Source: Bacillota bacterium (GTDB taxonomy: Bacteria; Bacillota; Clostridia; Christensenellales; CAG-138). Taken from it: 47,043 bases of DNA. Position 1 is the stretch's first letter, and each line of letters opens with the position of its first letter. The notes below the pieces were generated by a model, which searched no databases, had not been told where the DNA came from, and saw nothing but the letters and a program-made list of their open reading frames with translations. Location of the stretch: contig JAEEYN010000152.1 in assembly GCA_016288175.1 (NCBI GenBank), positions 1 to 47,043 of the forward strand. The letters are read 5' to 3'. The position numbers and the translations under genes are program-made. This document shows positions 1 through 47,043 of this stretch, piece after piece.

Positions 1-119
1 ACGACAGCAATCTCAGGATCGCACCCAGCTTTCCTCCGCTTGACGAGCTTGAAAAGGCAATGCAGGTCCTCTGCGTATGCATCAAGCTGGCCGCCGCCGA
101 AAAGCTGCTTAGCAAATAA
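1..119 (+). CDS. 3' end of an upstream CDS (C-terminus ...[38 protein letters not shown]), possibly a PLP-dependent aminotransferase
   Basis: An open frame runs from the window edge to TAA at 117-119. The C-terminal RIAPSFP...EL motif resembles the ends of class-I-fold aminotransferases as I recall them. Only 38 residues are visible. Confidence 0.35.
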
Positions 120-151
120 AGAATCAAATTATTCATTCGGAGGAAAAAACA

Positions 152-1192
152 ATGATAAAAATGATGGATGCTCTTGTTAAGACGGAAGCGGGAAAGGGCC
201 TTACCCTCATGAAGGTCCCCGTTCCCGAAGTTCACACCGGTGAAGTACTTATCAAGATCCATAAGACTGCGATCTGCGGCACTGACGTACATATCTACAA
301 CTGGGATCCTTGGAGCCAGACCCACGTTAAGCCTCCCGTTACGATTGGTCATGAATACGTTGGCGAAATCGCCGCGCTTGGCGATGGAGTTACAGGGCTT
401 GAGATCGGTCAGCTCGTTTCCGGCGAAGGCCACATCACCTGCGGCCACTGCCGCAACTGCCGCAGCGGCAAAAGCCACCTCTGCGCAAAAACCGAAGGCG
501 TTGGCGTTCAGCGCAACGGCGCATTCGCTGAGTATATCTGCATTCCCGCAAGGAACGTTATCCCCGTAACTTGGGATATCCCCGAGGATATCATTTCCTT
601 CTTCGACGCATACGGCAACGCGACTCACACCGCGCTGATGTTCGATGTTATCGGCGAGGATGTTCTCATCACCGGCGCAGGTCCGATCGGCATGATGGCC
701 GCCGCAATCTGCAAGCACAACGGCGCGCGCAAAGTTGTCGTTACCGACATCAACGATTACCGTCTCAGCCTTGCGAAGAAGATGGGCGCGACCCGCGTTG
801 TCAACACCATGAAAGAAAAGCTCGAGGATGTTATGGCCGAGCTCAAGATGACCGAAGGCTTCGACGTCGGTCTTGAAATGAGCGGCAGCGGCATCGCTCT
901 CAACCAGATGATCTCCGTCATGCGCAACGCCGGTAAGGTCGCGCTGCTCGGCATCGCGAAGCCCGGCACCGCTGTCGACTGGAATGAAGTCATCTTCAAG
1001 GGTCTGACCCTGCAGGGCATCTACGGCCGTCAGATGTTCGAGACCTGGTATAAGATGGGCGCAATGGTCGAAGCCGGCCTCGACCTCACTCCGATGATCA
1101 CTCACCGCTTCAACTACCGCGATTTCGAGAAGGGCTTCGAGGCCATGAACAGCGGCGCAAGCGGCAAGGTCGTTCTTGACTGGACCAAATAA
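152..1192 (+). CDS. tdh: L-threonine 3-dehydrogenase (Zn-dependent MDR family)
   Basis: 346 aa. Has [26 protein letters not shown] and the structural-Zn motif [10 protein letters not shown], with a GAGPIG Rossmann motif. GGAGG lies 8 nt upstream of ATG 152. It is followed by kbl, the classic tdh-kbl pair. Confidence 0.93.
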
Positions 1193-1213
1193 ACCGAAAA
1201 GGAGAATACATAC

Positions 1214-2395
1214 ATGAAACAGGCTTACGAATTCTTCCGCAAGGAGCTCGACTCCATCCGCGAAGCGGGTACCTGGAGAGAAGAGCGCATCATTACCACC
1301 GAGCAGCGCGCAAGGATCGACACCACGAAGGCAAAGGGCGTTCTCAACATGTGCGCCAACAACTACCTCGGCCTTGCCAACAATCCCGAGATCATCGCCG
1401 CCGCAAAGGCCAGCTATGAGAAGTGGGGCTACGGCCTTTCCTCCGTCCGTTTCATCTGCGGCACTCAGCAGATTCATAAGGAGCTTGAAAGGAAGCTCGC
1501 CGATTTCCTCGAGATGGACGACTGTATCCTCTACACCTCCTGCTTCGACGCGAACGGCGGTCTTTTCGAGACCATCCTCGGCGCTGACGACGCGATCATC
1601 TCCGATGAGCTCAACCATGCTTCCATCATCGACGGCGTTCGCCTCTGCAAAGCCAAGAGGTTCCGCTATAAGAACAACAACATGGACGACCTCCGCGCAC
1701 AGCTCGAAGCCGCAAAGGATTGCCGCATCAAGCTGATCGCGACTGACGGCGTCTTCTCCATGGACGGTATCATCGCAAACCTTCCCGCCATCTGCGACCT
1801 CGCCGATGAATACGGCGCTCTCGTTATGGTCGACGACAGCCATGCCGTCGGTTTCATGGGCGAGCACGGCAAGGGCACTCATGAGGCATGCGGCGTGATG
1901 GGTCGTGTTGACATCATCACCGGTACCCTCGGCAAGGCAATGGGCGGTGCGTCCGGCGGCTACACCTGCGCACGCCAGGAGATCATCGACATGCTTCGCC
2001 AGAAGTCCCGTCCGTATCTCTTCTCCAACACCCTCGCTCCCGCAATCTGCGCTGCTTCCATCAAGGTCATCGACATGCTGAACGAATCCACCGCGCTTCG
2101 CGATAAGGTCCACGAGAACACCAAGTACTTCCGTGAGCAGCTCGGCAAGATCGGCTTCGACGTCATCGAGAGCACCCACCCGATCGTTCCCGTCATGCTG
2201 TATGACCCGAAGATCGCTCAGGAATTCGCACGCCGTATGCTCGATAAGGGCGTATACGTCGTCGGCTTCTGCTATCCCGTTGTTCCGAAGGGCAAGGACA
2301 GGATCCGCACCCAGGTTTCCGCAGGCCACACCAAGGAAGACCTCGACTTCGCAGTCAAGTGCTTCAAGGAAGTCAAGGAAGAAATGGGTATCTGA
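1214..2395 (+). CDS. kbl: 2-amino-3-ketobutyrate CoA ligase (glycine C-acetyltransferase)
   Basis: 393 aa alpha-oxoamine synthase-type sequence with the PLP-lysine context GTLGKAMGG. It starts 21 nt after tdh, with a GGAG RBS. Confidence 0.92.
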
Positions 2396-2413
2396 TCAAG
2401 ATAATATATTTTC

Positions 2414-2440
2414 AGAAGGGCGGCAAATTGCCGTCCTTCT
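2414..2440 (+). terminator. Hairpin downstream of kbl (12-bp stem with one G-U, 3-nt loop); probable terminator or insulator
   Basis: AGAAGGGCGGCA-aat-TGCCGTCCTTCT. It is followed by GUGCUAUAAU rather than a clean U-run, so intrinsic termination is plausible but not canonical. Confidence 0.45.
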
Positions 2441-2441
2441 G

Positions 2442-2450
2442 TGCTATAAT
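2442..2450 (+). promoter_or_regulatory. Extended -10 promoter element (TGcTATAAT) for trpS
   Basis: TG at 2442-2443 and TATAAT at 2445-2450, about 35 nt upstream of the trpS ATG. There is no good -35 at 17-nt spacing. Confidence 0.5.
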
Positions 2451-2484
2451 CCAAATAATTATTTTAAAGAAGGAGGGTCCTGAT

Positions 2485-3474
2485 ATGGACAAGAAAATCA
2501 TCCTCAGCGGTATTAAACCCACCGGAATTCCCACACTCGGCAATTACATAGGGGCTCTCCGCAACTGGCGCGAAATGCAGCAGGACGACAAGTACTGCTA
2601 TTACATGGTTGCCGACATGCACGCGCTGACCGTCCGCAATGACCCAGAAGAACTCCGCCGGCAGACCCGCTCCATGGCAGCTCTTTTGATCGCCTGCGGC
2701 ATTGATCCGAACCGTTCGCCGTTGTTTATTCAGAGCCACGTGCATCAGCACGCGGAGCTCTCGTGGCTCCTTGGCTGCACTACCTACATGGGCGAACTGA
2801 ACCGCATGACACAGTTCAAGGATAAGTCCGCGAAGCATGCCGACAACATCAACGCAGGTCTTTACACTTATCCCGTGCTCATGGCCGCCGATATCCTTAT
2901 CTACGGCGCGCACATGGTGCCCGTTGGCGACGACCAGAAGCAGCATGTTGAGCTTGCGCGCAACATCGCGATCCGTTTCAACAATGCTTTCGGCGAAACA
3001 TTCATCGTTCCCGAACCCGTCATGCCGAAATTCGGCGCAAGGATCATGGGTCTGCAGGATCCGGAGCACAAGATGAGCAAAACCGACACGAATCCGAACG
3101 GTTATATTTCCATGCTCGACGATCCCGACGTCATCATGAAAAAATTTAAGAAAGCCGTCACCGACTGCGAACCGACGATCGCTTTTGCGGAAGGCCGCTA
3201 CGGATGCAACAACCTCCTGACCATTTACTGCGCATGCACCGGCAAAACGATGGATGAGGCGGTAAAGGATTTCGAAGGCTGCGGCTACGGCAAGCTCAAG
3301 GTCGCTGTTGCGGAAGCCGTTATCGCCGAGCTGGAGCCCATCCAGGCGGTCTATAAGCAGTACATGAACGACAGCGCCGAACTCGACAGGATCGTTGCAA
3401 AAGGTGCGGAGCAGGCAGGGGAGCGCGCTCAGCTTACTCTGGATGCAGCATACAAGGCCGTCGGCCTCAGATAA
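2485..3474 (+). CDS. trpS: Tryptophan--tRNA ligase
   Basis: The ORF track begins at 2359, but AGGAGGG (2471-2477) precedes ATG 2485 (MDKKIILSGIKPTG...). Class-I signatures are TLGNYIG (HIGH-like) and KMSKT. About 329 aa. Confidence 0.93.
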   Translation: MDKKIILSGIKPTGIPTLGNYIGALRNWREMQQDDKYCYYMVADMHALTVRNDPEELRRQTRSMAALLIACGIDPNRSPLFIQSHVHQHAELSWLLGCTTYMGELNRMTQFKDKSAKHADNINAGLYTYPVLMAADILIYGAHMVPVGDDQKQHVELARNIAIRFNNAFGETFIVPEPVMPKFGARIMGLQDPEHKMSKTDTNPNGYISMLDDPDVIMKKFKKAVTDCEPTIAFAEGRYGCNNLLTIYCACTGKTMDEAVKDFEGCGYGKLKVAVAEAVIAELEPIQAVYKQYMNDSAELDRIVAKGAEQAGERAQLTLDAAYKAVGLR

Positions 3475-3490
3475 TCAAATCAATAAAACA

Positions 3491-3530
3491 AAACGAGCTG
3501 TGCGGATCCGCACAGTTCGTTTTCATTTTG
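3491..3530. terminator. Bidirectional rho-independent terminator between the convergent trpS and PurM-like genes
   Basis: About 12-bp stem ACGAGCTGTGCG-GAUC-CGCACAGTTCGT centred on GGATCC. It is flanked by an A-run (AAAACAAAA) on the left and TTTCATTTT on the right, so a U-tract follows the hairpin on both strands. Confidence 0.8.
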
Positions 3531-3539
3531 GTAAACGGA

Positions 3540-4508
3540 TTATTTTACGACTTTATAGATCTCGTCGGCGTCAGGCGGTTCAACGATCGTCCCGTCGGTA
3601 AGGCGGACTCCTTCGCCCTGCGCGCGGCCGATGATCTTCGCTTCGATGCCGATACTTCTGAGGCCTTCGACCATCTCTTCGCCGTTCGGGCAGGTGATGA
3701 GCATGCAGCCGCTTGAAATGAGCCGCAGCGGATCGATACCCGTCGCGGCGCAAAGCTTGGCGGTCACGGGATGCACGGTTATCGCACCCTTATCTATTAC
3801 AAGACCGACGCCGCTTGCATCGGAAAGCTCCCACGATGCGCCGAGAATGCCTCCTTCGGTCGCGTCGTGCATCGCCGTCGCACCGTTGTCGGCAGCGTAC
3901 AGGCCTTCCTTGACGACGTTTGTCCGCGCCGCAAATGCATGCGCACAGGCGATCTCGTCATCGGTCAGAATGTTATGGATATCTTCAACGCAGTCCGCAA
4001 TGATATTCGCGCCTTCAAGCCCGGCGTGCTTTGTCATTATCAGATAATCTCCTTCGCGCATTCCGCGGGGGGAAACAGCGCCGTTTTTGCCTTCCCGCGC
4101 AATAACGGTCGTGCAGGTCACGATTCGATTAACGGCGTTGGTGATTTCCGTATGACCTCCGATCACGTCGACATTGGCGTTATCCGCCGCCTCGATAAGC
4201 TCGTCCATCAGGTCCGAGATCTCTTCTTCCGTCACGGACGGCGGCAGCAGGAAAGTCACCATCAGCCCGATCGGCTCTGCGCCGGATGCCGCAGCATCGT
4301 TGCAGCAAACGTTGACGGACAGCGCCCCGATTCGCGTTTGTGCGGCGGTTATCGGGTCGCATGAAAGGATCGTCAAACGGTCGCCGATATCAACGGCGGT
4401 GCAGTCAACGCCGATCCCGGGCGCCATCACGACTTCGCTTCTGTTATGCTTGATCTTGCTGAGTATCAGCCTGTCAAGCTGTTCATTTGTAAGTTTACCG
4501 ACTCTCAT
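3540..4508 (-). CDS. AIR synthase-related (PurM/HypE/ThiL superfamily) protein
   Basis: 322 aa. The N-terminal GIGVDCTAVD...SCDPIT and GGHTE motifs are typical of the PurM-like ATP-binding fold. The start lies 1 nt after the ligA stop. Confidence 0.75.
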   Translation of the reverse strand: MRVGKLTNEQLDRLILSKIKHNRSEVVMAPGIGVDCTAVDIGDRLTILSCDPITAAQTRIGALSVNVCCNDAAASGAEPIGLMVTFLLPPSVTEEEISDLMDELIEAADNANVDVIGGHTEITNAVNRIVTCTTVIAREGKNGAVSPRGMREGDYLIMTKHAGLEGANIIADCVEDIHNILTDDEIACAHAFAARTNVVKEGLYAADNGATAMHDATEGGILGASWELSDASGVGLVIDKGAITVHPVTAKLCAATGIDPLRLISSGCMLITCPNGEEMVEGLRSIGIEAKIIGRAQGEGVRLTDGTIVEPPDADEIYKVVK

Positions 4509-4509
4509 T

Positions 4510-6471
<1,962 letters not shown>

Positions 6472-8775
6472 TTATTCTCCTTTCAGCGCTGAAAGCGGCG
6501 CATATGCGACGGCAAGCCTGCGCGACCCGCCTTTGTCGAAGTTGATTGTTATTATTGCTGCCGGACCGGTACCGGAAATCCCCGCGACCGTACCTTTCCC
6601 GAATTGGGGATGCATAACGCGGTCACCCGGTTTGAAGTTCACGGTATTTGTTTTGCTCTTGGGAGCAGAAGGCGCGGTGTATGCGTTTTTCTTCTGTGCG
6701 GTTCCTTTTTTGTCGAGACCGTTCAGTTTTCGGATCTGCTCGATCACGTCCTCGCCGAACATTCCGTTTGGGAAACCGCTTCGCTGACTTCCGCCCGTCC
6801 CTCCGTACTCGCTTCCGGAACGAGCATATGCGCTTCCGAAGGAATTGCGCTTCATCGGCGTCTTTTCGGGATCGATCAATTCCATTTCCTCGAGGAAAAT
6901 CGAAGGATCGTTGCGCTGCGGTCTGCCGTACAGGGTGCGTTGCCTTGTATTGAGCAAAAACAGTTTTTCCTTCGCCCTTGTAACGCCGACATAGCAGAGC
7001 CTGCGTTCCTCTTCAAGGCGGTTTTCCTCTTCCTTTGAGCGTTCGGAAGGGAAGACGCCCTGTTCCATTCCGGGCATGAAAACAACTGGGAATTCAAGGC
7101 CTTTTGCGCAGTGGAGCGTCATCAGTTTGACTGTTCCGTCGCTTTCGTCGACATTATCCGCTTCCGAATTCAGCGCAGCTGTTTCGAGGAAGCTTTGCAA
7201 AGCGTCGGAATCCGGCGGAAGCTGCTGTTCATGCTCCTTCATCGCACCTACAAGTTCTTCGATATTCTGCTGCCTTGTCTCGAGTTTATCATCCCCGAGC
7301 GCGGCAAGATGATCCGCAAAGTTTATCCGTTCTATGATGTATTCCGCAAGCTCCGAAAGGCCGAACTCATAGCGCTTCGCAAAGAGTTCCTTCATCAGCT
7401 CAATGAACGGACCGATCTTTGCCGCGATTTTTGCGGGAAGAACATCTGGCGTTATCGAAGCCATGAACATCGACATATCGTTCATCGCCGCAGCGGATTC
7501 GATCGATTTGACCGTCGTATCGCCGATGCCGCGTTTCGGAACATTTATGATGCGTTTGAACGCAACATCGTCGTTCGGGTTCGCGATCAGCTTCAGATAA
7601 CCGAGCAGGTCCTTGACTTCCTGATAGGAATAGAATCTCATGCCGCCGATAACCGAGATGGGGATCCCGTAACCCGTCGTCAGAACGGATTCGATCACAC
7701 GGCTTTGTGCATGGGTACGGTAAAGAACAGCGAAATCGTTATAGCTGAGCCTGTCGAAACGATGCATGCCTGCGATCGTGCGCGCGATCGTATAAGCTTC
7801 ATCTCGCTCTGTGTCGACCGTCAGGAGTTCGACGCGTGAACCGCCGGCCTTTTCCGTCCAGAGTTTCTTGCTTTTTCTGCCCTTGTTGTTGCGTATGACC
7901 TTGTTTGCGCAGTCGAGGATCGCCTTTGTGGAGCGGTAGTTCTGCTCAAGTCGAATCACCTTTGCGCCTTCGAAATCCTTCTCGAATTCGAGGATATTGC
8001 GGATATCTGCGCCTCGCCAGCCATAGATGCTCTGGTCATCGTCGCCGACGACGCAGATGTTGCGGTGCTCGCTGCAAAGAAGCTGGATCAGCTTGTACTG
8101 CGGGAAGTTTGTATCCTGGTACTCATCAACAAGAACATATTTGAACCTGCGTCTGTATTTTTCGAGAATATCCGGATTCTCGGCCAGAAGGCGCACAGAA
8201 AGCAGAAGCAGATCGTCGAAATCGAGTGCGTTGCATTCCCGCAGTTTTTTGTTGTATGCGCGAAGGATGTCGACAAGCGTTCCGCCATCCGATCCCGATT
8301 CGAAAAGATAGGCTTCCGGCGAATCCGCGGAGTTTTTTGCCTCGCTGATCCTCGAGCGCACCATCGCTTTCGGAAAACGCTTCTCATCGATGTTCTGCTG
8401 TTTAATGATATCCGCGATCACGGAGTTCTGGTCCTGATCATCGTAGATCACGAAGCGGTTATCATAGCCGAGGCGATCGATATCGAAACGCAGTATCTTG
8501 GCGCAGAAGGAATGGAAAGTCGTGACCCACATATCCGAATCCGGAGTTTCGAGAAGTTTATCCACGCGCTCTTTCATTTCCTTCGCCGCTTTGTTGGTGA
8601 AGGTAACGGCAAGGATCGCCCAGGGCGGAACATTATGATTCAAAACCAGATTCGCGATGCGGTACGTCAAAACGCGGGTCTTGCCGCTGCCCGCTCCCGC
8701 AAGCACCAGCAAAGGCCCGTCGACCGTCATTACGGCTTCGCGCTGTTCTTTATTGAGTAAACTAAGATTCAGCAT
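6472..8775 (-). CDS. pcrA: ATP-dependent DNA helicase PcrA (UvrD family)
   Basis: 767 aa. Has Walker A GAGSGKTRVLT, DEYQDT, and a C-terminal Tudor-like tail (VMHPQFGKGTV). The pcrA-ligA order is typical of Firmicutes. Confidence 0.95.
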   Translation of the reverse strand: MLNLSLLNKEQREAVMTVDGPLLVLAGAGSGKTRVLTYRIANLVLNHNVPPWAILAVTFTNKAAKEMKERVDKLLETPDSDMWVTTFHSFCAKILRFDIDRLGYDNRFVIYDDQDQNSVIADIIKQQNIDEKRFPKAMVRSRISEAKNSADSPEAYLFESGSDGGTLVDILRAYNKKLRECNALDFDDLLLLSVRLLAENPDILEKYRRRFKYVLVDEYQDTNFPQYKLIQLLCSEHRNICVVGDDDQSIYGWRGADIRNILEFEKDFEGAKVIRLEQNYRSTKAILDCANKVIRNNKGRKSKKLWTEKAGGSRVELLTVDTERDEAYTIARTIAGMHRFDRLSYNDFAVLYRTHAQSRVIESVLTTGYGIPISVIGGMRFYSYQEVKDLLGYLKLIANPNDDVAFKRIINVPKRGIGDTTVKSIESAAAMNDMSMFMASITPDVLPAKIAAKIGPFIELMKELFAKRYEFGLSELAEYIIERINFADHLAALGDDKLETRQQNIEELVGAMKEHEQQLPPDSDALQSFLETAALNSEADNVDESDGTVKLMTLHCAKGLEFPVVFMPGMEQGVFPSERSKEEENRLEEERRLCYVGVTRAKEKLFLLNTRQRTLYGRPQRNDPSIFLEEMELIDPEKTPMKRNSFGSAYARSGSEYGGTGGSQRSGFPNGMFGEDVIEQIRKLNGLDKKGTAQKKNAYTAPSAPKSKTNTVNFKPGDRVMHPQFGKGTVAGISGTGPAAIITINFDKGGSRRLAVAYAPLSALKGE

Positions 8776-8783
8776 TTAAAAGC

Positions 8784-9953
8784 TTACAGAAGCGCATCCA
8801 CGGCCTTTTTAAGCCTGTCAAGCGCGGAAAGAAGCTGTTCTTTCGGCAGAGCGAGATTCCAGCGTTCAAAGCCGCCGCCGTTCTCGCCGAATACATAACC
8901 TTCGTCCAGAGCAAGGCCGTTCGCGAGCATATGCTTTTCGAGCGATTCGTTATCGAGACCCAAAGCGCGCATGTCGAGCCACGCAAGATAGGTCCCTTCC
9001 GCACGGATTGCCTTGATCATCGGAAGATTCTTTTCAACGAAGTCATACAGCGTTCTGAAGTTGCTGCCGACTGCCGCATTCAGCTCGTCTACCCATCCTG
9101 AACACTTCGTGTATGCCGCGATCGTTGCAGCGCGCGAGAAGTAGGGAACGAGGCCGCTTCCGAAACGTCCGTTGATCTCCTTCAGTTTCTTTGCGATATC
9201 ATCATTTTTGACGATAATGTTCGAACATCCGAGGCCGGCGAGATTGAAAGTTTTGCTGACTGCGGTGCAGGTGACGCAGTTTTCGGCCATTCCGGGGATC
9301 GACGCGAACACGGTGTGCTCCGCGCCATCAAGGAGCAGATCGTTATGGATCTCATCCGCGATCACAAGCACGTTGTTCTTTTTGCAGATCTCGCCGAGCT
9401 CCTTGAGCTCCTCCCGCGTCCAGACACGGCCGACGGGATTATGCGGACTGCAGAGCAGCATCAGTTTCACGTCATCTGGCTTTGTCTTTTCTTCGAGATC
9501 TTCAAAATCCATCTCGTAATGACCGTTATTGTTGATGAGACGGTTCTCGACGATGCGCCTTGAGTTGATGTTGATCGCGTGAGCAAACTGCATATAGACG
9601 GGCGGCTGAATGACCACGCCGTCGCCGGGCTGCGTATAGGCGGCCACAGCAAGGCTCAGAGCGGGCACAACGCCGGTGGTAGTGATCAGATTATAGTCGG
9701 AGCACTCCCAGTTGTGGCGCGTTCTCATCCATCCGAAAACGGCTTTTTTATAGGCTTCATCGGCATATGTATAGCCGAATATCCCGCGGTCGGCAGCTTC
9801 TTTGACGGCGGCTCTGATCTCCGGCGCGACGGCGAATTCCTGATCCGCGATCGTTAAGGGTACAAGACCCGAGCCCTTGACGGGCTCGGGTGCAAAATCG
9901 ATTTTGATCGAACCGGTTCCGGTCCGGTCTATTGGTGTTGTGAAATCGTACAT
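8784..9953 (-). CDS. PLP-dependent C-S lyase / aminotransferase, MalY/PatB family
   Basis: 389 aa. The N-terminus YDFTTPIDRTGTGSIK and the PLP-Lys context SKTFNLAGLG are typical of PatB/MalY cystathionine beta-lyase-like enzymes. Confidence 0.85.
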   Translation of the reverse strand: MYDFTTPIDRTGTGSIKIDFAPEPVKGSGLVPLTIADQEFAVAPEIRAAVKEAADRGIFGYTYADEAYKKAVFGWMRTRHNWECSDYNLITTTGVVPALSLAVAAYTQPGDGVVIQPPVYMQFAHAININSRRIVENRLINNNGHYEMDFEDLEEKTKPDDVKLMLLCSPHNPVGRVWTREELKELGEICKKNNVLVIADEIHNDLLLDGAEHTVFASIPGMAENCVTCTAVSKTFNLAGLGCSNIIVKNDDIAKKLKEINGRFGSGLVPYFSRAATIAAYTKCSGWVDELNAAVGSNFRTLYDFVEKNLPMIKAIRAEGTYLAWLDMRALGLDNESLEKHMLANGLALDEGYVFGENGGGFERWNLALPKEQLLSALDRLKKAVDALL

Positions 9954-9960
9954 GGCAGAA

Positions 9961-10533
9961 TCAGCTGAAGCTGTAGCCGCGATCGAAGGCTTTGAGGTTG
10001 ATCTCGAGGAACTTCGGCTTTACGCACTGCTCGATCGCCTTATGCCATTCATCTGCGGAAAAGGGGAGCTTCTTTGCTACAACGCCCATCAGAACGACGT
10101 TCGCTGCGCGATAGGTGCCGCACTCATGCGCGATCTCAACCGCATTGATCTCGATTGCTTTAGCAGCGGCTTCAACGCGCTCAAGGCAATCGGCGGGATA
10201 CTTCGTTGCGCCGGTGATAACGGGCATCGGAAGGATCTCCTGAGTGTTGATAACGATGGTTCCGTCCTTCTTGAGGTAGGGGAGTGCGCGGAGCGCTTCG
10301 AGGTTCTCGAACGCGAGAACGATGTCTGCCTGACCCTGCTCAACGATGGAGGAATAGAGGGGTTGATCGTTGCTGATGCGGACATAGGTAACGACGCTGC
10401 CGCCGCGCTGGCTCATACCGTGGACCTCGCTTACGCGGACATCATAACCGTTGTTCATTGCGAGCTGACCGAGGATCTTGCTTGCGAGCAGAGTGCCCTG
10501 GCCGCCGACGCCGACGATAACGATATTATACAT
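9961..10533 (-). CDS. iorB: Indolepyruvate:ferredoxin oxidoreductase, beta subunit
   Basis: 190 aa beginning IVIVGVGGQGTLLASKILG (2-oxoacid:Fd oxidoreductase gamma-type domain). It lies directly downstream of iorA, with an AAGGAGG RBS. Confidence 0.88.
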   Translation of the reverse strand: MYNIVIVGVGGQGTLLASKILGQLAMNNGYDVRVSEVHGMSQRGGSVVTYVRISNDQPLYSSIVEQGQADIVLAFENLEALRALPYLKKDGTIVINTQEILPMPVITGATKYPADCLERVEAAAKAIEINAVEIAHECGTYRAANVVLMGVVAKKLPFSADEWHKAIEQCVKPKFLEINLKAFDRGYSFS

Positions 10534-10547
10534 AACGAATTACCTCC

Positions 10548-12275
10548 TTAACCTTGGACATGGAGCGCACCGAAGTGGCAGAGCTGCTCGCAGAGGCCGC
10601 AGCCTACGCACTGGGTGGGATCGACGGCAACACCGGTTTCGGTCTTGCGGATCGCGGGGCAGCCGATCTTCATGCACATACCGCAGTTGCGGCACTTGGT
10701 CGTATCACAGACGAAGGGGATGCCGGGCTGCTTGACGATCAGAGCGCAGGGACGGCGGGAGATGATAACGGAGAGCTCCTCGCGTTCGGTCTCCTCGCGG
10801 ACGACTTTCTCGAGTTCCTTAAGATCGAAGGGATCGACAACGCGGACGTGCTTGATGCCCATCGCGTCGCAGAGCTTGAGGATATCGAGCGCAACGGTGG
10901 GATCGCCGTGGATATCTTTGCCATTGGCGGGGTTGTTCTGGTGGCCGGTCATACCGGTGATGGAGTTATCCGCAACGATAACGGTTCCGACGGAGCGGTT
11001 GTAAGCCATGTTCAGAAGGCCGGTGAGACCGCTGTGGCAGAAGGTGGAGTCGCCGAGAACGGCAACGGTCTTCTTCGCCTGCTCGTGGCCGCGTGCCTTT
11101 TCCATGCCGTGCGCCATGCCGATGGATGCGCCCATGCAGACGCAGGTATCAACACCGCTGAGCGGGGGCAGCGCGCCGAGGGTATAGCAGCCGATATCGG
11201 AGCAGACCGTCAGCTTCAGCTTGCCGAGAACGTGGTAGAGACCGCGGTGCGGGCAGCCGGGGCAGAGGACCGGAGGACGTGCGGGGATGCCTTCGGTGTT
11301 CATCGGGCCGGCTTCGGGTGCGCCTTCGAACTTCGTTGCAATCTTGCGCATGAACAGCTCGCCCTGAACGCCGGTAAGGTTCTTGCCGCTGCAGGGGATG
11401 CCCCAGGCCTTGATGGTGTCCTCATAGAAGGGCTCCATATCCTCGATAACATAGAGGGTCTCAACGCCCTTTGCGAACTCTTCAATGAGCTTGCGGGGCA
11501 TGGGGTAGGCGAGACCGAGCTTCAGAACGGATGCGTTCGGCATCGCTTCCTTGACGTAGTTGTACGCTGCGCCGGAGGTGATGACGCCGACCTTGCGGTC
11601 CGCCCACTCGACCTTGTTGATCGGGAGGGTATTGGCAGCTTCCGCGAGCTTCTTCTCGCGCTCTTCAACATAGAGATGGCGGCCGATCATGTTTGCGGGC
11701 ATCGAAACGTATTTCTTGATGTCGCGCTTGTATTCCTTCAGAGGACGCTCAACGCGGTCTTCAAGCTCAACAAGGGTCCTTGCATGAGCGATACGGGTGG
11801 TGACGCGAAGGATGACAGGGGTGTCGTACTCTTCGCTGATTTCGTATGCCATTTTCAGGAAGTCCTTGCATTCCTGGCTGCTTGAAGGATCGAGCACGGG
11901 AGCATGGGAGGCGCGGGCCAGCATTCGGGTATCCTGCTCGTTCTGGGAAGAATGCATGCCGGGATCATCTGCAACAACAACGACCATACCTGCGTTGACG
12001 CCGGTGTAGGTGGCGGTAAAGAAGGGGTCTGCCGCAACGTTCAGACCAACGTGCTTCATGCAGGCGAGGCTGCGTGCACCGCTTACGGCTGCGCCGAGAG
12101 CGACCTCAACGGCAACCTTCTCGTTGGGAGCCCATTCGGAATAGATTTCCGGATAGTTGGCTACATTCTCGTTGATTTCTGTGCTGGGGGTGCCGGGATA
12201 CGCACTCGAAACACGAACACCGGCTTCGTATGCGCCCCTTGCAATCGCTTCATTTCCGAGCAAAAGCTTTTTCAA
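10548..12275 (-). CDS. iorA: Indolepyruvate:ferredoxin oxidoreductase, alpha subunit
   Basis: 575 aa with a TPP-binding region and two C-terminal 4Fe-4S motifs (CRNCGMCMKIGCP, CVGCGLCEQLC). The start codon reads TTG (caa at 12273-12275) and is preceded by AAAGGAGGA. Confidence 0.9.
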   Translation of the reverse strand: MKKLLLGNEAIARGAYEAGVRVSSAYPGTPSTEINENVANYPEIYSEWAPNEKVAVEVALGAAVSGARSLACMKHVGLNVAADPFFTATYTGVNAGMVVVVADDPGMHSSQNEQDTRMLARASHAPVLDPSSSQECKDFLKMAYEISEEYDTPVILRVTTRIAHARTLVELEDRVERPLKEYKRDIKKYVSMPANMIGRHLYVEEREKKLAEAANTLPINKVEWADRKVGVITSGAAYNYVKEAMPNASVLKLGLAYPMPRKLIEEFAKGVETLYVIEDMEPFYEDTIKAWGIPCSGKNLTGVQGELFMRKIATKFEGAPEAGPMNTEGIPARPPVLCPGCPHRGLYHVLGKLKLTVCSDIGCYTLGALPPLSGVDTCVCMGASIGMAHGMEKARGHEQAKKTVAVLGDSTFCHSGLTGLLNMAYNRSVGTVIVADNSITGMTGHQNNPANGKDIHGDPTVALDILKLCDAMGIKHVRVVDPFDLKELEKVVREETEREELSVIISRRPCALIVKQPGIPFVCDTTKCRNCGMCMKIGCPAIRKTETGVAVDPTQCVGCGLCEQLCHFGALHVQG

Positions 12276-12495
12276 TTCAGTATCCTCCTTTGGTATTCAG
12301 AACCCTTGGGAAAGCCCATTGGGCCCGGGTATAAGATTCCGTTTCTATTATATTAGATTTCGGAGCATAAATAAAGAGGAAAACGCTAATATATTGATAT
12401 TTGTATCGCAATTATTCGAAAACATTCGGTTTTCCGCTTGCCTTTCCTTATATTCGTCAGGCAGGAAAAAACCTGTTTTCTTTGAATCGGTTTGG

Positions 12496-12504
12496 TGATA
12501 TAAT
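12496..12504 (+). promoter_or_regulatory. Extended -10 element (TGaTATAAT) upstream of uvrB
   Basis: TG at 12496-12497 and TATAAT at 12499-12504, 30 nt upstream of the uvrB ATG. GGAGAAAG RBS at about 12521. The -35 is weak. Confidence 0.5.
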
Positions 12505-12534
12505 AAGCACAAAGAAATTCGGAGAAAGAAGCGA

Positions 12535-14562
12535 ATGGGTGAATTCAAAGTTGTTTCGCCGTTTGAACCCCGGGGCGATCAGCCGGAAGCGATCGAATCC
12601 CTTGCGGAAGGCGTTCTCAGGGGCGACAGGCTCCAGGTCCTTCTCGGCGTAACAGGTTCCGGCAAAACCTTCACAATGGCGAAACTTATCGAGCGCGTGC
12701 AGAAGCCGACGCTCGTGATTGCGCACAATAAAACGCTCGCAGCTCAGCTTTGTTCCGAATTCAGGGAGTTTTTCCCGAATAATGCAGTTGAATACTTTGT
12801 TTCGTATTACGACTATTATCAGCCCGAAGCTTATATCGCCACGACCGATACCTATATCGAGAAGACCGCCGATATCAATCAGGAGATCGACCGCCTTCGC
12901 CACAGCGCGACCTGTTCTCTGAACGAGAGGAGGGACGTTGTTATCGTCGCGTCCGTTTCCTGCATTTATGCTCTCGGAGATCCCGAAGAGTATCTGCGGA
13001 TGAGCATTTCGCTCCGCCCTGGGATGGAGATCAGCAGGGATGCGCTGCTTCGAAAACTTGTCGAGATCCAGTATCAGCGAAACGATATCGATTTCACGCG
13101 CGGCAATTTCCGCGTTCGCGGCGACATCGTCGAGGTATTCCCGATGCAGTTTTCGGACAAAGCGCTCCGGATCGAGTTTTTCGGCGATGAGATCGAAGCA
13201 ATAAGGGAGATCAACGCCGTCACGGGCGTTCCGTCAAGCAGCCTTGCGCACGCGATCATCTTCCCGGCAACGCATTATATGGCGGGCAGCGACAAACTCC
13301 ACAACGCGCTTGCAAATATCGAAAGCGATATGAATGCGCGGGTCGAAGAGCTCCGCTCGCAGAATAAGCTCGTTGAAGCGCAGCGTCTCGAGCAGCGCAC
13401 GCGTTACGATCTTGAGATGATCCGCGAGATCGGTTACTGTTCCGGTATCGAGAACTATTCGCGATATTTCGACGGACGAAAGCCCGGTCAGCCGCCGTAT
13501 ACGCTGCTTGATTTCATGGGCGATGATTTCCTTACGATCATCGACGAAAGTCATGCTACGATCCCGCAGATCCGGGCGATGTACAACGGCGACCGCGCCC
13601 GCAAGACCGAGCTTGTCGAATACGGTTTCCGTATCCCAAGCGCGTACGATAACCGTCCGCTCAAATTCGACGAATTCGAGCAGCGCGTCAAGCAGCTCGT
13701 CTGCGTCAGCGCGACGCCCGCAGAATATGAACTCTCCCGCGCCGAGAATATCGCCGAGCAGATCATCCGTCCGACAGGGCTTGTGGATCCGGAGATATTC
13801 GTCCGTCCTGTTCAGGGGCAGATCGATGATCTGATCGCAGAGATCCACAAAAACACCGCAAAAGGTTACCGCGTTCTCGCAACGACACTGACGAAACGGA
13901 TGGCGGAGATGCTGACGGAGCATCTTGATTCGATCGGGATCCGTGTCCGCTATATGCATTCCGATATTCAAACGATCGAGCGAATGGAGATCATCCGCGA
14001 CCTGCGGCTCGGTGAATTCGATGTGCTTGTCGGCATCAACCTTCTTCGCGAAGGTCTCGACCTTCCGGAAGTCGGTCTCGTTGCGATACTCGACGCCGAC
14101 AGAGAAGGTTTTCTGCGCTCAACAACATCGCTTATCCAGACTGTCGGCCGCGCAGCGCGCAACGTCGACGGCTGCGTGATCATGTATGCGGATGCTATTA
14201 CCGAATCCATGCGCGCAACGATCGAGGAGACCAACAGAAGGCGCAGCAAACAGCTTGCGTTCAATGAAGAGCACGGAATCACGCCGCAGAGCATCAAGAA
14301 AGCGGTCCACGGCATCATCGAGATCACTACGGCCGATACCGGTGTTTCAGCCGGCATGAGCGAAGAGGAGATCCGCAAAAAGATCGAGCTTATCACCGAT
14401 CAGATGCAGAAAGCCGCTATGGAACTCGATTTCGAGACAGCAGCAAAGCTTCGTGATGAACTGTTCAGACTAAAGGGTGAATCCCCGCAGGGAAAACCTT
14501 CCGGCATCAAGCCCGGCATGCCCGGAAGCACAAGGAAATCCCGCGGAAGGACCCGTAAATAA
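12535..14562 (+). CDS. uvrB: Excinuclease ABC subunit B
   Basis: 675 aa. Has [11 protein letters not shown]alker A, helicase motifs and the C-terminal UVR domain ([14 protein letters not shown]). Confidence 0.97.
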
Positions 14563-14582
14563 CTCACAGCAATAACAGCAGC

Positions 14583-17417
14583 ATGAAGGACTACATCACA
14601 ATCAAAGGCGCAAGAGAGAACAATCTCAAGGATATCACTCTTTCTATCCCGCGCAATAAACTGATCGTATTCACCGGCCTTTCCGGCTCCGGCAAATCTT
14701 CGCTTGCGTTCGAGACCATCTTTGCCGAAGGTCAGCGGCGCTATGTCGAATCGCTCTCTTCATATGCCCGTCAGTTCCTCGGGCAAATGGACAAACCAGA
14801 TGTCGATTACATCGAAGGTCTTTCTCCCGCCGTCTCGATCGACCAGAAAAGCACATCCAACAACCCGCGTTCGACCGTCGGCACGGTTACTGAGATCAAC
14901 GATTATCTCCGTCTCCTTTTCGCGCGGATCGGCGTTCCGCACTGCCCGAAATGCGGTCGTGTTATAACAAGGCAGAGCATCGATCAGGTCGTCGATCAGA
15001 TCCTGCGCATGCCGGCCGGAACAAAGTTCCAGATCGTCGCTCCGGTGATCCGTGGCATCAAAGGCGAGCACGTTAAGCTTCTCGAAAGGATCCGCAAGGA
15101 CGGCTACGTCCGCGTCAAGATCGATGGCGAAACTTATGATATCAGCGAGCTTCCGGCGCTCGATAAAAACAAAAAGCACAATATAGATGTTATTGTCGAC
15201 CGTCTTGTGATCAAAGACGGCATTCAGATGCGCCTTACCGATTCGCTCGAAACTGCTTTTGCTCTCGGCAGCGGCCTTGCCAAAGCGGATATCATCGGCG
15301 GGGAAGAGCAGCTTTTTTCGCAGAATTACGCCTGTCCCGACTGCGGCATAAACATAGAAGAGCTTACGCCGAGAATGTTCTCTTTCAACAATCCCTACGG
15401 AGCATGTCCCGCGTGCACCGGCCTCGGTTTTCAGGAAAAGATCGATGTTTCCCTCGTTGTCGGCGAGCCCGATAAATCCCTGCTTGACGGCGCGGTCTCG
15501 GTGATGGGATGGGGGAGCGGCAACCCGACGAGCGATAACAGCATGCGGCTGATGTATTACAAAGCGCTTGCAAAAGAGTATGATTTCGACATCAGCACGC
15601 CGTGGAACGAACTTCCGGAATCGGTGCGCGATGTGATCCTTTATGGCTCAAAAGGAAAGAAGATCCTGATCGAATACTCGCGCGATTTCGGCAGCGGCAG
15701 TTTTCTTGCGCCGTTCGAAGGCATCATACCGAGCATTGAGCGTCGTTATAACGAGACGCAGTCCGAAACAATGAAGGACGCGTATCGCGAATACATCAAG
15801 CAAGTGCCATGTCCCGTATGCGGCGGCAAGCGTCTTAAACCGGAAGTGCTTTCGGTTACAGTCAACGAAAAATCGATCGCCGATGTCTGCGATATGCCCA
15901 TCCTCGAGATCATCGATTTTCTGAATTCGATCAAGCTTTCCGAAGCCGAAAAGATCATTGCTTCGAGGATATTCAAAGAGCTCACGGCACGGCTGCGATT
16001 CCTTGTCGACGTCGGTCTCGATTACCTGACGCTTTCGCGCTCCGCGTCTTCTCTTTCCGGCGGCGAAGCGCAGCGCATCCGTCTTGCAACGCAGATAGGT
16101 TCCGGTCTTGTCGGAGTTCTCTATATTCTCGACGAGCCGAGCATCGGCCTCCATCAGCACGACAACGCAAAGCTTATCGCAACGCTTAAGGGACTGCGAG
16201 ACCTCGGGAATACGCTCATTGTCGTTGAACATGACGAAGAAACAATGCGCAGTGCCGATCATATCGTCGACATCGGTCCCGGTCCGGGCGTTCACGGCGG
16301 CCAGGTCGTCGCTCAGGGAACTGTTGAGGATATCATGGCCGTTCCCGAATCGATCACCGGTCAATTCCTCAGCGGAAAAAGGAAGATCGCGATCCCCGAA
16401 ACGCGCAGAAAACCCGAAGAAGGCCATTGGCTTAAAGTTTACGGCTGCCGCGAAAACAATCTGCAGAACATCGATGTTGAGATCCCGCTCGGTGTATTCA
16501 CCTGCGTAACTGGCGTTTCCGGCTCCGGAAAATCCAGCCTTATCAACCAGATCGTCAAAAATACGCTCCTTCGGAAGCTCAACAAAGCGCATACGACTTC
16601 GGGCGATTTCGATTCGATGAGCGGCACCGAATACCTTGATAAAGTCATCGACATCGACCAGTCTCCGATCGGAAGAACGCCTCGCAGCAACCCGGCGACT
16701 TATACTGGAGTTTTTGACCTCATCCGTGAAGTGTTCGCCATGACGCCCGACGCCAAAATGCGCGGTTACAGCAACGGAAGATTCAGCTTTAATGTTAAAG
16801 GCGGGCGTTGCGAATCCTGCCGCGGAGATGGTATAATAAAGATTGAGATGCATTTCCTGCCCGATGTTTATGTTCCCTGCGAAGTCTGCGGCGGGAAACG
16901 CTATAACCGCGAAACGCTCGAAGTTCGCTACCGCGGTCAGTCTATCGCCGACGTTCTTGATATGACTGTCGAGCAGGCGCTCGAATTCTTTGCTCCGCTG
17001 CCGCGGATCGCAAAGAAACTGCAGGCGCTCTATGATGTCGGCCTCGGTTACATCAAGCTCGGTCAGTCATCGACAACGCTTTCCGGAGGCGAGGCGCAGC
17101 GCGTCAAGCTCGCAACCGAACTCGCGCGCCGCGATACGGGCCGAACGATCTACATCCTCGACGAACCGACGACGGGCCTTCATTCGGCGGACGTTGAAAA
17201 ACTGCTCACGATACTGCAGCGGCTCTGCTCATCCGGAAGCACCGTTGTTGTGATCGAGCATAATCTCGACGTGATAAAGACGGCAGATTATATCATCGAC
17301 CTCGGACCGGATGGGGGAGTGCGCGGCGGAAAAGTGATCGCCAAAGGCACCCCCGAGGAAGTTGCCGAATGCCCCGGAAGCTATACCGGCGAATATCTTA
17401 AAGAAATACTGAAATGA
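14583..17417 (+). CDS. uvrA: Excinuclease ABC subunit A
   Basis: 944 aa. Has two ABC modules ([22 protein letters not shown], two LSGGEAQR signatures) and Zn modules ([18 protein letters not shown]...CEVCGGKR). Confidence 0.97.
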
Positions 17418-17442
17418 TTCCCACTTGACATAAGGAGGACTT

Positions 17443-18201
17443 ATGGCTGACAACATTATGCATACATGGTATGATGCGGCGAAGAAGCGCGTTTCCGTCC
17501 GCAGTTACTCCGCACCGATCGACAGGGACATGTTCTATGTTCTGAAATCCGCGGCGATGAAGCTCTGCAATGATGAAGCCCGAATCGATCTTCGCGCAAA
17601 AAACGGAGTGCTCGGCAAGATCCCCGTGCTTTCCGCTGTAATCGGCGGAGTCGACGGCACCAACTGCTTTGCTGCCATCATCGTTAAGAAAGGCTGCGAA
17701 TACATGGGCGGGTACATCGGCGAAGCGTTCATCCTCGAATGCGTTTCCCGCGGACTTGCAACCTGCTGGCTCGGAGCCACCTATAAGAAAAAGGCTGTCA
17801 AAGAAATCGTCGAAATGCTCGATGATGAAAAGCTTATCGGCATTATCGCAATCGGCAAATGCGATCAGCTTCCCGAAAACGGTCCGAGAAAAAGCATTGA
17901 ACAGCTCACCGGCGTTACACCCGAAGATTTCCAGAAACTTCCGCAGTGGCAGCAGGAAGCCGCAAAAATGGCAAGGATCGCGCCCTCCGCGAGGAACTGT
18001 CAGCCCTGGGAGCTCGAGATCAAGCCCGGTTCGATCCGCCTTATCTGCAATTCCGATAACTTCGGCTACGGCGCGATCGACTGCGGTATCGCAATGCTGC
18101 ATATTGAGCTCGGAGCGGCAAAATGCGGTGTTTACGGCGATTGGCAGTTCCGGGAGATGGACAAGCTTTTCGTGCCGTTCGATATTCCCGAGAATACCTG
18201 A
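17443..18201 (+). CDS. Nitroreductase-superfamily protein (possibly the TM1586-like subgroup)
   Basis: 252 aa. Has RVSVRSY near the N-terminus and APSARNCQPW at about residue 185, both nitroreductase-type signatures. AAGGAGGA RBS. Confidence 0.6.
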   Translation: MADNIMHTWYDAAKKRVSVRSYSAPIDRDMFYVLKSAAMKLCNDEARIDLRAKNGVLGKIPVLSAVIGGVDGTNCFAAIIVKKGCEYMGGYIGEAFILECVSRGLATCWLGATYKKKAVKEIVEMLDDEKLIGIIAIGKCDQLPENGPRKSIEQLTGVTPEDFQKLPQWQQEAAKMARIAPSARNCQPWELEIKPGSIRLICNSDNFGYGAIDCGIAMLHIELGAAKCGVYGDWQFREMDKLFVPFDIPENT

Positions 18202-18230
18202 TCAGCCTTCAAACAATATAATATATAATA

Positions 18231-18746
18231 ATGAAGCATGTGATAATTTACACCGACGGCGCGTGCTCGGTAAATCCCGGTGTCGGCGGTTGGGGCGCGG
18301 TTCTGATCTACGGCAAACGCCGGCGCGAGCTTTCCGGTTCCGAGGCTCAGACCACGAACAACAGAATGGAACTGACTGCCGTGATCGAGGCCGTCAAAGC
18401 ACTGAATCAGCCGTGCGAGATCGATGTGTTTACGGACAGCAGCTATGTCTGCAATGCGTTCAAAAACGGCTGGATCTGGAACTGGCTCAGAAACGGCTGG
18501 AAGACCGCGAATAAACATCCGGTCGAAAATCAGGATCTTTGGCAGGAATTGCTTGCATGCTTAAAGATCCATAAAGTCAACTGGAATAAAGTCAAAGGTC
18601 ACGCGGACAACGAATACAATAATCGCTGCGATAAACTTGCGACGACCGCGGTTGCCGAGCTGAAAAAGAAAATCGAAACCGAAAAGCAGGAACGCGCAAA
18701 AGATTCAAAGAACAAAAGCGATGAATCCGGCGCTGAAACGGTTTGA
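18231..18746 (+). CDS. rnhA: Ribonuclease HI with a Lys/Glu-rich C-terminal tail
   Basis: 171 aa. Has IYTDGAC, TNNRMELTAV, TDSSYV and KVKGHADNEYNNRCDKLA, which give the DEDD catalytic pattern of RNase H1. Confidence 0.9.
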   Translation: MKHVIIYTDGACSVNPGVGGWGAVLIYGKRRRELSGSEAQTTNNRMELTAVIEAVKALNQPCEIDVFTDSSYVCNAFKNGWIWNWLRNGWKTANKHPVENQDLWQELLACLKIHKVNWNKVKGHADNEYNNRCDKLATTAVAELKKKIETEKQERAKDSKNKSDESGAETV

Positions 18747-18813
18747 GCCAAGGATGCCCAAACTAGGCCGAAAGCATCCGGACAAAAAAATATATTACTG
18801 TTATTCCGTATTC

Positions 18814-18847
18814 AACTATTCGCAAAACTTGTCTTTTGCGAATAGTT
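18814..18847. repeat. Perfect 14-bp inverted repeat with a 6-nt spacer (AACTATTCGCAAAA-cttgtc-TTTTGCGAATAGTT)
   Basis: Read directly from the sequence. It lies between rnhA and the Xer-type recombinase gene and overlaps that gene's predicted -35 and spacer. Confidence 0.9.
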
Positions 18848-18857
18848 ATGTTATAAT
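18829..18857 (+). promoter_or_regulatory. Sigma-A-type promoter for the tyrosine recombinase gene (TTGTCT-17 nt-TATAAT)
   Basis: -35 TTGTCT at 18829-18834, a 17-nt spacer, and -10 TATAAT at 18852-18857. It sits about 45 nt upstream of ATG 18904. Confidence 0.55.
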
Positions 18858-18903
18858 GAAAGAGGTGTCTCCCACCGCATTTCCGAACTCTTCCGGAGGT
18901 TTT

Positions 18904-20052
18904 ATGAGTGATGACTATACGGCCGAACGCTCGCGCATTTATACGCTTAAGCTGCGCGAAGTTCTCAGCGAGCTGCCATCCGTCTGCAGCGAATTCTTCA
19001 GAGGCATCGAAACGACCACTACGCCGCTGACACGTTACGGTTATGCGCTCGACCTTCGGCTTTTCATGCGATACTTGATCTGCACGGACCTTTGCAAAAA
19101 CGTTGAGTCGATCAAGGCGATCGATTATCGGATACTCGATTCCGTAACGCCCGATATTGTTGAAGGTTTTCTCGAATATATATCGCTTTATCCCGAAGAG
19201 AATTCCGATGCGGACAGTTCGGCCGATGTCAGCGCCGTTTTCGTTTCAAACGGCGAGCGCGGCAAAGCGAGAAAGCTCTCTTCCCTGCGTGCATTCTATA
19301 AGTATTTGTATAAAAAGGGACGCATCAACTCCAACGCTCCGTCGCTTGTCGACGCTCCGAAACTTCACGAGAAAAGCATAATCCGTCTTGAGCCGGATGA
19401 GATCGCAAAGCTGCTCGATCTTGTTGACAACGGCGAAGGGCTCACCGACGCCCAGAAGCGTTACCATAACCAAACAAAAATCCGCGACGCTGCGATCGTT
19501 ACGCTTTTCCTCGGCACCGGGATGCGTATCAGCGAGCTTGTCAGCATCAATACCGATGACATCGATTTCGAACAAAACGAAGTCCGGATCGTCCGCAAAG
19601 GCGGTAATCAGGATATCCTCGTTTTCGGCAGCGAAGTTCGCAGCGCGCTGATCGATTACAAGCTCCGCCGGGACGGAACGGAAACAGCGCCGGGTCACGA
19701 AAAAGCGTTCTTCCTTTCAATGCAAAGGAAGCGAATCACAGTGCGTGCCGTTGAACAGCTTGTTAAGAAGTATGCTCAGCTTGCGGCTCCTCTCAAAAAA
19801 ATCTCCCCGCATAAGCTTCGCAGCACATACGGTACTTCACTTTATCGTGAGACCGGCGATATTTATCTCGTTGCGGATGTGCTCGGCCATAAGGACGTCA
19901 ACACGACCAGAAAGCACTATGCCGCGCTTGCGCAGGAACGCCGCAGGACCGCTGCCGAGGTCATCAAGCTGCGTGAGGATCCCGCCGTTCCCGATCTTGA
20001 AGCAAAAACAGAAGCCGTTCCCGATCATGGAAACGGCTCCGATGAGAATTGA
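18904..20052 (+). CDS. Site-specific tyrosine recombinase, XerC/XerD-like
   Basis: The ORF track starts at 18721 and overlaps rnhA. GGAGG precedes ATG 18904 (MSDDYTAERS...). Catalytic set: GTGMRISE (Arg), HKLRSTYGT (His-x-x-Arg), LGHKDVNTTRKHY (His...Tyr). About 382 aa. Confidence 0.85.
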   Translation: MSDDYTAERSRIYTLKLREVLSELPSVCSEFFRGIETTTTPLTRYGYALDLRLFMRYLICTDLCKNVESIKAIDYRILDSVTPDIVEGFLEYISLYPEENSDADSSADVSAVFVSNGERGKARKLSSLRAFYKYLYKKGRINSNAPSLVDAPKLHEKSIIRLEPDEIAKLLDLVDNGEGLTDAQKRYHNQTKIRDAAIVTLFLGTGMRISELVSINTDDIDFEQNEVRIVRKGGNQDILVFGSEVRSALIDYKLRRDGTETAPGHEKAFFLSMQRKRITVRAVEQLVKKYAQLAAPLKKISPHKLRSTYGTSLYRETGDIYLVADVLGHKDVNTTRKHYAALAQERRRTAAEVIKLREDPAVPDLEAKTEAVPDHGNGSDEN

Positions 20053-20059
20053 TCTATTA

Positions 20060-20482
20060 TTACCTGTGCCGGCGTTTTCTTGAACCGTGCAGACCGATCT
20101 CCGGTTCGCTGACGTCCGGCGCTTCGTTTTTCTGCTCTTCTTCCTCGTATTTCCGAAGGATCTCATCCCATTTTGCGGCAAGCTCGGGGTCGACTTCAAG
20201 CGGCTCCGGGATCCTGAGGTCGATCGGTTCATCAAGAAATGCATTCAGCGCTTTTTCTTCATCCGTAAGCTCTTCATCATCAAAGAACTCTTCCTCGGAT
20301 CCGGGATCGGCTTTACCATAAATATCATCCGCGTTCAGAATAACGCTCTGGAATTCGTCGTCCTCGCCTTTTCGAAGACATTTGCCGCAGTTATCGCAGA
20401 TCTTGTTCGGATCGAGGTCGCAGCGCATGCATTCGCCGCAATCGTTACAGATCTTTCCGTCATAAAGAATACATTTTTTCAT
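20060..20482 (-). CDS. Hypothetical protein: N-terminal duplicated Cys4 module (8 Cys in 32 residues) plus a long acidic tail and a basic C-terminus
   Basis: 140 aa. Pattern C4-x7-C-x2-C-x2-C, then C21-x7-C-x2-C-x2-C (KICNDCGEC / KICDNCGKC), followed by a D/E-rich region ending in RKRRHR. GGAGAGG RBS. The start is 1 nt after the ynbB-like stop. Confidence 0.6.
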   Translation of the reverse strand: MKKCILYDGKICNDCGECMRCDLDPNKICDNCGKCLRKGEDDEFQSVILNADDIYGKADPGSEEEFFDDEELTDEEKALNAFLDEPIDLRIPEPLEVDPELAAKWDEILRKYEEEEQKNEAPDVSEPEIGLHGSRKRRHR

Positions 20483-20483
20483 A

Positions 20484-21767
20484 TTACCTCTCCCCTGCCC
20501 CTTTAAGCACAGTCAGCACTTTCATTACCGCAAGTCGGCCATGCGCATATGTCAAGCCTCCCTGAACATAGCCGGTGTACGGCTCACGGATAGGCGCATC
20601 CGCCGAAAGTTCGATCGACGAACCTTGAATAAAAGCTCCGGCAGCCATGATCACTTCGCTCTGATATCCCGGCATCGCGTACGGTTCCGGAACAACATGG
20701 CTGTCCACCGGCGAAACCGACTGGATACAGCGGCAGAAATCGATCAATTCTTCCTTTGTATTGAATCTCAGCGCCTGAACAATATCGCTTCTTTCGGCAG
20801 TGCTTGCAGGCATTGTCGGAAATCCGAGCGCTTCAAAGGCTTTGGCGAAAAGCGCGCTTGTTTTGAGGCTCTGCGCAACGACATGCGGCCCATTGAAAAG
20901 GCCCTGATAGAACGGCAGATAGCTGCCGAAATACGATCCCGCTTCCCTGCCGATCCCCGGCACTGTCAGACGGTTTGAGATGCGGTCGACGACCGTACGC
21001 TTTCCCGCGTAATAACCGCCTGTCGGGGCAAGTCCTCCGCCCGGATTCTTGATCAGCGAACCGACAATGATATCTGCTCCGCATTCAAGAGGTTCGATCG
21101 TCTGCGTAAACTCGCCGTAGCAGTTATCGACGGCAATGACCGTGTCTGGAGAGACGCTTTTGATCAGTTCGAAGACCGGTTTCATTTTCGAAGGAAGGAT
21201 CGCTTCCCTCCATGCATAACCTCTTGAACGTTGAACATGCACAAGCTTCGGTTTCAGCTCGGTAACCTTTTTTTCGATCGCATCAAGATCGAATTCTCCG
21301 TTTGGCAGCAAGTCGACTTTATCGTACTTGATTCCATACTCGCGCAGCGAGCCTTCCGCGTCGCCCTCGATCCCGATAGCCTCGACGAGCGTATCGTACG
21401 GCTGTCCGGAAACGGCGATAAGCGTATCGCCCGGAAGCAGCAGCCCCGCAAGCACGCAGTAGATAGCATGGGTCCCTGAAATCAGAAGCGGGCTTACAAC
21501 AGCGGCTTCGGCTCCGAAACAATCCGCAAAAACTTTATCAAGCCCTTCCCTGCCGACATCGTCGTAACCGTAGCCCGTGCTCGGATTGAAATGATGCGCC
21601 GCGATGCGGTTCTTCAAAAAGGCGCCGAGCACTTTCGCTTCGTTTGCTGCCTCTGTGCTTTCTATTTTCGCGAACACCTCTGCAAGCTCGTTTTCAAGCT
21701 TACTGACGGTATTGTATGCTTCCTCGGATATCCCGAGCATTTTATAATGATTACTGTACATTTTCAC
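20484..21767 (-). CDS. Methionine gamma-lyase family / aluminium-resistance (YnbB-like) PLP protein
   Basis: 427 aa with the motif SLIKNPGGG (PLP-Lys context) typical of the YnbB family. The start is ambiguous: GTG at 21767 or ATG at 21761, the latter preceded by AAGGTGA. Confidence 0.8.
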   Translation of the reverse strand: MKMYSNHYKMLGISEEAYNTVSKLENELAEVFAKIESTEAANEAKVLGAFLKNRIAAHHFNPSTGYGYDDVGREGLDKVFADCFGAEAAVVSPLLISGTHAIYCVLAGLLLPGDTLIAVSGQPYDTLVEAIGIEGDAEGSLREYGIKYDKVDLLPNGEFDLDAIEKKVTELKPKLVHVQRSRGYAWREAILPSKMKPVFELIKSVSPDTVIAVDNCYGEFTQTIEPLECGADIIVGSLIKNPGGGLAPTGGYYAGKRTVVDRISNRLTVPGIGREAGSYFGSYLPFYQGLFNGPHVVAQSLKTSALFAKAFEALGFPTMPASTAERSDIVQALRFNTKEELIDFCRCIQSVSPVDSHVVPEPYAMPGYQSEVIMAAGAFIQGSSIELSADAPIREPYTGYVQGGLTYAHGRLAVMKVLTVLKGAGER

Positions 21768-21768
21768 C

Positions 21769-22722
21769 TTAATTATTCAGTTCCCCTAAAAAATAATCCT
21801 TTATTCTTTCGGCAATTTCCGGCTCGTCTGCGCTGAACCAGCGTATGCGCTTATCGCGTTTGAACCAGCTTATCTGCCGCTTTGCGAAGCGCCTTGTGTC
21901 GCGCTTTATCAACTCGACCGCCTCGTCGAGCGATACTTCGCCTTTGCGGTACATAATAAGCTGTTTATAGCCGAGACCCTGCAGCGCGGGAAGGTCGGAA
22001 GCATAGCCTTTTTCGATTATGCTGTCGACTTCATCGAGAAGACCCGCTTCCATCATCATATCGATACGCTTCTCGATGCGCCGATAGAGTCTCGCTCTGT
22101 CCATCGTGATCCCCGCGATAACCGGGTCGAACGCGATCGTTTCTCCCCGTTCGTTTGCAAAATCGCCGCCGTGCGCGGAAAGAGTGCTGCCGGTTTTTTC
22201 GAAGACCTCGATTGCCCGGATGATGCGTTTCGTATCGTTCGGATGCAGCCTCTCCGCCGAATCCGGATCGAATGAAGCAAGCATTCCGTGAAGAACTCCG
22301 GGTGAGTTTTGTTCAAGCTGCTCAAGCTCCGCTCTTCTTTCAAAATCCGGCTCGGCCTGCGAAAAGTTGAGGGGGTAAATCAGGGAATTGACGTAAAGTC
22401 CCGTACCGCCTACGATCAGAACATTCTTTCCCCTGCTCTGTATCTCCCCGATTTTCTTTATTGCAAGCTCGCGGAAAACGGAAACATTGAACGATGTATC
22501 GTCAATATCCGCAAAGTCAAGCAGATGATGCGGCACGCCGTCCATTTCTTCCGCCGACGGTTTCGCAGAACCGATATCGAGGCCTTTGTACACCTGGATC
22601 GAATCAGCGGAGATTATCTCCGCGTTTATCCTTTTGGCGGTTGTGATCGACGCCGCGGTTTTGCCGCTCGCTGTCGGTCCGACTATGAGGAAAATTTTCG
22701 GCTTTGTCTCTCCGGCCATCAC
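21769..22722 (-). CDS. miaA: tRNA dimethylallyltransferase
   Basis: About 316 aa with P-loop GPTASGKT, SADSIQVYKGLDIGSAKP and QRTLRxFAKRQ-type RRFAKRQISWF. The start is GTG 22722 (GTGA overlap with the mutL stop) or ATG 22719. Confidence 0.94.
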   Translation of the reverse strand: MMAGETKPKIFLIVGPTASGKTAASITTAKRINAEIISADSIQVYKGLDIGSAKPSAEEMDGVPHHLLDFADIDDTSFNVSVFRELAIKKIGEIQSRGKNVLIVGGTGLYVNSLIYPLNFSQAEPDFERRAELEQLEQNSPGVLHGMLASFDPDSAERLHPNDTKRIIRAIEVFEKTGSTLSAHGGDFANERGETIAFDPVIAGITMDRARLYRRIEKRIDMMMEAGLLDEVDSIIEKGYASDLPALQGLGYKQLIMYRKGEVSLDEAVELIKRDTRRFAKRQISWFKRDKRIRWFSADEPEIAERIKDYFLGELNN

Positions 22723-24662
22723 AGGATCCTTTTGAACATTTTCTGAAGATCGTATTTGCGCACGCGAATCATCACTGGTCTTCCGTGCGGACAGGTCAGC
22801 GGAACGGTATCGTCGCTGTATGCATCCACGATCGCCTGAAGCTGCCTGATATCAAGGCTCTCCCCCGCTTTCACGGCACCTTTGCAGGACATCTGGATGA
22901 TCTTTGCGCGCATAATGTCGATCTCATCCGCGTCGGCGTTTTCCATAACGCAGTCGATAACTTCGCGGAGGAACTTTTCCGCTTTTGCCGCGGGGATATT
23001 CGGCACAGCGTCCACACGCAGTTTATTCTCGACCGAGGTATCGATCGAATAGCCGAATTCCTCGAAGCGCTCAATGTTTTCGGCAACGCAGCTATATGCG
23101 ATCGGATCGAGATCGACGACCATCGGCATTGCAAGCAGCTGAGAATCGAACTTCAGTTTCCCAGCTATAAGCCTTTCATAGCGCAGGCGCTCGTGCGCAG
23201 CATGCTGATCGATGTAGAAGATCGAATCGCCCTGCTGAACGATAATGTAGGTATCGAAAGCCGTGCCGATGATCCTGCACTGATCTGCATTGAGCGAGGT
23301 CTGCTCCGGCTTCTGCGGCTTTTCGTCTTCAGTCTTTTTATACTCATCAAAGACAGGAAAATACGGGATCCGATTATCCGTTTCCATGTCCGGCTCCGGA
23401 AGCGACCGGTCCTCTGTTTTCGGCTTCGGATCGAAATCCGGGATCGTACCGAGCCCGCTGTCCTTCAGCGAATACTCCTTCTTCTTGGGAAGCGCGAATG
23501 TAAAATCATCTCCGGAGGAGGATGTTTTGTTCTTCAAAAGCTCGCGGACTTCTTCTTCGATCCCGTTTCTTTCCTTCGGTTTGATCGGTTCGGGTCCGTA
23601 CTGCTTTGGCTGCGGCGGCACCTCGGCCGGTCCCGCTTTCGCGTCGGGCTCAACGCCGTAGAACATGCTGACCGGAGGAGTGCTCAGCGCTTTCTTAACC
23701 GCTTCGGTCACTGCATTTGCGACGCGCTCTTCATCGCGGAAACGCACGGAAAGCTTATTGGGGTGAACGTTGACGTCGATCTCCCGGCTCGAAATCAGCA
23801 GATCGAGCACAAGGAACGGGAAGCGATGGTTCATCAGCCGTGTCAGAAAAGCCCTCTGCACGGCGTTGCTCACGAGCGCGGACTTTATATAGCGCTTGTT
23901 TACAAAAACGCTCTGCTGAGTCCTGTTCGCTCTTGCGATGCTTTCACCGCCGACATAGCCATCGAGGCGGATATAGCCGTCATCATAATCGATCTTATAG
24001 AGCGAAGAGAACACGCTGCTGCCGTAAATGCCGAAAATGCAGTTGGAAAGGTCGCCGCTGCCGCCCGATTGCAAAACAGTTCGGCTGTTGCTTATCAGTC
24101 TGAACGCAATATCCGGATTTGCAAGCATGAGACGGCTCACATAATCCATGATCATTGCGCTTTCGGTGCGCTCGCTTTTTATAAATTTCAGCCTTGCCGG
24201 GACATTATAGAAAAGTTCATTTATCTCGATCGTTGTGCCGACGGGGCATGCGCAGGGCTCCGAGCCCGTTCCCTTCCCGCCTTCGATGCGAAAATGCGTT
24301 CCGTATTCCGCATCCGCGGTCCTTGTTCTCAAAGAGACCTTGGCGACGGCGGCGATCGAAGCGAGCGCTTCTCCGCGGAAACCGAAGCTCTGAATATCAT
24401 TCAGCTCCTCGGCAGTGCTGAGCTTGCTTGTTGCATGGCGCAGGAATGCTGTTGGGACATCGTCCGCATCGATGCCTCCGCCGTTATCCGTGACGCGGAT
24501 GTAGTCGACTCCCCCGCCCCGTATTTCGACTGTTATTGATGAAGCGCCGGCGTCAAGCGAGTTTTCGAGCAGTTCTTTAACTATGCTCGCCGGCCGCTCG
24601 ATAACTTCTCCCGCAGCGATCTTGTTTGCGACTCCGGGTTCAAGAACATAGATCTTTTTCAT
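22719..24662 (-). CDS. mutL: DNA mismatch repair protein MutL
   Basis: 647 aa. Has the GHKL ATPase N-terminus (IAAGEVIERPASIVKELLENSLDAG, DNGGGI, FGFRGEAL) and a C-terminal dimerisation/endonuclease region. ATGA overlap with mutS. Confidence 0.96.
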   Translation of the reverse strand: MKKIYVLEPGVANKIAAGEVIERPASIVKELLENSLDAGASSITVEIRGGGVDYIRVTDNGGGIDADDVPTAFLRHATSKLSTAEELNDIQSFGFRGEALASIAAVAKVSLRTRTADAEYGTHFRIEGGKGTGSEPCACPVGTTIEINELFYNVPARLKFIKSERTESAMIMDYVSRLMLANPDIAFRLISNSRTVLQSGGSGDLSNCIFGIYGSSVFSSLYKIDYDDGYIRLDGYVGGESIARANRTQQSVFVNKRYIKSALVSNAVQRAFLTRLMNHRFPFLVLDLLISSREIDVNVHPNKLSVRFRDEERVANAVTEAVKKALSTPPVSMFYGVEPDAKAGPAEVPPQPKQYGPEPIKPKERNGIEEEVRELLKNKTSSSGDDFTFALPKKKEYSLKDSGLGTIPDFDPKPKTEDRSLPEPDMETDNRIPYFPVFDEYKKTEDEKPQKPEQTSLNADQCRIIGTAFDTYIIVQQGDSIFYIDQHAAHERLRYERLIAGKLKFDSQLLAMPMVVDLDPIAYSCVAENIERFEEFGYSIDTSVENKLRVDAVPNIPAAKAEKFLREVIDCVMENADADEIDIMRAKIIQMSCKGAVKAGESLDIRQLQAIVDAYSDDTVPLTCPHGRPVMIRVRKYDLQKMFKRIL

Positions 24663-27304
24663 TGCAGTGATCTCGCTTTTGCACTGATTTCATATAGTTT
24701 CACGAGCGCGTCCATCGGTGTCATACGCTCGACATCGAGCTTTTTGAGCTCGTCGACGATCGTCGAAGCGTTCGGGCCGCTGCCGTCGGCATCCGGAATG
24801 CATCCAAGCAGGCTCATCTGTTCGGATTCCGCGTTGGGCGCAACGCGCGATGCGGCGTTGTTGATATCCGATGCTTCAAGGTCTGCAAGGATCTTCTTCG
24901 CCCGATCGATAAGCTCGTCCGGAAGGCCGGCAAGCTTCGCAACCTGGATGCCGAAGCTCTTGTCCGCTCCGCCGCGGACGATCCTGCGGAGGAAAATGAT
25001 CGTATCGCCGTGCTCTTTAACCGAGATACGGTAGTTTTTAACGCCGTCAAGCTTGCCTTCCAGCTCGGTAAGTTCGTGGTAATGCGTTGCGAAAAGCGCT
25101 TTTGCGCCGCATTTATATTTGTCGGAGATGTATTCCGTGACAGCCCATGCGATGCTGAGTCCGTCGAAAGTGCTCGTTCCCCGGCCGATCTCATCAAGGA
25201 TCAACAGGCTCCTGTTAGTGGCGTTATTGAGAATATTCGCCATCTCGCTCATCTCGACCATAAAGGTGCTCTGGCCCGTTGAGAGGCTGTCGGAAGCGCC
25301 TACGCGGGTGAAAATGCGGTCCGTTATGCAGATATTCGCGCTTTTTGCAGGAACGAACGAGCCGATATGCGCCATCAACGTTATCAGCGCGACCTGCCGC
25401 ATATAGGTGCTTTTACCCGCCATGTTCGGGCCGGTCAGGATGATCAGCCGATCGTTATTCATGTTCATATCCGTGGAATTCGGAATGAACGCGTCCTTCA
25501 TGCTCAATTCAACAACCGGATGTCGTCCGTCAGTGATGCTGATCCTGCCCTTTGTGTTGAGCTTCGGTCGGCAGTAGTTATTCTGAACGGCAACCTTCGC
25601 AAGCGAATGCAGCGCATCGAGTTCCGCGATCAGCTCCGCGTCCTTCTTCAGCCTGTCCATGCAGCCTAGGAGCGTTTCGCGGATCTCCGTAAAGAGCTTA
25701 TACTCAAGCAGGATGCATCTTTCTTTTGCGCTGAGCAGCTTTTCTTCCGTTTCCTTGAGCTGCGGAGTTACGTACCTTTCTGCATTTGCAAGCGTCTGTT
25801 TCCGCTGGTATTCAAGCGGTACGCTGCCGATGAACGATTTAGAAACTTCGATATAATAACCGAAGACGCGGTTGTACCCGACTTTAAGCGTTCGGATACC
25901 TGTCCGCTCACGCTCTGCCGCTTCGAATTCTTCGATCCATTTTTTGCCGTTCTCCGCAAGGTCACGGAGCTCGTCGACTTCGCTGTTATACCCCGCGCGG
26001 ATAACTCCCCCGTCCTTTGCCTGAACCGGCGCATCCGGAGATATCGCCGCGAGCAGGAGCTTTTTGATATCCTCCATCGCGTCGAGATTGTCTGCGATGT
26101 ACGCGGTCCTCTCCTTTTGGAAGCACAGCGTTATCATGATCAGGTTCGGGATAACTTCGAGCGTTGACAGAAGCGCGAGGCAGTCCCTCGGCCCAACTGT
26201 GCCGTAAGCGATCTTTGAACAAAGGCGCCCGATATCATAGACCTTTGAGAGGTTGGCGGCAAGCACTTCGCGCTCGTTGTTGCCGAGATACATCGCGTCA
26301 ACAGCGTCGAGCCTTGCGTTGATCTCTTCTTCGATCTGCAGCGGCTGGTCGATCCAGCGGCGCAGAAGCCTTCCGCCCATCGCCGTTTCGGTTTTATCAA
26401 GCACGCTGAGGAGAGTGTATTTTTTGTTTCCGTCGAAACGTATCGGCGCTGTCAGCTCGAGATTATGCCTTGTTGTCGCGTCAAGGCACATATATCTGCT
26501 TCGAATAACGCGTACGATGCGTTTGATATGAATGAGCGAGTTCTTTTGCGTATCCTCAAGATAGCGCAGCAGCGCGCCGGGAGCCGAAACATCGTTCGAT
26601 TTATCCTTAAGGCCGAACCCGGCGAGAGTTATCACTCCGAAGTGGTCGCAAAGAAGTTCCTGCGCGCGTGCGGTTTCGAAAGCCCTTGATTCGATCTGTT
26701 CCGTGTAGAACTTGCTGCGGATCCTTTTGGCAATAAGCTCATCCTTGAAAACCAGCTCATGCGCGATGATCTCGCGCGGGGATATGCGAACGAGCTCGCT
26801 GTAAAGCTCCGTCGAAGCGTTTGCTCCGTCAAGAGTCATCGCGTAGAATTCACCTGTGGAAACATCGCAGTACGCAAGACCGAATGCGAGGGATGAGCCG
26901 TCTTTGAATGCTGAGATAGCGGCGATATAGCTGTTCTGCTTATCGTCAAGCATCTGTTCCTCGATAACGGTTCCCGGTGTTATAACGCGGATCACGTCGC
27001 GTTCAACAAGGCCCTGTGCAAGCGCCGGGTCTGTGAGCTGTTCGCATATCGCGACTTTATAGCCTTTTTCGATCAGCTTTGTAATATAGGTATTTACAGA
27101 ATGATACGGAACGCCGCACATCGGCGCGCGCTCCTTAAGCCCGCAGTCCCTTCCCGTCAGGGTAAGCTCCATCTCCTTCGAGCCGACAAGCGCATCCTCG
27201 AAGAACATTTCATAGAAATCACCGAGTCGGAAAAACAGCAGGCAGTCCTTGTATTTTTCCTTAAGCTCAAGGTATTGCTGCATCATCGGAGTAATGCTTG
27301 CCAT
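24659..27304 (-). CDS. mutS: DNA mismatch repair protein MutS
   Basis: 881 aa. Has TPMMQQY, the mismatch-binding motif GDFYE(M)F, Walker A GPNMAGKST and DEIGRGTSTFDG. Confidence 0.97.
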   Translation of the reverse strand: MASITPMMQQYLELKEKYKDCLLFFRLGDFYEMFFEDALVGSKEMELTLTGRDCGLKERAPMCGVPYHSVNTYITKLIEKGYKVAICEQLTDPALAQGLVERDVIRVITPGTVIEEQMLDDKQNSYIAAISAFKDGSSLAFGLAYCDVSTGEFYAMTLDGANASTELYSELVRISPREIIAHELVFKDELIAKRIRSKFYTEQIESRAFETARAQELLCDHFGVITLAGFGLKDKSNDVSAPGALLRYLEDTQKNSLIHIKRIVRVIRSRYMCLDATTRHNLELTAPIRFDGNKKYTLLSVLDKTETAMGGRLLRRWIDQPLQIEEEINARLDAVDAMYLGNNEREVLAANLSKVYDIGRLCSKIAYGTVGPRDCLALLSTLEVIPNLIMITLCFQKERTAYIADNLDAMEDIKKLLLAAISPDAPVQAKDGGVIRAGYNSEVDELRDLAENGKKWIEEFEAAERERTGIRTLKVGYNRVFGYYIEVSKSFIGSVPLEYQRKQTLANAERYVTPQLKETEEKLLSAKERCILLEYKLFTEIRETLLGCMDRLKKDAELIAELDALHSLAKVAVQNNYCRPKLNTKGRISITDGRHPVVELSMKDAFIPNSTDMNMNNDRLIILTGPNMAGKSTYMRQVALITLMAHIGSFVPAKSANICITDRIFTRVGASDSLSTGQSTFMVEMSEMANILNNATNRSLLILDEIGRGTSTFDGLSIAWAVTEYISDKYKCGAKALFATHYHELTELEGKLDGVKNYRISVKEHGDTIIFLRRIVRGGADKSFGIQVAKLAGLPDELIDRAKKILADLEASDINNAASRVAPNAESEQMSLLGCIPDADGSGPNASTIVDELKKLDVERMTPMDALVKLYEISAKARSLQ

Positions 27305-27305
27305 A

Positions 27306-28712
27306 TCATGCCTCCGTTTCCCTGATGATATGCCCGAAGAGAGAGTTGAAGCGATAGCCGTCGACCTTGACTCTAACGAGGCTGCCGATTAATTCTTCGC
27401 TGCCCTCAACATAGACCATTTTGAAATTCGAGAGTTTACCGAAAAGCAAAGGTTCTCCCCTCCTGTCGACACCTTCGACAAGGATCTCGCCTTCGAAACC
27501 GATGTATTTTTCATTATTGGCGGGGATCGTTTCGGCAAGGACCGCATTGAGTTTGTTCAGCCGCAGTTTTTTTATATCTTCAGGGATCTGTTCGTCCATT
27601 TTTGCCGCAACGGTGCCCTCGCGGGGAGAATACGCGAATGTATAAGCGTTGCTGTAGCCGACCTTCTTCACAAGCTCGCAGGTCGCTTCATAATCTTCCT
27701 CTGTTTCGGAAGGGAAACCGACGATTATATCCGTCGTGATCTCAACATTCGGAACCTTCTCCCGCAGCTTGTCGATGAGCTGCAGATACTTTTCCCTTGT
27801 ATAGCGCCTGTTCATCAGTTTAAGGATCCGATCGCTGCCGGACTGCACGGGAAGATGAATATGCTTGCAGACTCTCGGCAGTTCGGCCATAGCTTCGATC
27901 AGGCCGTCGGAAAGGTCCTTCGGGTGCGAAGTCATGAAACGGATGCGCGGAAGCTCCGAGACGCTGTCATGGACCATTCTCAGCAGCTTCGGAAAATCGA
28001 CATCACCGTATCGGTATGAATTCACGTTCTGACCGAGCAAGGTCACTTCGGTATAGCCATCCAGCGCGACACGGCGGACCTCTTCAATAATATCCTCCGG
28101 CTTTCTCGAGCGTTCCCTTCCGCGGACGTACGGAACGATGCAGTAAGTGCAGAAATTATTGCAGCCGTACATAATATTGACAAAGGTCGAAAAGCCCGGA
28201 TTGCGCTTTACGGGAAGGCCTTCAATGACTTCACCCTCCGAATCGCTGACGCGGAAAAGCCTCTGCTCATCGAGAAGTTTTTCAAGCATGTCCGGGAAAT
28301 TTTTCAATTCATGCGTACCGAAGATCAGGTCGACGAACGGGAAGCGGTCATAGAGTCGTTTCGCGACTTCCTTCTGCTGCATCATGCAGCCGCACACAGC
28401 AAGCAGCAAGCGCGGATTCTGCTGTTTCAGCTCCTTAATGAACCCGACATTGCCGAAGGTACGCTTTTCGGCGTGCTCTCTCACGCAGCAGGTATTGAAC
28501 AGGATGAAATCGGCATCCTGCTTCGATTCCGCTTTTGAATAGCCGCAGTTTTCGAGCATCCCGGCGATCTTTTCCGAGTCGTGCTCGTTCATCTGGCAGC
28601 CATAGGTTTCGATAAAATACTTCAGGCCGAGACCGCCGATCCTGCCGCGGATCCGCTCCATTATCTTATAGCATTCACTCAGCTCGGGGCTGAAATTTTC
28701 ATTGGAATACAT
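27306..28712 (-). CDS. miaB: tRNA-2-methylthio-N6-dimethylallyladenosine synthase (radical SAM methylthiotransferase)
   Basis: 468 aa. Has the UPF0004 domain (YGCQMNEHDSE), the radical-SAM motif CNNFCTYC and a C-terminal TRAM domain. Confidence 0.93.
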   Translation of the reverse strand: MYSNENFSPELSECYKIMERIRGRIGGLGLKYFIETYGCQMNEHDSEKIAGMLENCGYSKAESKQDADFILFNTCCVREHAEKRTFGNVGFIKELKQQNPRLLLAVCGCMMQQKEVAKRLYDRFPFVDLIFGTHELKNFPDMLEKLLDEQRLFRVSDSEGEVIEGLPVKRNPGFSTFVNIMYGCNNFCTYCIVPYVRGRERSRKPEDIIEEVRRVALDGYTEVTLLGQNVNSYRYGDVDFPKLLRMVHDSVSELPRIRFMTSHPKDLSDGLIEAMAELPRVCKHIHLPVQSGSDRILKLMNRRYTREKYLQLIDKLREKVPNVEITTDIIVGFPSETEEDYEATCELVKKVGYSNAYTFAYSPREGTVAAKMDEQIPEDIKKLRLNKLNAVLAETIPANNEKYIGFEGEILVEGVDRRGEPLLFGKLSNFKMVYVEGSEELIGSLVRVKVDGYRFNSLFGHIIRETEA

Positions 28713-28741
28713 CGGTACATTTCCTTTGCTGTAATCAAGTT

Positions 28742-28770
28742 ATTATACACGAAGACCGGGGCTGTTTCAA
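28742..28770 (-). promoter_or_regulatory. Near-consensus sigma-A promoter for miaB (TTGAAA-17 nt-TATAAT on the minus strand)
   Basis: Minus strand: -35 TTGAAA (28770-28765), a 17-nt spacer, and -10 TATAAT (28747-28742). It lies in the 66-nt gap between the recombinase-like stop and the miaB ATG. Confidence 0.65.
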
Positions 28771-28778
28771 CCGCGGCT

Positions 28779-30116
28779 TCAGTCAAAATCGAATCGGGCC
28801 GTTCCCAAACCGGGCAGTTTTATCTCCGCATTCGACCCTTCAACGGATACTTTGGAGACAATGCCGTTCAGGAGGAAACGCTGTTCGCGCCGCGAAAGCG
28901 ACCAAAGCTTCTTCAGCCGTTCAAAATAGGCTTCAACAGCGTTTTCGGCATTGTCCGTCAGCGCGAAAAGATGCTTCATGAACAAAAGATCGATCCTAGC
29001 AAGCATTATTTCCGCATTGATCCTGTCAAAAGCTTCAAGTTCCTTCCGCGTTTGCGGTCCCTTCAGCGTTGAATAGCGTTCTGCCTTTTTCTCGTTAAGC
29101 TCATCTATCAGTTCGGCGTCTTTTCCGGCTTTCGCTTTCGATTCCGCGCAGCGTCTTTTCGCAAACTCGATGCAGCGTTTCTTCATCGAATCAATATGCG
29201 GGCTCAGCTTGGAACAGATCGCCGTTGTTGCCTTTTCATCGAACGGAACCGCGGGGATAAAGTGCTGCCGGGGAGGCAAACAATAAACCTCTTCCCGTCC
29301 GTTTCCGCTCCTTAATCCCGGCCGCAGTGTACCTTTTTCGCTGCAGTTCAGTCTTTTAAAGAGGAATTCGTAGTTGTTGTTGTAATACCGAAGCTCGGAT
29401 TTGAGCTTCTCCCTTGCCGCGAAGCAGACCTGCGGGCTGACGATGACCGGATAACCGAGCTGTGTTTCATCAAGCCCCGCATAGCGATCGTTGAGAATGA
29501 TTTCCGGTACCCTGCTCCTTGCAATGCTGTTTTCCTGAGGAAAATCCTGCTCGATGTTCCTTGCGGTTTCCGAAGAAGTCAAGCCTTCGGCGCAGTAACG
29601 AAAAACCTTGCGAACGATCTCCGCTTTCGCTTCGTCGATCTTGATCGCATCTTCTTCGTATCTGTATCCGTAAACCGGTCTTCCCGCGGATTTCTTTGCG
29701 GTACATGCGATGTTGTTTCGGTCCGGTTCAACATCGTCTGTTCCGCAAAAGCGTTTCGCATTCGAGATCCAGCGCAACAACAAATCGGTTTCGGTCGGCA
29801 TTCTTTTCGGCAGGAACCTGTATCCGAGTTTTTCAAGGTAATAGATCAGGCCTTCGACATTATAGCTTTCGGCCGAAAGCCAATCGTAATCAGTAAGGAT
29901 AGTCGAGCGATAACCCGTGCTTTCGGCTAGATCGGCAAGTTTCAGCAAAGCATAAGGAGGTTTGTCCTGCCTGTCATACAGCACCGATGCAGCGGAAAGA
30001 TCAAGACGCGCGGCAAGTTCCCTCAGCGTTTTCTCACGGTTGTTTGCCTCGCTTTGCTCGCAGGCTGCGAAATAGATTATCGATTCTTTCGCATGGCCTT
30101 TTCCCGCTGCTTTCAT
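28779..30116 (-). CDS. Large-serine-recombinase-like protein with a degenerate catalytic domain
   Basis: The ORF track extends to 30320 and overlaps the upstream gene. GAGGAA precedes ATG 30116 (MKAAGKGH...), giving 445 aa. The Recombinase-domain signature is GRPVYGYRYEEDAIKIDEAKAEIVRKVFRYCAEGLTSSETARNIE. A coiled-coil region and the typical C-terminal beta-hairpin tail (IVSKVSVEGSNAEIKL) are present. The N-terminal resolvase-like segment reads IIYFAACEQSE where Y-x-R-x-S-T-x-x-Q is expected. Confidence 0.7.
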   Translation of the reverse strand: MKAAGKGHAKESIIYFAACEQSEANNREKTLRELAARLDLSAASVLYDRQDKPPYALLKLADLAESTGYRSTILTDYDWLSAESYNVEGLIYYLEKLGYRFLPKRMPTETDLLLRWISNAKRFCGTDDVEPDRNNIACTAKKSAGRPVYGYRYEEDAIKIDEAKAEIVRKVFRYCAEGLTSSETARNIEQDFPQENSIARSRVPEIILNDRYAGLDETQLGYPVIVSPQVCFAAREKLKSELRYYNNNYEFLFKRLNCSEKGTLRPGLRSGNGREEVYCLPPRQHFIPAVPFDEKATTAICSKLSPHIDSMKKRCIEFAKRRCAESKAKAGKDAELIDELNEKKAERYSTLKGPQTRKELEAFDRINAEIMLARIDLLFMKHLFALTDNAENAVEAYFERLKKLWSLSRREQRFLLNGIVSKVSVEGSNAEIKLPGLGTARFDFD

Positions 30117-30127
30117 AGTTTCGTTCC

Positions 30128-31435
30128 TCAATACAGTGCCGACCAGAGCTTTTCGGCTGATCTTTGTGCGCGGAGTTTGATATCGCTTCCCGAGATGCCT
30201 ATTAAATCTCCGTCCAGCATCAGCAGTTTGCCGTCTGTCATAACCGTTCTGCACTTTCTTCCGCTGCAGTTTAAAACAACATGCTGTTCGGCATTGTATG
30301 CGTTCATCGGCGTATAGCAATCATAATCTATGACGATTATATCGGCTTTTGCACCGGGTCTGATAACGCCGACCGTTTCACCGAAAAGCTTCGAAGCTGT
30401 TTCCGCGTTTGCTTCAAAAAGCATCCGTTCCGCGATCTTCGGTGAATACATGCCTGCTTCACTGCGGCCGAACTCTCCGGAAGCCGCTCTTGCTGATTCG
30501 AGCATATCAAATCGGGATGCGCCTGCGCTCAGTCCCGGAACATACCGGCAGTCCGCACTCAGGCGCGCTTTGCCACACTCTTCAGCGAATAAAGGTACGA
30601 CTCTTGTGCCGGTCTTTGCCAATGCTTCAAACTCGCCATTATCGAAACGGCTTGCCGCCGCGATCGTATTCTCTCCGGCGATTCCGGAATCGATCATCCG
30701 CTCCGCAGGAGTTTTTCGATATTTCCTTAAGGAATTGCCGATATTGAATTCGGAGTTCTCCAAAAGCACATGGAAACCCGTTTTGTCTTCCCAAAACTCG
30801 CGGTAGCTTGAAAGGTTATCTCCGTTCGTGCCGTCCGCAATCCTTAAGCCGAATGCAGGATGCATCCTCGAATCGCGAACGGCAGCGCAGTAGTTATAAA
30901 AGTTCAGATTTTCCTCGACTGCCGCCTGTTGGAGCCTCCACGGCTCGTTTTCATCAACTTCGCAGCATACTGAGGCGCGAATGCCGATCTCCCTGAATGC
31001 CGACGCTATAGTCTGAAGGCTCCCGCTTGTGCAGGACGGAGAAGAATGATACTCAAAAACAGAGGTGATCCCGTTTCTGATGCTTTCGACCGCAGCAGCA
31101 GCCGCGGCATTACGCAGATATTCAAGATTCAAGCCGGCTTTCAGCTTCTTTTGCCTGTCTGCCGCAGCATAACCCGAGCGTAAACCGGCGCTCTGCGCGC
31201 CGCCGGCAAGCCCGATTGAGTAGATGTCTGTGCAGCGTGAATGAAGGTTGATCAAACCCGGCATGATGAGCCCACCGCGTGCGTCGATCGTCTCCGCCTT
31301 CGGGTAATCTGCGAACAGCTGCTTTTCATCACCGACGGCAATGATGCAGTCGTTCGAAACCGCAACAGCACCGCGGTCAAGATACGGTATCTGTTGATCA
31401 TGAGTTATTATCCTGCCGTTTTTGAAAAGGAACAT
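30128..31435 (-). CDS. SsnA-like amidohydrolase-fold protein lacking the canonical metal ligands
   Basis: 435 aa. It is collinear with my recalled SsnA/chlorohydrolase layout (MPGLIN.H..., GITSVFEYHSSPSCTSGSLQTIASAF, GAKADIIVIDY). However, HxH reads LHSRC, the H-x-H..E strand reads FHVLLEN, the next His position reads AAAS, and the Asp strand (LGTDG) reads LSAGA. Confidence 0.7.
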   Translation of the reverse strand: MFLFKNGRIITHDQQIPYLDRGAVAVSNDCIIAVGDEKQLFADYPKAETIDARGGLIMPGLINLHSRCTDIYSIGLAGGAQSAGLRSGYAAADRQKKLKAGLNLEYLRNAAAAAAVESIRNGITSVFEYHSSPSCTSGSLQTIASAFREIGIRASVCCEVDENEPWRLQQAAVEENLNFYNYCAAVRDSRMHPAFGLRIADGTNGDNLSSYREFWEDKTGFHVLLENSEFNIGNSLRKYRKTPAERMIDSGIAGENTIAAASRFDNGEFEALAKTGTRVVPLFAEECGKARLSADCRYVPGLSAGASRFDMLESARAASGEFGRSEAGMYSPKIAERMLFEANAETASKLFGETVGVIRPGAKADIIVIDYDCYTPMNAYNAEQHVVLNCSGRKCRTVMTDGKLLMLDGDLIGISGSDIKLRAQRSAEKLWSALY

Positions 31436-31438
31436 ATC

Positions 31439-32338
31439 TCAGGTCATGAATTTCGGTTGGCTGTTCAGATACGTATCGCGAAAATGCTGGACCATTGTCG
31501 CAATAAACTCCGAGTTTGTCGGCTTGCCTTTCGAAGCGTCGACCGTATTCCCGAACAGATAATACTGCATATACGGACTGCTTCTTTCCCATGCGCTCTC
31601 GATCGAATAGCGCACTGCCTTTTCGACAGCGGCAGGAGAGGTTTTGGTGAGCTCGGCCGTGTACCTGTAGAGGGTATTGAGCCTGTTGTCCATTCCGAGC
31701 ACCTGCATATAGATGATGAGCTGCAGATAGCCCGTCCCCTTCTGCTTCGGGTCGAGACCGATAGGTTCGAGCAGTGTTTCGGTAATACCTTTGAGAAGGC
31801 GTTTATCCAGTTTGCCCTCGTTGAAGAAAAGGACGTCGCTGATGTAGCTTCTCATGTTCGAAAGCACTTCCTGCTCTTTTCTCGCAAGGAATTCGGAATA
31901 TGCATCGAACACCCGTTTCGCGCTTTCCTCAACGCTTTGCGAATACTCTATCATTCCGTCGATGCCGCAGCTTTCGCAGATGCCGGCGAGCGAAGCCGTT
32001 GATTTTTCGCAGCAGATAAAATAACGGATATCCATGCAGAACCTGCTCAGGCGCAGTTTCGAGATCAGCGTTATCGGATCGACATCCGGAAGCGTCTGAC
32101 TGATGATCACTGCATCCGGGATCCTCAAAACAAGATGAGGCCAGATCTCCGCACCGAGACGAACCGGCTCGTCGGTATCGAAATACCGGCCGAGCGCCGC
32201 ATTCAGGCAGCGGGCAAATTCTCTCTCCGTTTCGCCGCACGATGACTGCGGGTCCGACTCATGGCCGTCCTCACAGATTATCAGCACATACGGTTTTAGG
32301 CCGAAGTTATGTCCGTTCTTCGCTGCGGTCTTGCTCAT
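31439..32338 (-). CDS. Spo0A-like transcription factor: Spo0A C-terminal DNA-binding domain fused to a degenerate (pseudo-)receiver domain
   Basis: 299 aa. The C-terminal half matches Spo0A_C hallmarks (KGTGYLQ..., SPAAVEKAVRYSIESAW, KGKPTNSEFIATM). The N-terminal half has receiver-like topology, but the phospho-acceptor context reads PDAVIISQTLPDVD (Ser where Asp is expected), and the conserved Thr and Lys positions are also not recognisable. GGGAGG RBS, 21 nt after the htrA stop. Confidence 0.75.
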   Translation of the reverse strand: MSKTAAKNGHNFGLKPYVLIICEDGHESDPQSSCGETEREFARCLNAALGRYFDTDEPVRLGAEIWPHLVLRIPDAVIISQTLPDVDPITLISKLRLSRFCMDIRYFICCEKSTASLAGICESCGIDGMIEYSQSVEESAKRVFDAYSEFLARKEQEVLSNMRSYISDVLFFNEGKLDKRLLKGITETLLEPIGLDPKQKGTGYLQLIIYMQVLGMDNRLNTLYRYTAELTKTSPAAVEKAVRYSIESAWERSSPYMQYYLFGNTVDASKGKPTNSEFIATMVQHFRDTYLNSQPKFMT

Positions 32339-32359
32339 GCGGACCTCCCTAAAGCTAAC

Positions 32360-33763
32360 TCAGTGAACGCCGTTGATGCCGTATTTCGCTCCGCCGTATT
32401 CGTCATTCAGTATTTTGCTGCCGATTTGGTTGAAATCGCCGATCGTGATCTGCACTTCAAGCGTTTCGCCGTCCCGGAATACGCTCATGGTAATAATATC
32501 GCCGATCGATTTTGTGCGGATGTATTCGCCGAGGACATCATTGCTCGTTATCGCAACACCGTCGACAGCCGTGATTATATCGTCTACTTTAAGTCCGCCG
32601 AGATGCGCCGGACCGTTTTCTATTACCGTATAGACGAGCGCACCGGTCGGTATGCTGTAGGTGTTTGCCCTGTCCTCATCGATGTAGATCGTTGAAACGC
32701 CGATACCGGGCCGCTCGATCCCGCCGTCGTTGATGATCTCGCGGGCAACATCCATTGCTGTGCCGATCGGTATCGCAAAGCCTAGGCCTTCCGCATTGAT
32801 CGGGTTGCCGTCTTCGTCATAGCTTGCAATAACGGTTTTTGCCGAATTGACACCTATCACGTTACCGTTCATATCGAACAGCGGACCGCCGCTGTTTCCG
32901 GGGTTGATAGCGGCGTCGATCTGGATATAGGAATTGCGCAGTCCGTCGATCACAACGCTTCTTTCGACAGCGCCGACCATTCCGAATGTTGCGGTAAAGC
33001 TCAGTTCATCGCCGGTCGGGTGACCGATCGTGAATACAAAATCGCCTGTTCTGACTTTCGAAGAGTCACCGACGGTCAAAACGGAAAGCATGTTCGTTTC
33101 TTCGATCTTCAGCACTGCGATATCGGTTTTCTTGTCCGCGCCGATAAGGCTCGCTTCGCACTGATTCTTGTTATAGGCAGTGACCATAAAATGGTCCGCA
33201 TCATTAACGACATGAGCATTCGTGAGGATATAGCCGTTTGCGGAGATGCAGAAACCCGTTCCCGTGCCGACAAGGTTCGACGGACGGACGCTGCCGCTGT
33301 AGCTTTCGATTATCACAACGCCGAGAACATTACGGCTGTAAAGCTCCGGTATCCCTGCGGTTGAGGATGTCGGATCGCCGCCGGAGTTTCCGCCCGGGTT
33401 CGGGGCCTGAGTCGGTAAATCGCTGCCGGCGGGGATGGGCTCGAGAGTCGGCAGAACAGTTGCGGGCGCCTGAGTTGCGGTCTCCTTATCCGTTTGAGCG
33501 GATTTGGAGAAGTAATTACCGTACCGTGCAAGAAAAATCACGCCGGCAACGAGCATTCCGACAAGGAGAAAAGTGATCGCTGTGGTAAGGATTGTTCCGA
33601 CAGCAGGAACATTCTTGTGGATGATCGTTGTTTCGGTGTGCGTACCTCCGCCGTCCTTCCAGATCACGCTTCGCTCCATATCTCCGTCGCCGTTTTTTTC
33701 GAACTTCATGTCCGACAGCAGCTCGGTTTCGTTTTTTCCGTTCTTTTCGTTGAATTCATCCAT
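32360..33763 (-). CDS. htrA: Membrane-anchored HtrA/DegP-family (S1C) serine protease with a C-terminal PDZ domain
   Basis: 467 aa. Has a TM segment (AVGTILTTAITFLLVGMLVAGVIF), a Pro/Thr-rich linker, the catalytic triad contexts TNAHVV, TDIAVLK and GNSGGPL, and a PDZ domain (GALVYTVIENGPAHLGGLKVDDIITAVDG). Confidence 0.9.
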   Translation of the reverse strand: MDEFNEKNGKNETELLSDMKFEKNGDGDMERSVIWKDGGGTHTETTIIHKNVPAVGTILTTAITFLLVGMLVAGVIFLARYGNYFSKSAQTDKETATQAPATVLPTLEPIPAGSDLPTQAPNPGGNSGGDPTSSTAGIPELYSRNVLGVVIIESYSGSVRPSNLVGTGTGFCISANGYILTNAHVVNDADHFMVTAYNKNQCEASLIGADKKTDIAVLKIEETNMLSVLTVGDSSKVRTGDFVFTIGHPTGDELSFTATFGMVGAVERSVVIDGLRNSYIQIDAAINPGNSGGPLFDMNGNVIGVNSAKTVIASYDEDGNPINAEGLGFAIPIGTAMDVAREIINDGGIERPGIGVSTIYIDEDRANTYSIPTGALVYTVIENGPAHLGGLKVDDIITAVDGVAITSNDVLGEYIRTKSIGDIITMSVFRDGETLEVQITIGDFNQIGSKILNDEYGGAKYGINGVH

Positions 33764-33793
33764 TCTTATGCCTCCCGCGAGATATCCCGCTGT

Positions 33794-35260
33794 TTATCCG
33801 TTGATTCTTTTGACCGGTGTCTGTGCCCTCTTCAGGGTAAAAGTGAACCTCGTTTCACGGTCGTCGGAAGAGACATTGATCTCTTCCCCATGCTGATCCA
33901 TGATCAGCTTTACGATCGAAAGACCGAGGCCCGTTCCGGAGCCGGTCGAGTATGTGTGCGCCTTTTCGGCTTTATAGAAGCGGTCAAAAACCTTCGGAAG
34001 ATCATCCGCCGGTATTGCCGCGCCGTTGTCCGTTACGCTTACCCTTGCGGCATGCTTGTCTGCAATCAGCAGCACTCCGAGCCTGCCTCCGCTTTCCGGA
34101 AGGAATTTGATCGCGTTGTCAATGAGGTTATGAAGCACCTGGCCGATCCTGTTTTCATCGGCATCCACAAAAACCGGTGCTCCGGGGAGCTGCGCATTGA
34201 CTTCGATCTTCTTGGCGTTGATCCTGCTTTCATAGGTGATCAAAACTCTGCCGATAAGTTCCGTGATATCGAACACCGTTCTGTTCAGCTTCGACTGACC
34301 GGATTCGATCCTTGCGATATCGAGAAGATCGTTGACCATGCCCGTCATTCGTTTGTTTTCATCGAGAACGATGTTGATGTATTTGCTGTGCTCCTCTTCC
34401 GGAATAATGCCTTCGTCCATCGCCTCGAGGAAACCGCGCATCGACGTCAGCGGCGAGCGCAGTTCGTGTGAAACATTTGCGACGAAGTCACGCCTTGTTT
34501 TCTCAAGTCCGGCAACTTTATCGGCCATTTCGTTGAAGCTCTCGCCGAGCTTTCCAAGCTCGTCCTTCTGTTTCAGGCGTATGCGTTTTTTGTAGTCGCC
34601 GCGGGAAAATGCGTTGACCGTATTCGTCATTATCGTTACGGGTTTGGTGATCCTCCTTGTGATGATATAGGTGATCACCGCAGTGACGACCGTCGCCGCC
34701 AGCGCCGCAGCAAGGATTTCGTTATACAGCTCGCCGAGCATCCTGTAGATATCGTCCATATTGTAATGAAGAACGATGGTCCCGAATGTTTTCCCGTCAT
34801 CGGAGCTGATTGGGCTGCTCAGGGTCATTGTTCTTGAACCGATATAATCCGACAGCACGTCATAATAGAAGGTGTAGCTGCCGCTTTTTTCGCTTCTTGC
34901 GTTCTTTGTGATCTCGTAGAAATCGGTTTCAACGCTGACGCGCCATTTATCGGAAGTCTGGTAATCGAAGAAACTTGCCTTGCCGATCGTTTCATCGTCA
35001 AAATAAAGCTGCAGCAGCGCGTCGAACTGTTTGACGATCGCAAAGATCTTCTCTCGCGCGATCGGCCTTTTGTCGGAGGACATGTATTCGTCTGTCGCGA
35101 TCTGGTTGATCTCCTTGGCTTCGCGGATCAGGTTTTCCTTTGTGACGTTCAGATAATGGTTGCGCGAAATCATGCCGGACACCAGGCCCAGCACTGCGAT
35201 CACCAGTATTTCCGCCGCAAGATAGGAAGCGAGCATCCTTGAAAACAAGGTTTTGAACAT
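33794..35260 (-). CDS. Sensor histidine kinase (two TM segments, HAMP, HisKA, HATPase_c)
   Basis: 488 aa. Has H-box SHELRSPLTS, N-box HNLIDNAIKF, G1 DNGAAI and G2 GTGLGLSIV. An extracytoplasmic loop of about 150 aa lies between the TM helices. Confidence 0.92.
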   Translation of the reverse strand: MFKTLFSRMLASYLAAEILVIAVLGLVSGMISRNHYLNVTKENLIREAKEINQIATDEYMSSDKRPIAREKIFAIVKQFDALLQLYFDDETIGKASFFDYQTSDKWRVSVETDFYEITKNARSEKSGSYTFYYDVLSDYIGSRTMTLSSPISSDDGKTFGTIVLHYNMDDIYRMLGELYNEILAAALAATVVTAVITYIITRRITKPVTIMTNTVNAFSRGDYKKRIRLKQKDELGKLGESFNEMADKVAGLEKTRRDFVANVSHELRSPLTSMRGFLEAMDEGIIPEEEHSKYINIVLDENKRMTGMVNDLLDIARIESGQSKLNRTVFDITELIGRVLITYESRINAKKIEVNAQLPGAPVFVDADENRIGQVLHNLIDNAIKFLPESGGRLGVLLIADKHAARVSVTDNGAAIPADDLPKVFDRFYKAEKAHTYSTGSGTGLGLSIVKLIMDQHGEEINVSSDDRETRFTFTLKRAQTPVKRING

Positions 35261-35276
35261 TCGGGATCCGCCTAAA

Positions 35277-35969
35277 TCAGTCGTTCACAACGAATTTATA
35301 TCCGACGCCCCAAACTGTCAGAATCTGCCAGGATGGGTTTTCACCGAGACGCGTACGCAGGCGTTTGATATGAACGTCGATCGTTCTGCTGTCCTTGCTG
35401 AATTCAAAGCCCCAGACTGCGCTGAGGATCTGGCCTCGGGTCAGCACCTGCTCCTTATGCTGCACAAGGTAGCTCAAAAGTTCAAACTCCTTATGCGGCA
35501 TCGGTTTCGGCTCGCCGTTCACCGTTACGGAATAATTCTCGAGATCGAGGCGAATGTCGCCGGCAGTCAGGAAGCGTTTATCCGAAGCCTCTGCGGACTG
35601 CCCGCCCGCGCGGCGGAAAACGGCACGTATCCTCGCAACCAGTTCCTTGGAATCGAACGGTTTGACGATATAATCATCCGCGCCGAAGTTCAGGCCCTGG
35701 ATCCTGTCGGAAGTGTCGCCCTTTGCAGTGAGCATGATAACGGGAACGGAGCTTATCTGGCGCAGCTTTTCGAGAATCTCCCAGCCGTCCATGCCCGGAA
35801 GCATGACGTCAAGGATCACAAGGTCGGGCTTGCTGTCCTCGAAGGTCGGAAGAGCATTCATGCCGTTTTTGCATGTTACAACATCATAGCCCTTACTACG
35901 CAGATAAAGATTCAGGATCTGACAGATCTTTTCGTCGTCGTCAACAACAAGTATTTTTTCGTTTTCCAT
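35277..35969 (-). CDS. OmpR/PhoB-family response regulator
   Basis: 230 aa. Has a complete receiver (VVDDD, LVILDVMLPGMDG, MLTAK, VKPF) and a winged-helix output domain (RTIDVHIKRLR, VWGVGYKF). Confidence 0.94.
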   Translation of the reverse strand: MENEKILVVDDDEKICQILNLYLRSKGYDVVTCKNGMNALPTFEDSKPDLVILDVMLPGMDGWEILEKLRQISSVPVIMLTAKGDTSDRIQGLNFGADDYIVKPFDSKELVARIRAVFRRAGGQSAEASDKRFLTAGDIRLDLENYSVTVNGEPKPMPHKEFELLSYLVQHKEQVLTRGQILSAVWGFEFSKDSRTIDVHIKRLRTRLGENPSWQILTVWGVGYKFVVND

Positions 35970-36019
35970 TGCAATCCTGCCTTTCTGTTATTCGGCAAAC
36001 ACGGTCTCGGAAATCCCGA

Positions 36020-36475
36020 TCACTTTGATAAAATATCCAGTCCGTTTGCCTTGAGCAAAGCCGCGGCAACACCGTTTCCTTTGCGCTTCGCGCCGGAAAA
36101 ACTCCCGTCATAGATCATTCCGCAGCCGCATGACGGACTGTTGGCTTTCAGAATAACGGTATCCGCGCCGACGGAGCGCGCTGCCTGCAGAGCGCAGTAT
36201 GCGCCTTTGATGAACGCCGAGGTAACGTCAATATCTCCGTCAGGAGTTCTTGCCATTACCTTTGCTTTGCCGGCAAGCACATCCTCCCCGCTCCCGCCGA
36301 TTATTTCCGCGGAAAATCTTGGGATCGGCAGCCCGCCGAGGCACTCCGGGCAGACCGGGAATGCGCGTCCGCGGCTGACGAGTTCCACGACCTCGCCGTT
36401 GGATTGTGATTTGGCGTCGTACCTGCAGGGAATTCCGGCAAGGCAACTTGACACAAGAATCATTTTACCACTCAT
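36020..36475 (-). CDS. DUF523 family protein (2-thiouracil desulfurase-like)
   Basis: 151 aa. The motifs VSSCLAGIPCRYD, PVCPECLGGLP and SPSCG form the Cys pattern typical of DUF523. Confidence 0.8.
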   Translation of the reverse strand: MSGKMILVSSCLAGIPCRYDAKSQSNGEVVELVSRGRAFPVCPECLGGLPIPRFSAEIIGGSGEDVLAGKAKVMARTPDGDIDVTSAFIKGAYCALQAARSVGADTVILKANSPSCGCGMIYDGSFSGAKRKGNGVAAALLKANGLDILSK

Positions 36476-36523
36476 ACTCTGAACATTATGGCGTTTTTCA
36501 GCTTTTGTTTTGAAAGATCCGGC

Positions 36524-38884
36524 TTATTTCAGCGTCACGACAGTAACGCCGTAATCACCCTCGCCGTAGTTTCCGTTGCGGAACGACTTAACGCGCGGAT
36601 GGTTCTTCAGGTATGCCTGAATGCCCGCCCTCAGCGCTCCGGTGCCCTTGCCGTGAATGATGTTGACCTCGCTCAAACCGTTCAGATGAGCATCGCAAAG
36701 GTATTTATCGACGATCGGCATCGCTTCATCGACAAGCTTACCGCGGATATCGAGCTCGAGGCCGACAGTGTTTGCGGGGTTATACTCGACCTTGACGTTC
36801 ACGTTTGCTGCCTGTTTGCCGCCGAGCACTCTGATATCGTTAAGCGGTACCGACATCTTGATTATTCCGATCTGGACCTGAACTTCGCCGTTGCGGTCGG
36901 GCTTCGCGAGAACGGTCGCTTCTTTATCAACGCTTACAACGGTTACTCGGTCCCCGGGGTTGACGGATTTTGGAGGTTTGCCGTTCGCTGTTTTATACTG
37001 GATCTCGTCGAACAGATCGCTTTCGGATTTTCGAAGCGCATCCCTTGTCTGCTGGATCACGCGATCAGCTTCACGCTGATCGATTGATTTGATCGAACGG
37101 ATCTTGACTATCAGCTGTTCCATCTCCCGGCGCGTATCGAGAACGATCTTCTTCGCCTCTTCCCTTGCCTTTTGCCTCAGAACAGCTTTCTCCTGCTCGA
37201 ATTTTTCCTTTTCCGCCTTGAGTTCGTTGACGAGCCTGTCGTGCTCGGCCCTCGCCTGTTCCGCAAGCTCCATCTCTTCCTCCGCGCGCCGCTTCGTTCT
37301 TTCGGCATCGGAAAGGATCGATTCGAAATCGGTATCTTCCTTCTTTATGAAAGCCCTCGCGCTTTCGATAATGCTTTCGGAGATCCCGAGCCTTCTGCTG
37401 ATCTCGAACGCGTTGGATTTTCCGGGGATGCCTATGAACAGGCGGTATGTCGGGCAGAGTTTATCGACGTCGAACTCCATCGAAGCGTTTTCCATTCCGT
37501 CATGCGTCATGGCAAAAGCTTTGATCTCGCTGTAGTGAGTCGTCGCCGCCGTGAACGCGCCGCGGGAATGAAGCTCGTCGAGTATGCTCATTGCGAGCGC
37601 GGCGCCTTCGATCGGATCCGTACCCGCGCCGAGCTCATCGAGAAGAACGAGCGAATTCTCATCCGCATCCTCAAGGATCCCGACGATATTCTTCATATGG
37701 CTCGAGAAAGTCGAAAGCGACTGCTCAATGCTCTGCTCGTCGCCGATGTCGGCAAATACGCTTTCGAAAACAGCGACTTCCGTTCCGACGTTTGCGGGAA
37801 CGAACATTCCCGACTGAGCCATCAACGTGAACAGACCGGCAGTTTTCAGCGTTACGGTTTTACCGCCGGTGTTCGGGCCTGTCACAATCAACGTTCTGAA
37901 ATCGATCCCGAGGCGGATATCGATCGGAACAACGCTGTAGTTTGCGATCAGCGGATGTCTTCCGCGAACGATTTTCAGCCTTCCCTCGCTGTTGATCTCA
38001 GGCTCGACAGCTCTCATTTCCTTCGAGAGTTTGGCTTTTGCAAAGGACAGGTCGATTTTTCCGAGAATGAGCAGGTCCTCGTAAATATCGTTTGCAGAGG
38101 GCTTGATCAATGCGGTAAGCTCGGTCAGGATACGCTCGATCTCGGCCTGCTCTTCGATCACAAGCTTTTTGAACTCGTTTCCGAGTTCCACGACCGCCGT
38201 CGGCTCAACGAAAAGCGTCTGTCCGCTTCCGGACTGATCGTGGATCAGACCGGGGATCTGCTGGCGATACTCCTGCTTTACGGGAACGACGAACCTTCCG
38301 TTGCGGATCGTTATCAGAGGATCCTGCAGATATTTCGAATAGGTCTGTGAACGGATGATGGAGTTCAGCTTTTCGCGGACTTTTTCGTTTGCGATCCGCT
38401 TTTCACGGCGGATCCTTGCAAGCGCCGGCGAAGCGCCGTCAAAAAGATCGTCTTCATTTAGTATGCAGCGGTTGATCTCGTCCTCGAGATACTTATGCAT
38501 TATCAATCCCGAAGCGAGGTTGGCGATCGCGCCGACGTCTCCGTTCTCCATTGATGAGGGCACAAGCTGCTCTCGAGCGATGCGGATCGCGCGAAGGCAT
38601 TTGCCGATGTTGAGAAGCTCTTCGCAGTTCAGGAAGAGCACGGCGTTTAGTCTTTTCAGCGCGGAGCGCATATCCGGGAAATCGTCGACAGGAGAATACC
38701 CGGTCCTGAGAAAATAGGTTTCGGCTTCCCTTGTCAGCAGCAGATCCGCACGCACATCGTCAAGCTCCGTCTGCGGCACGAGTTCTTCGGAAAGTTCCCT
38801 GCTCACACAGCAGCCGCAGTGCAGCTTCAGCTTCGCAAGGATCTTATCGTATTCAAGTGTTTTCAATACTTTCTTTGCAATCAT
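36524..38884 (-). CDS. mutS2: Endonuclease MutS2 (MutS-II ATPase with a C-terminal Smr domain)
   Basis: 786 aa. Has Walker A GPNTGGKT, DELGAGTDP, a long coiled coil, and an Smr domain (LDIRGKLVDEA...IIHGKGTGALR). Confidence 0.95.
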   Translation of the reverse strand: MIAKKVLKTLEYDKILAKLKLHCGCCVSRELSEELVPQTELDDVRADLLLTREAETYFLRTGYSPVDDFPDMRSALKRLNAVLFLNCEELLNIGKCLRAIRIAREQLVPSSMENGDVGAIANLASGLIMHKYLEDEINRCILNEDDLFDGASPALARIRREKRIANEKVREKLNSIIRSQTYSKYLQDPLITIRNGRFVVPVKQEYRQQIPGLIHDQSGSGQTLFVEPTAVVELGNEFKKLVIEEQAEIERILTELTALIKPSANDIYEDLLILGKIDLSFAKAKLSKEMRAVEPEINSEGRLKIVRGRHPLIANYSVVPIDIRLGIDFRTLIVTGPNTGGKTVTLKTAGLFTLMAQSGMFVPANVGTEVAVFESVFADIGDEQSIEQSLSTFSSHMKNIVGILEDADENSLVLLDELGAGTDPIEGAALAMSILDELHSRGAFTAATTHYSEIKAFAMTHDGMENASMEFDVDKLCPTYRLFIGIPGKSNAFEISRRLGISESIIESARAFIKKEDTDFESILSDAERTKRRAEEEMELAEQARAEHDRLVNELKAEKEKFEQEKAVLRQKAREEAKKIVLDTRREMEQLIVKIRSIKSIDQREADRVIQQTRDALRKSESDLFDEIQYKTANGKPPKSVNPGDRVTVVSVDKEATVLAKPDRNGEVQVQIGIIKMSVPLNDIRVLGGKQAANVNVKVEYNPANTVGLELDIRGKLVDEAMPIVDKYLCDAHLNGLSEVNIIHGKGTGALRAGIQAYLKNHPRVKSFRNGNYGEGDYGVTVVTLK

Positions 38885-38896
38885 TGTTTATCCACC

Positions 38897-41005
38897 TCAA
38901 TCCACTTTTCGGTTCCAATGGCCTCTTGTGGAATCCGGATATTGTTTAACGGTTTCACCGTTTTGAACTTTTCTTAATGCAGTAAGTCTCTCCCGTACGG
39001 CGGATTCCGGTTCGGCGGCAAAGCCGAGCCTTACGCCCGCTGTGCGCGGCATCGACGGGAGTCTGTCGATCAGGTCGGTCGTATTGCAGTTCAGAAGACG
39101 CACAAGACATTTATCTGGAAACCGGACGGTTGTGAGCGGGAACCTGCGCTTCGCTTCGTCTTCAATAAAACCCGATTCGTATTCGCAATTCCGGCAGCCG
39201 CGATGTTCCTTCACCGGGCAATGCACAAGCTGCATCAGCGGGACGCGCCCGTGAAGCCAGAGGATAATCCTGCCCGCGTATTCATCCGTCAGTGTTTCGA
39301 GCTGCGCTGCTGTCAGCTCCTGGGAAGGAATAGTGTAGTCAAAGCCGATTCGTAAAAGCTCGCTCACCGAATAAGTATTCAGCGCGTTCAGTCCGATTCC
39401 GGCGATCTTGAGCGGCAGTTTTTCAATCAGTGAATACTGACCGATGTTGTTTGCTTCGGCGCCGTCGAAGAAGCCGCTTTTGAGCAGATTTCGCACGGTA
39501 TCTTCCTGCGCTTTTGTGATTATGACGTTCGGCAGCACAAGCAGCAGTTTTTTGCCGTTGAGCCTGTATTTCGAGAGTTTTTCAAGTTCCGCCTGGTCCA
39601 TACGCACCGAATCGAGCCCGACAGCGTCAGCTCCCGATTCAAATGCCGATCCCGCTTCGGAAACGCTGTGAACGACCGCATATACAAAGGGTCGTTTTCC
39701 GTTTTCCCCGGCTTTGCTCCGGCCTGTCTTTATCGCCGACGGAAGTTCGACGGCGATCTCCGGTTTGCGGATATGGAACGCCGCGGCGAGTTCATCCGAA
39801 GCGCTTCTGCGCATCGCATTCAGCGCCGCAGCGGAAAGAAAACTCTTTCCGTCCGTAATGACTTCGCAGCTTTCGGCGGCAAAAGGCGTGTCGCCGAGTT
39901 TTCGAAGTTTCGCTGCAAAACTCTCCGCGGATTGGAGTTTTTCGGCCGCTTCCGGGACGGGGCCCGCAGCATTGACGCGCTTATCCGCGCAGGCCATTTG
40001 CAGCTCTGCAGGCTCCCCAGCCATAAGCCGGAAAACGAGTCTCGCATTCCGTTTTTTCGATTCGTGGTCGAAGCTTTTTCTCGCCGCGGAAACATCCGAG
40101 GGTTCCGGTTTGCTCGAGCCGACACGGCCTGTCTTCACACTGTCGTTGAAGAAATGAGCTGTGTTGAAATCCCCGCGGTTAAAGAAACGGAACATCTTTT
40201 CCTTGAGTTCGGGAATACGGTCCGGCTCGGCTCCGTCCAAAGCCTCGCGGTAGCAGCTTGTTACAGCGGCAACATACTCGGGCTTCTTCATTCTTCCCTC
40301 GAGTTTGATGCAGCAGACGCCCGCTCGCTCAAGTTCCGGCAAGTGTTCGATCATGCAGATATCGTTCGGGGAAAGGCAGAAATCGCCGTTCCCCGGCGTT
40401 CCGAAAACGCTTGCCGCCTTTCTGCACGGCTGCGCGCAGGTACCGCGGTTGCCGCTTCTTTCACCGGCCATTGAGGAATACAGACAGCTTCCCGAAAAGC
40501 TCATGCACAGCGCACCGTGGCCGAAAGCTTCAAGTTCGATTCGGGTGTTGTTTTTGATCTCCGCGATCTGTTCAAGGCTGACTTCCCTTGCGAGAACAGC
40601 ACGTTTGATCCCGATGCTTTCGCAGTATTGCGCGCCGCCGATCGAATGGATGCCCATCTGAGTGCTTGCGTGGATCACAAGTTCCGGGAGCTCTTTTCGA
40701 ATGATCGACGCCAATCCGAGATCCTGAACAAGGACCGCATCCGCACCGTAACGATGGAGCTGTTCCGCAAATTCGAGCGCAGCAAAAAGCTCGCGGTCGA
40801 ATACGAGCGTATTCAGCGTTATGTATGCGCGCACATTCCGCTCATGGCAATAGTCGAGTGCCTTAACAAGGTTTTCACCCGCAAAATTGTCGGCAAAGCG
40901 ACGTGCGTTGAGCATACTTCCGCCGAAGTACACCGCATCAGCCCCGTTCTGGATCGCAGCGGTTAGACATTCCATGCTGCCCGCCGGGCAGAGCAATTCC
41001 ATCAT
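38897..41005 (-). CDS. Peptidase U32 family protein (long form)
   Basis: 702 aa. Has the N-terminus ELLCPAGS...AVYFGG and the U32 signature EAFGHGALCMSFSGSCLYSS. Confidence 0.88.
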   Translation of the reverse strand: MMELLCPAGSMECLTAAIQNGADAVYFGGSMLNARRFADNFAGENLVKALDYCHERNVRAYITLNTLVFDRELFAALEFAEQLHRYGADAVLVQDLGLASIIRKELPELVIHASTQMGIHSIGGAQYCESIGIKRAVLAREVSLEQIAEIKNNTRIELEAFGHGALCMSFSGSCLYSSMAGERSGNRGTCAQPCRKAASVFGTPGNGDFCLSPNDICMIEHLPELERAGVCCIKLEGRMKKPEYVAAVTSCYREALDGAEPDRIPELKEKMFRFFNRGDFNTAHFFNDSVKTGRVGSSKPEPSDVSAARKSFDHESKKRNARLVFRLMAGEPAELQMACADKRVNAAGPVPEAAEKLQSAESFAAKLRKLGDTPFAAESCEVITDGKSFLSAAALNAMRRSASDELAAAFHIRKPEIAVELPSAIKTGRSKAGENGKRPFVYAVVHSVSEAGSAFESGADAVGLDSVRMDQAELEKLSKYRLNGKKLLLVLPNVIITKAQEDTVRNLLKSGFFDGAEANNIGQYSLIEKLPLKIAGIGLNALNTYSVSELLRIGFDYTIPSQELTAAQLETLTDEYAGRIILWLHGRVPLMQLVHCPVKEHRGCRNCEYESGFIEDEAKRRFPLTTVRFPDKCLVRLLNCNTTDLIDRLPSMPRTAGVRLGFAAEPESAVRERLTALRKVQNGETVKQYPDSTRGHWNRKVD

Positions 41006-41039
41006 AGCAAAATCCGTTCGGCTTGTTCCCTGCCGGAGA

Positions 41040-41321
41040 TCATTCCTGCTTCTGTGCAGCCGCGTTATTCATTCCGCCGATTTGGAAAACTTTATCCTCG
41101 AGCGCTTCGTAACTCGTCTTGGTCTTTCGGAGCTCATCCTCAAGGCTGAGCATCGCAAGCAGAGTGCATTTCGAAGTGCTCATCGTCGGGAAAAGGCGCT
41201 GATAGGTATTGATCCTGTTGTTGACGGAGGTCTCGAGCTGTTTCATGTAATCCGGGTCCTCATCGCAGACAATGCTGAAATTCTGCCTTGCGAGGCAAAG
41301 ATTTATCCTGTTCTTTGTCAT
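41040..41321 (-). CDS. zapA: Cell division protein ZapA
   Basis: 93 aa. Has a ZapA-like N-terminus (INLCLARQNFSIVCDEDPDYMKQL) followed by a coiled-coil tail. It sits upstream of the U32/mutS2 genes, which resembles the zapA...mutSB neighbourhood of Bacillus. AAAGGTGA RBS. Confidence 0.75.
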   Translation of the reverse strand: MTKNRINLCLARQNFSIVCDEDPDYMKQLETSVNNRINTYQRLFPTMSTSKCTLLAMLSLEDELRKTKTSYEALEDKVFQIGGMNNAAAQKQE

Positions 41322-41416
41322 AATGTCACCTTTTTCTTGTACTCGGACCGGTACTGCCGTTATCAGGAGCTTCAGGGCACAATTACCGACAATACCTGCA
41401 TATATCCTCAGTATAG

Positions 41417-41445
41417 ATTATACATCAATGAGCGGAACATGGCAA
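41417..41445 (-). promoter_or_regulatory. Sigma-A-type promoter for zapA (TTGCCA-17 nt-TATAAT on the minus strand) with a leader of about 90 nt
   Basis: Minus strand: -35 TTGCCA (41445-41440), a 17-nt spacer, and -10 TATAAT (41422-41417). Confidence 0.55.
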
Positions 41446-41473
41446 GTCAATAATTATTCTTTCCCGGTTTTGC

Positions 41474-41510
41474 CGAAAAGAAAAAGCCGCCGGGCATTGC
41501 GCCGGGCGGC
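41474..41510 (-). terminator. Rho-independent terminator of degV
   Basis: Minus strand: GCCGCCCGGCGC-aatg-CCCGGCGGC GC-rich hairpin (one mismatch), followed by TTTTTCTTTTCGG. Confidence 0.8.
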
Positions 41511-41526
41511 AAATACGGTTCTGTTT

Positions 41527-42399
41527 TTACTCCGCAGTTCTATCCTTGTCGGCCATAAAGAACACGCCGAGCGTTCCGGGGCCGCAGTGGATGGTTACAA
41601 CGCTTCCCGCACGGGTAACGAAAACATTCTCAAAACGGTTCAAACCGCGAACTTTTGAGGCGATCTCGTCGATGATCTCCTGATCGAGTCTGCCTGTGTG
41701 CGAAACGAATACGGCGTCCCTGTCCGCGATCTTAAGCTGGTCCTCAAGATCGTCGTAGTATTTTCTGATGACGTCGTTCTGCCTTCCGCGGTAGCGCTTG
41801 CCGACGCCAAGCTTGCCGTCTTCAACAACTATTTTCGGCTTGATGCGAAGCGCGCTTGCAAGAAGCGCAGTCGCGGCGTTGCAGCGGCCTCCGCGGTGGA
41901 TATACTGCAGTGTTTCGATAACGGAGCTTGTGCGGACATACGGCACATACTCTTCGACTTTGTGTGCGACTTCAAAAAGATCGTCCTCGCCGGCTTCGAT
42001 CATTTTCGCGGCTTTGAGGATCAAAAGCCCGATGCCGGTGCAAAGATTCTTTGAATCGATCACGGCAACATGATCCGCGTAGTTCATCCCTTCGGCTGCA
42101 AGCCTGAAGACATTGCACGATGCGGAAAGATTGGAGGAGATCCCGAAAAAGAGTACATCCTCCCCCGCTTCGATCGCCCCTTTCAGCGCTTCTTCGGCGT
42201 CTCCGATCGAAAATGCCGCCGTTGTGGGCGTCGTTTTATTCGCATCGGACCAGGCGTAGATCTCATCGGGCGTAATGTTTACCCAATCGGTGTAGGTCTT
42301 TTCGCCCATATTCACATATAGGGGAACGATCCTGATATTGTATTTCGCAATCAGCTCCGGACCGAGGTCGTTGGTGCTGTCGGCATAGATCCTTATCAT
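41527..42399 (-). CDS. DegV family fatty-acid-binding protein
   Basis: 290 aa. Has IYADSTNDL, TTAAFS (the TSQPS-equivalent position) and a LQYIHRGGR motif typical of DegV. Confidence 0.9.
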   Translation of the reverse strand: MIRIYADSTNDLGPELIAKYNIRIVPLYVNMGEKTYTDWVNITPDEIYAWSDANKTTPTTAAFSIGDAEEALKGAIEAGEDVLFFGISSNLSASCNVFRLAAEGMNYADHVAVIDSKNLCTGIGLLILKAAKMIEAGEDDLFEVAHKVEEYVPYVRTSSVIETLQYIHRGGRCNAATALLASALRIKPKIVVEDGKLGVGKRYRGRQNDVIRKYYDDLEDQLKIADRDAVFVSHTGRLDQEIIDEIASKVRGLNRFENVFVTRAGSVVTIHCGPGTLGVFFMADKDRTAE

Positions 42400-42550
42400 T
42401 AACGTTTACTCCGTTCAATTCAATTTAACGGTACGGCCAAACGCCGCCGAATCGGCAGTATACCCGAAATGCGGTTCTTTTTCAACACTTTGTCAAAACT
42501 ATATTTGATATACCGCCGTTTGAACCTCCGGCAAACAGTCTGTGTTCCTG

Positions 42551-42579
42551 TTGACTTTTCGATAAAAATCTAATAGAAT
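42551..42579 (+). promoter_or_regulatory. Sigma-A-type promoter for rsmA (TTGACT-17 nt-TAGAAT), placed so that transcription should start at or next to the ATG
   Basis: -35 at 42551-42556 and -10 at 42574-42579. The ATG at 42587 lies 7 nt after the -10, and no Shine-Dalgarno is present in between. Confidence 0.6.
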
Positions 42580-42586
42580 TCAAAAC

Positions 42587-43408
42587 ATGATAAACTCAAA
42601 ACAACTCATAAAAGAGCTCGGGCTTGTCCCGAATAAAGCTCTCGGCCAGAACTTTCTGATCGACGGTTCGTGTATCGAGCGGATCGCCGATCTCGCGCGC
42701 TGTGAAAACGAAAGCGTACTCGAGATCGGGCCGGGACTCGGCGCTCTAACCGACGCGCTTTCGGTTCGCGCGGACAGAGTTCTCGCGGTCGAGATCGACG
42801 CAAAGATGGTCGAAGTGCTTTCCTCCGTTCTCGGTGAACACTCTAACGTTACCGTCCTTCACCGGGATTTTCTGCGCATGAAGGAAAGTGAACTGTTTTC
42901 CGCCGTCGGAAGCGTTCCGTTCATCGTTGCGGCAAACCTTCCCTACTACATCACTACGCCGGCGGCGATGAAGCTGATCGATTCGCCGCTGCCGATTCGC
43001 CGGATGGTACTCATGATGCAGCAGGAAGCATCCGAGCATTTCCTTGCGGAGCCGAAATCGAAGCTCTATTCCCCGCTTTCCGTGCTCTGCAGGCGTTACT
43101 ATACAGTTCGCAGGGAGTTTGAGCTTTCGCCATCCTGCTATTACCCCGAGCCAGCCGTTCAGTCCGTCGTTTTAAGCTTTGAACCCAACGGAAATGAATA
43201 CGATCCCGCATTTACAAAGCTTCTGAAAGCCTGCTTCGCAATGCGCAGGAAGACTCTTCGAAACAATCTTTCTTCTCTTGTCGGAAAAGACTTCGCCGCG
43301 GGAGTTATTGAAGCGGCCTCCCTCCCGCCTTCTTGCAGAGCAGAGGAACTCTCTGTCGATGATTTTGTTCAGCTTAATCATACTGTTTCGAACGGTCTCA
43401 ATTCTTAA
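42587..43408 (+). CDS. rsmA: 16S rRNA (adenine1518/1519-N6)-dimethyltransferase
   Basis: 273 aa. Has KALGQNFL and the SAM-binding motif VLEIGPGLGALT, with a NLPYYITTP motif. Confidence 0.94.
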   Translation: MINSKQLIKELGLVPNKALGQNFLIDGSCIERIADLARCENESVLEIGPGLGALTDALSVRADRVLAVEIDAKMVEVLSSVLGEHSNVTVLHRDFLRMKESELFSAVGSVPFIVAANLPYYITTPAAMKLIDSPLPIRRMVLMMQQEASEHFLAEPKSKLYSPLSVLCRRYYTVRREFELSPSCYYPEPAVQSVVLSFEPNGNEYDPAFTKLLKACFAMRRKTLRNNLSSLVGKDFAAGVIEAASLPPSCRAEELSVDDFVQLNHTVSNGLNS

Positions 43409-43423
43409 CATGATAAACAGCAG

Positions 43424-43448
43424 AAAACCGCGCAGCAGCGCGGTTTTT
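43424..43448. terminator. Bidirectional terminator between the convergent rsmA and rsfA-like genes
   Basis: AAAACCGCGC-agca-GCGCGGTTTTT. An A-run precedes and a T-run follows the stem. Confidence 0.8.
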
Positions 43449-43449
43449 C

Positions 43450-44046
43450 TTATTCGGCGGCTATTGTTTGCAGTTTTTCAATAAGATCGTTAAGTTCCCG
43501 CTTCGAAAGAGATGTTAAAAGTTTGAATGCCTTTTCAGGTGCTGCAGATTCTCTTTGCTGTTTGAAATTCTCATAAGGGTCTTTTACACAGCAGCCTTCC
43601 TTTTTCAGATTGCCTACAATGTTTCTGACGTACTCCTTTCGTTTTTGAACAGTAGATCTGAATTTGTTTTGGTAGCGAAGCATCAATTTCAGATCCCCTC
43701 CGCCGAGTCTCAACGCGCAGCCGCGTACAGACTCGCCTTTTGAAGTCCCGATAAGCATCTCGCGCATCAGGTTTTCAAGCTGCTCCTTTGTAAAATGCGA
43801 AGCTTTGTCCGCCGGGCGAAGAAGGAGATCCGGATTCGATTTTGCAAGCTGGTAATAGTGGTTACGCACACTGTTCGGCTTGCGTCCCGTCATTTTCGCG
43901 GTTTCGTTGAACGCGGAGTTCAGAGGACGGCGGTTTTCGCGCGCGGTCCGTGCGCTTTCAAGCAGCAGTTCTTCTTCGGCTGCGGACCATCCGCTTGCAT
44001 GCAGCCTTTCAAACAGCGGCAAATTTTCGATACATTTATACATCAT
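43450..44046 (-). CDS. RsfA-family (Myb/SANT-like) sporulation transcription regulator
   Basis: 198 aa. GWSAAEEELLLESARTARENRRPLNSAFNETAKMTGRKPNSVRNHYYQ resembles the RsfA Myb-like repeat (W-x2-E-D-x-L-L...F...R-x-N). A forespore-type promoter lies upstream. Confidence 0.65.
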   Translation of the reverse strand: MMYKCIENLPLFERLHASGWSAAEEELLLESARTARENRRPLNSAFNETAKMTGRKPNSVRNHYYQLAKSNPDLLLRPADKASHFTKEQLENLMREMLIGTSKGESVRGCALRLGGGDLKLMLRYQNKFRSTVQKRKEYVRNIVGNLKKEGCCVKDPYENFKQQRESAAPEKAFKLLTSLSKRELNDLIEKLQTIAAE

Positions 44047-44074
44047 TCTGCTCTCCTTGTTAAGCTATATGCTC

Positions 44075-44103
44075 AGTATGCCCTGCAGCATGATAAATAT
44101 GCA
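44075..44103 (-). promoter_or_regulatory. Forespore (sigma-F/sigma-G)-type promoter upstream of the rsfA-like gene
   Basis: Minus strand: TGCATA (44103-44098), then 15 nt, then GGCATACTG. This compares with recalled sigma-F GCATR-15-GGHRARHTX (one mismatch). It can also be read as GCATA-17-CATACTG versus sigma-G GHATR-18-CATXHTA. Confidence 0.45.
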
Positions 44104-44112
44104 TTGTCTGCC

Positions 44113-44137
44113 AAAAGAAAAGCAGCCTTTCGGCTGC
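44113..44137 (-). terminator. Rho-independent terminator directly after spoVAC
   Basis: Minus strand: GCAGCC-gaaa-GGCTGC followed by TTTTCTTTTGG. It starts about 20 nt after the spoVAC stop. Confidence 0.7.
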
Positions 44138-44157
44138 CGGGGATCTCATGGATCCGA

Positions 44158-44631
44158 TTATTTGATTATAAGGTAAACAAGACCGACGATCACGGACGAT
44201 ATTATCCCATAGACGAGCACTGGGCCCGCAAACGAGAATAGCTGCGCGCCGACGCCGAGCACAAGGCCTTCACGCTTATGCTCCATTGCCGGAGAAACGA
44301 TTGAATTCGAAAACCCAGTGATAGGAACCACCGAACCTGCGCCGGCAAAAGTCCCGATGCGGTCATAAACGCCGATGCCTGTCAGAAGTGCGCCGATAAA
44401 GATCAGCACAATTGAAACAAAAGCGCCTCTCTCCTTTTCGCCGAATCCGAAAGCGATACTGCCGATATCGCCTATCAGCTGTCCGATGCAGCAGATGGCG
44501 CCTCCGACGGCAAAAGCCAAGATGCATTGCCGAAGCACCTTGCTTTTCGGAGCTTTTTTATTGACAAGCGCTCTGTACCGAGCGTGTTCAAATCGCTCTT
44601 CCGGCGTCAGTTTTCGATTCGTTTTATCCAT
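44158..44631 (-). CDS. spoVAC: Stage V sporulation protein AC
   Basis: 157 aa. It closely follows the SpoVAC pattern (FAVGGAICCIGQ, LTGIGVYDRIGTFAGAGSVVPITGFSNS, EGLVLGVGAQLF). GGAG RBS. Confidence 0.9.
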   Translation of the reverse strand: MDKTNRKLTPEERFEHARYRALVNKKAPKSKVLRQCILAFAVGGAICCIGQLIGDIGSIAFGFGEKERGAFVSIVLIFIGALLTGIGVYDRIGTFAGAGSVVPITGFSNSIVSPAMEHKREGLVLGVGAQLFSFAGPVLVYGIISSVIVGLVYLIIK

Positions 44632-44657
44632 TCTCTGCTCCGATCCCGCCCGATGCT

Positions 44658-44792
44658 TCAGCCTGCCATGACCAGTTTCGCGCCGTCGAAAGTCAGCTCG
44701 GCGCGCTGTTCTCCGGCGTTGATTGCGATCGCCGCAATGACTGCGATCAATAAAGCAATTCCCGCAAACAGCAATTTATGAAACTTCTTCAT
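44658..44792 (-). CDS. Candidate small membrane protein (44 aa), below the ORF-track cutoff
   Basis: My own translation of the minus strand gives MKKFHKLLFAGIALLIAVIAAIAINAGEQRAELTFDGAKLVMAG*. It has a basic N-terminus plus one hydrophobic helix. AAAGGA lies about 11 nt upstream. It fills most of the 214-nt gap between the sigF-like gene and spoVAC. Confidence 0.4.
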   Translation of the reverse strand: MKKFHKLLFAGIALLIAVIAAIAINAGEQRAELTFDGAKLVMAG

Positions 44793-44845
44793 TATCTTTC
44801 ACGTCCTTTCGGCTTTTGCTTTTATCTTGCGCAGCAGGAAGCTTT

Positions 44846-45394
44846 TTATTCGATTTGATCGTTTTGGCAAAACTTGTTTTTGAGCTTCTTCAAAGCGTTT
44901 TTTTCTGTTTTCGATACCGTCGGCTGCGAGACCCATAGCACAGCCGCCGTCTTTTTCTGCGTCAGTCCTCGAAAATACCGAAGGCAGATCACGGCTTTCT
45001 CGGTTTCCGAAAGTGTCTCCAGTCCCTCGCGCAGCTGCAGATTACGCAGAACTTTGGCTTCGTCATCATCAGCATCAACCGGAATGCAGATTTCGGTTCT
45101 TTCTTCAAGGCTGTCGACGGTCATCCGGCAGCTGAAGGCTGAGTTTTTTCGAAGCGCAGAGCGGATCTCGCCCTCGATATAGATGAACGCGAACGATGCA
45201 AACGGGACGTTCCTTTCCGCATCGTACTTCAGCCAGGCTTTCCAAAGCCCGAGCGAACCGTATTGAAACAGCTCGTCCTGCGGCATGCCCCGCCCGGCGA
45301 ACCTTTGCGCAACATATCTCACGAACGGCAGGAAGCTTTCCGCCGACAAAGGCCCGGCAGCGGCAGCGCTGCTGTTTTCGTTTTTTCCCTTCAC
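44846..45394 (-). CDS. sigF: Sigma-70-family sporulation sigma factor in the sigF position, unusually short (no recognisable region 3)
   Basis: 182 aa. Region 2 (DELFQYGSLGLWKAWLKYDAERNVPFASFAFIYIEGEIRSALR) and region 4 (LSETEKAVICLRYFRGLTQKKTAAVLWVSQPTVSKTEKNALKKLK) are clear. Only about 44 residues link them. GTG start with a GTGA overlap on the spoIIAB stop. Confidence 0.7.
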   Translation of the reverse strand: MKGKNENSSAAAAGPLSAESFLPFVRYVAQRFAGRGMPQDELFQYGSLGLWKAWLKYDAERNVPFASFAFIYIEGEIRSALRKNSAFSCRMTVDSLEERTEICIPVDADDDEAKVLRNLQLREGLETLSETEKAVICLRYFRGLTQKKTAAVLWVSQPTVSKTEKNALKKLKNKFCQNDQIE

Positions 45395-45819
45395 GCGTCC
45401 GCGCTCGATATCCGCTTTATCAGCCGAACGACCGTTCCCTCGGCGGGTTTCGAAAAGACCTCGACTTTATCCATGAACGCTTTCATCACGGCAAACCCCA
45501 TGCCGGACCTTTCCCCCTCCGGTCCTGTAGTGAAATACGGCTGCATCGCCTGTTCGATATCCTTGATCCCCCTTCCCCGGTCCTTGATCTCAACTGTCAG
45601 CAGATCCCCGCAGATACACATTTCGAGGGTTATGACGCCGTCGCCCATAGCGTAACCGTGTATGATAGAATTTGTGACTGCTTCGCTCACGGCTGTTCGG
45701 ACGTCCGCGAGTTCCTCCAGTGTCGGGTCAAGCGGCGCAATGAACGCCGAAACGGCGCTTCTTGCGAATGATTCGTTGACCGGTTTGCTCTGCATTTCGA
45801 TTTTGATGCGATTATTCAT
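45391..45819 (-). CDS. spoIIAB: Anti-sigma-F factor / serine kinase SpoIIAB
   Basis: 142 aa. Has the GHKL kinase motifs EAVTNSIIHG, DRGRGI and GMGFAVM. It abuts the spoIIAA stop. Confidence 0.93.
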   Translation of the reverse strand: MNNRIKIEMQSKPVNESFARSAVSAFIAPLDPTLEELADVRTAVSEAVTNSIIHGYAMGDGVITLEMCICGDLLTVEIKDRGRGIKDIEQAMQPYFTTGPEGERSGMGFAVMKAFMDKVEVFSKPAEGTVVRLIKRISSADA

Positions 45820-46134
45820 TCAGCTCACCTTATTTGTCAGTTTATAGATCCCTGCGATGCGGAGTATCTTCACGATGCTCTCGTTTGGATTGGCGATCCC
45901 TATAGTGCCGCCCCTTGCCGCCATCAGTTTATAACGTCCGAGTATAACGCCTATGCCGGAGCTGTCCATGAAGGTCACTTTGGAAAGATCGAATATGAGT
46001 TTCCGTACGCTCCTGTTCCTTCCGACCAGGCAGTCTATGCATTCGCGGATCGGTCCGGCGCTGTTTTGGTCGATCTCATCCTTCAGGAAGACCGTCAGTT
46101 CGGCGTCCGATATCCTGTAATTGAGCTTTATCAA
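45820..46134 (-). CDS. spoIIAA: Anti-anti-sigma-F factor SpoIIAA (STAS domain)
   Basis: The ORF track extends to 46320, but AAAGGAGA precedes a TTG at 46134, giving (M)IKLNYRISDAELTV... at 104 aa, the usual SpoIIAA size. The phosphorylatable-Ser motif FMDSSGIG is present. Confidence 0.85.
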   Translation of the reverse strand: MIKLNYRISDAELTVFLKDEIDQNSAGPIRECIDCLVGRNRSVRKLIFDLSKVTFMDSSGIGVILGRYKLMAARGGTIGIANPNESIVKILRIAGIYKLTNKVS

Positions 46135-46319
46135 TCGGGTTTCTCCTTTGCGCGTTAGTTCCGCAATTGAATACTCCTTCTTTGATGCTGTCTCCTGCAA
46201 AAGAAAACGGCGAATAAGAAAATGTTTTGTCTTATTGCAAAACAGGACAAAATAAGTTAAAATATTCTTTAGTAACAGCTGCGGCGCTTTGCCGCTCACG
46301 CAGGAAGGAGGAAACGGCA

Positions 46320-47043
46320 ATGGAGCGAAATGATTTCGTTTTCAACGGAGTCAACGGCTCGTGCAGCGTGCTGGTCGCAGGCCGTTTCTCCGAACTCGCG
46401 CCTTTTGTCCGCGAAGCGATCCGCGGCCGCAAAGCGCTTATACTGACGGATGAAACGGTTTCGGGCATCATTCTCGGCTCCGTCACCGAAGCCGTCAGCG
46501 ATCCCTCGGCAGAGCTTTTCTCCTTCGTTATCCGTTCCGGTGAAAAAAGCAAAAGCTTTGAAGATCTCGGCTCGATCCTGACCTGCATGGTCGAACGCTC
46601 ATTCGGCCGCGGAGACGTGATCATCAACCTCGGCGGAGGAATGGTCGGCGATATCGGCGGTCTTGCCGCTTCCGTCTATATGCGTGGGATCGATTACATC
46701 AATATTCCGACAACTCTGCTCAGCATGGTCGACAGTTCCATCGGAGGAAAAACGGGAATCGATTTCGCCGGGATCAAAAACGTTATCGGCACCTTCCGCC
46801 ATCCGAAACTCGTTGCGGACGCAACGGAGTTCCTTTCCTCGCTTTCCGAGCGCGATATCCGCTCCGGTTTCGGCGAGATAGTAAAATACCGTCTTCTAAC
46901 AGGCATGGATATCCCCGAAGGATTCGAATCAGGCAGCGCGGAAAAGCTTATCGCGAACTGTGCCGCCGCAAAATGGTCCTTCGTTATTGGCGACGAATTC
47001 GACAACGGCAAGCGCAAATTTCTGAATCTCGGCCACACCTTCG
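46320..47043 (+). CDS. aroB: 3-dehydroquinate synthase, 5' part (runs off the window)
   Basis: Not in the ORF track because it has no stop. My own translation gives MERNDFVFNG...INLGGGMVGDIGGLAASVYMRGIDYINIPTTLLSMVDSSIGGKTGIDF...FLNLGHTF, which is the AroB NAD/Zn-site pattern. GGAAGGAGG RBS. Confidence 0.88.
   Translation, partial: MERNDFVFNGVNGSCSVLVAGRFSELAPFVREAIRGRKALILTDETVSGIILGSVTEAVSDPSAELFSFVIRSGEKSKSFEDLGSILTCMVERSFGRGDVIINLGGGMVGDIGGLAASVYMRGIDYINIPTTLLSMVDSSIGGKTGIDFAGIKNVIGTFRHPKLVADATEFLSSLSERDIRSGFGEIVKYRLLTGMDIPEGFESGSAEKLIANCAAAKWSFVIGDEFDNGKRKFLNLGHTF

Follow-up and report, generated by a model that had tools for sequence, protein, structure and literature searches.

A Spo0A-type regulator with a pseudo-receiver encoded together with two catalytically dead enzyme homologues in a conserved gene block of uncultured Clostridia

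Introduction

Why would a bacterium keep, side by side and in full length, three genes whose products have each lost the residues by which their families are known to work? The question is raised by a locus in a contig of 47,043 nucleotides (the window) assigned to an uncultured member of the Christensenellales (Clostridia), in which a Spo0A-like protein (A), an SsnA-like amidohydrolase homologue (B) and a relative of the large serine recombinases (C) are encoded in succession. The most likely answer is a phosphorylation-independent Spo0A-type regulator with non-catalytic partner proteins, a function that we infer from sequence, predicted structure and gene neighbourhood. Below, the three products and the conservation of their genes are described, and this reading is then weighed against its alternatives.

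Results

Layout of the locus

The three minus-strand genes run in the same direction with gaps of 21 nt between htrA (stop codon 32360-32362) and A, 3 nt between A and B, and 11 nt between B and C (Table 1). When checked against the sequence, the coordinates and spacings reported in a preliminary description of this DNA were exact, and the miaB promoter was confirmed. The trio is part of a longer co-directional run comprising genes for a response regulator and a histidine kinase, then htrA, A, B, C, miaB, mutS and mutL. From htrA to miaB the minus strand shows no terminator-like site, and A, B and C are probably co-transcribed. Since B has no separate strong ribosome-binding site at its junction with A, translational coupling of these two genes is likely. 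The junctions measure 1 and 13 nt in the orthologous locus L001, as against 3 and 11 nt in the window, and in remoter loci the A-B gap is 13-32 nt. Upstream of its ATG the open frame of C continues as far as a TTG at 30320; we take the ATG as the start because of the GAGGAA ribosome-binding site and the N-termini of the orthologues. The miaB promoter (TTG...TTCGTGTATAAT) is unchanged across five orthologous loci. Apart from it, the short intergenic regions yielded no shared motif resembling an operator, which weighs against the regulatory reading favoured below.

Table 1. Positions of the genes and sequence features of the trio in the window
Feature	Position	Strand	Description
Gene A	31439-32338	minus	299 aa; Spo0A-type transcription factor with pseudo-receiver
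Gene B	30128-31435	minus	435 aa; SsnA-type amidohydrolase homologue without metal site
Gene C	28779-30116	minus	445 aa from ATG; catalytically dead large-serine-recombinase relative
Ribosome-binding site of A, AGGGAGG	32344-32350	minus	5 nt ahead of the A ATG, within the 21-nt htrA-A gap; sequence reading
A-B junction	31436-31438	minus	A stop, 3 nt, B ATG; sequence reading
Ribosome-binding site of C, GAGGAA	30124-30129	minus	overlaps the B stop codon; sequence reading
miaB promoter, TTGAAA-17-TATAAT	28742-28770	minus	11/12 consensus matches; downstream boundary of the trio

Gene A encodes a Spo0A-type regulator with a pseudo-receiver

The C-terminal part of A matches the Pfam model Spo0A_C (PF08769) over residues 188-285 (76.4 bits, cut-off 25, E 2e-21) and aligns with 1fc3, the structure of the Spo0A C-terminal domain, at 37% identity (Foldseek, TM 0.81). 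The N-terminal part gave no match to Response_reg (PF00072) in the Pfam search, and in the AF2 model (pLDDT 78) residues 17-167 are predicted to adopt the (beta-alpha)5 CheY-like fold, with a TM of ~0.8 to many receiver domains. A thus shares with Spo0A of Bacillus and Clostridia (1fc3, 1lq1, 5wq0) a CheY-fold N-terminal domain joined to a Spo0A_C helix-turn-helix, together with the invariant GKPTNxEF, E247, A249 and W250, but it lies well under the Spo0A equivalog cut-off (TIGR02875, 64.6 bits against 200, aligned over residues 74-287). Unlike Spo0A, it has an insertion following strand beta1, its gene is neighboured by htrA and a dead amidohydrolase gene, and the receiver hallmarks are replaced, the phospho-Asp by Ser80, the Thr by Cys and the conserved Lys by Tyr. 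The acidic pair Glu23-Asp24 is still present. Ser80 is invariant in 19 A-family members and is also found in L094 and L099. With Ser at the phospho-Asp site, aspartate-based activation of A by a kinase or phosphorelay is not available.

The DNA-binding helix is conserved within the A family and carries an invariant Lys240 and Tyr244 that are specific to it. The recognition helix is systematically altered, reading AVEKAxRY against RVERAIRH of Spo0A, and the target of A is therefore probably not the classical 0A box. One member of an A cluster is labelled "stage 0 sporulation protein A" in the automatic annotation of JGI.

Response regulators that work independently of phosphorylation, or that carry pseudo-receivers, include ChxR, HP1043, the plant PRRs and FrzS. 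By analogy, A may belong with such atypical regulators, in that a receiver fold lacking a working phospho-acceptor is combined with an intact output domain. We know of no phosphorylation-independent or pseudo-receiver member of the Spo0A family and, to our knowledge, no atypical response regulator has been described with a conserved Ser at this site and a dead enzyme encoded directly downstream.

Gene B encodes an amidohydrolase homologue that has lost its metal site

B is collinear with the whole SsnA model NF005540 (residues 1-434 against model positions 1-442 of 444), and scores under both SsnA cut-offs (NF005540, 251 against 444 bits; TIGR03314, 229.9 against 455.5). It also matches Amidohydro_1 in two stretches (40.3 bits against a cut-off of 25) and Amidohydro_3 (39.1 against 29.7). 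Among the SsnA/TRZ-ATZ (cytosine-deaminase-type) amidohydrolases, SsnA-type proteins with all ligands in place are 33-36% identical to B. In B, by contrast, HxH has become HSR, the strand-5 His Leu, the Glu of HxxE Asn, the strand-6 His Ala and the strand-8 Asp Gly, leaving the first His of HxH as the sole metal or catalytic residue. Furthermore, its gene neighbourhood, unlike theirs, is not one of selenium or purine catabolism.

The HxxE Glu and the strand-6 His are missing in all eight B-type proteins that adjoin A or C, while the B of L098 retains HxH, the strand-5 His and the Asp. The former active-site positions vary freely from lineage to lineage, with no new constellation fixed in their place. 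Since these positions vary, a conserved ligand pocket there is disfavoured, and the earlier suggestion that the amidohydrolase shell of B might serve as a small-molecule receptor, within a putative ligand-sensing DNA-binding complex, is weakened.

Gene C encodes a dead relative of the large serine recombinases

The Pfam evidence for C is marginal, with 22.6 bits for Recombinase (PF07508) against a cut-off of 21.1 and no match to Resolvase (PF00239) or to a zinc ribbon, but 12 of 19 C-family members match PF07508 (best E 4e-9). The AF2 model is confident (pLDDT 86.4, pTM 0.83), and its best Foldseek matches are the C-terminal domain of the A118/LI integrase on DNA (4kis, with probability 1.0, and 6dnw) and Bxb1 (9iu9), while for the N-terminal domain they are catalytic domains of serine recombinases (3lhk, 3ilx, 3lhf, 3bvp). 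A profile of the C family, which is small and separate (about 20 clusters at 50% identity), finds the A118 integrase C-terminal domain (E 1e-10), the catalytic domain of ISC1926 TnpA (E 7e-6) and the phage integrase family phrog_95 (E 1.4e-9). C resembles large serine recombinases such as the A118/LI integrase (4kis), Bxb1, TP901-1 and SpoIVCA in the order of its domains, with a resolvase-like N-terminal domain followed by a recombinase domain, a beta-hairpin domain at the position of the zinc ribbon and finally a long coiled coil.

Where it differs from them is in the absence of a conserved nucleophile, of the catalytic arginines and of the zinc cysteines. The family profile "AliYFvcss" aligns to "AVIYARVSS" of ISC1926 TnpA, and C of the window has Ala, Ala and Cys at the Arg, Val and Ser positions, which puts Cys19 at the position of the nucleophile. 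Family members variously have C, S, A, L, E, Q, N or K in this column. No equivalents of the catalytic Arg8, Arg68 and Arg71 and no Cys4 zinc site were found in the family; beta-hairpins are predicted at residues 256-288, where the Cys count is 2 in the window protein, 1 in P0002 and 0 in P0243.

Conservation and selection

A-B-C is a vertically inherited block in a clade of uncultured (gut/rumen) Clostridia. The trio occupies the same slot in the same order and on the same strand in L001, L093, L094 and L099, and L095 has B-C-miaB. Of the refutations that the preliminary description had named for its reading, two, a trio never seen together elsewhere and neutral evolution of the orthologues, are answered in its favour: the trio was found together in five or six deeply diverged lineages, and the second point is taken up with the substitution rates below. 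The lowest identities to the window are 37-39% for A, 31-36% for B and 25-26% for C, where MiaB still reaches 80% and HtrA 59-60%.

Parts of the block are also found elsewhere. The A-B pair stands alone in another neighbourhood (L005-L007), and in L098 B and C overlap by 4 nt ahead of a penicillin-binding-protein gene. Of the lineages with a recorded neighbour of C, only L097, where C occurs without A and B, lacks the adjacency of B and C, and in the loci obtained the dead B type was found only beside A and/or C. A occurs without B and C in at least five contexts (L003, L008, L010, L012, L013). Within 10 kb of 79 canonical spo0A loci there was no ORF resembling B or C, and the same is true of L013, the single A-family locus from that scan. 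The preliminary description had known of no described system with this composition, and we likewise found none; none of the three proteins matched a PADLOC model of anti-phage defence at E up to 0.01.

Between the window and L001 synonymous sites are saturated (pS 0.68-0.75), with pN rising from 0.185 in A through 0.252 in B to 0.306 in C. Since pN lies far below the saturated pS, all three genes are under purifying selection. The ORFs are intact in all lineages, with 284-299 aa for A, 432-440 aa for B and 434-468 aa for C. The earlier view of three genes retained and not decaying is thus upheld by their co-occurrence in diverged lineages, their intact frames and their low pN. Per-residue alignment also confirms that the products are full-length homologues without the hallmark residues of their families, apart from the first His of HxH in B and Glu23-Asp24 in A. 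All three products therefore keep the whole parental fold and have lost catalytic or phospho-acceptor residues while under purifying selection.

Discussion

The reading that we favour, although it can be put forward only tentatively, is that the three proteins act jointly, with A as the effector and B and C as its non-catalytic partners in a setting derived from sporulation. The block would operate by binding instead of chemistry. A would bind DNA through its intact Spo0A-type helix-turn-helix, and its receiver-like domain would be set by protein contact. Since the dead B type is found, in the loci obtained, only beside A and/or C, and the start of B is probably coupled to the stop of A, we propose B as the most likely partner of that domain. 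C would be a site-specific DNA-binding or DNA-bridging accessory unable to cut DNA, a role suggested by its having kept the recombinase DNA-binding domain, the cysteine-less beta-hairpin domain and the long coiled coil. Amidohydrolase homologues are known as non-catalytic structural subunits, as in PyrC', the inactive dihydroorotase of the Pseudomonas aspartate transcarbamoylase, and in the CRMP/DRP proteins. These would be precedents for B as a scaffold or regulator, in that the amidohydrolase barrel outlives the loss of its metal ligands, although B belongs to another subfamily, would have another partner and has no link to pyrimidine synthesis.

Also encoded in the window are a short sigF-like gene, spoIIAB (187.7 bits, cut-off 135) and spoVAC (183.5, cut-off 164). 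On the strength of these genes, control of a developmental programme derived from sporulation is the most likely setting. A more specific version, which we consider unlikely, is that A is the only Spo0A of the clade and that entry into a reduced sporulation is governed by a protein switch, in which B sets the Ser80 pseudo-receiver and C anchors or bridges DNA at specific sites. If this were true, entry into a reduced and unusual form of sporulation, with a short sigma-F-like factor and a lone spoVAC, would no longer proceed by aspartyl phosphorylation, and the trigger would be built from two domesticated dead enzymes.

It is also possible, if somewhat doubtful, that these are three independent non-catalytic proteins which share a conserved run of housekeeping genes and have separate functions with no complex or joint pathway. 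The flanking genes htrA, miaB and mutS are functionally unrelated and yet equally syntenic in the same loci, so that within the clade conserved gene order by itself says little about a common function. The solitary occurrences of A in its other contexts and of C in L097 would fit this independence, as would the unequal rates of the three genes. Against it, A-B in L005 and B-C in L098 have stayed adjacent despite changed surroundings, the dead B type was never seen without A or C in the loci obtained, the junctions are tight in the window, in L001 and in L098, and no canonical spo0A locus has such neighbours.

The block might instead have begun as an integrated element that was domesticated in ancient times, C being the former integrase and B its former partner, both later fixed beside a Spo0A-type regulator. 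We regard this as improbable. It concerns origin and is compatible with either joint or independent function. C clearly descends from large serine recombinases, and its near-constant adjacency to B would suit such a history. Recombination directionality factors can be enzyme-fold proteins, as is gp47 of Bxb1, which might by analogy serve as a precedent for B. However, C lacks the attachment sites and the surrounding mobile element of its relatives: there are no att-like flanking repeats and no tRNA gene at the trio, its GC content (0.50-0.52) equals that of the flanks, and no other phage or conjugative-element genes lie in or beside the block, the neighbours being housekeeping genes. C was unmatched by tblastn among 50,697 phage records, and A is a member of a chromosomal family descended from Spo0A. 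Since the slot is occupied even in lineages where C is only 25% identical, any integration predates the clade. The trio had been described as a discrete insert-like unit, which these results and the ancient synteny with htrA and miaB/mutS contradict; the accompanying idea of a domesticated mobile-element remnant may survive as a very old event but not as anything more recent.

Residual activity through non-canonical residues, with Cys19 of C as a nucleophile, a rebuilt metal site in B, or Ser80 of A phosphorylated by a Ser/Thr kinase, seems very unlikely. Ser80 is more conserved than a mere placeholder requires, several relatives of C have Ser where the window has Cys19, and the B of L098 keeps several of its ligands. 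Nevertheless, other members of the C family carry A, L, E, Q, N and K at the nucleophile position and none has the catalytic arginines, each lineage has its own set of residues at the ligand positions of B, with the catalytic Glu gone from each of the eight proteins, and no Ser/Thr kinase or phosphatase gene was found in the conserved neighbourhood. Finally, plain pseudogenisation, by which the ORFs would be decaying relics still open by chance, might appeal to A, B and C evolving 2-4 times faster than the neighbouring genes and to the within-species differences in B (10 non-synonymous against 4 synonymous, small numbers), which are compatible with relaxed constraint, but it is effectively refuted by the pN/pS of the window against L001 and by intact orthologues of constant length in remote lineages, and the confident AF2 models of A and C and the conserved ribosome-binding sites likewise speak against it.

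A block of three non-catalytic homologues

Between htrA and miaB lie three minus-strand genes (A, B and C) encoding a Spo0A-type regulator with a pseudo-receiver, a homologue of the SsnA-type amidohydrolases and a large-serine-recombinase-like protein. The three products are non-catalytic, selected and tightly linked, and two of them have intact DNA-binding modules. Each fails the tests that define its parent family (the Spo0A equivalog, the SsnA equivalog and the active large serine recombinases, respectively) and keeps the fold. The coordinates and spacing of the genes in the preliminary description were all reproduced by the ORF list and the junction sequences, with gaps of 21 nt between htrA and A, 3 nt between A and B, and 11 nt between B and C. 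When the junctions were read, A was found to have a strong ribosome-binding site (AGGGAGG), B to start directly after the 3-nt gap without a ribosome-binding site of its own, and C to have a site (GAGGAA) overlapping the stop codon of B. For C, the ATG start was preferred over an upstream TTG at 30320, matching the orthologue N-termini.

Features of the window considered here (forward-strand coordinates)
Feature	Position	Strand	Remarks
htrA	ends 32360	minus	5' neighbour of A
gene A	31439-32338	minus	299 aa
gene B	30128-31435	minus	435 aa
gene C	28779-30116	minus	445 aa
miaB promoter (TTGAAA-17-TATAAT)	28742-28770	minus	directly 3' of C; 11/12 consensus matches
spoIIAA-like STAS protein	ORF 45820-46320	minus	real start probably near 46135
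spoIIAB	45391-45819	minus	187.7 bits vs cut-off 135
SigF/G-like sigma factor	44846-45394	minus	SigF model 97.9 bits vs cut-off 321
spoVAC	44158-44631	minus	183.5 bits vs cut-off 164
tyrosine integrase	18721-20052	plus	Phage_integrase 2e-32; between uvrA and the mutL-miaA block

No terminator-like site was seen on the coding strand from htrA to miaB. The miaB promoter motif (TTG...TTCGTGTATAAT) is identical across five orthologous loci (the window, L001, L093, L094 and L095), its form being TTG(A/C)(A/G)A, a 17-18-nt spacer and an invariant extended -10 element, and the rest of the intergenic sequence that carries it is unalignable among these lineages. Besides this promoter, neither the region upstream of A nor the C-miaB spacer yielded a conserved motif resembling an operator. 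The 0A box TGTCGAA occurs 10 times in the window, against 9.4 expected.

Recurrence and selection

The neighbourhood search proposed for the trio found the three genes together, in the same order and slot, in four relatives (L001, L093, L094 and L099), the order being MutS2, 2-thiouracil desulfurase, an OmpR-type regulator, in some cases a kinase, HtrA, A, B, C, MiaB and MutS. A short contig (L095) carries B-C-MiaB, and L096 represents a near-identical strain. The L099 locus came from a metagenome scan in which the N-terminal region of A served as the query alignment; a metagenome scan with a three-sequence C alignment gave no match. The lowest identities to the window were 37-39% for A, 31-36% for B and 25-26% for C, against 80% for MiaB and 59-60% for HtrA. 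Since order and slot are conserved despite this drop in identity, the block is old and vertically inherited and not a recent insert, with which the flat GC profile across it, the absence of flanking direct or inverted repeats and the absence of any tRNA gene in the window agree. The view of the block as an insert-like unit was therefore not borne out.

Partial forms also exist. An A-B pair occurs in an unrelated neighbourhood (L005-L007), a B-C pair with a 4-nt overlap lies upstream of a penicillin-binding-protein gene (L098), and more distant A-family singletons occur in L003, L008, L010, L012 and L013. A possible adjacency of an active SsnA-like protein (P0011) and an A-like protein (P0135), each listed with a contig of 10,194 nt, was rejected, the 230 nt after A in L003 being non-coding. 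When 185,579 species genomes were scanned with the A-family alignment, 79 of the 80 matches listed were canonical spo0A genes, detected via the shared GKPTNSEF motif. As a neighbourhood control all 99 loci were searched with profiles of the A, B and C families, and no B-like or C-like ORF was found near the 79 canonical spo0A genes among the matches listed, or near the L013 gene of the A family, which came from the same scan.

In the comparison of the window with L001, synonymous sites are at saturation (pS 0.64-0.75); the pN values are 0.185 (A), 0.252 (B) and 0.306 (C), compared with 0.05-0.11 for neighbouring genes. A, B and C are thus under purifying selection and evolve at 2-4 times the rate of their neighbours. 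Plain pseudogenisation is excluded by pN values far under the saturated pS, in keeping with the earlier argument that the genes are kept rather than decaying. Within the species, the window and L096 differ by too few substitutions for dN/dS. In this comparison B (30128-31435 vs 1475-2782 of L096) shows 10 non-synonymous and 4 synonymous differences, against 1 and 11 in mutS and 4 and 20 in mutL; B may therefore be under locally relaxed or diversifying selection, the counts being small.

Loss of hallmark residues in A, B and C

The Spo0A_C domain of protein A is clear (Pfam, 76 bits) and shares 37% identity with the Spo0A C-terminal domain of known structure. The protein does not match the Pfam receiver model and scores 64.6 bits against the Spo0A equivalog, whose cut-off is 200. 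The structure predicted from 19 relatives (pLDDT 78) has a (beta-alpha)5 domain at residues 17-167, which can be superposed (TM about 0.8) on numerous receiver domains, those of Spo0A and Spo0F among them. On alignment with bona fide Spo0A, the conserved Thr/Ser is replaced by Cys and the conserved Lys by Tyr, and the phospho-Asp, which had been reported as lacking, is indeed replaced by Ser80 in 19 of 19 family members, with L094 and L099 also carrying Ser there. The DNA-recognition helix is conserved, Lys240 and Tyr244 being invariant in the family where Spo0A has Arg and His/Asn, and on the family profile A-family proteins score 250-438 bits, clearly apart from canonical Spo0A, which reaches at most 125 bits. 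In one relative, P0140, the Asp persists and a receiver domain is still detectable; the protein otherwise carries the signature of the A family (recognition helix with RY, conserved Lys lost). The A-family gene of Christensenellaceae bacterium Phil7 (L013, 9851-10789) has Glu in the phospho-site column, a substitution classically held to be phosphomimetic. From their sequences, these two proteins hint that the phospho-site may have been lost stepwise in a lineage descended from Spo0A.

Protein B is collinear with the SsnA model over its whole length and scores 251 bits, against an equivalog cut-off of 444. Seven SsnA-type proteins retain HxH, the HxxE motif, the strand-6 His and the strand-8 Asp; at the ligand positions B has H-S-R, Leu, Asn, Ala and Gly, so that the metal ligands are missing as described save for the first His of HxH. 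The catalytic Glu and the strand-6 His are missing in all eight B-type proteins, and the other ligands show graded decay, from L098, which retains HxH, the strand-5 His and the Asp, to L099, which retains none. Comparison of the eight found no new residue constellation fixed at the former active site. This lineage-variable state argues against a conserved small-molecule pocket and weakens the idea that the B shell acts as a receptor.

By sequence, C gives only a marginal Pfam match, to Recombinase. About 20 full-length relatives (19-33% identity) came from a search run without a word index, and with them a confident AlphaFold model was obtained (pLDDT 86, pTM 0.83). Its best structural matches are the C-terminal domain of the A118/LI integrase on DNA and Bxb1, and its N-terminal domain matches serine recombinase catalytic domains. 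The family profile matches the A118 integrase (1e-10), phrog_95 integrase (1.4e-9) and the ISC1926 TnpA catalytic domain (7e-6); tblastn of C against phage sequences gave no match. The proposed loss of the resolvase Ser/Arg and zinc ribbon holds for the family: the nucleophile column contains C, S, A, L, E, Q, N or K, and neither the catalytic arginines nor the set of four zinc cysteines is present. The motifs of the recombinase domain (GRxPFGY, RYxG) persist, as does a coiled coil some 100 residues long. The most distant family member, P0260 (19% identical to C; L097, 8001-9359), is encoded by itself, flanked by a DUF885 gene and a PHO4 phosphate-transporter gene, with no A, B or mobile-element gene nearby.

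Sporulation genes

About 12 kb from the trio lies a minus-strand sporulation gene cluster (44158-46320). Since it includes spoIIAA-like, spoIIAB, SigF-like and spoVAC genes, the lineage has at least remnants of an endospore programme, which makes the nature of A biologically relevant. Of the 231 positions of the SigF model, the sigma factor matches 11-76 and 163-230 only, with regions 2 and 4 present and region 3 missing, and it can be no longer than 182 aa given the closed reading frame upstream. It is a further regulator of reduced form in this genome. Neither spoVAD nor spoVAE was found after spoVAC in the window. The next ORF (43450-44046, minus, 198 aa) has a sub-threshold Myb-like match and no other family.

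Possible function of the block

We tentatively propose that A, B and C form a binding module. A would be a transcription factor that aspartyl phosphorylation cannot switch, and its pseudo-receiver would probably be set by a partner protein. B is the best candidate for this partner, since the dead B type has turned up only next to A, C or both, and its translation is probably coupled to that of A. For C, binding of specific DNA without cleavage is envisaged, perhaps with bridging of sites via its coiled coil. Precedents for such non-catalytic partners may be seen in PyrC', an inactive dihydroorotase that is a structural subunit of Pseudomonas aspartate transcarbamoylase, in KipI and KipA, enzyme homologues that regulate the sporulation phosphorelay, and in gp47, the enzyme-fold directionality partner of Bxb1 integrase.

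It is somewhat less likely that the three proteins have independent functions and merely share a conserved gene run, as which the constant slot could also be read; the A-B and B-C pairs keep partners together outside it. The remaining alternatives carry less weight than these two readings. A rewired, phosphorylation-independent sporulation switch is improbable, and would be of high interest if true.

Neither atypical response regulators nor dead amidohydrolases are new as kinds of protein. As far as our searches show, two variants are new: large serine integrases that form a dead, chromosomal family, and a pseudo-receiver within the Spo0A family whose Ser is invariant. The suggestion that no system of this composition has been described stands: the literature yielded no account of a pseudo-receiver in Spo0A, of dead serine integrases as a family or of the conserved A-B-C combination, and the PADLOC defence models did not match A, B or C.

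Among endospore formers Spo0A is regarded as the universal switch, driven by phosphorylation, and its gene widely serves as a genomic marker for sporulation. Since a member of the A-family cluster is already auto-annotated as Spo0A despite the invariant Ser, such marker calls can hide a non-textbook regulator. If A is the only copy, it represents a natural experiment in rewiring the Spo0A switch. The block is also a clean bacterial case of three pseudoenzymes long kept together, so that the role of bacterial dead enzymes becomes testable by simple binding and DNA-mapping experiments. Dead large serine integrases with DNA-binding domains and a coiled coil may be a source of non-cutting programmable DNA-binding modules.

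Other genes of the window

The remaining genes are housekeeping genes (LigA, PcrA, UvrAB, MutSL, MiaAB). The tyrosine integrase gene is preceded by a 281-aa ORF without a family match (region 17669-20052, plus). At the contig end, an ORF of at least 776 aa (2-2329, minus) runs off the sequence and has no Pfam or NCBIfam match. A 140-aa ORF (20060-20482, minus), 3' of miaA and a methionine-gamma-lyase-like gene, matches no family, and a gene is called at the equivalent position of L096 (12428-12782).

Follow-up and report, generated by a model that had tools for sequence, protein, structure and literature searches.

A large-serine-recombinase homologue with degenerate catalytic positions, vertically inherited in uncultured Clostridia

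Serine recombinases are known as working enzymes that serve phages, transposons and developmental excisions. The large serine recombinases (LSRs), or serine integrases, such as A118/LI integrase, TnpX, SpoIVCA and CcrA, share full-length homology and domain order with the protein encoded at 28779-30116 of the window, by which we mean the whole stretch of 47,043 nucleotides analysed here. Like them, the protein has a coiled coil inserted into a ribbon-like beta domain, and it keeps the hallmark residues of the recombinase domain. It differs from LSRs in several ways: its family does not carry the full catalytic set, and the window protein itself is without the Ser nucleophile, the catalytic arginines and the Cys4 zinc site. 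Additionally, a variable linker is found in place of the distal alpha-E helix, and the gene lies in housekeeping synteny with no att-like repeats within 12 kb.

Three other systems bear on this comparison. Tn3 and gamma-delta resolvase autoregulate at res, a precedent for a serine-recombinase scaffold that regulates by binding specific DNA sites without exchanging strands, and the present protein may work in a similar way; these resolvases, however, have kept their enzymatic activity and carry a simple helix-turn-helix at the C terminus, whereas the protein described here appears to be dead and has the LSR architecture. TldR proteins are nuclease-dead, RNA-guided transcription factors derived from TnpB, with a demonstrated function. 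The likeness to our case is that a mobile-element enzyme has lost catalysis, is vertically inherited and is kept, here presumably, for nucleic-acid binding, although the fold and chemistry of the two are unrelated. IS607-family TnpA (6dgc, 6dgb) is the best sequence and structure match to the N-terminal domain alone (E 2.4e-6, Foldseek probability 0.97), but its DNA-binding domain is N-terminal, it keeps the catalytic Ser and Arg, and it lacks the LSR C-terminal domains.

We consider it probable, though well short of certain, that the LSR scaffold has been exapted at this locus, and that the inactive protein is most likely a DNA-binding or DNA-bridging dimer belonging to a small, vertically inherited family. 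What would be new is such a family, maintained by selection, with the whole LSR scaffold and apparently none of the chemistry. A search of the literature on inactive or domesticated serine recombinases found no description of it and nothing else relevant, and Pfam and NCBIfam hold no family for dead LSRs of this kind.

Gene boundaries and domain organisation

The ATG at 30116 was taken as the start codon. It lies 8 nt downstream of a ribosome-binding site (GAGGAA) seen on inspection of the sequence, and it agrees with the start of the homologues in the alignment. A longer, mechanically called open reading frame (28779-30320) that begins at a TTG at 30320 was rejected, as its 68 additional residues overlap the upstream gene at 30128-31435 and hold no YxRxS-like motif. 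The first-pass annotation had named another start codon or alignment that restores an S-x-x-x-Q motif as evidence against inactivity, and none was found.

Comparison of the 25-member family with 18 bona fide LSRs by hhalign gave a probability of 100% and an E value of 8.5e-42 over 435 aligned columns, and because this profile alignment is full-length, it also fixes the position of strand beta1 in the protein. When PDB was searched with the family profile, the C-terminal region of A118 integrase (4kis, E 3e-9) and the catalytic domain of an IS607-type TnpA (ISC1926 TnpA, 6dgc, E 2.4e-6) were matched; a PDB search with the single sequence gave no significant match. An AF2 model built from the 25-sequence alignment reached a pLDDT of 86.9 and a pTM of 0.84, and this alignment was used instead of a 2-sequence alignment, which had yielded an unusable model with a pLDDT of 46.5. 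Foldseek matched the model to 4kis (E 1.7e-6) and to the serine-recombinase catalytic domains 6dgb, 3ilx, 3lhk and 3lhf (probability 0.97-0.99). A match to the integrase family phrog_95 was obtained in PHROG (E 1.4e-9), and PADLOC defence models gave no match for the protein, three of its relatives or its two neighbours. The architecture first read from the letters, with a resolvase-like N terminus, a Recombinase domain, a coiled coil and a beta tail, is therefore borne out by hhalign, the PDB profile search, Foldseek and AF2. The Pfam alignment proposed as a check gave a partial answer: Recombinase (PF07508) was matched over aa 163-219 at 22.6 bits against a cut-off of 21.1, and no match was obtained to Resolvase, Zn_ribbon_recom or any other domain. 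Across the family, PF07508 was matched in 18 of 25 members, Resolvase weakly in 2 of 25 relatives and Zn_ribbon_recom (PF13408) in none of 25 members. Domain-based pipelines will mis-annotate such proteins as 'recombinase family protein', as integrases or as mobile-element markers.

Table 1. Features of the recombinase homologue and its conserved upstream neighbours (window coordinates).
Feature	Coordinates	Strand	Basis
LSR homologue, predicted to be catalytically dead; whole gene, 445 aa + stop	28779..30116	(-)	ORF list, RBS, hhalign, AF2
N-terminal resolvase-fold domain without catalytic residues, aa 10-125	29742..30089	(-)	6dgc profile, Foldseek, column alignment
Codon TGC (Cys19), aligned with the nucleophilic Ser	30060..30062	(-)	sequence and alignment
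Low-confidence, poorly conserved linker, aa 126-145	29682..29741	(-)	pLDDT, identity, G145 arm
Recombinase domain, aa 146-245	29382..29681	(-)	PF07508, hhalign, conservation
Zinc-ribbon-like beta region without zinc site, aa 246-292	29241..29381	(-)	AF2, 4kis alignment, Cys columns
Long antiparallel coiled coil, aa 293-390	28947..29240	(-)	AF2 helices, A118 integrase alignment
C-terminal helical and beta tail, aa 391-445	28782..28946	(-)	A118 integrase alignment, E411, strands
SsnA-like amidohydrolase, conserved upstream neighbour	30128..31435	(-)	NCBIfam SsnA, 251 bits vs 444 cut-off
Spo0A-like regulator, conserved neighbour	31439..32338	(-)	Pfam Spo0A_C 2e-21, PDB Spo0A DNA-binding domain 3e-12

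The Recombinase domain is the most conserved part of the family, with a mean pairwise identity of 0.29. All five of its LSR-invariant residues (G150, F172, Y212, G214 and P223) are kept on the hhalign alignment, and R169, R200 and R211 are conserved across the family. The linker before it stands where active serine recombinases have the C-terminal half of the long alpha-E helix. In the AF2 model this helix covers only residues 109-124 and the pLDDT falls below 50 at aa 127-139; mean pairwise identity of the linker is 0.15, and it ends in a Gly-Arg arm that is widely retained (G145 in 22 of 25 sequences, R146 in 17 of 25).

The zinc ligands of LI integrase are C274, C277, C302 and C314 (PMC3783163). 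The ribbon-like region of the protein retains its beta-strands (256-288) in the AF2 model, and three or four of the four ligands are gone. Its only cysteines are Cys258, aligned with the first ligand, and Cys279, which HMMER places opposite no ligand and hhalign places close to the third, where the alignment is poor. Each occurs in 4 of 25 family members, and neither is conserved. The two isolated cysteines to which the ribbon had been described as reduced are indeed what is left. P266 and Y278 are conserved in this region, the latter in at least 90% of the family. Further along, the coiled coil is predicted with high confidence (helices 289-348 and 357-387, pLDDT above 90) and aligns to that of A118 integrase; it is the least conserved region of the family, at an identity of 0.15. 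The tail forms beta-strands at 422-443 in the model and includes Glu411, invariant in 25 sequences, within the motif SRREQRFLLNGIVSKV. This motif lies opposite FREKQLYLKSLINKI of A118 integrase, with which it shares E-x-x-x-(F/Y)-L.

Catalytic positions in the protein and its family

The N-terminal resolvase-fold domain is covered by the hhalign alignment over aa 8-125, and we number the catalytic arginines as equivalents of gamma-delta R8, R45, R68 and R71. Residues Y15-F16-A17-A18-C19 lie opposite Y-x-R-x-S, which places Ala17 at the Arg and Cys19 at the Ser. Opposite D-x-x-x-SG...RP stands DRQDKPP (48-54), where a 4-residue deletion takes out the loop Arg, and opposite x-x-D-R-x-x-R stands DYDWLSA (76-82), with Trp79 and Ala82 at the two Arg positions. 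Compared with the 18 LSRs, all five invariant catalytic positions are substituted or deleted. The first-pass annotation had already reported the Arg to Ala and Ser to Cys changes and had read DRQDKPP and DYDWLSAES as degenerate forms of D-x-G-x-SG...RP and DR-x-x-R, and the profile alignment confirms these readings.

Loss of catalytic residues is common to the family, for which both membership and column counts come from a MAFFT alignment at 17-50% identity. Of 23 relatives, 9 have Ser at the nucleophile position and 13 have a non-nucleophilic residue, and the relatives without Ser have E, A, N, G, L, Q or K there. Arg is found at the R8-equivalent position in 6 of 23 relatives, at the R68-equivalent in none of 24 aligned relatives and at the R71-equivalent in two (23-24 aligned). 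The full catalytic set is present in none of the approximately 25 family clusters. Inactivity, the earlier proposal, is well supported by these alignments, and the protein would be unable to cut or rejoin DNA.

A Cys at the nucleophile position occurs in the window protein only, and its closest relative, at 50% identity, has Ser. In resolvase, replacement of the nucleophilic Ser by Cys inactivates the enzyme. We rejected the idea of Cys19 as a nucleophile on the family evidence at that column, in agreement with the doubt expressed about it on first reading.

Family, chromosomal position and selection

An exhaustive HMMER search returned 73 matches at E <= 1e-3 and 23 at E <= 1e-10. The family comprises about 25 sequence clusters at 50% identity, all full-length (434-518 aa) and of the same architecture. 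Word-indexed searching recovered far less: 2 proteins were found with the single sequence, and with the family profile genuine LSRs dominated and four family members were recovered. Viral contigs and JGI metagenome contigs held no relatives.

MiaB was used as an anchor to find the loci of diverged relatives. In the window's branch the gene order is Spo0A-like, SsnA-like, the recombinase homologue and then miaB-mutS-mutL-miaA, and the order up to miaB-mutS-mutL-miaA is kept in loci whose homologue is only 20-50% identical. A sister branch occupies a second fixed context, in which the family gene follows DUF885 and precedes recX-birA, a phosphate-transporter gene replacing recX-birA in one lineage. 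Neighbours of the window gene are housekeeping genes and include no mobile element; no tRNA was found near it, and a search for direct or inverted repeats within 12 kb (24-36 kb) returned only chance-level matches of 14-28 nt, consistent with the earlier failure to recognise att-like repeats by eye. The gene is not mobile, and uncultured Clostridia of the gut and rumen pass it on vertically at fixed positions among housekeeping genes; the samples from which the family comes include rumen and pig gut. It is a member of a vertically inherited family in housekeeping synteny, a point overlooked in the first-pass annotation, and not an orphan beside a possible invertible segment.

The family is under purifying selection in the sister branch. 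Between two of its members dN/dS is 0.18 (143 synonymous and 131 non-synonymous changes), compared with 0.13 for the neighbouring recX and 0.18 for birA. In the window's own lineage, a strain-level comparison yielded 4 synonymous and 2 non-synonymous changes, and dN/dS is underpowered there because these amount to only 6 substitutions.

Could the gene instead be a decaying relic, a mobile-element recombinase that was stranded in the chromosome, has outlived its use and is on its way to being lost? The missing catalytic and zinc residues would fit such a history, as would the rapid divergence of the window's branch, in which the protein is 20-27% identical between loci where MutS and MiaB are 79% identical. 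Fast evolution of this branch could reflect relaxed constraint. Functional sites are degenerate in the two adjoining genes too, and the gene is absent within 8 kb of miaB in Clostridia with MiaB 56-62% identical. Against decay, every member examined is an intact open reading frame of near-constant length with the same domain order, down to 17% identity, and sister-branch dN/dS is on par with that of the housekeeping neighbours. The confident, compact AF2 fold obtained from 25 sequences implies conserved structural constraints. Furthermore, between the window protein and its closest relative the apparently dead N-terminal domain is conserved as well as the recombinase domain (identity 0.56 each). 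We therefore regard a decaying relic as unlikely. The protein has probably taken on a non-enzymatic job, because the gene stays intact at a fixed chromosomal position despite the catalytic loss.

Candidate roles and DNA binding

One such job would be to modulate an active LSR encoded elsewhere in the genome, for example a SpoIVCA-type sporulation excisase. As a non-catalytic partner or decoy, the protein would act by heterodimerisation or through contacts of the coiled coil, much as a recombination directionality factor does. The protein keeps the coiled coil and the N-terminal dimerisation fold, and sporulation genes are present in the window (spoIIAA-like, a sigma factor and spoVAC at 44-46 kb). 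In LSRs, synapsis and directionality are governed by the coiled coil, on which directionality factors act (PMC3783163, PMC5499577, PMC11722253). However, no active LSR was found in the 47-kb window or in any locus fetched, the coiled coil is the region that the family conserves least, and vertical inheritance in two fixed housekeeping contexts does not point to coupling with a mobile element. A partner or decoy function is improbable on this evidence.

The two upstream neighbours offer another possibility. The HxH metal motif of the SsnA-like protein reads H-S-R in alignments with PDB sequences and orthologues, and its synteny with the family gene was seen in six loci (L001-L004, L006 and L092). 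The Spo0A-like regulator has no Pfam Response_reg match and carries Ser at what we take, by comparison with B. subtilis Spo0A, to be the phospho-accepting Asp, with a normal DNA-binding domain. The three proteins might then form a module in which an unphosphorylatable Spo0A-like regulator, a pseudo-amidohydrolase and the recombinase homologue direct Spo0A-type transcription without a phosphorelay. The genes are adjacent with gaps of 3-11 nt, are syntenic in every window-branch locus whose contig reaches far enough, show parallel rapid divergence, with identities across loci of 69/60/50%, 56/44/32% and 43/33/27%, and have each lost a key functional residue. On the other hand, the sister branch adjoins DUF885 and recX with no Spo0A-like gene in the flanks fetched, which means that the function of the family cannot require these partners, and adjacency within a long array of same-strand genes says little about interaction. 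We consider such a module distinctly unlikely. A Spo0A-like regulator without a phospho-acceptor beside sporulation genes may nevertheless bear on the control of sporulation, or of a remnant of it, in uncultured Clostridia.

The idea that the protein still recombines DNA, with Cys19 or some other residue for its nucleophile, is barely credible, for although Cys19 sits exactly on the nucleophile position and the closest relative has Ser there, the Cys is private to the window protein in a column that is often non-nucleophilic, every arginine that activates the scissile phosphate is missing, the distal alpha-E helix is absent from the AF2 prediction, and neither att-like repeats nor a mobile context was seen.

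We return to the exapted scaffold as the preferred reading. A dimer would form through the constrained N-terminal domain, the recombinase domain and the Gly-Arg arm would contact DNA, and the coiled coil would be free for protein-protein contacts, with the dimer serving as a non-catalytic DNA-binding or DNA-bridging factor. Dimerisation and any regulatory role are inferred from the retained scaffold. It is plausible, as first suggested, that the protein has been retained for sequence-specific DNA binding or for synapsis. We regard as doubtful the broader proposal that it is a founding member of an undescribed family of exapted dead LSRs, which would serve spore-forming Clostridia of the gut and rumen as regulators that bind or bridge chromosomal DNA. 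In the window's branch the protein would then belong to a three-part regulatory module, together with a pseudo-amidohydrolase and a Spo0A-like regulator that needs no phosphorylation. If the exaptation is real, it would provide a clean prokaryotic case of a site-specific recombinase turned non-catalytic, and a natural test of which LSR components, among the N-terminal fold, the recombinase domain and the coiled coil, function apart from catalysis.

The evidence on DNA binding, judged from residues and charge, is mixed, and we infer binding with that in mind. In its favour, the Gly-Arg arm, R169, R200, R211 and the LSR-invariant residues of the recombinase domain, itself the best-conserved domain, are all kept, and Y278 is aligned with Tyr295, a residue of LI integrase that makes major-groove base contacts (PMC3783163). 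Lower positive charge in both DNA-binding domains and the lost zinc site argue against binding: the window protein's recombinase domain has a net charge of -2 and the family average is +2.9, compared with +4.9 in real LSRs, and the ribbon-like domain averages +0.6 in the family against +4.8. Alignment of the intergenic region to miaB from 7 loci revealed no candidate binding site. The same alignment shows a conserved extended -10 promoter for miaB.

Homology to large serine recombinases and loss of catalytic residues

Searches with the window protein, the 445-aa product of the gene under study, returned Pfam Recombinase as the only domain (aa 163-219, 22.6 bits against a threshold of 21.1), with neither Resolvase nor Zn_ribbon_recom, a weak and partial NCBIfam match to CcrA, and integrase family phrog_95 in PHROGs (aa 141-430); phmmer of the single sequence found no match in the PDB. 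Searching 1.84 billion representative proteins exhaustively with HMMER yielded 73 matches at E ≤ 1e-3 (23 at E ≤ 1e-10); about 25 of them are full-length relatives, 434-518 aa long and sharing 17-50% identity with the window protein. When the alignment of this family was compared by hhalign with 18 genuine large serine recombinases (LSRs), the two matched over 435 columns and residues 8-445 (probability 100%, E 8.5e-42). Profile positions 147-444 of the family also matched the C-terminal region of A118 integrase (4kis, E 3e-9); a separate match linked positions 13-125 to the catalytic domain of a serine transposase of IS607 type (6dgc, E 2.4e-6), and TnpX was matched weakly. In a confident AlphaFold2 model from the 25-sequence alignment (pLDDT 86.9, pTM 0.84), an N-terminal beta-alpha domain of resolvase type is followed by a helical recombinase domain, a beta region of four strands, a hairpin of long helices (289-348 and 357-387) and a C-terminal beta tail. 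Foldseek aligned the model with 4kis, a complex of an LSR with DNA (E 1.7e-6, probability 1.0), and with serine-recombinase catalytic domains (probability 0.97-0.99). With the family alignment, the window protein is unambiguously a full-length LSR homologue, in agreement with the architecture read by the first-pass annotation.

Catalytic columns were referenced to R15, S17, R63, R91 and R94, which are invariant in the 18 LSRs. By hhalign, the Arg of Y-x-R is Ala17 in the window protein, the Ser nucleophile is Cys19, the loop Arg (RP) falls inside a four-residue deletion, and the Arg residues of D-R and x-x-R are Trp79 and Ala82. The loss is common to the family. Among 23 family sequences the nucleophile column holds Ser in nine, Glu in four, Ala, Asn and Gly in two each, and Cys, Leu, Gln and Lys in one each; Arg stands at the R8-equivalent in 6 of 23, at the R71-equivalent in two and at the R68-equivalent in none of those aligned, and no family member has a complete catalytic set. 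Helix alpha-E spans only residues 109-124 in the model, followed by an unconserved linker of low model confidence. In active serine recombinases the place of this linker is taken by a long alpha-E, which makes up the rotation interface and passes across the DNA. On these grounds the window protein is very probably catalytically inactive.

The zinc ligands of LI integrase are C274, C277, C302 and C314 (PMC3783163). The ribbon region of the window protein holds Cys258, aligned with the first of these, and Cys279, which has no ligand opposite it in the HMMER alignment and which hhalign places close to the third, where the alignment is poor. Cys fills each of the two columns in just 4 of 25 family sequences, and Zn_ribbon_recom matched no family member. 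The substitutions Arg to Ala and Ser to Cys, the missing Arg residues and a ribbon reduced to two isolated Cys, all noted at first pass, are thus recovered. The window protein, homologous to LSRs, is not classed as a functional LSR because these defining catalytic and zinc-ribbon features fail. No family in Pfam or NCBIfam describes it, and our literature searches for inactive or domesticated serine recombinases turned up no description of such a family.

Gene boundaries and genomic setting

The first-pass coordinates of the gene hold. GAGGAA precedes the ATG at 30116 with correct spacing, homologues start at the equivalent position, and the first 68 codons of a longer, TTG-started mechanical ORF overlap the gene upstream at its 3′ end; we therefore place the gene as listed below.

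Features of the window and of relatives' loci
Feature	Sequence	Position	Strand	Remarks
Gene under study	Window	28779-30116	-	LSR homologue, 445 aa
TTG-started ORF	Window	28779-30320	-	Mechanical ORF
miaB promoter	Window	28742-28770	-	Near consensus
SsnA-like amidohydrolase	Window	30128-31435	-	Directly upstream of gene under study
Spo0A-like regulator	Window	31439-32338	-	Two genes upstream of gene under study
Sporulation cluster	Window	44158-46320	-	STAS-domain protein (SpoIIAA-like), sigma factor, SpoVAC; right window end
Tyrosine recombinase	Window	18721-20052	+	443 aa; Pfam Phage_integrase 2e-32
cotJA, cotJB, cotJC and sigma-factor gene	L003	1885-2986 and 4858-5550
DUF885 gene/family gene gap	L093	5940-6000		60 nt
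DUF885 gene/family gene gap	L090	6940-7000		60 nt

The gene belongs to a long run of genes on one strand, 3-50 nt apart, in the order U32 peptidase, mutS2, 2-thiouracil desulfurase, response regulator, histidine kinase, HtrA, Spo0A-like, SsnA-like, gene under study; 3′ of it come a promoter and then miaB, mutS, mutL and miaA. This promoter (TTGAAA, 17 nt, then TGTATAAT, an extended -10) follows the stop codon directly and is kept in all seven related loci aligned, and so the gene under study ends the upstream transcription unit. The remaining window is core chromosome (ligA, pcrA, uvrB, uvrA, spoIIAA-like, sigma factor, spoVAC), GC is flat across the locus at ~0.50-0.55, and the window has no tRNA genes. 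The tyrosine recombinase gene follows RNase H and nitroreductase-like genes and adjoins uvrA, with no tRNA nearby.

Relatives' contigs were retrieved, and the closest reference genome, rumen MAG RUG13931, was reached through a MiaB anchor. On the window's branch of the family, the order Spo0A-like, SsnA-like, family gene, miaB-mutS-mutL-miaA is kept at every locus whose contig reaches far enough, despite protein identities of 20-50%. On a second branch the family gene lies between a DUF885 gene and recX-birA or, in one lineage, a phosphate-transporter gene, and this too is housekeeping DNA. Clostridia with MiaB 56-62% identical lacked family members up to 8 kb from miaB. No att-like repeats were found around the gene under study, no relatives in viral or JGI metagenome contigs, and no match to defence-system models; source records label the family proteins 'hypothetical protein' or leave them nameless. 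The family gene is neither a mobile element nor a one-off.

In L093 and L090, on the second branch, a GC-rich hairpin and then a T-run (GCCGAG...CTCGGCATTTT) lie in the space separating the DUF885 and family genes. The element resembles an intrinsic terminator, and the second-branch gene may accordingly have its own promoter there.

A possible DNA-binding role and its alternatives

As the best explanation, we propose that the window protein would act as a non-catalytic dimer that binds or bridges DNA, a role we consider possible and put forward tentatively. Several sequence features would favor retained binding. Among the domains, conservation is highest in the recombinase domain (mean pairwise identity 0.29), and all five of its LSR-invariant residues are invariant or nearly so in the family (G150, F172, Y212, G214, P223). 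R169, R200 and R211 are conserved, as is a Gly-Arg pair (G 22/25, R 17/25) directly before the first strand of this domain; in LSRs and resolvase, the linker between alpha-E and beta6 makes DNA contacts and matters for function (PMC3783163). Tyr295 of LI integrase touches thymine methyls in the major groove (PMC3783163), and its counterpart in the alignment is Y278, a residue at least 90% conserved. Against binding would stand the lost zinc site, the lower positive charge (recombinase domain: family mean +2.9, window -2, real LSRs +4.9; ribbon-like domain: family +0.6, real LSRs +4.8) and the failure to find a candidate site, the sole conserved non-coding element nearby being the extended -10 promoter of miaB. 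By analogy, the protein's mode of action may resemble that of resolvases serving as repressors, or that of other dead enzymes exapted from mobile elements.

The strongest rival is that the gene is a decaying relic. Compared with its neighbors, the window branch has diverged very fast, the protein being 27% identical at a MutS identity of 79%, and 20% at a MiaB and MutS identity of 79% each. All family ORFs examined are intact, with similar lengths, and between the window protein and its closest relative the dead N-terminal domain is conserved to the same degree as the recombinase domain (0.56 each). Between L093 and L090, two 456-aa second-branch members of moderate divergence, dS was 0.75, dN 0.134 and dN/dS 0.18 (143 synonymous and 131 non-synonymous changes), and the neighbors recX and birA gave 0.13 and 0.18; the window's own species gave four synonymous and two non-synonymous differences, a consistent result of low power. 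Our reading of these sequences is of a fast-evolving but constrained protein and probably not a pseudogene.

Next in weight is a partner or decoy role for an active LSR elsewhere.

Third, the protein might form a module with its two conserved upstream neighbors, both of which look degenerate. In the Spo0A-like protein the C-terminal DNA-binding domain of Spo0A is well conserved, and the receiver-like N-terminus gives no Pfam Response_reg match; aligned with what we take to be the B. subtilis Spo0A sequence, the protein has Ser (IISQTLP) for the phospho-accepting Asp in five of five orthologues examined. The SsnA-like protein scores 251 bits against an NCBIfam cut-off of 444, reads H-S-R for the HxH metal motif and LLEN where relatives show HLHE, and is probably a pseudo-enzyme; the HxH motif is lost in five of six orthologues and kept in L003, a window-branch locus. 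Sporulation genes in the window suggest a present or recent spore former, and together with cotJA, cotJB and cotJC in L003, where the sigma-factor gene adjoins the Spo0A-like gene divergently, they indicate that window-branch organisms are probably spore formers. Joint action of the three degenerate proteins is speculation, and the second family branch has neither neighbor.

That the protein is still active and uses Cys as its nucleophile is very unlikely; Cys occupies the nucleophile column in the window protein only, its 50%-identical relative having Ser, and the semi-conserved family Cys (17/23) lies one residue earlier, at the buried Val position of Y-x-R-V-S, where strand geometry would turn it toward the core and away from the active site.

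Follow-up and report, generated by a model that had tools for sequence, protein, structure and literature searches.

Spo0A is the master regulator of bacterial sporulation, and sporulation-initiation kinases, phosphorelay proteins and phosphatases have a common target in its residue Asp56. To our knowledge, Spo0A is switched on by phosphorylation of this aspartate in every endospore-former studied. How, then, is a Spo0A-like protein to be understood in which the phospho-acceptor has been predicted to be a serine, as is the case for a gene in the stretch of DNA analysed here (the window, 47,043 nucleotides; Table 1)? We propose, with a probability of about 0.65, that this protein descends from Spo0A and is functional, that it evolves fast, that its receiver has turned into a pseudo-receiver, and that it acts independently of phosphorylation, with its output set through expression or partners.

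Table 1. Features of the Spo0A-like gene and its surroundings (positions in the window)
Feature	Position	Strand	Remarks
Spo0A-like gene	31439..32338	-	299 aa; pseudo-receiver and Spo0A_C DNA-binding domain
Pseudo-receiver domain, residues 14-167	31838..32299	-	predicted (βα)5 fold, degenerate active site, long α5 helix (136-167)
Glu23 codon	32270..32272	-	aligned to Asp10, the only member of the acidic pair still present; Glu in 22/24 clade members
Ser80 codon	32099..32101	-	site of phospho-acceptor Asp56; Ser in 24/25 clade members (Glu in L009)
Spo0A_C DNA-binding domain, residues 188-285	31484..31777	-	PF08769, E 2e-21
Putative recognition-helix region PAAVEKAVRYSIESAWER, residues 235-252	31583..31636	-	from conserved-residue comparison
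Amidohydrolase-like pseudo-enzyme, 435 aa	30128..31435	-	starts 3 nt past the Spo0A-like stop; candidate partner
Recombinase-like protein without catalytic Ser, 446 aa	28779..30116	-	PF07508 22.5 bits; phrog_95 integrase E 1.4e-9
HtrA/DegP-type serine protease with PDZ domain	32360..33763	-	21 nt upstream of the Spo0A-like gene
Canonical two-component pair	33794..35969	-	histidine kinase 33794-35260; OmpR-type response regulator 35277-35969

As canonical references we used Spo0A of B. subtilis and C. difficile, the equivalog model TIGR02875, and the solved structures of the receiver (PDB 1QMP and 5WQ0) and of the effector domain with DNA (1LQ1). The open reading frame has exactly the bounds given in Table 1, with an ATG start, and its translation reproduced every motif that had been quoted for it, namely PDAVIISQTLPDVD (residues 74-87), ICCEK (108-112), IEYSQ (130-134), AVEKAVRYSIESAW (237-250) and KPTNSEFIA (272-280). 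As a whole, the protein scores below the cutoff of TIGR02875 (64.6 bits; cutoff 200). The C-terminal Spo0A DNA-binding signature of the original prediction was borne out by a significant match to PF08769 (Spo0A_C), which at 76.4 bits (cutoff 25), and with the E value given in Table 1, lies far beyond chance. The effector domain superimposes on the Spo0A-DNA complex 1LQ1 with a TM score of 0.83 in Foldseek (rmsd 2.1 Å, 34% identity), and 20 of the 23 effector positions that are conserved both in canonical Spo0A and in the clade of Ser-bearing relatives (hereafter, the clade) are identical between the two groups, including the GKPTNSEF motif. The putative recognition helix retains Glu239, Arg243, Glu247 and Trp250, four residues that never vary in Spo0A, and carries Lys240 in place of Arg214, as do 22 of 24 clade members. 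Changes peculiar to the clade are Y173T, R214K and Y238N, the second of which is weakened as a clade-defining change because P0146 and P0147 retain Arg. Judged from sequence and model, the DNA-binding domain is intact. Its expected target, the 0A box (TGTCGAA), is not enriched in the window, where 10 occurrences compare with 9.4 expected.

The N-terminal half is far harder to recognise. Response_reg (PF00072) found no match in the protein even at E ≤ 1, and a phmmer search of 1.84 billion representatives with the N-domain had no canonical receivers among its matches; one match, P0148, proved to be a spurious repeat protein rather than a relative. Only profile-profile or structure comparison reveals the domain: hhalign aligned it to canonical Spo0A receivers over 110 columns with a probability of 95.2% (E 2.9e-8), and in Foldseek the AlphaFold (AF2) model reached TM scores of 0.80-0.86 to solved receivers (PhoP 0.86; Spo0A-N 5WQ0 0.81). 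That the canonical sequences of the alignment had dictated the receiver fold was ruled out by a prediction from clade sequences only, which gave an identical topology at a pLDDT of 78, compared with 82 for the mixed alignment, and a pLDDT of about 90 across residues 41-150 was obtained with both. Sequence profiles and models together identify the N-terminal half as a diverged receiver that has kept its (βα)5 fold. Divergence has taken the domain beyond the reach of PF00072, so that pseudo-receiver surveys relying on that model would miss it, and this Spo0A-like class would be wholly overlooked.

Within this fold, sequence, profile and structure-based alignments agree that the acceptor Asp has been replaced by Ser, as had been proposed. 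Ser80 shares a column with Asp56 of B. subtilis (Asp in 65/65 canonical Spo0A) in the multiple alignment, in the profile-profile alignment and in two AlphaFold models, in both of which it is the final residue of strand β3; no Asp is present at the β3 acceptor position. The predicted loss of the Thr and Lys switch sites also held, Cys110 pairing with Thr86 and Tyr132 with Lys108. Across 24 clade sequences, D56 is Ser in all, I58 is Thr in 18, T86 is replaced by Cys, Val or Ala and F105 by Ala, Val or Ile, and K108 is unconserved; the Asp11 column is likewise unconserved and is preceded by an insertion in the β1-α1 loop. The pocket formed by D10, D11, D56, I58 and K108 is needed for dimerisation and activity of Spo0A (10.1101/2022.02.07.479450), and of these residues the protein keeps just a Glu at D10, with D11, I58 and K108 replaced. 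In agreement with the original prediction, canonical phosphorylation would be impossible in such a pseudo-receiver, and from sequence and models we infer that the protein is unable to take part in His-Asp phosphotransfer.

Could the serine itself be the switch? Ser80 was the only strictly invariant residue of the pseudo-receiver in 24 sequences with a mean pairwise N-domain identity of 33%, a degree of conservation that exceeds the needs of a dead site and hints at a further role. Strict invariance throughout the clade was overturned by L009, and the Glu found in this lone exception is a classical phosphomimetic. One might therefore imagine Ser80 as a regulatory modification site for a Hanks-type Ser/Thr kinase, phospho-Ser replacing phospho-Asp and switching the pseudo-receiver on, for which GlnR, an atypical response regulator covalently phosphorylated at Ser/Thr, offers a precedent (PMC12632262). 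Yet Ser is the third commonest replacement in aspartate-less receivers (15%; PMC4395418), the residues that would hold the phosphoryl group (Thr86, Lys108 and the second Asp) are all gone, and no Ser/Thr kinase or phosphatase gene was found in any clade neighbourhood. Moreover, other branches of the wider subfamily carry Arg, Val, Glu or Asn at the acceptor column (Arg, Val and Glu in the P0028 group). We consider regulation by Ser80 modification quite unlikely.

This subfamily comprises 33 checked sequences, united by 60/60 bootstrap replicates, of which P0018 alone retains the Asp. Every member with a name belongs to a metagenome-assembled genome (MAG) of an uncultured organism, and no cultured organism was found among the cluster names checked; small and conserved, the subfamily belongs to uncultured Clostridia of gut and rumen and is apparently undescribed. 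A decaying spo0A, left behind after loss of sporulation and open by chance, would account for the rapid divergence of the gene: dN is 0.21 for the Spo0A-like gene compared with 0.05-0.115 for the neighbouring response regulator, kinase and HtrA, and the protein shares 34% identity between organisms in which Kbl is 89% and TrpS 68% identical. In addition, a 'highly degraded' spo0A has been reported in Macrococcus, and the σF encoded in the window is without region 3. Against decay, dN/dS relative to L092 was about 0.12 over the full gene (0.15 in the N-domain, 0.09 in the C-domain), values that are rough because dS is close to saturation and that place ω at about 0.1-0.15 in both domains. Intact open reading frames of conserved length occur in at least 25 lineages, the conserved Spo0A_C positions are largely retained and the fold prediction is confident (see above), and translational signals are tight, with GGGAGG 6 nt 5' of the ATG. 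Both domains are under purifying selection and the gene is not decaying; a non-functional relic, already disfavoured on these grounds, is very improbable.

If the gene is functional, is it the Spo0A of its organism or a second copy? The original prediction had left undecided whether it is an orthologue or a paralogue, and our evidence leans towards descent from a resident spo0A. In the subfamily member L053 the locus reads recN-spoIVB-(Spo0A-like)-phosphopentomutase-like, and the same phosphopentomutase-like gene lies downstream at the P0184 loci (54% identity) and also behind canonical spo0A in Sedimentibacter. Since L053 sits in the recN-spoIVB-spo0A position, the most probable ancestor of the subfamily is the resident spo0A of a Christensenellaceae-related lineage of uncultured Clostridia. 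The window gene itself does not adjoin spoIVB and does not occupy the recN-spoIVB position, and none of the roughly seven independent gene contexts of the Ser-bearing clade and P0018 adjoins recN or spoIVB. These contexts would suit a second-copy modulator, in which case a canonical, phosphorylatable spo0A would lie elsewhere in the genome and the Asp-less protein would compete or heterodimerise at 0A boxes, tuning the sporulation or stationary-phase regulon without itself sensing phosphate. However, spoIVB is seen in the flanks of only some 30% of canonical-type loci, which means that little weight attaches to its absence near clade genes, and both the L053 locus and the shared downstream flank of the second branch argue for resident-gene descent.

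Additional copies of spo0A are by no means unheard of: two paralogues occur in ten Clostridiales genomes and three in Anaerostipes hadrus (10.1101/2022.02.25.481979), and Faecalibacterium duncaniae expresses three Spo0A homologues (PMC13020158). The window also encodes spoIIAA, spoIIAB, a σF-like gene and spoVAC, with spoIIAB and spoVAC scoring above their equivalog cutoffs. In the spore-formers that we know of, these two genes always come with a canonical Spo0A, which again would favour a second copy. Nevertheless, non-exhaustive searches yielded no canonical Spo0A from the same assemblies; the canonical Spo0A nearest to the subfamily profile (P0202 and P0102) come from unrelated assemblies, and a GTDB genome scan of at least 599 stretches gave, among the matches listed, L009 as the sole clade member and no second locus from any genome. 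We therefore regard a second-copy modulator as possible, if doubtful. It is unlikely, in turn, that the Asp-less protein is the sole Spo0A of a genome still running a sporulation-type programme (spoIIAA-spoIIAB-σF and spoVAC, with spoIVB in relatives), which would have to be entered without His-Asp phosphorylation, by transcriptional control and/or a ligand-sensing pseudo-enzyme partner, or by modification of Ser80. Were this so, it would represent a natural exception to the phospho-gated Spo0A of all endospore-formers.

For the phosphorylation-independent Spo0A descendant that we favour, the neighbouring genes suggest how output might be set. Of the two co-encoded neighbours, the amidohydrolase-like gene downstream is the only one inherited together with the Spo0A-like gene in relatives as distant as 43-45% identity; the two adjoin in the window and in L092, L090 and L001. 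Its product resembles SsnA (251 bits; cutoff 444), and the HxH metal motif is lost in 4/4 orthologues, reading HSR, HSN, FSY and SVK. The pairing is missing in the more distant clade members L004, L006, L008, L009 and L091 and so cannot be a clade-wide mechanism. Further downstream, a recombinase-like gene conserved in L090, L092 and L093, with YFAACEQ in the N-terminus of its product, is probably the last of a co-directional block. The second co-encoded neighbour, the protease gene upstream, is conserved only in the closest relatives, L090, L092 and L093, in which the two-component pair (a HAMP/HisKA/HATPase_c kinase and a regulator with Response_reg, 115 bits, and Trans_reg_C) is also present in the same order. 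Identification of the protease as SpoIVB (S55) was rejected, as it is an HtrA/DegP (S1C) enzyme (Trypsin_2 120.6 bits; PDZ_2 52.4 bits; TIGR02037 276.6 bits) and its similarity to the SpoIVB model is limited to the PDZ domain. A scan of 27.0-36.7 kb found no promoter or terminator signal beyond shuffled controls, and the operon is therefore defined by spacing and synteny only. We also rejected a prophage origin of the Spo0A-like gene given its housekeeping flanks and synteny across relatives; the PHROG matches of the protein were to families of unknown function only.

Taken together, the protein is most likely a phosphorylation-independent Spo0A-type transcription factor. It would act on 0A-box-like DNA without being phosphorylated, and its output would be determined by the amount of protein made or by protein partners. 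Expression could be governed through its position closely behind htrA and downstream of the canonical kinase and response regulator, while the best candidate partner is the co-inherited, catalytically dead amidohydrolase-like protein, which by analogy could serve as a ligand sensor in the manner of AmiC-AmiR. What emerges is a conserved subfamily, apparently derived from a resident spo0A and sometimes still beside spoIVB, which has lost its acceptor while its DNA-binding domain has remained under selection. If its organisms have no other Spo0A, a master regulator would have been rewired to work without a phosphorelay, and would show what part Spo0A plays where sporulation is being cut back or given a new use. 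This may have practical relevance, as sporulation prediction in gut and rumen MAGs from spo0A or a Spo0A_C match would misread such genomes.

Compared with canonical Spo0A, the protein shares the two-domain layout, the Spo0A_C fold and a homologous receiver fold, but differs in lacking the acceptor Asp, Asp11, Thr86, Phe/Tyr105 and Lys108, in its β1-α1 loop insertion and in an N-domain identity of only 13%. A Spo0A effector freed from phosphorelay control has a counterpart in sad67, which is said to be a constitutive N-terminal deletion of Spo0A described by Ireton and colleagues in 1993. The truncated Spo0A encoded by phage, which consists of the effector domain only (PMC10294663), is alike in this respect. 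In contrast to both, our protein has a full-length N-domain under selection, and in contrast to the phage gene its own gene lies on the chromosome, among housekeeping genes that are syntenic in relatives. With AmiC-AmiR, in which a ligand-binding protein controls an aspartate-less regulator (cited in PMC4395418), the locus would have in common an Asp-less regulator gene co-inherited with a neighbouring non-enzyme of ligand-binding fold; this is an analogy only, given that partner fold and output domain are unrelated and that distant clade members lack the pairing.

Receivers without the aspartate are a known kind, represented by the aspartate-less or pseudo-receiver regulators (ALR/PsR) ChxR, RitR, FrzS, HP1043 and AmiR (PMC4395418, PMC12632262). 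As far as we found, Spo0A-type cases had previously only been counted in a table, in which seven Response_reg~Spo0A_C proteins of Pfam 26 are listed as ALRs, and our literature search found none that had been characterised or discussed. Whereas in most ALRs the pocket Lys (70%) and each residue of the Y/T pair (about 61-66%) survive (PMC4395418), all of these are lost in the Spo0A-like clade, and its N-domain escapes the PF00072 recognition by which published surveys define the group. On the other hand, the first acidic residue that ALRs often keep (PMC4395418) has its equivalent here in Glu23, and with a receiver fold devoid of a phosphorylatable Asp, the Spo0A-like protein would, by analogy with these regulators, be expected to behave independently of phosphorylation.

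The Spo0A-like gene encodes 299 residues from an ATG with GGGAGG 6 nt 5′ of it, and every motif quoted in the original prediction was located in its translation at the positions claimed. The significant C-terminal similarity to Spo0A claimed there was borne out by an HMM search, in which PF08769 (Spo0A_C) covered residues 188-285 (E 2e-21; 76.4 bits against a cutoff of 25). Response_reg had no match in the protein in this HMM search, even with E ≤ 1 allowed, and the score against the Spo0A equivalog model TIGR02875 (64.6 bits) lies under the cutoff of 200. A phage family of unknown function, phrog_37855 (278-position profile), matches residues 74-287 (E 4e-12), spanning the effector domain and part of the receiver; Spo0A-like genes of nearly full length may thus be present in some phages, beyond the truncated, effector-only spo0A already described in them (PMC10294663).

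The N-terminal half is a pseudo-receiver. By single-sequence search it is unrecognisable as a receiver: among 1.84 billion representatives 15 proteins matched, no canonical receiver among them. An hhalign-type comparison was made between the profile of the first 150 residues of the Ser clade (Asp-less Spo0A-like relatives, 24 of 25 with Ser at the acceptor column) and that of canonical Spo0A receivers. The two aligned over 110 columns (95.2% probability; E 2.9e-8), pairing Ser80 with the acceptor Asp, where a Ser had been predicted. AlphaFold gave a (βα)5 fold with pLDDT about 90 across residues 41-150 (β1 17-21, β3 76-80, β4 105-110, β5 128-131; α1 41-49, α3 88-96, α4 115-123 and a long α5 136-167), which Foldseek matched to PhoP (2PKX; TM 0.86, 2.0 Å) and the Spo0A receiver (5WQ0; TM 0.81). 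Using a clade-only alignment as control left topology and confidence unchanged, so the receiver fold is not imposed by canonical sequences.

Within this fold the phosphorylation pocket has been lost. In C. difficile and B. subtilis, D10, D11, D56, I58 and K108 have been shown to be required for Spo0A to dimerise and function (10.1101/2022.02.07.479450). We compared 24 clade members with 65 canonical Spo0A proteins (B. subtilis numbering): Asp56, present in 65/65 canonical proteins, is Ser in 24/24 clade members (Ser80 in the target); Asp10 is Glu in 22/24 (Glu23); Asp11 is unconserved, after a β1-α1 loop insertion (Thr37 in this alignment); Ile58 is Thr in 18/24 (Thr82); Thr86 is Cys, Val, Ala or Ser (Cys110); Phe/Tyr105 is Ala, Val or Ile (Met129 in the target); and Lys108 is Tyr, Ile or Phe, with Lys in just two (Tyr132). 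We infer that the target would be unable to take phosphate from a kinase or phosphotransferase. Met1 aside, Ser80 is the sole strictly invariant pseudo-receiver residue in the 24 members, and the 25th relative, in the Christensenellaceae MAG Phil7 (locus L009), has Glu in its column. A phospho-switch at Ser80 itself seems improbable. Strands β1 and β4 carry cysteines at their C-terminal ends (Cys22 and Cys109-Cys110), adjoining Ser80 in the former pocket, and clade members commonly have one Cys or more at the 85/86 columns; the pocket could conceivably have a thiol- or metal-based role.

The DNA-binding domain, judged from its sequence, is intact. Clade and canonical Spo0A_C are identical at 20 of 23 co-conserved positions, including Glu213, Arg217, Glu221, Trp224 and the GKPTNxEF motif, the clade-specific changes being Y173T, R214K (22/24) and Y238N (23/24), and Foldseek matched the domain to the Spo0A-DNA complex 1LQ1 (TM 0.83, 2.1 Å, 34% identity). 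Compared with its 69% identical orthologue at L092, the gene is under purifying selection, with ω of 0.12 overall, 0.15 in the pseudo-receiver and 0.09 in the DNA-binding domain, values that are rough because dS (1.3-1.9) is close to saturation. Its dN in this comparison is 0.21, against 0.05-0.115 for the neighbouring response regulator, kinase and HtrA genes, and identity to Phil7 is about 34% for the Spo0A-like proteins; Kbl (89%) and TrpS (68%) place the organism near Christensenellaceae. That the gene is a dead relic is very hard to credit. We favour the reading that the target would act as a phosphorylation-independent, Spo0A-type DNA-binding regulator.

A first search returned about 20 proteins, 283-344 aa long, that have PF08769 as sole domain and lie clearly apart from canonical Spo0A. 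In a neighbour-joining tree the Ser clade was monophyletic in 73/100 and joined the Asp-retaining P0018 in 100/100; with further "PF08769-only" proteins added, the larger subfamily was recovered in 60/60, full length and C-domain alone alike. Asp is retained by P0018 only, 1 of 33 subfamily sequences, the most degenerate N-domains being less certainly aligned; elsewhere the column holds Ser in P0109 as in the Ser clade, Arg in P0028, Val in P0048, Asn in P0065 and P0070, and Glu in L009, P0071 and L053. A profile search found roughly 55-65 clusters (90% identity) of subfamily type, the acceptor column being read in the 33 only; their scores exceed those of the top-ranking canonical Spo0A proteins or are mixed in with them, which leaves the subfamily without a sharp boundary. 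All named members come from uncultured MAGs, and some bear the NCBI label "Spo0A C-terminal domain-containing protein". Within the canonical radiation, Glu, Asn or Cys replaces Asp in otherwise canonical-looking Spo0A of Lachnospiraceae, Oscillospiraceae and other Clostridia MAGs (L011, L017, L030, L055, L062, L067, L088, P0060, P0086), with the D10/D11/D56/T86/K108 columns reading DD-N-S-K in L067 and DD-E-S-K in L088 and spoIVB still adjoining three of the variants; these Asp56 changes are independent losses.

At canonical loci the gene order is nadK-argR-recN-spoIVB-x-spo0A (L095), or spo0A is preceded by a recN-like gene (L094). Among the canonical-type loci compared, about 30% have spoIVB within the flanks, and in the same comparison none was found in the flanks of Ser-clade or P0018 loci. 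That the target modulates a co-resident canonical Spo0A is possible, if rather unlikely; an Asp-less subfamily member itself occupies the textbook spo0A slot. This gene (L053, Clostridia MAG RGIG5933; 5452-6519, plus strand, flanks 76-7702; likely start MREGLILEHRGLF) follows a transketolase-family gene, probably dxs, then tlyA, nadK, recN and a directly adjoining intact spoIVB (S55, 250 bits), and precedes a phosphopentomutase-like gene. The latter likewise adjoins the Spo0A-like gene of the P0184 branch (54% identity) and lies about 2.4 kb downstream of canonical spo0A in cultured Sedimentibacter acidaminivorans (L041). Given these loci, descent of the subfamily from resident spo0A is the simplest reading.

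In the window, a minus-strand series runs from 2-thiouracil desulfurase through an OmpR-type response regulator, a histidine kinase, an HtrA/DegP protease, the Spo0A-like gene, an amidohydrolase-like gene and a recombinase-like gene to miaB, mutS, mutL and miaA, with gaps of 21, 3 and 11 nt around the target. The order from desulfurase to recombinase-like gene is kept at three relatives' loci (L093, L092, L090); at 43-45% identity (L001) the amidohydrolase-like gene is the only neighbour still adjacent, and more distant clade members have neighbours unrelated to the window's. In two of these the Spo0A-like gene is preceded by a Peptidase_M29 gene, adjacent to it in L006, the locus of P0020 (6669-7895), and one gene off in L009 (3959-5185), where kbl-trpS is also near; these placements look like traces of an older common gene order.

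Features of the window
Feature	Position	Strand	Remarks
kbl-trpS	1214-3474		
Recombinase-like protein	28779-30116	-	446 aa; weak 'Recombinase' domain and phage-integrase PHROG match
SsnA-like amidohydrolase-fold protein	30128-31435	-	in this sub-branch, always directly follows the Spo0A-like gene
Spo0A-like gene (target)	31439-32338	-	
Cys109-Cys110 codons	32009-32014		
Ser80 codon	32099-32101		
Cys22 codon	around 32273-32275		
ORF next to spoVAC	43450-44046		198 aa; just a weak Myb-like match
spoVAC	within 44158-46134	-	184 bits, cutoff 164
σF-like sigma factor	44846-45394	-	182 aa; sigF position of spoIIAA-spoIIAB-sigF
spoIIAB	within 44158-46134	-	188 bits, equivalog cutoff 135
spoIIAA	45820-46134	-	TTG start after AAAGGAG; ORF version running to 46320 falls under cutoff
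Inverted repeat	46225-46252		TTTTGTC-N14-GACAAAA (minus-strand reading)
Divergent gene	starts 46321		looks like aroB by eye

None of the four amidohydrolase-like orthologues retains the HxH metal motif (HSR in the window; HSN, FSY, SVK in the others), which makes the protein a conserved pseudo-enzyme, and in the window's copy the β5 His region reads LLEN against HLHE in 3LNP. Serine recombinases carry Y-x-R-x-S-x-x-x-Q near the N-terminus; the recombinase-like protein, conserved in L090, L092 and L093, reads YFAACEQ there, so the catalytic Ser seems absent, and it would be the third degenerate protein in a row. Control of the phosphorylation-independent regulator could come from expression behind the two-component and htrA genes, from modification of Ser80, or from ligand sensing by the dead amidohydrolase acting as its partner, by analogy with AmiC-AmiR.

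The window also holds sporulation genes. Regions 2 and 4 of the σF-like protein align with σF (1L0O residues 38-104 and 178-243), about 73 residues of region 3 being replaced by 18; its 53% identical relative P0241 has the same length, which makes the short σF a lineage feature and rules out an assembly error. Neither spoVAD nor spoVAE was found beside spoVAC. The inverted repeat lies in the 186 bp separating spoIIAA from the divergent gene, and TGTC, a half 0A box, occurs in each of its arms.

Aspartate-less receivers, or pseudo-receivers, are well described (PMC4395418; PMC12632262), with Ser ranking third among replacements of the acceptor Asp (PMC4395418), and a supplementary table counts 7 of 391 Response_reg~Spo0A_C sequences as aspartate-less, without discussion. 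Already reported are Spo0A in non-sporeformers, spo0A paralogues and one degraded spo0A. In open-access text we found no characterised Asp-less Spo0A and no account of the subfamily or of its occurrence at the spo0A locus. Set beside this literature, aspartate-less receivers are known as a kind, and what appears to be new is an Asp-less Spo0A subfamily with a member at the spo0A locus.
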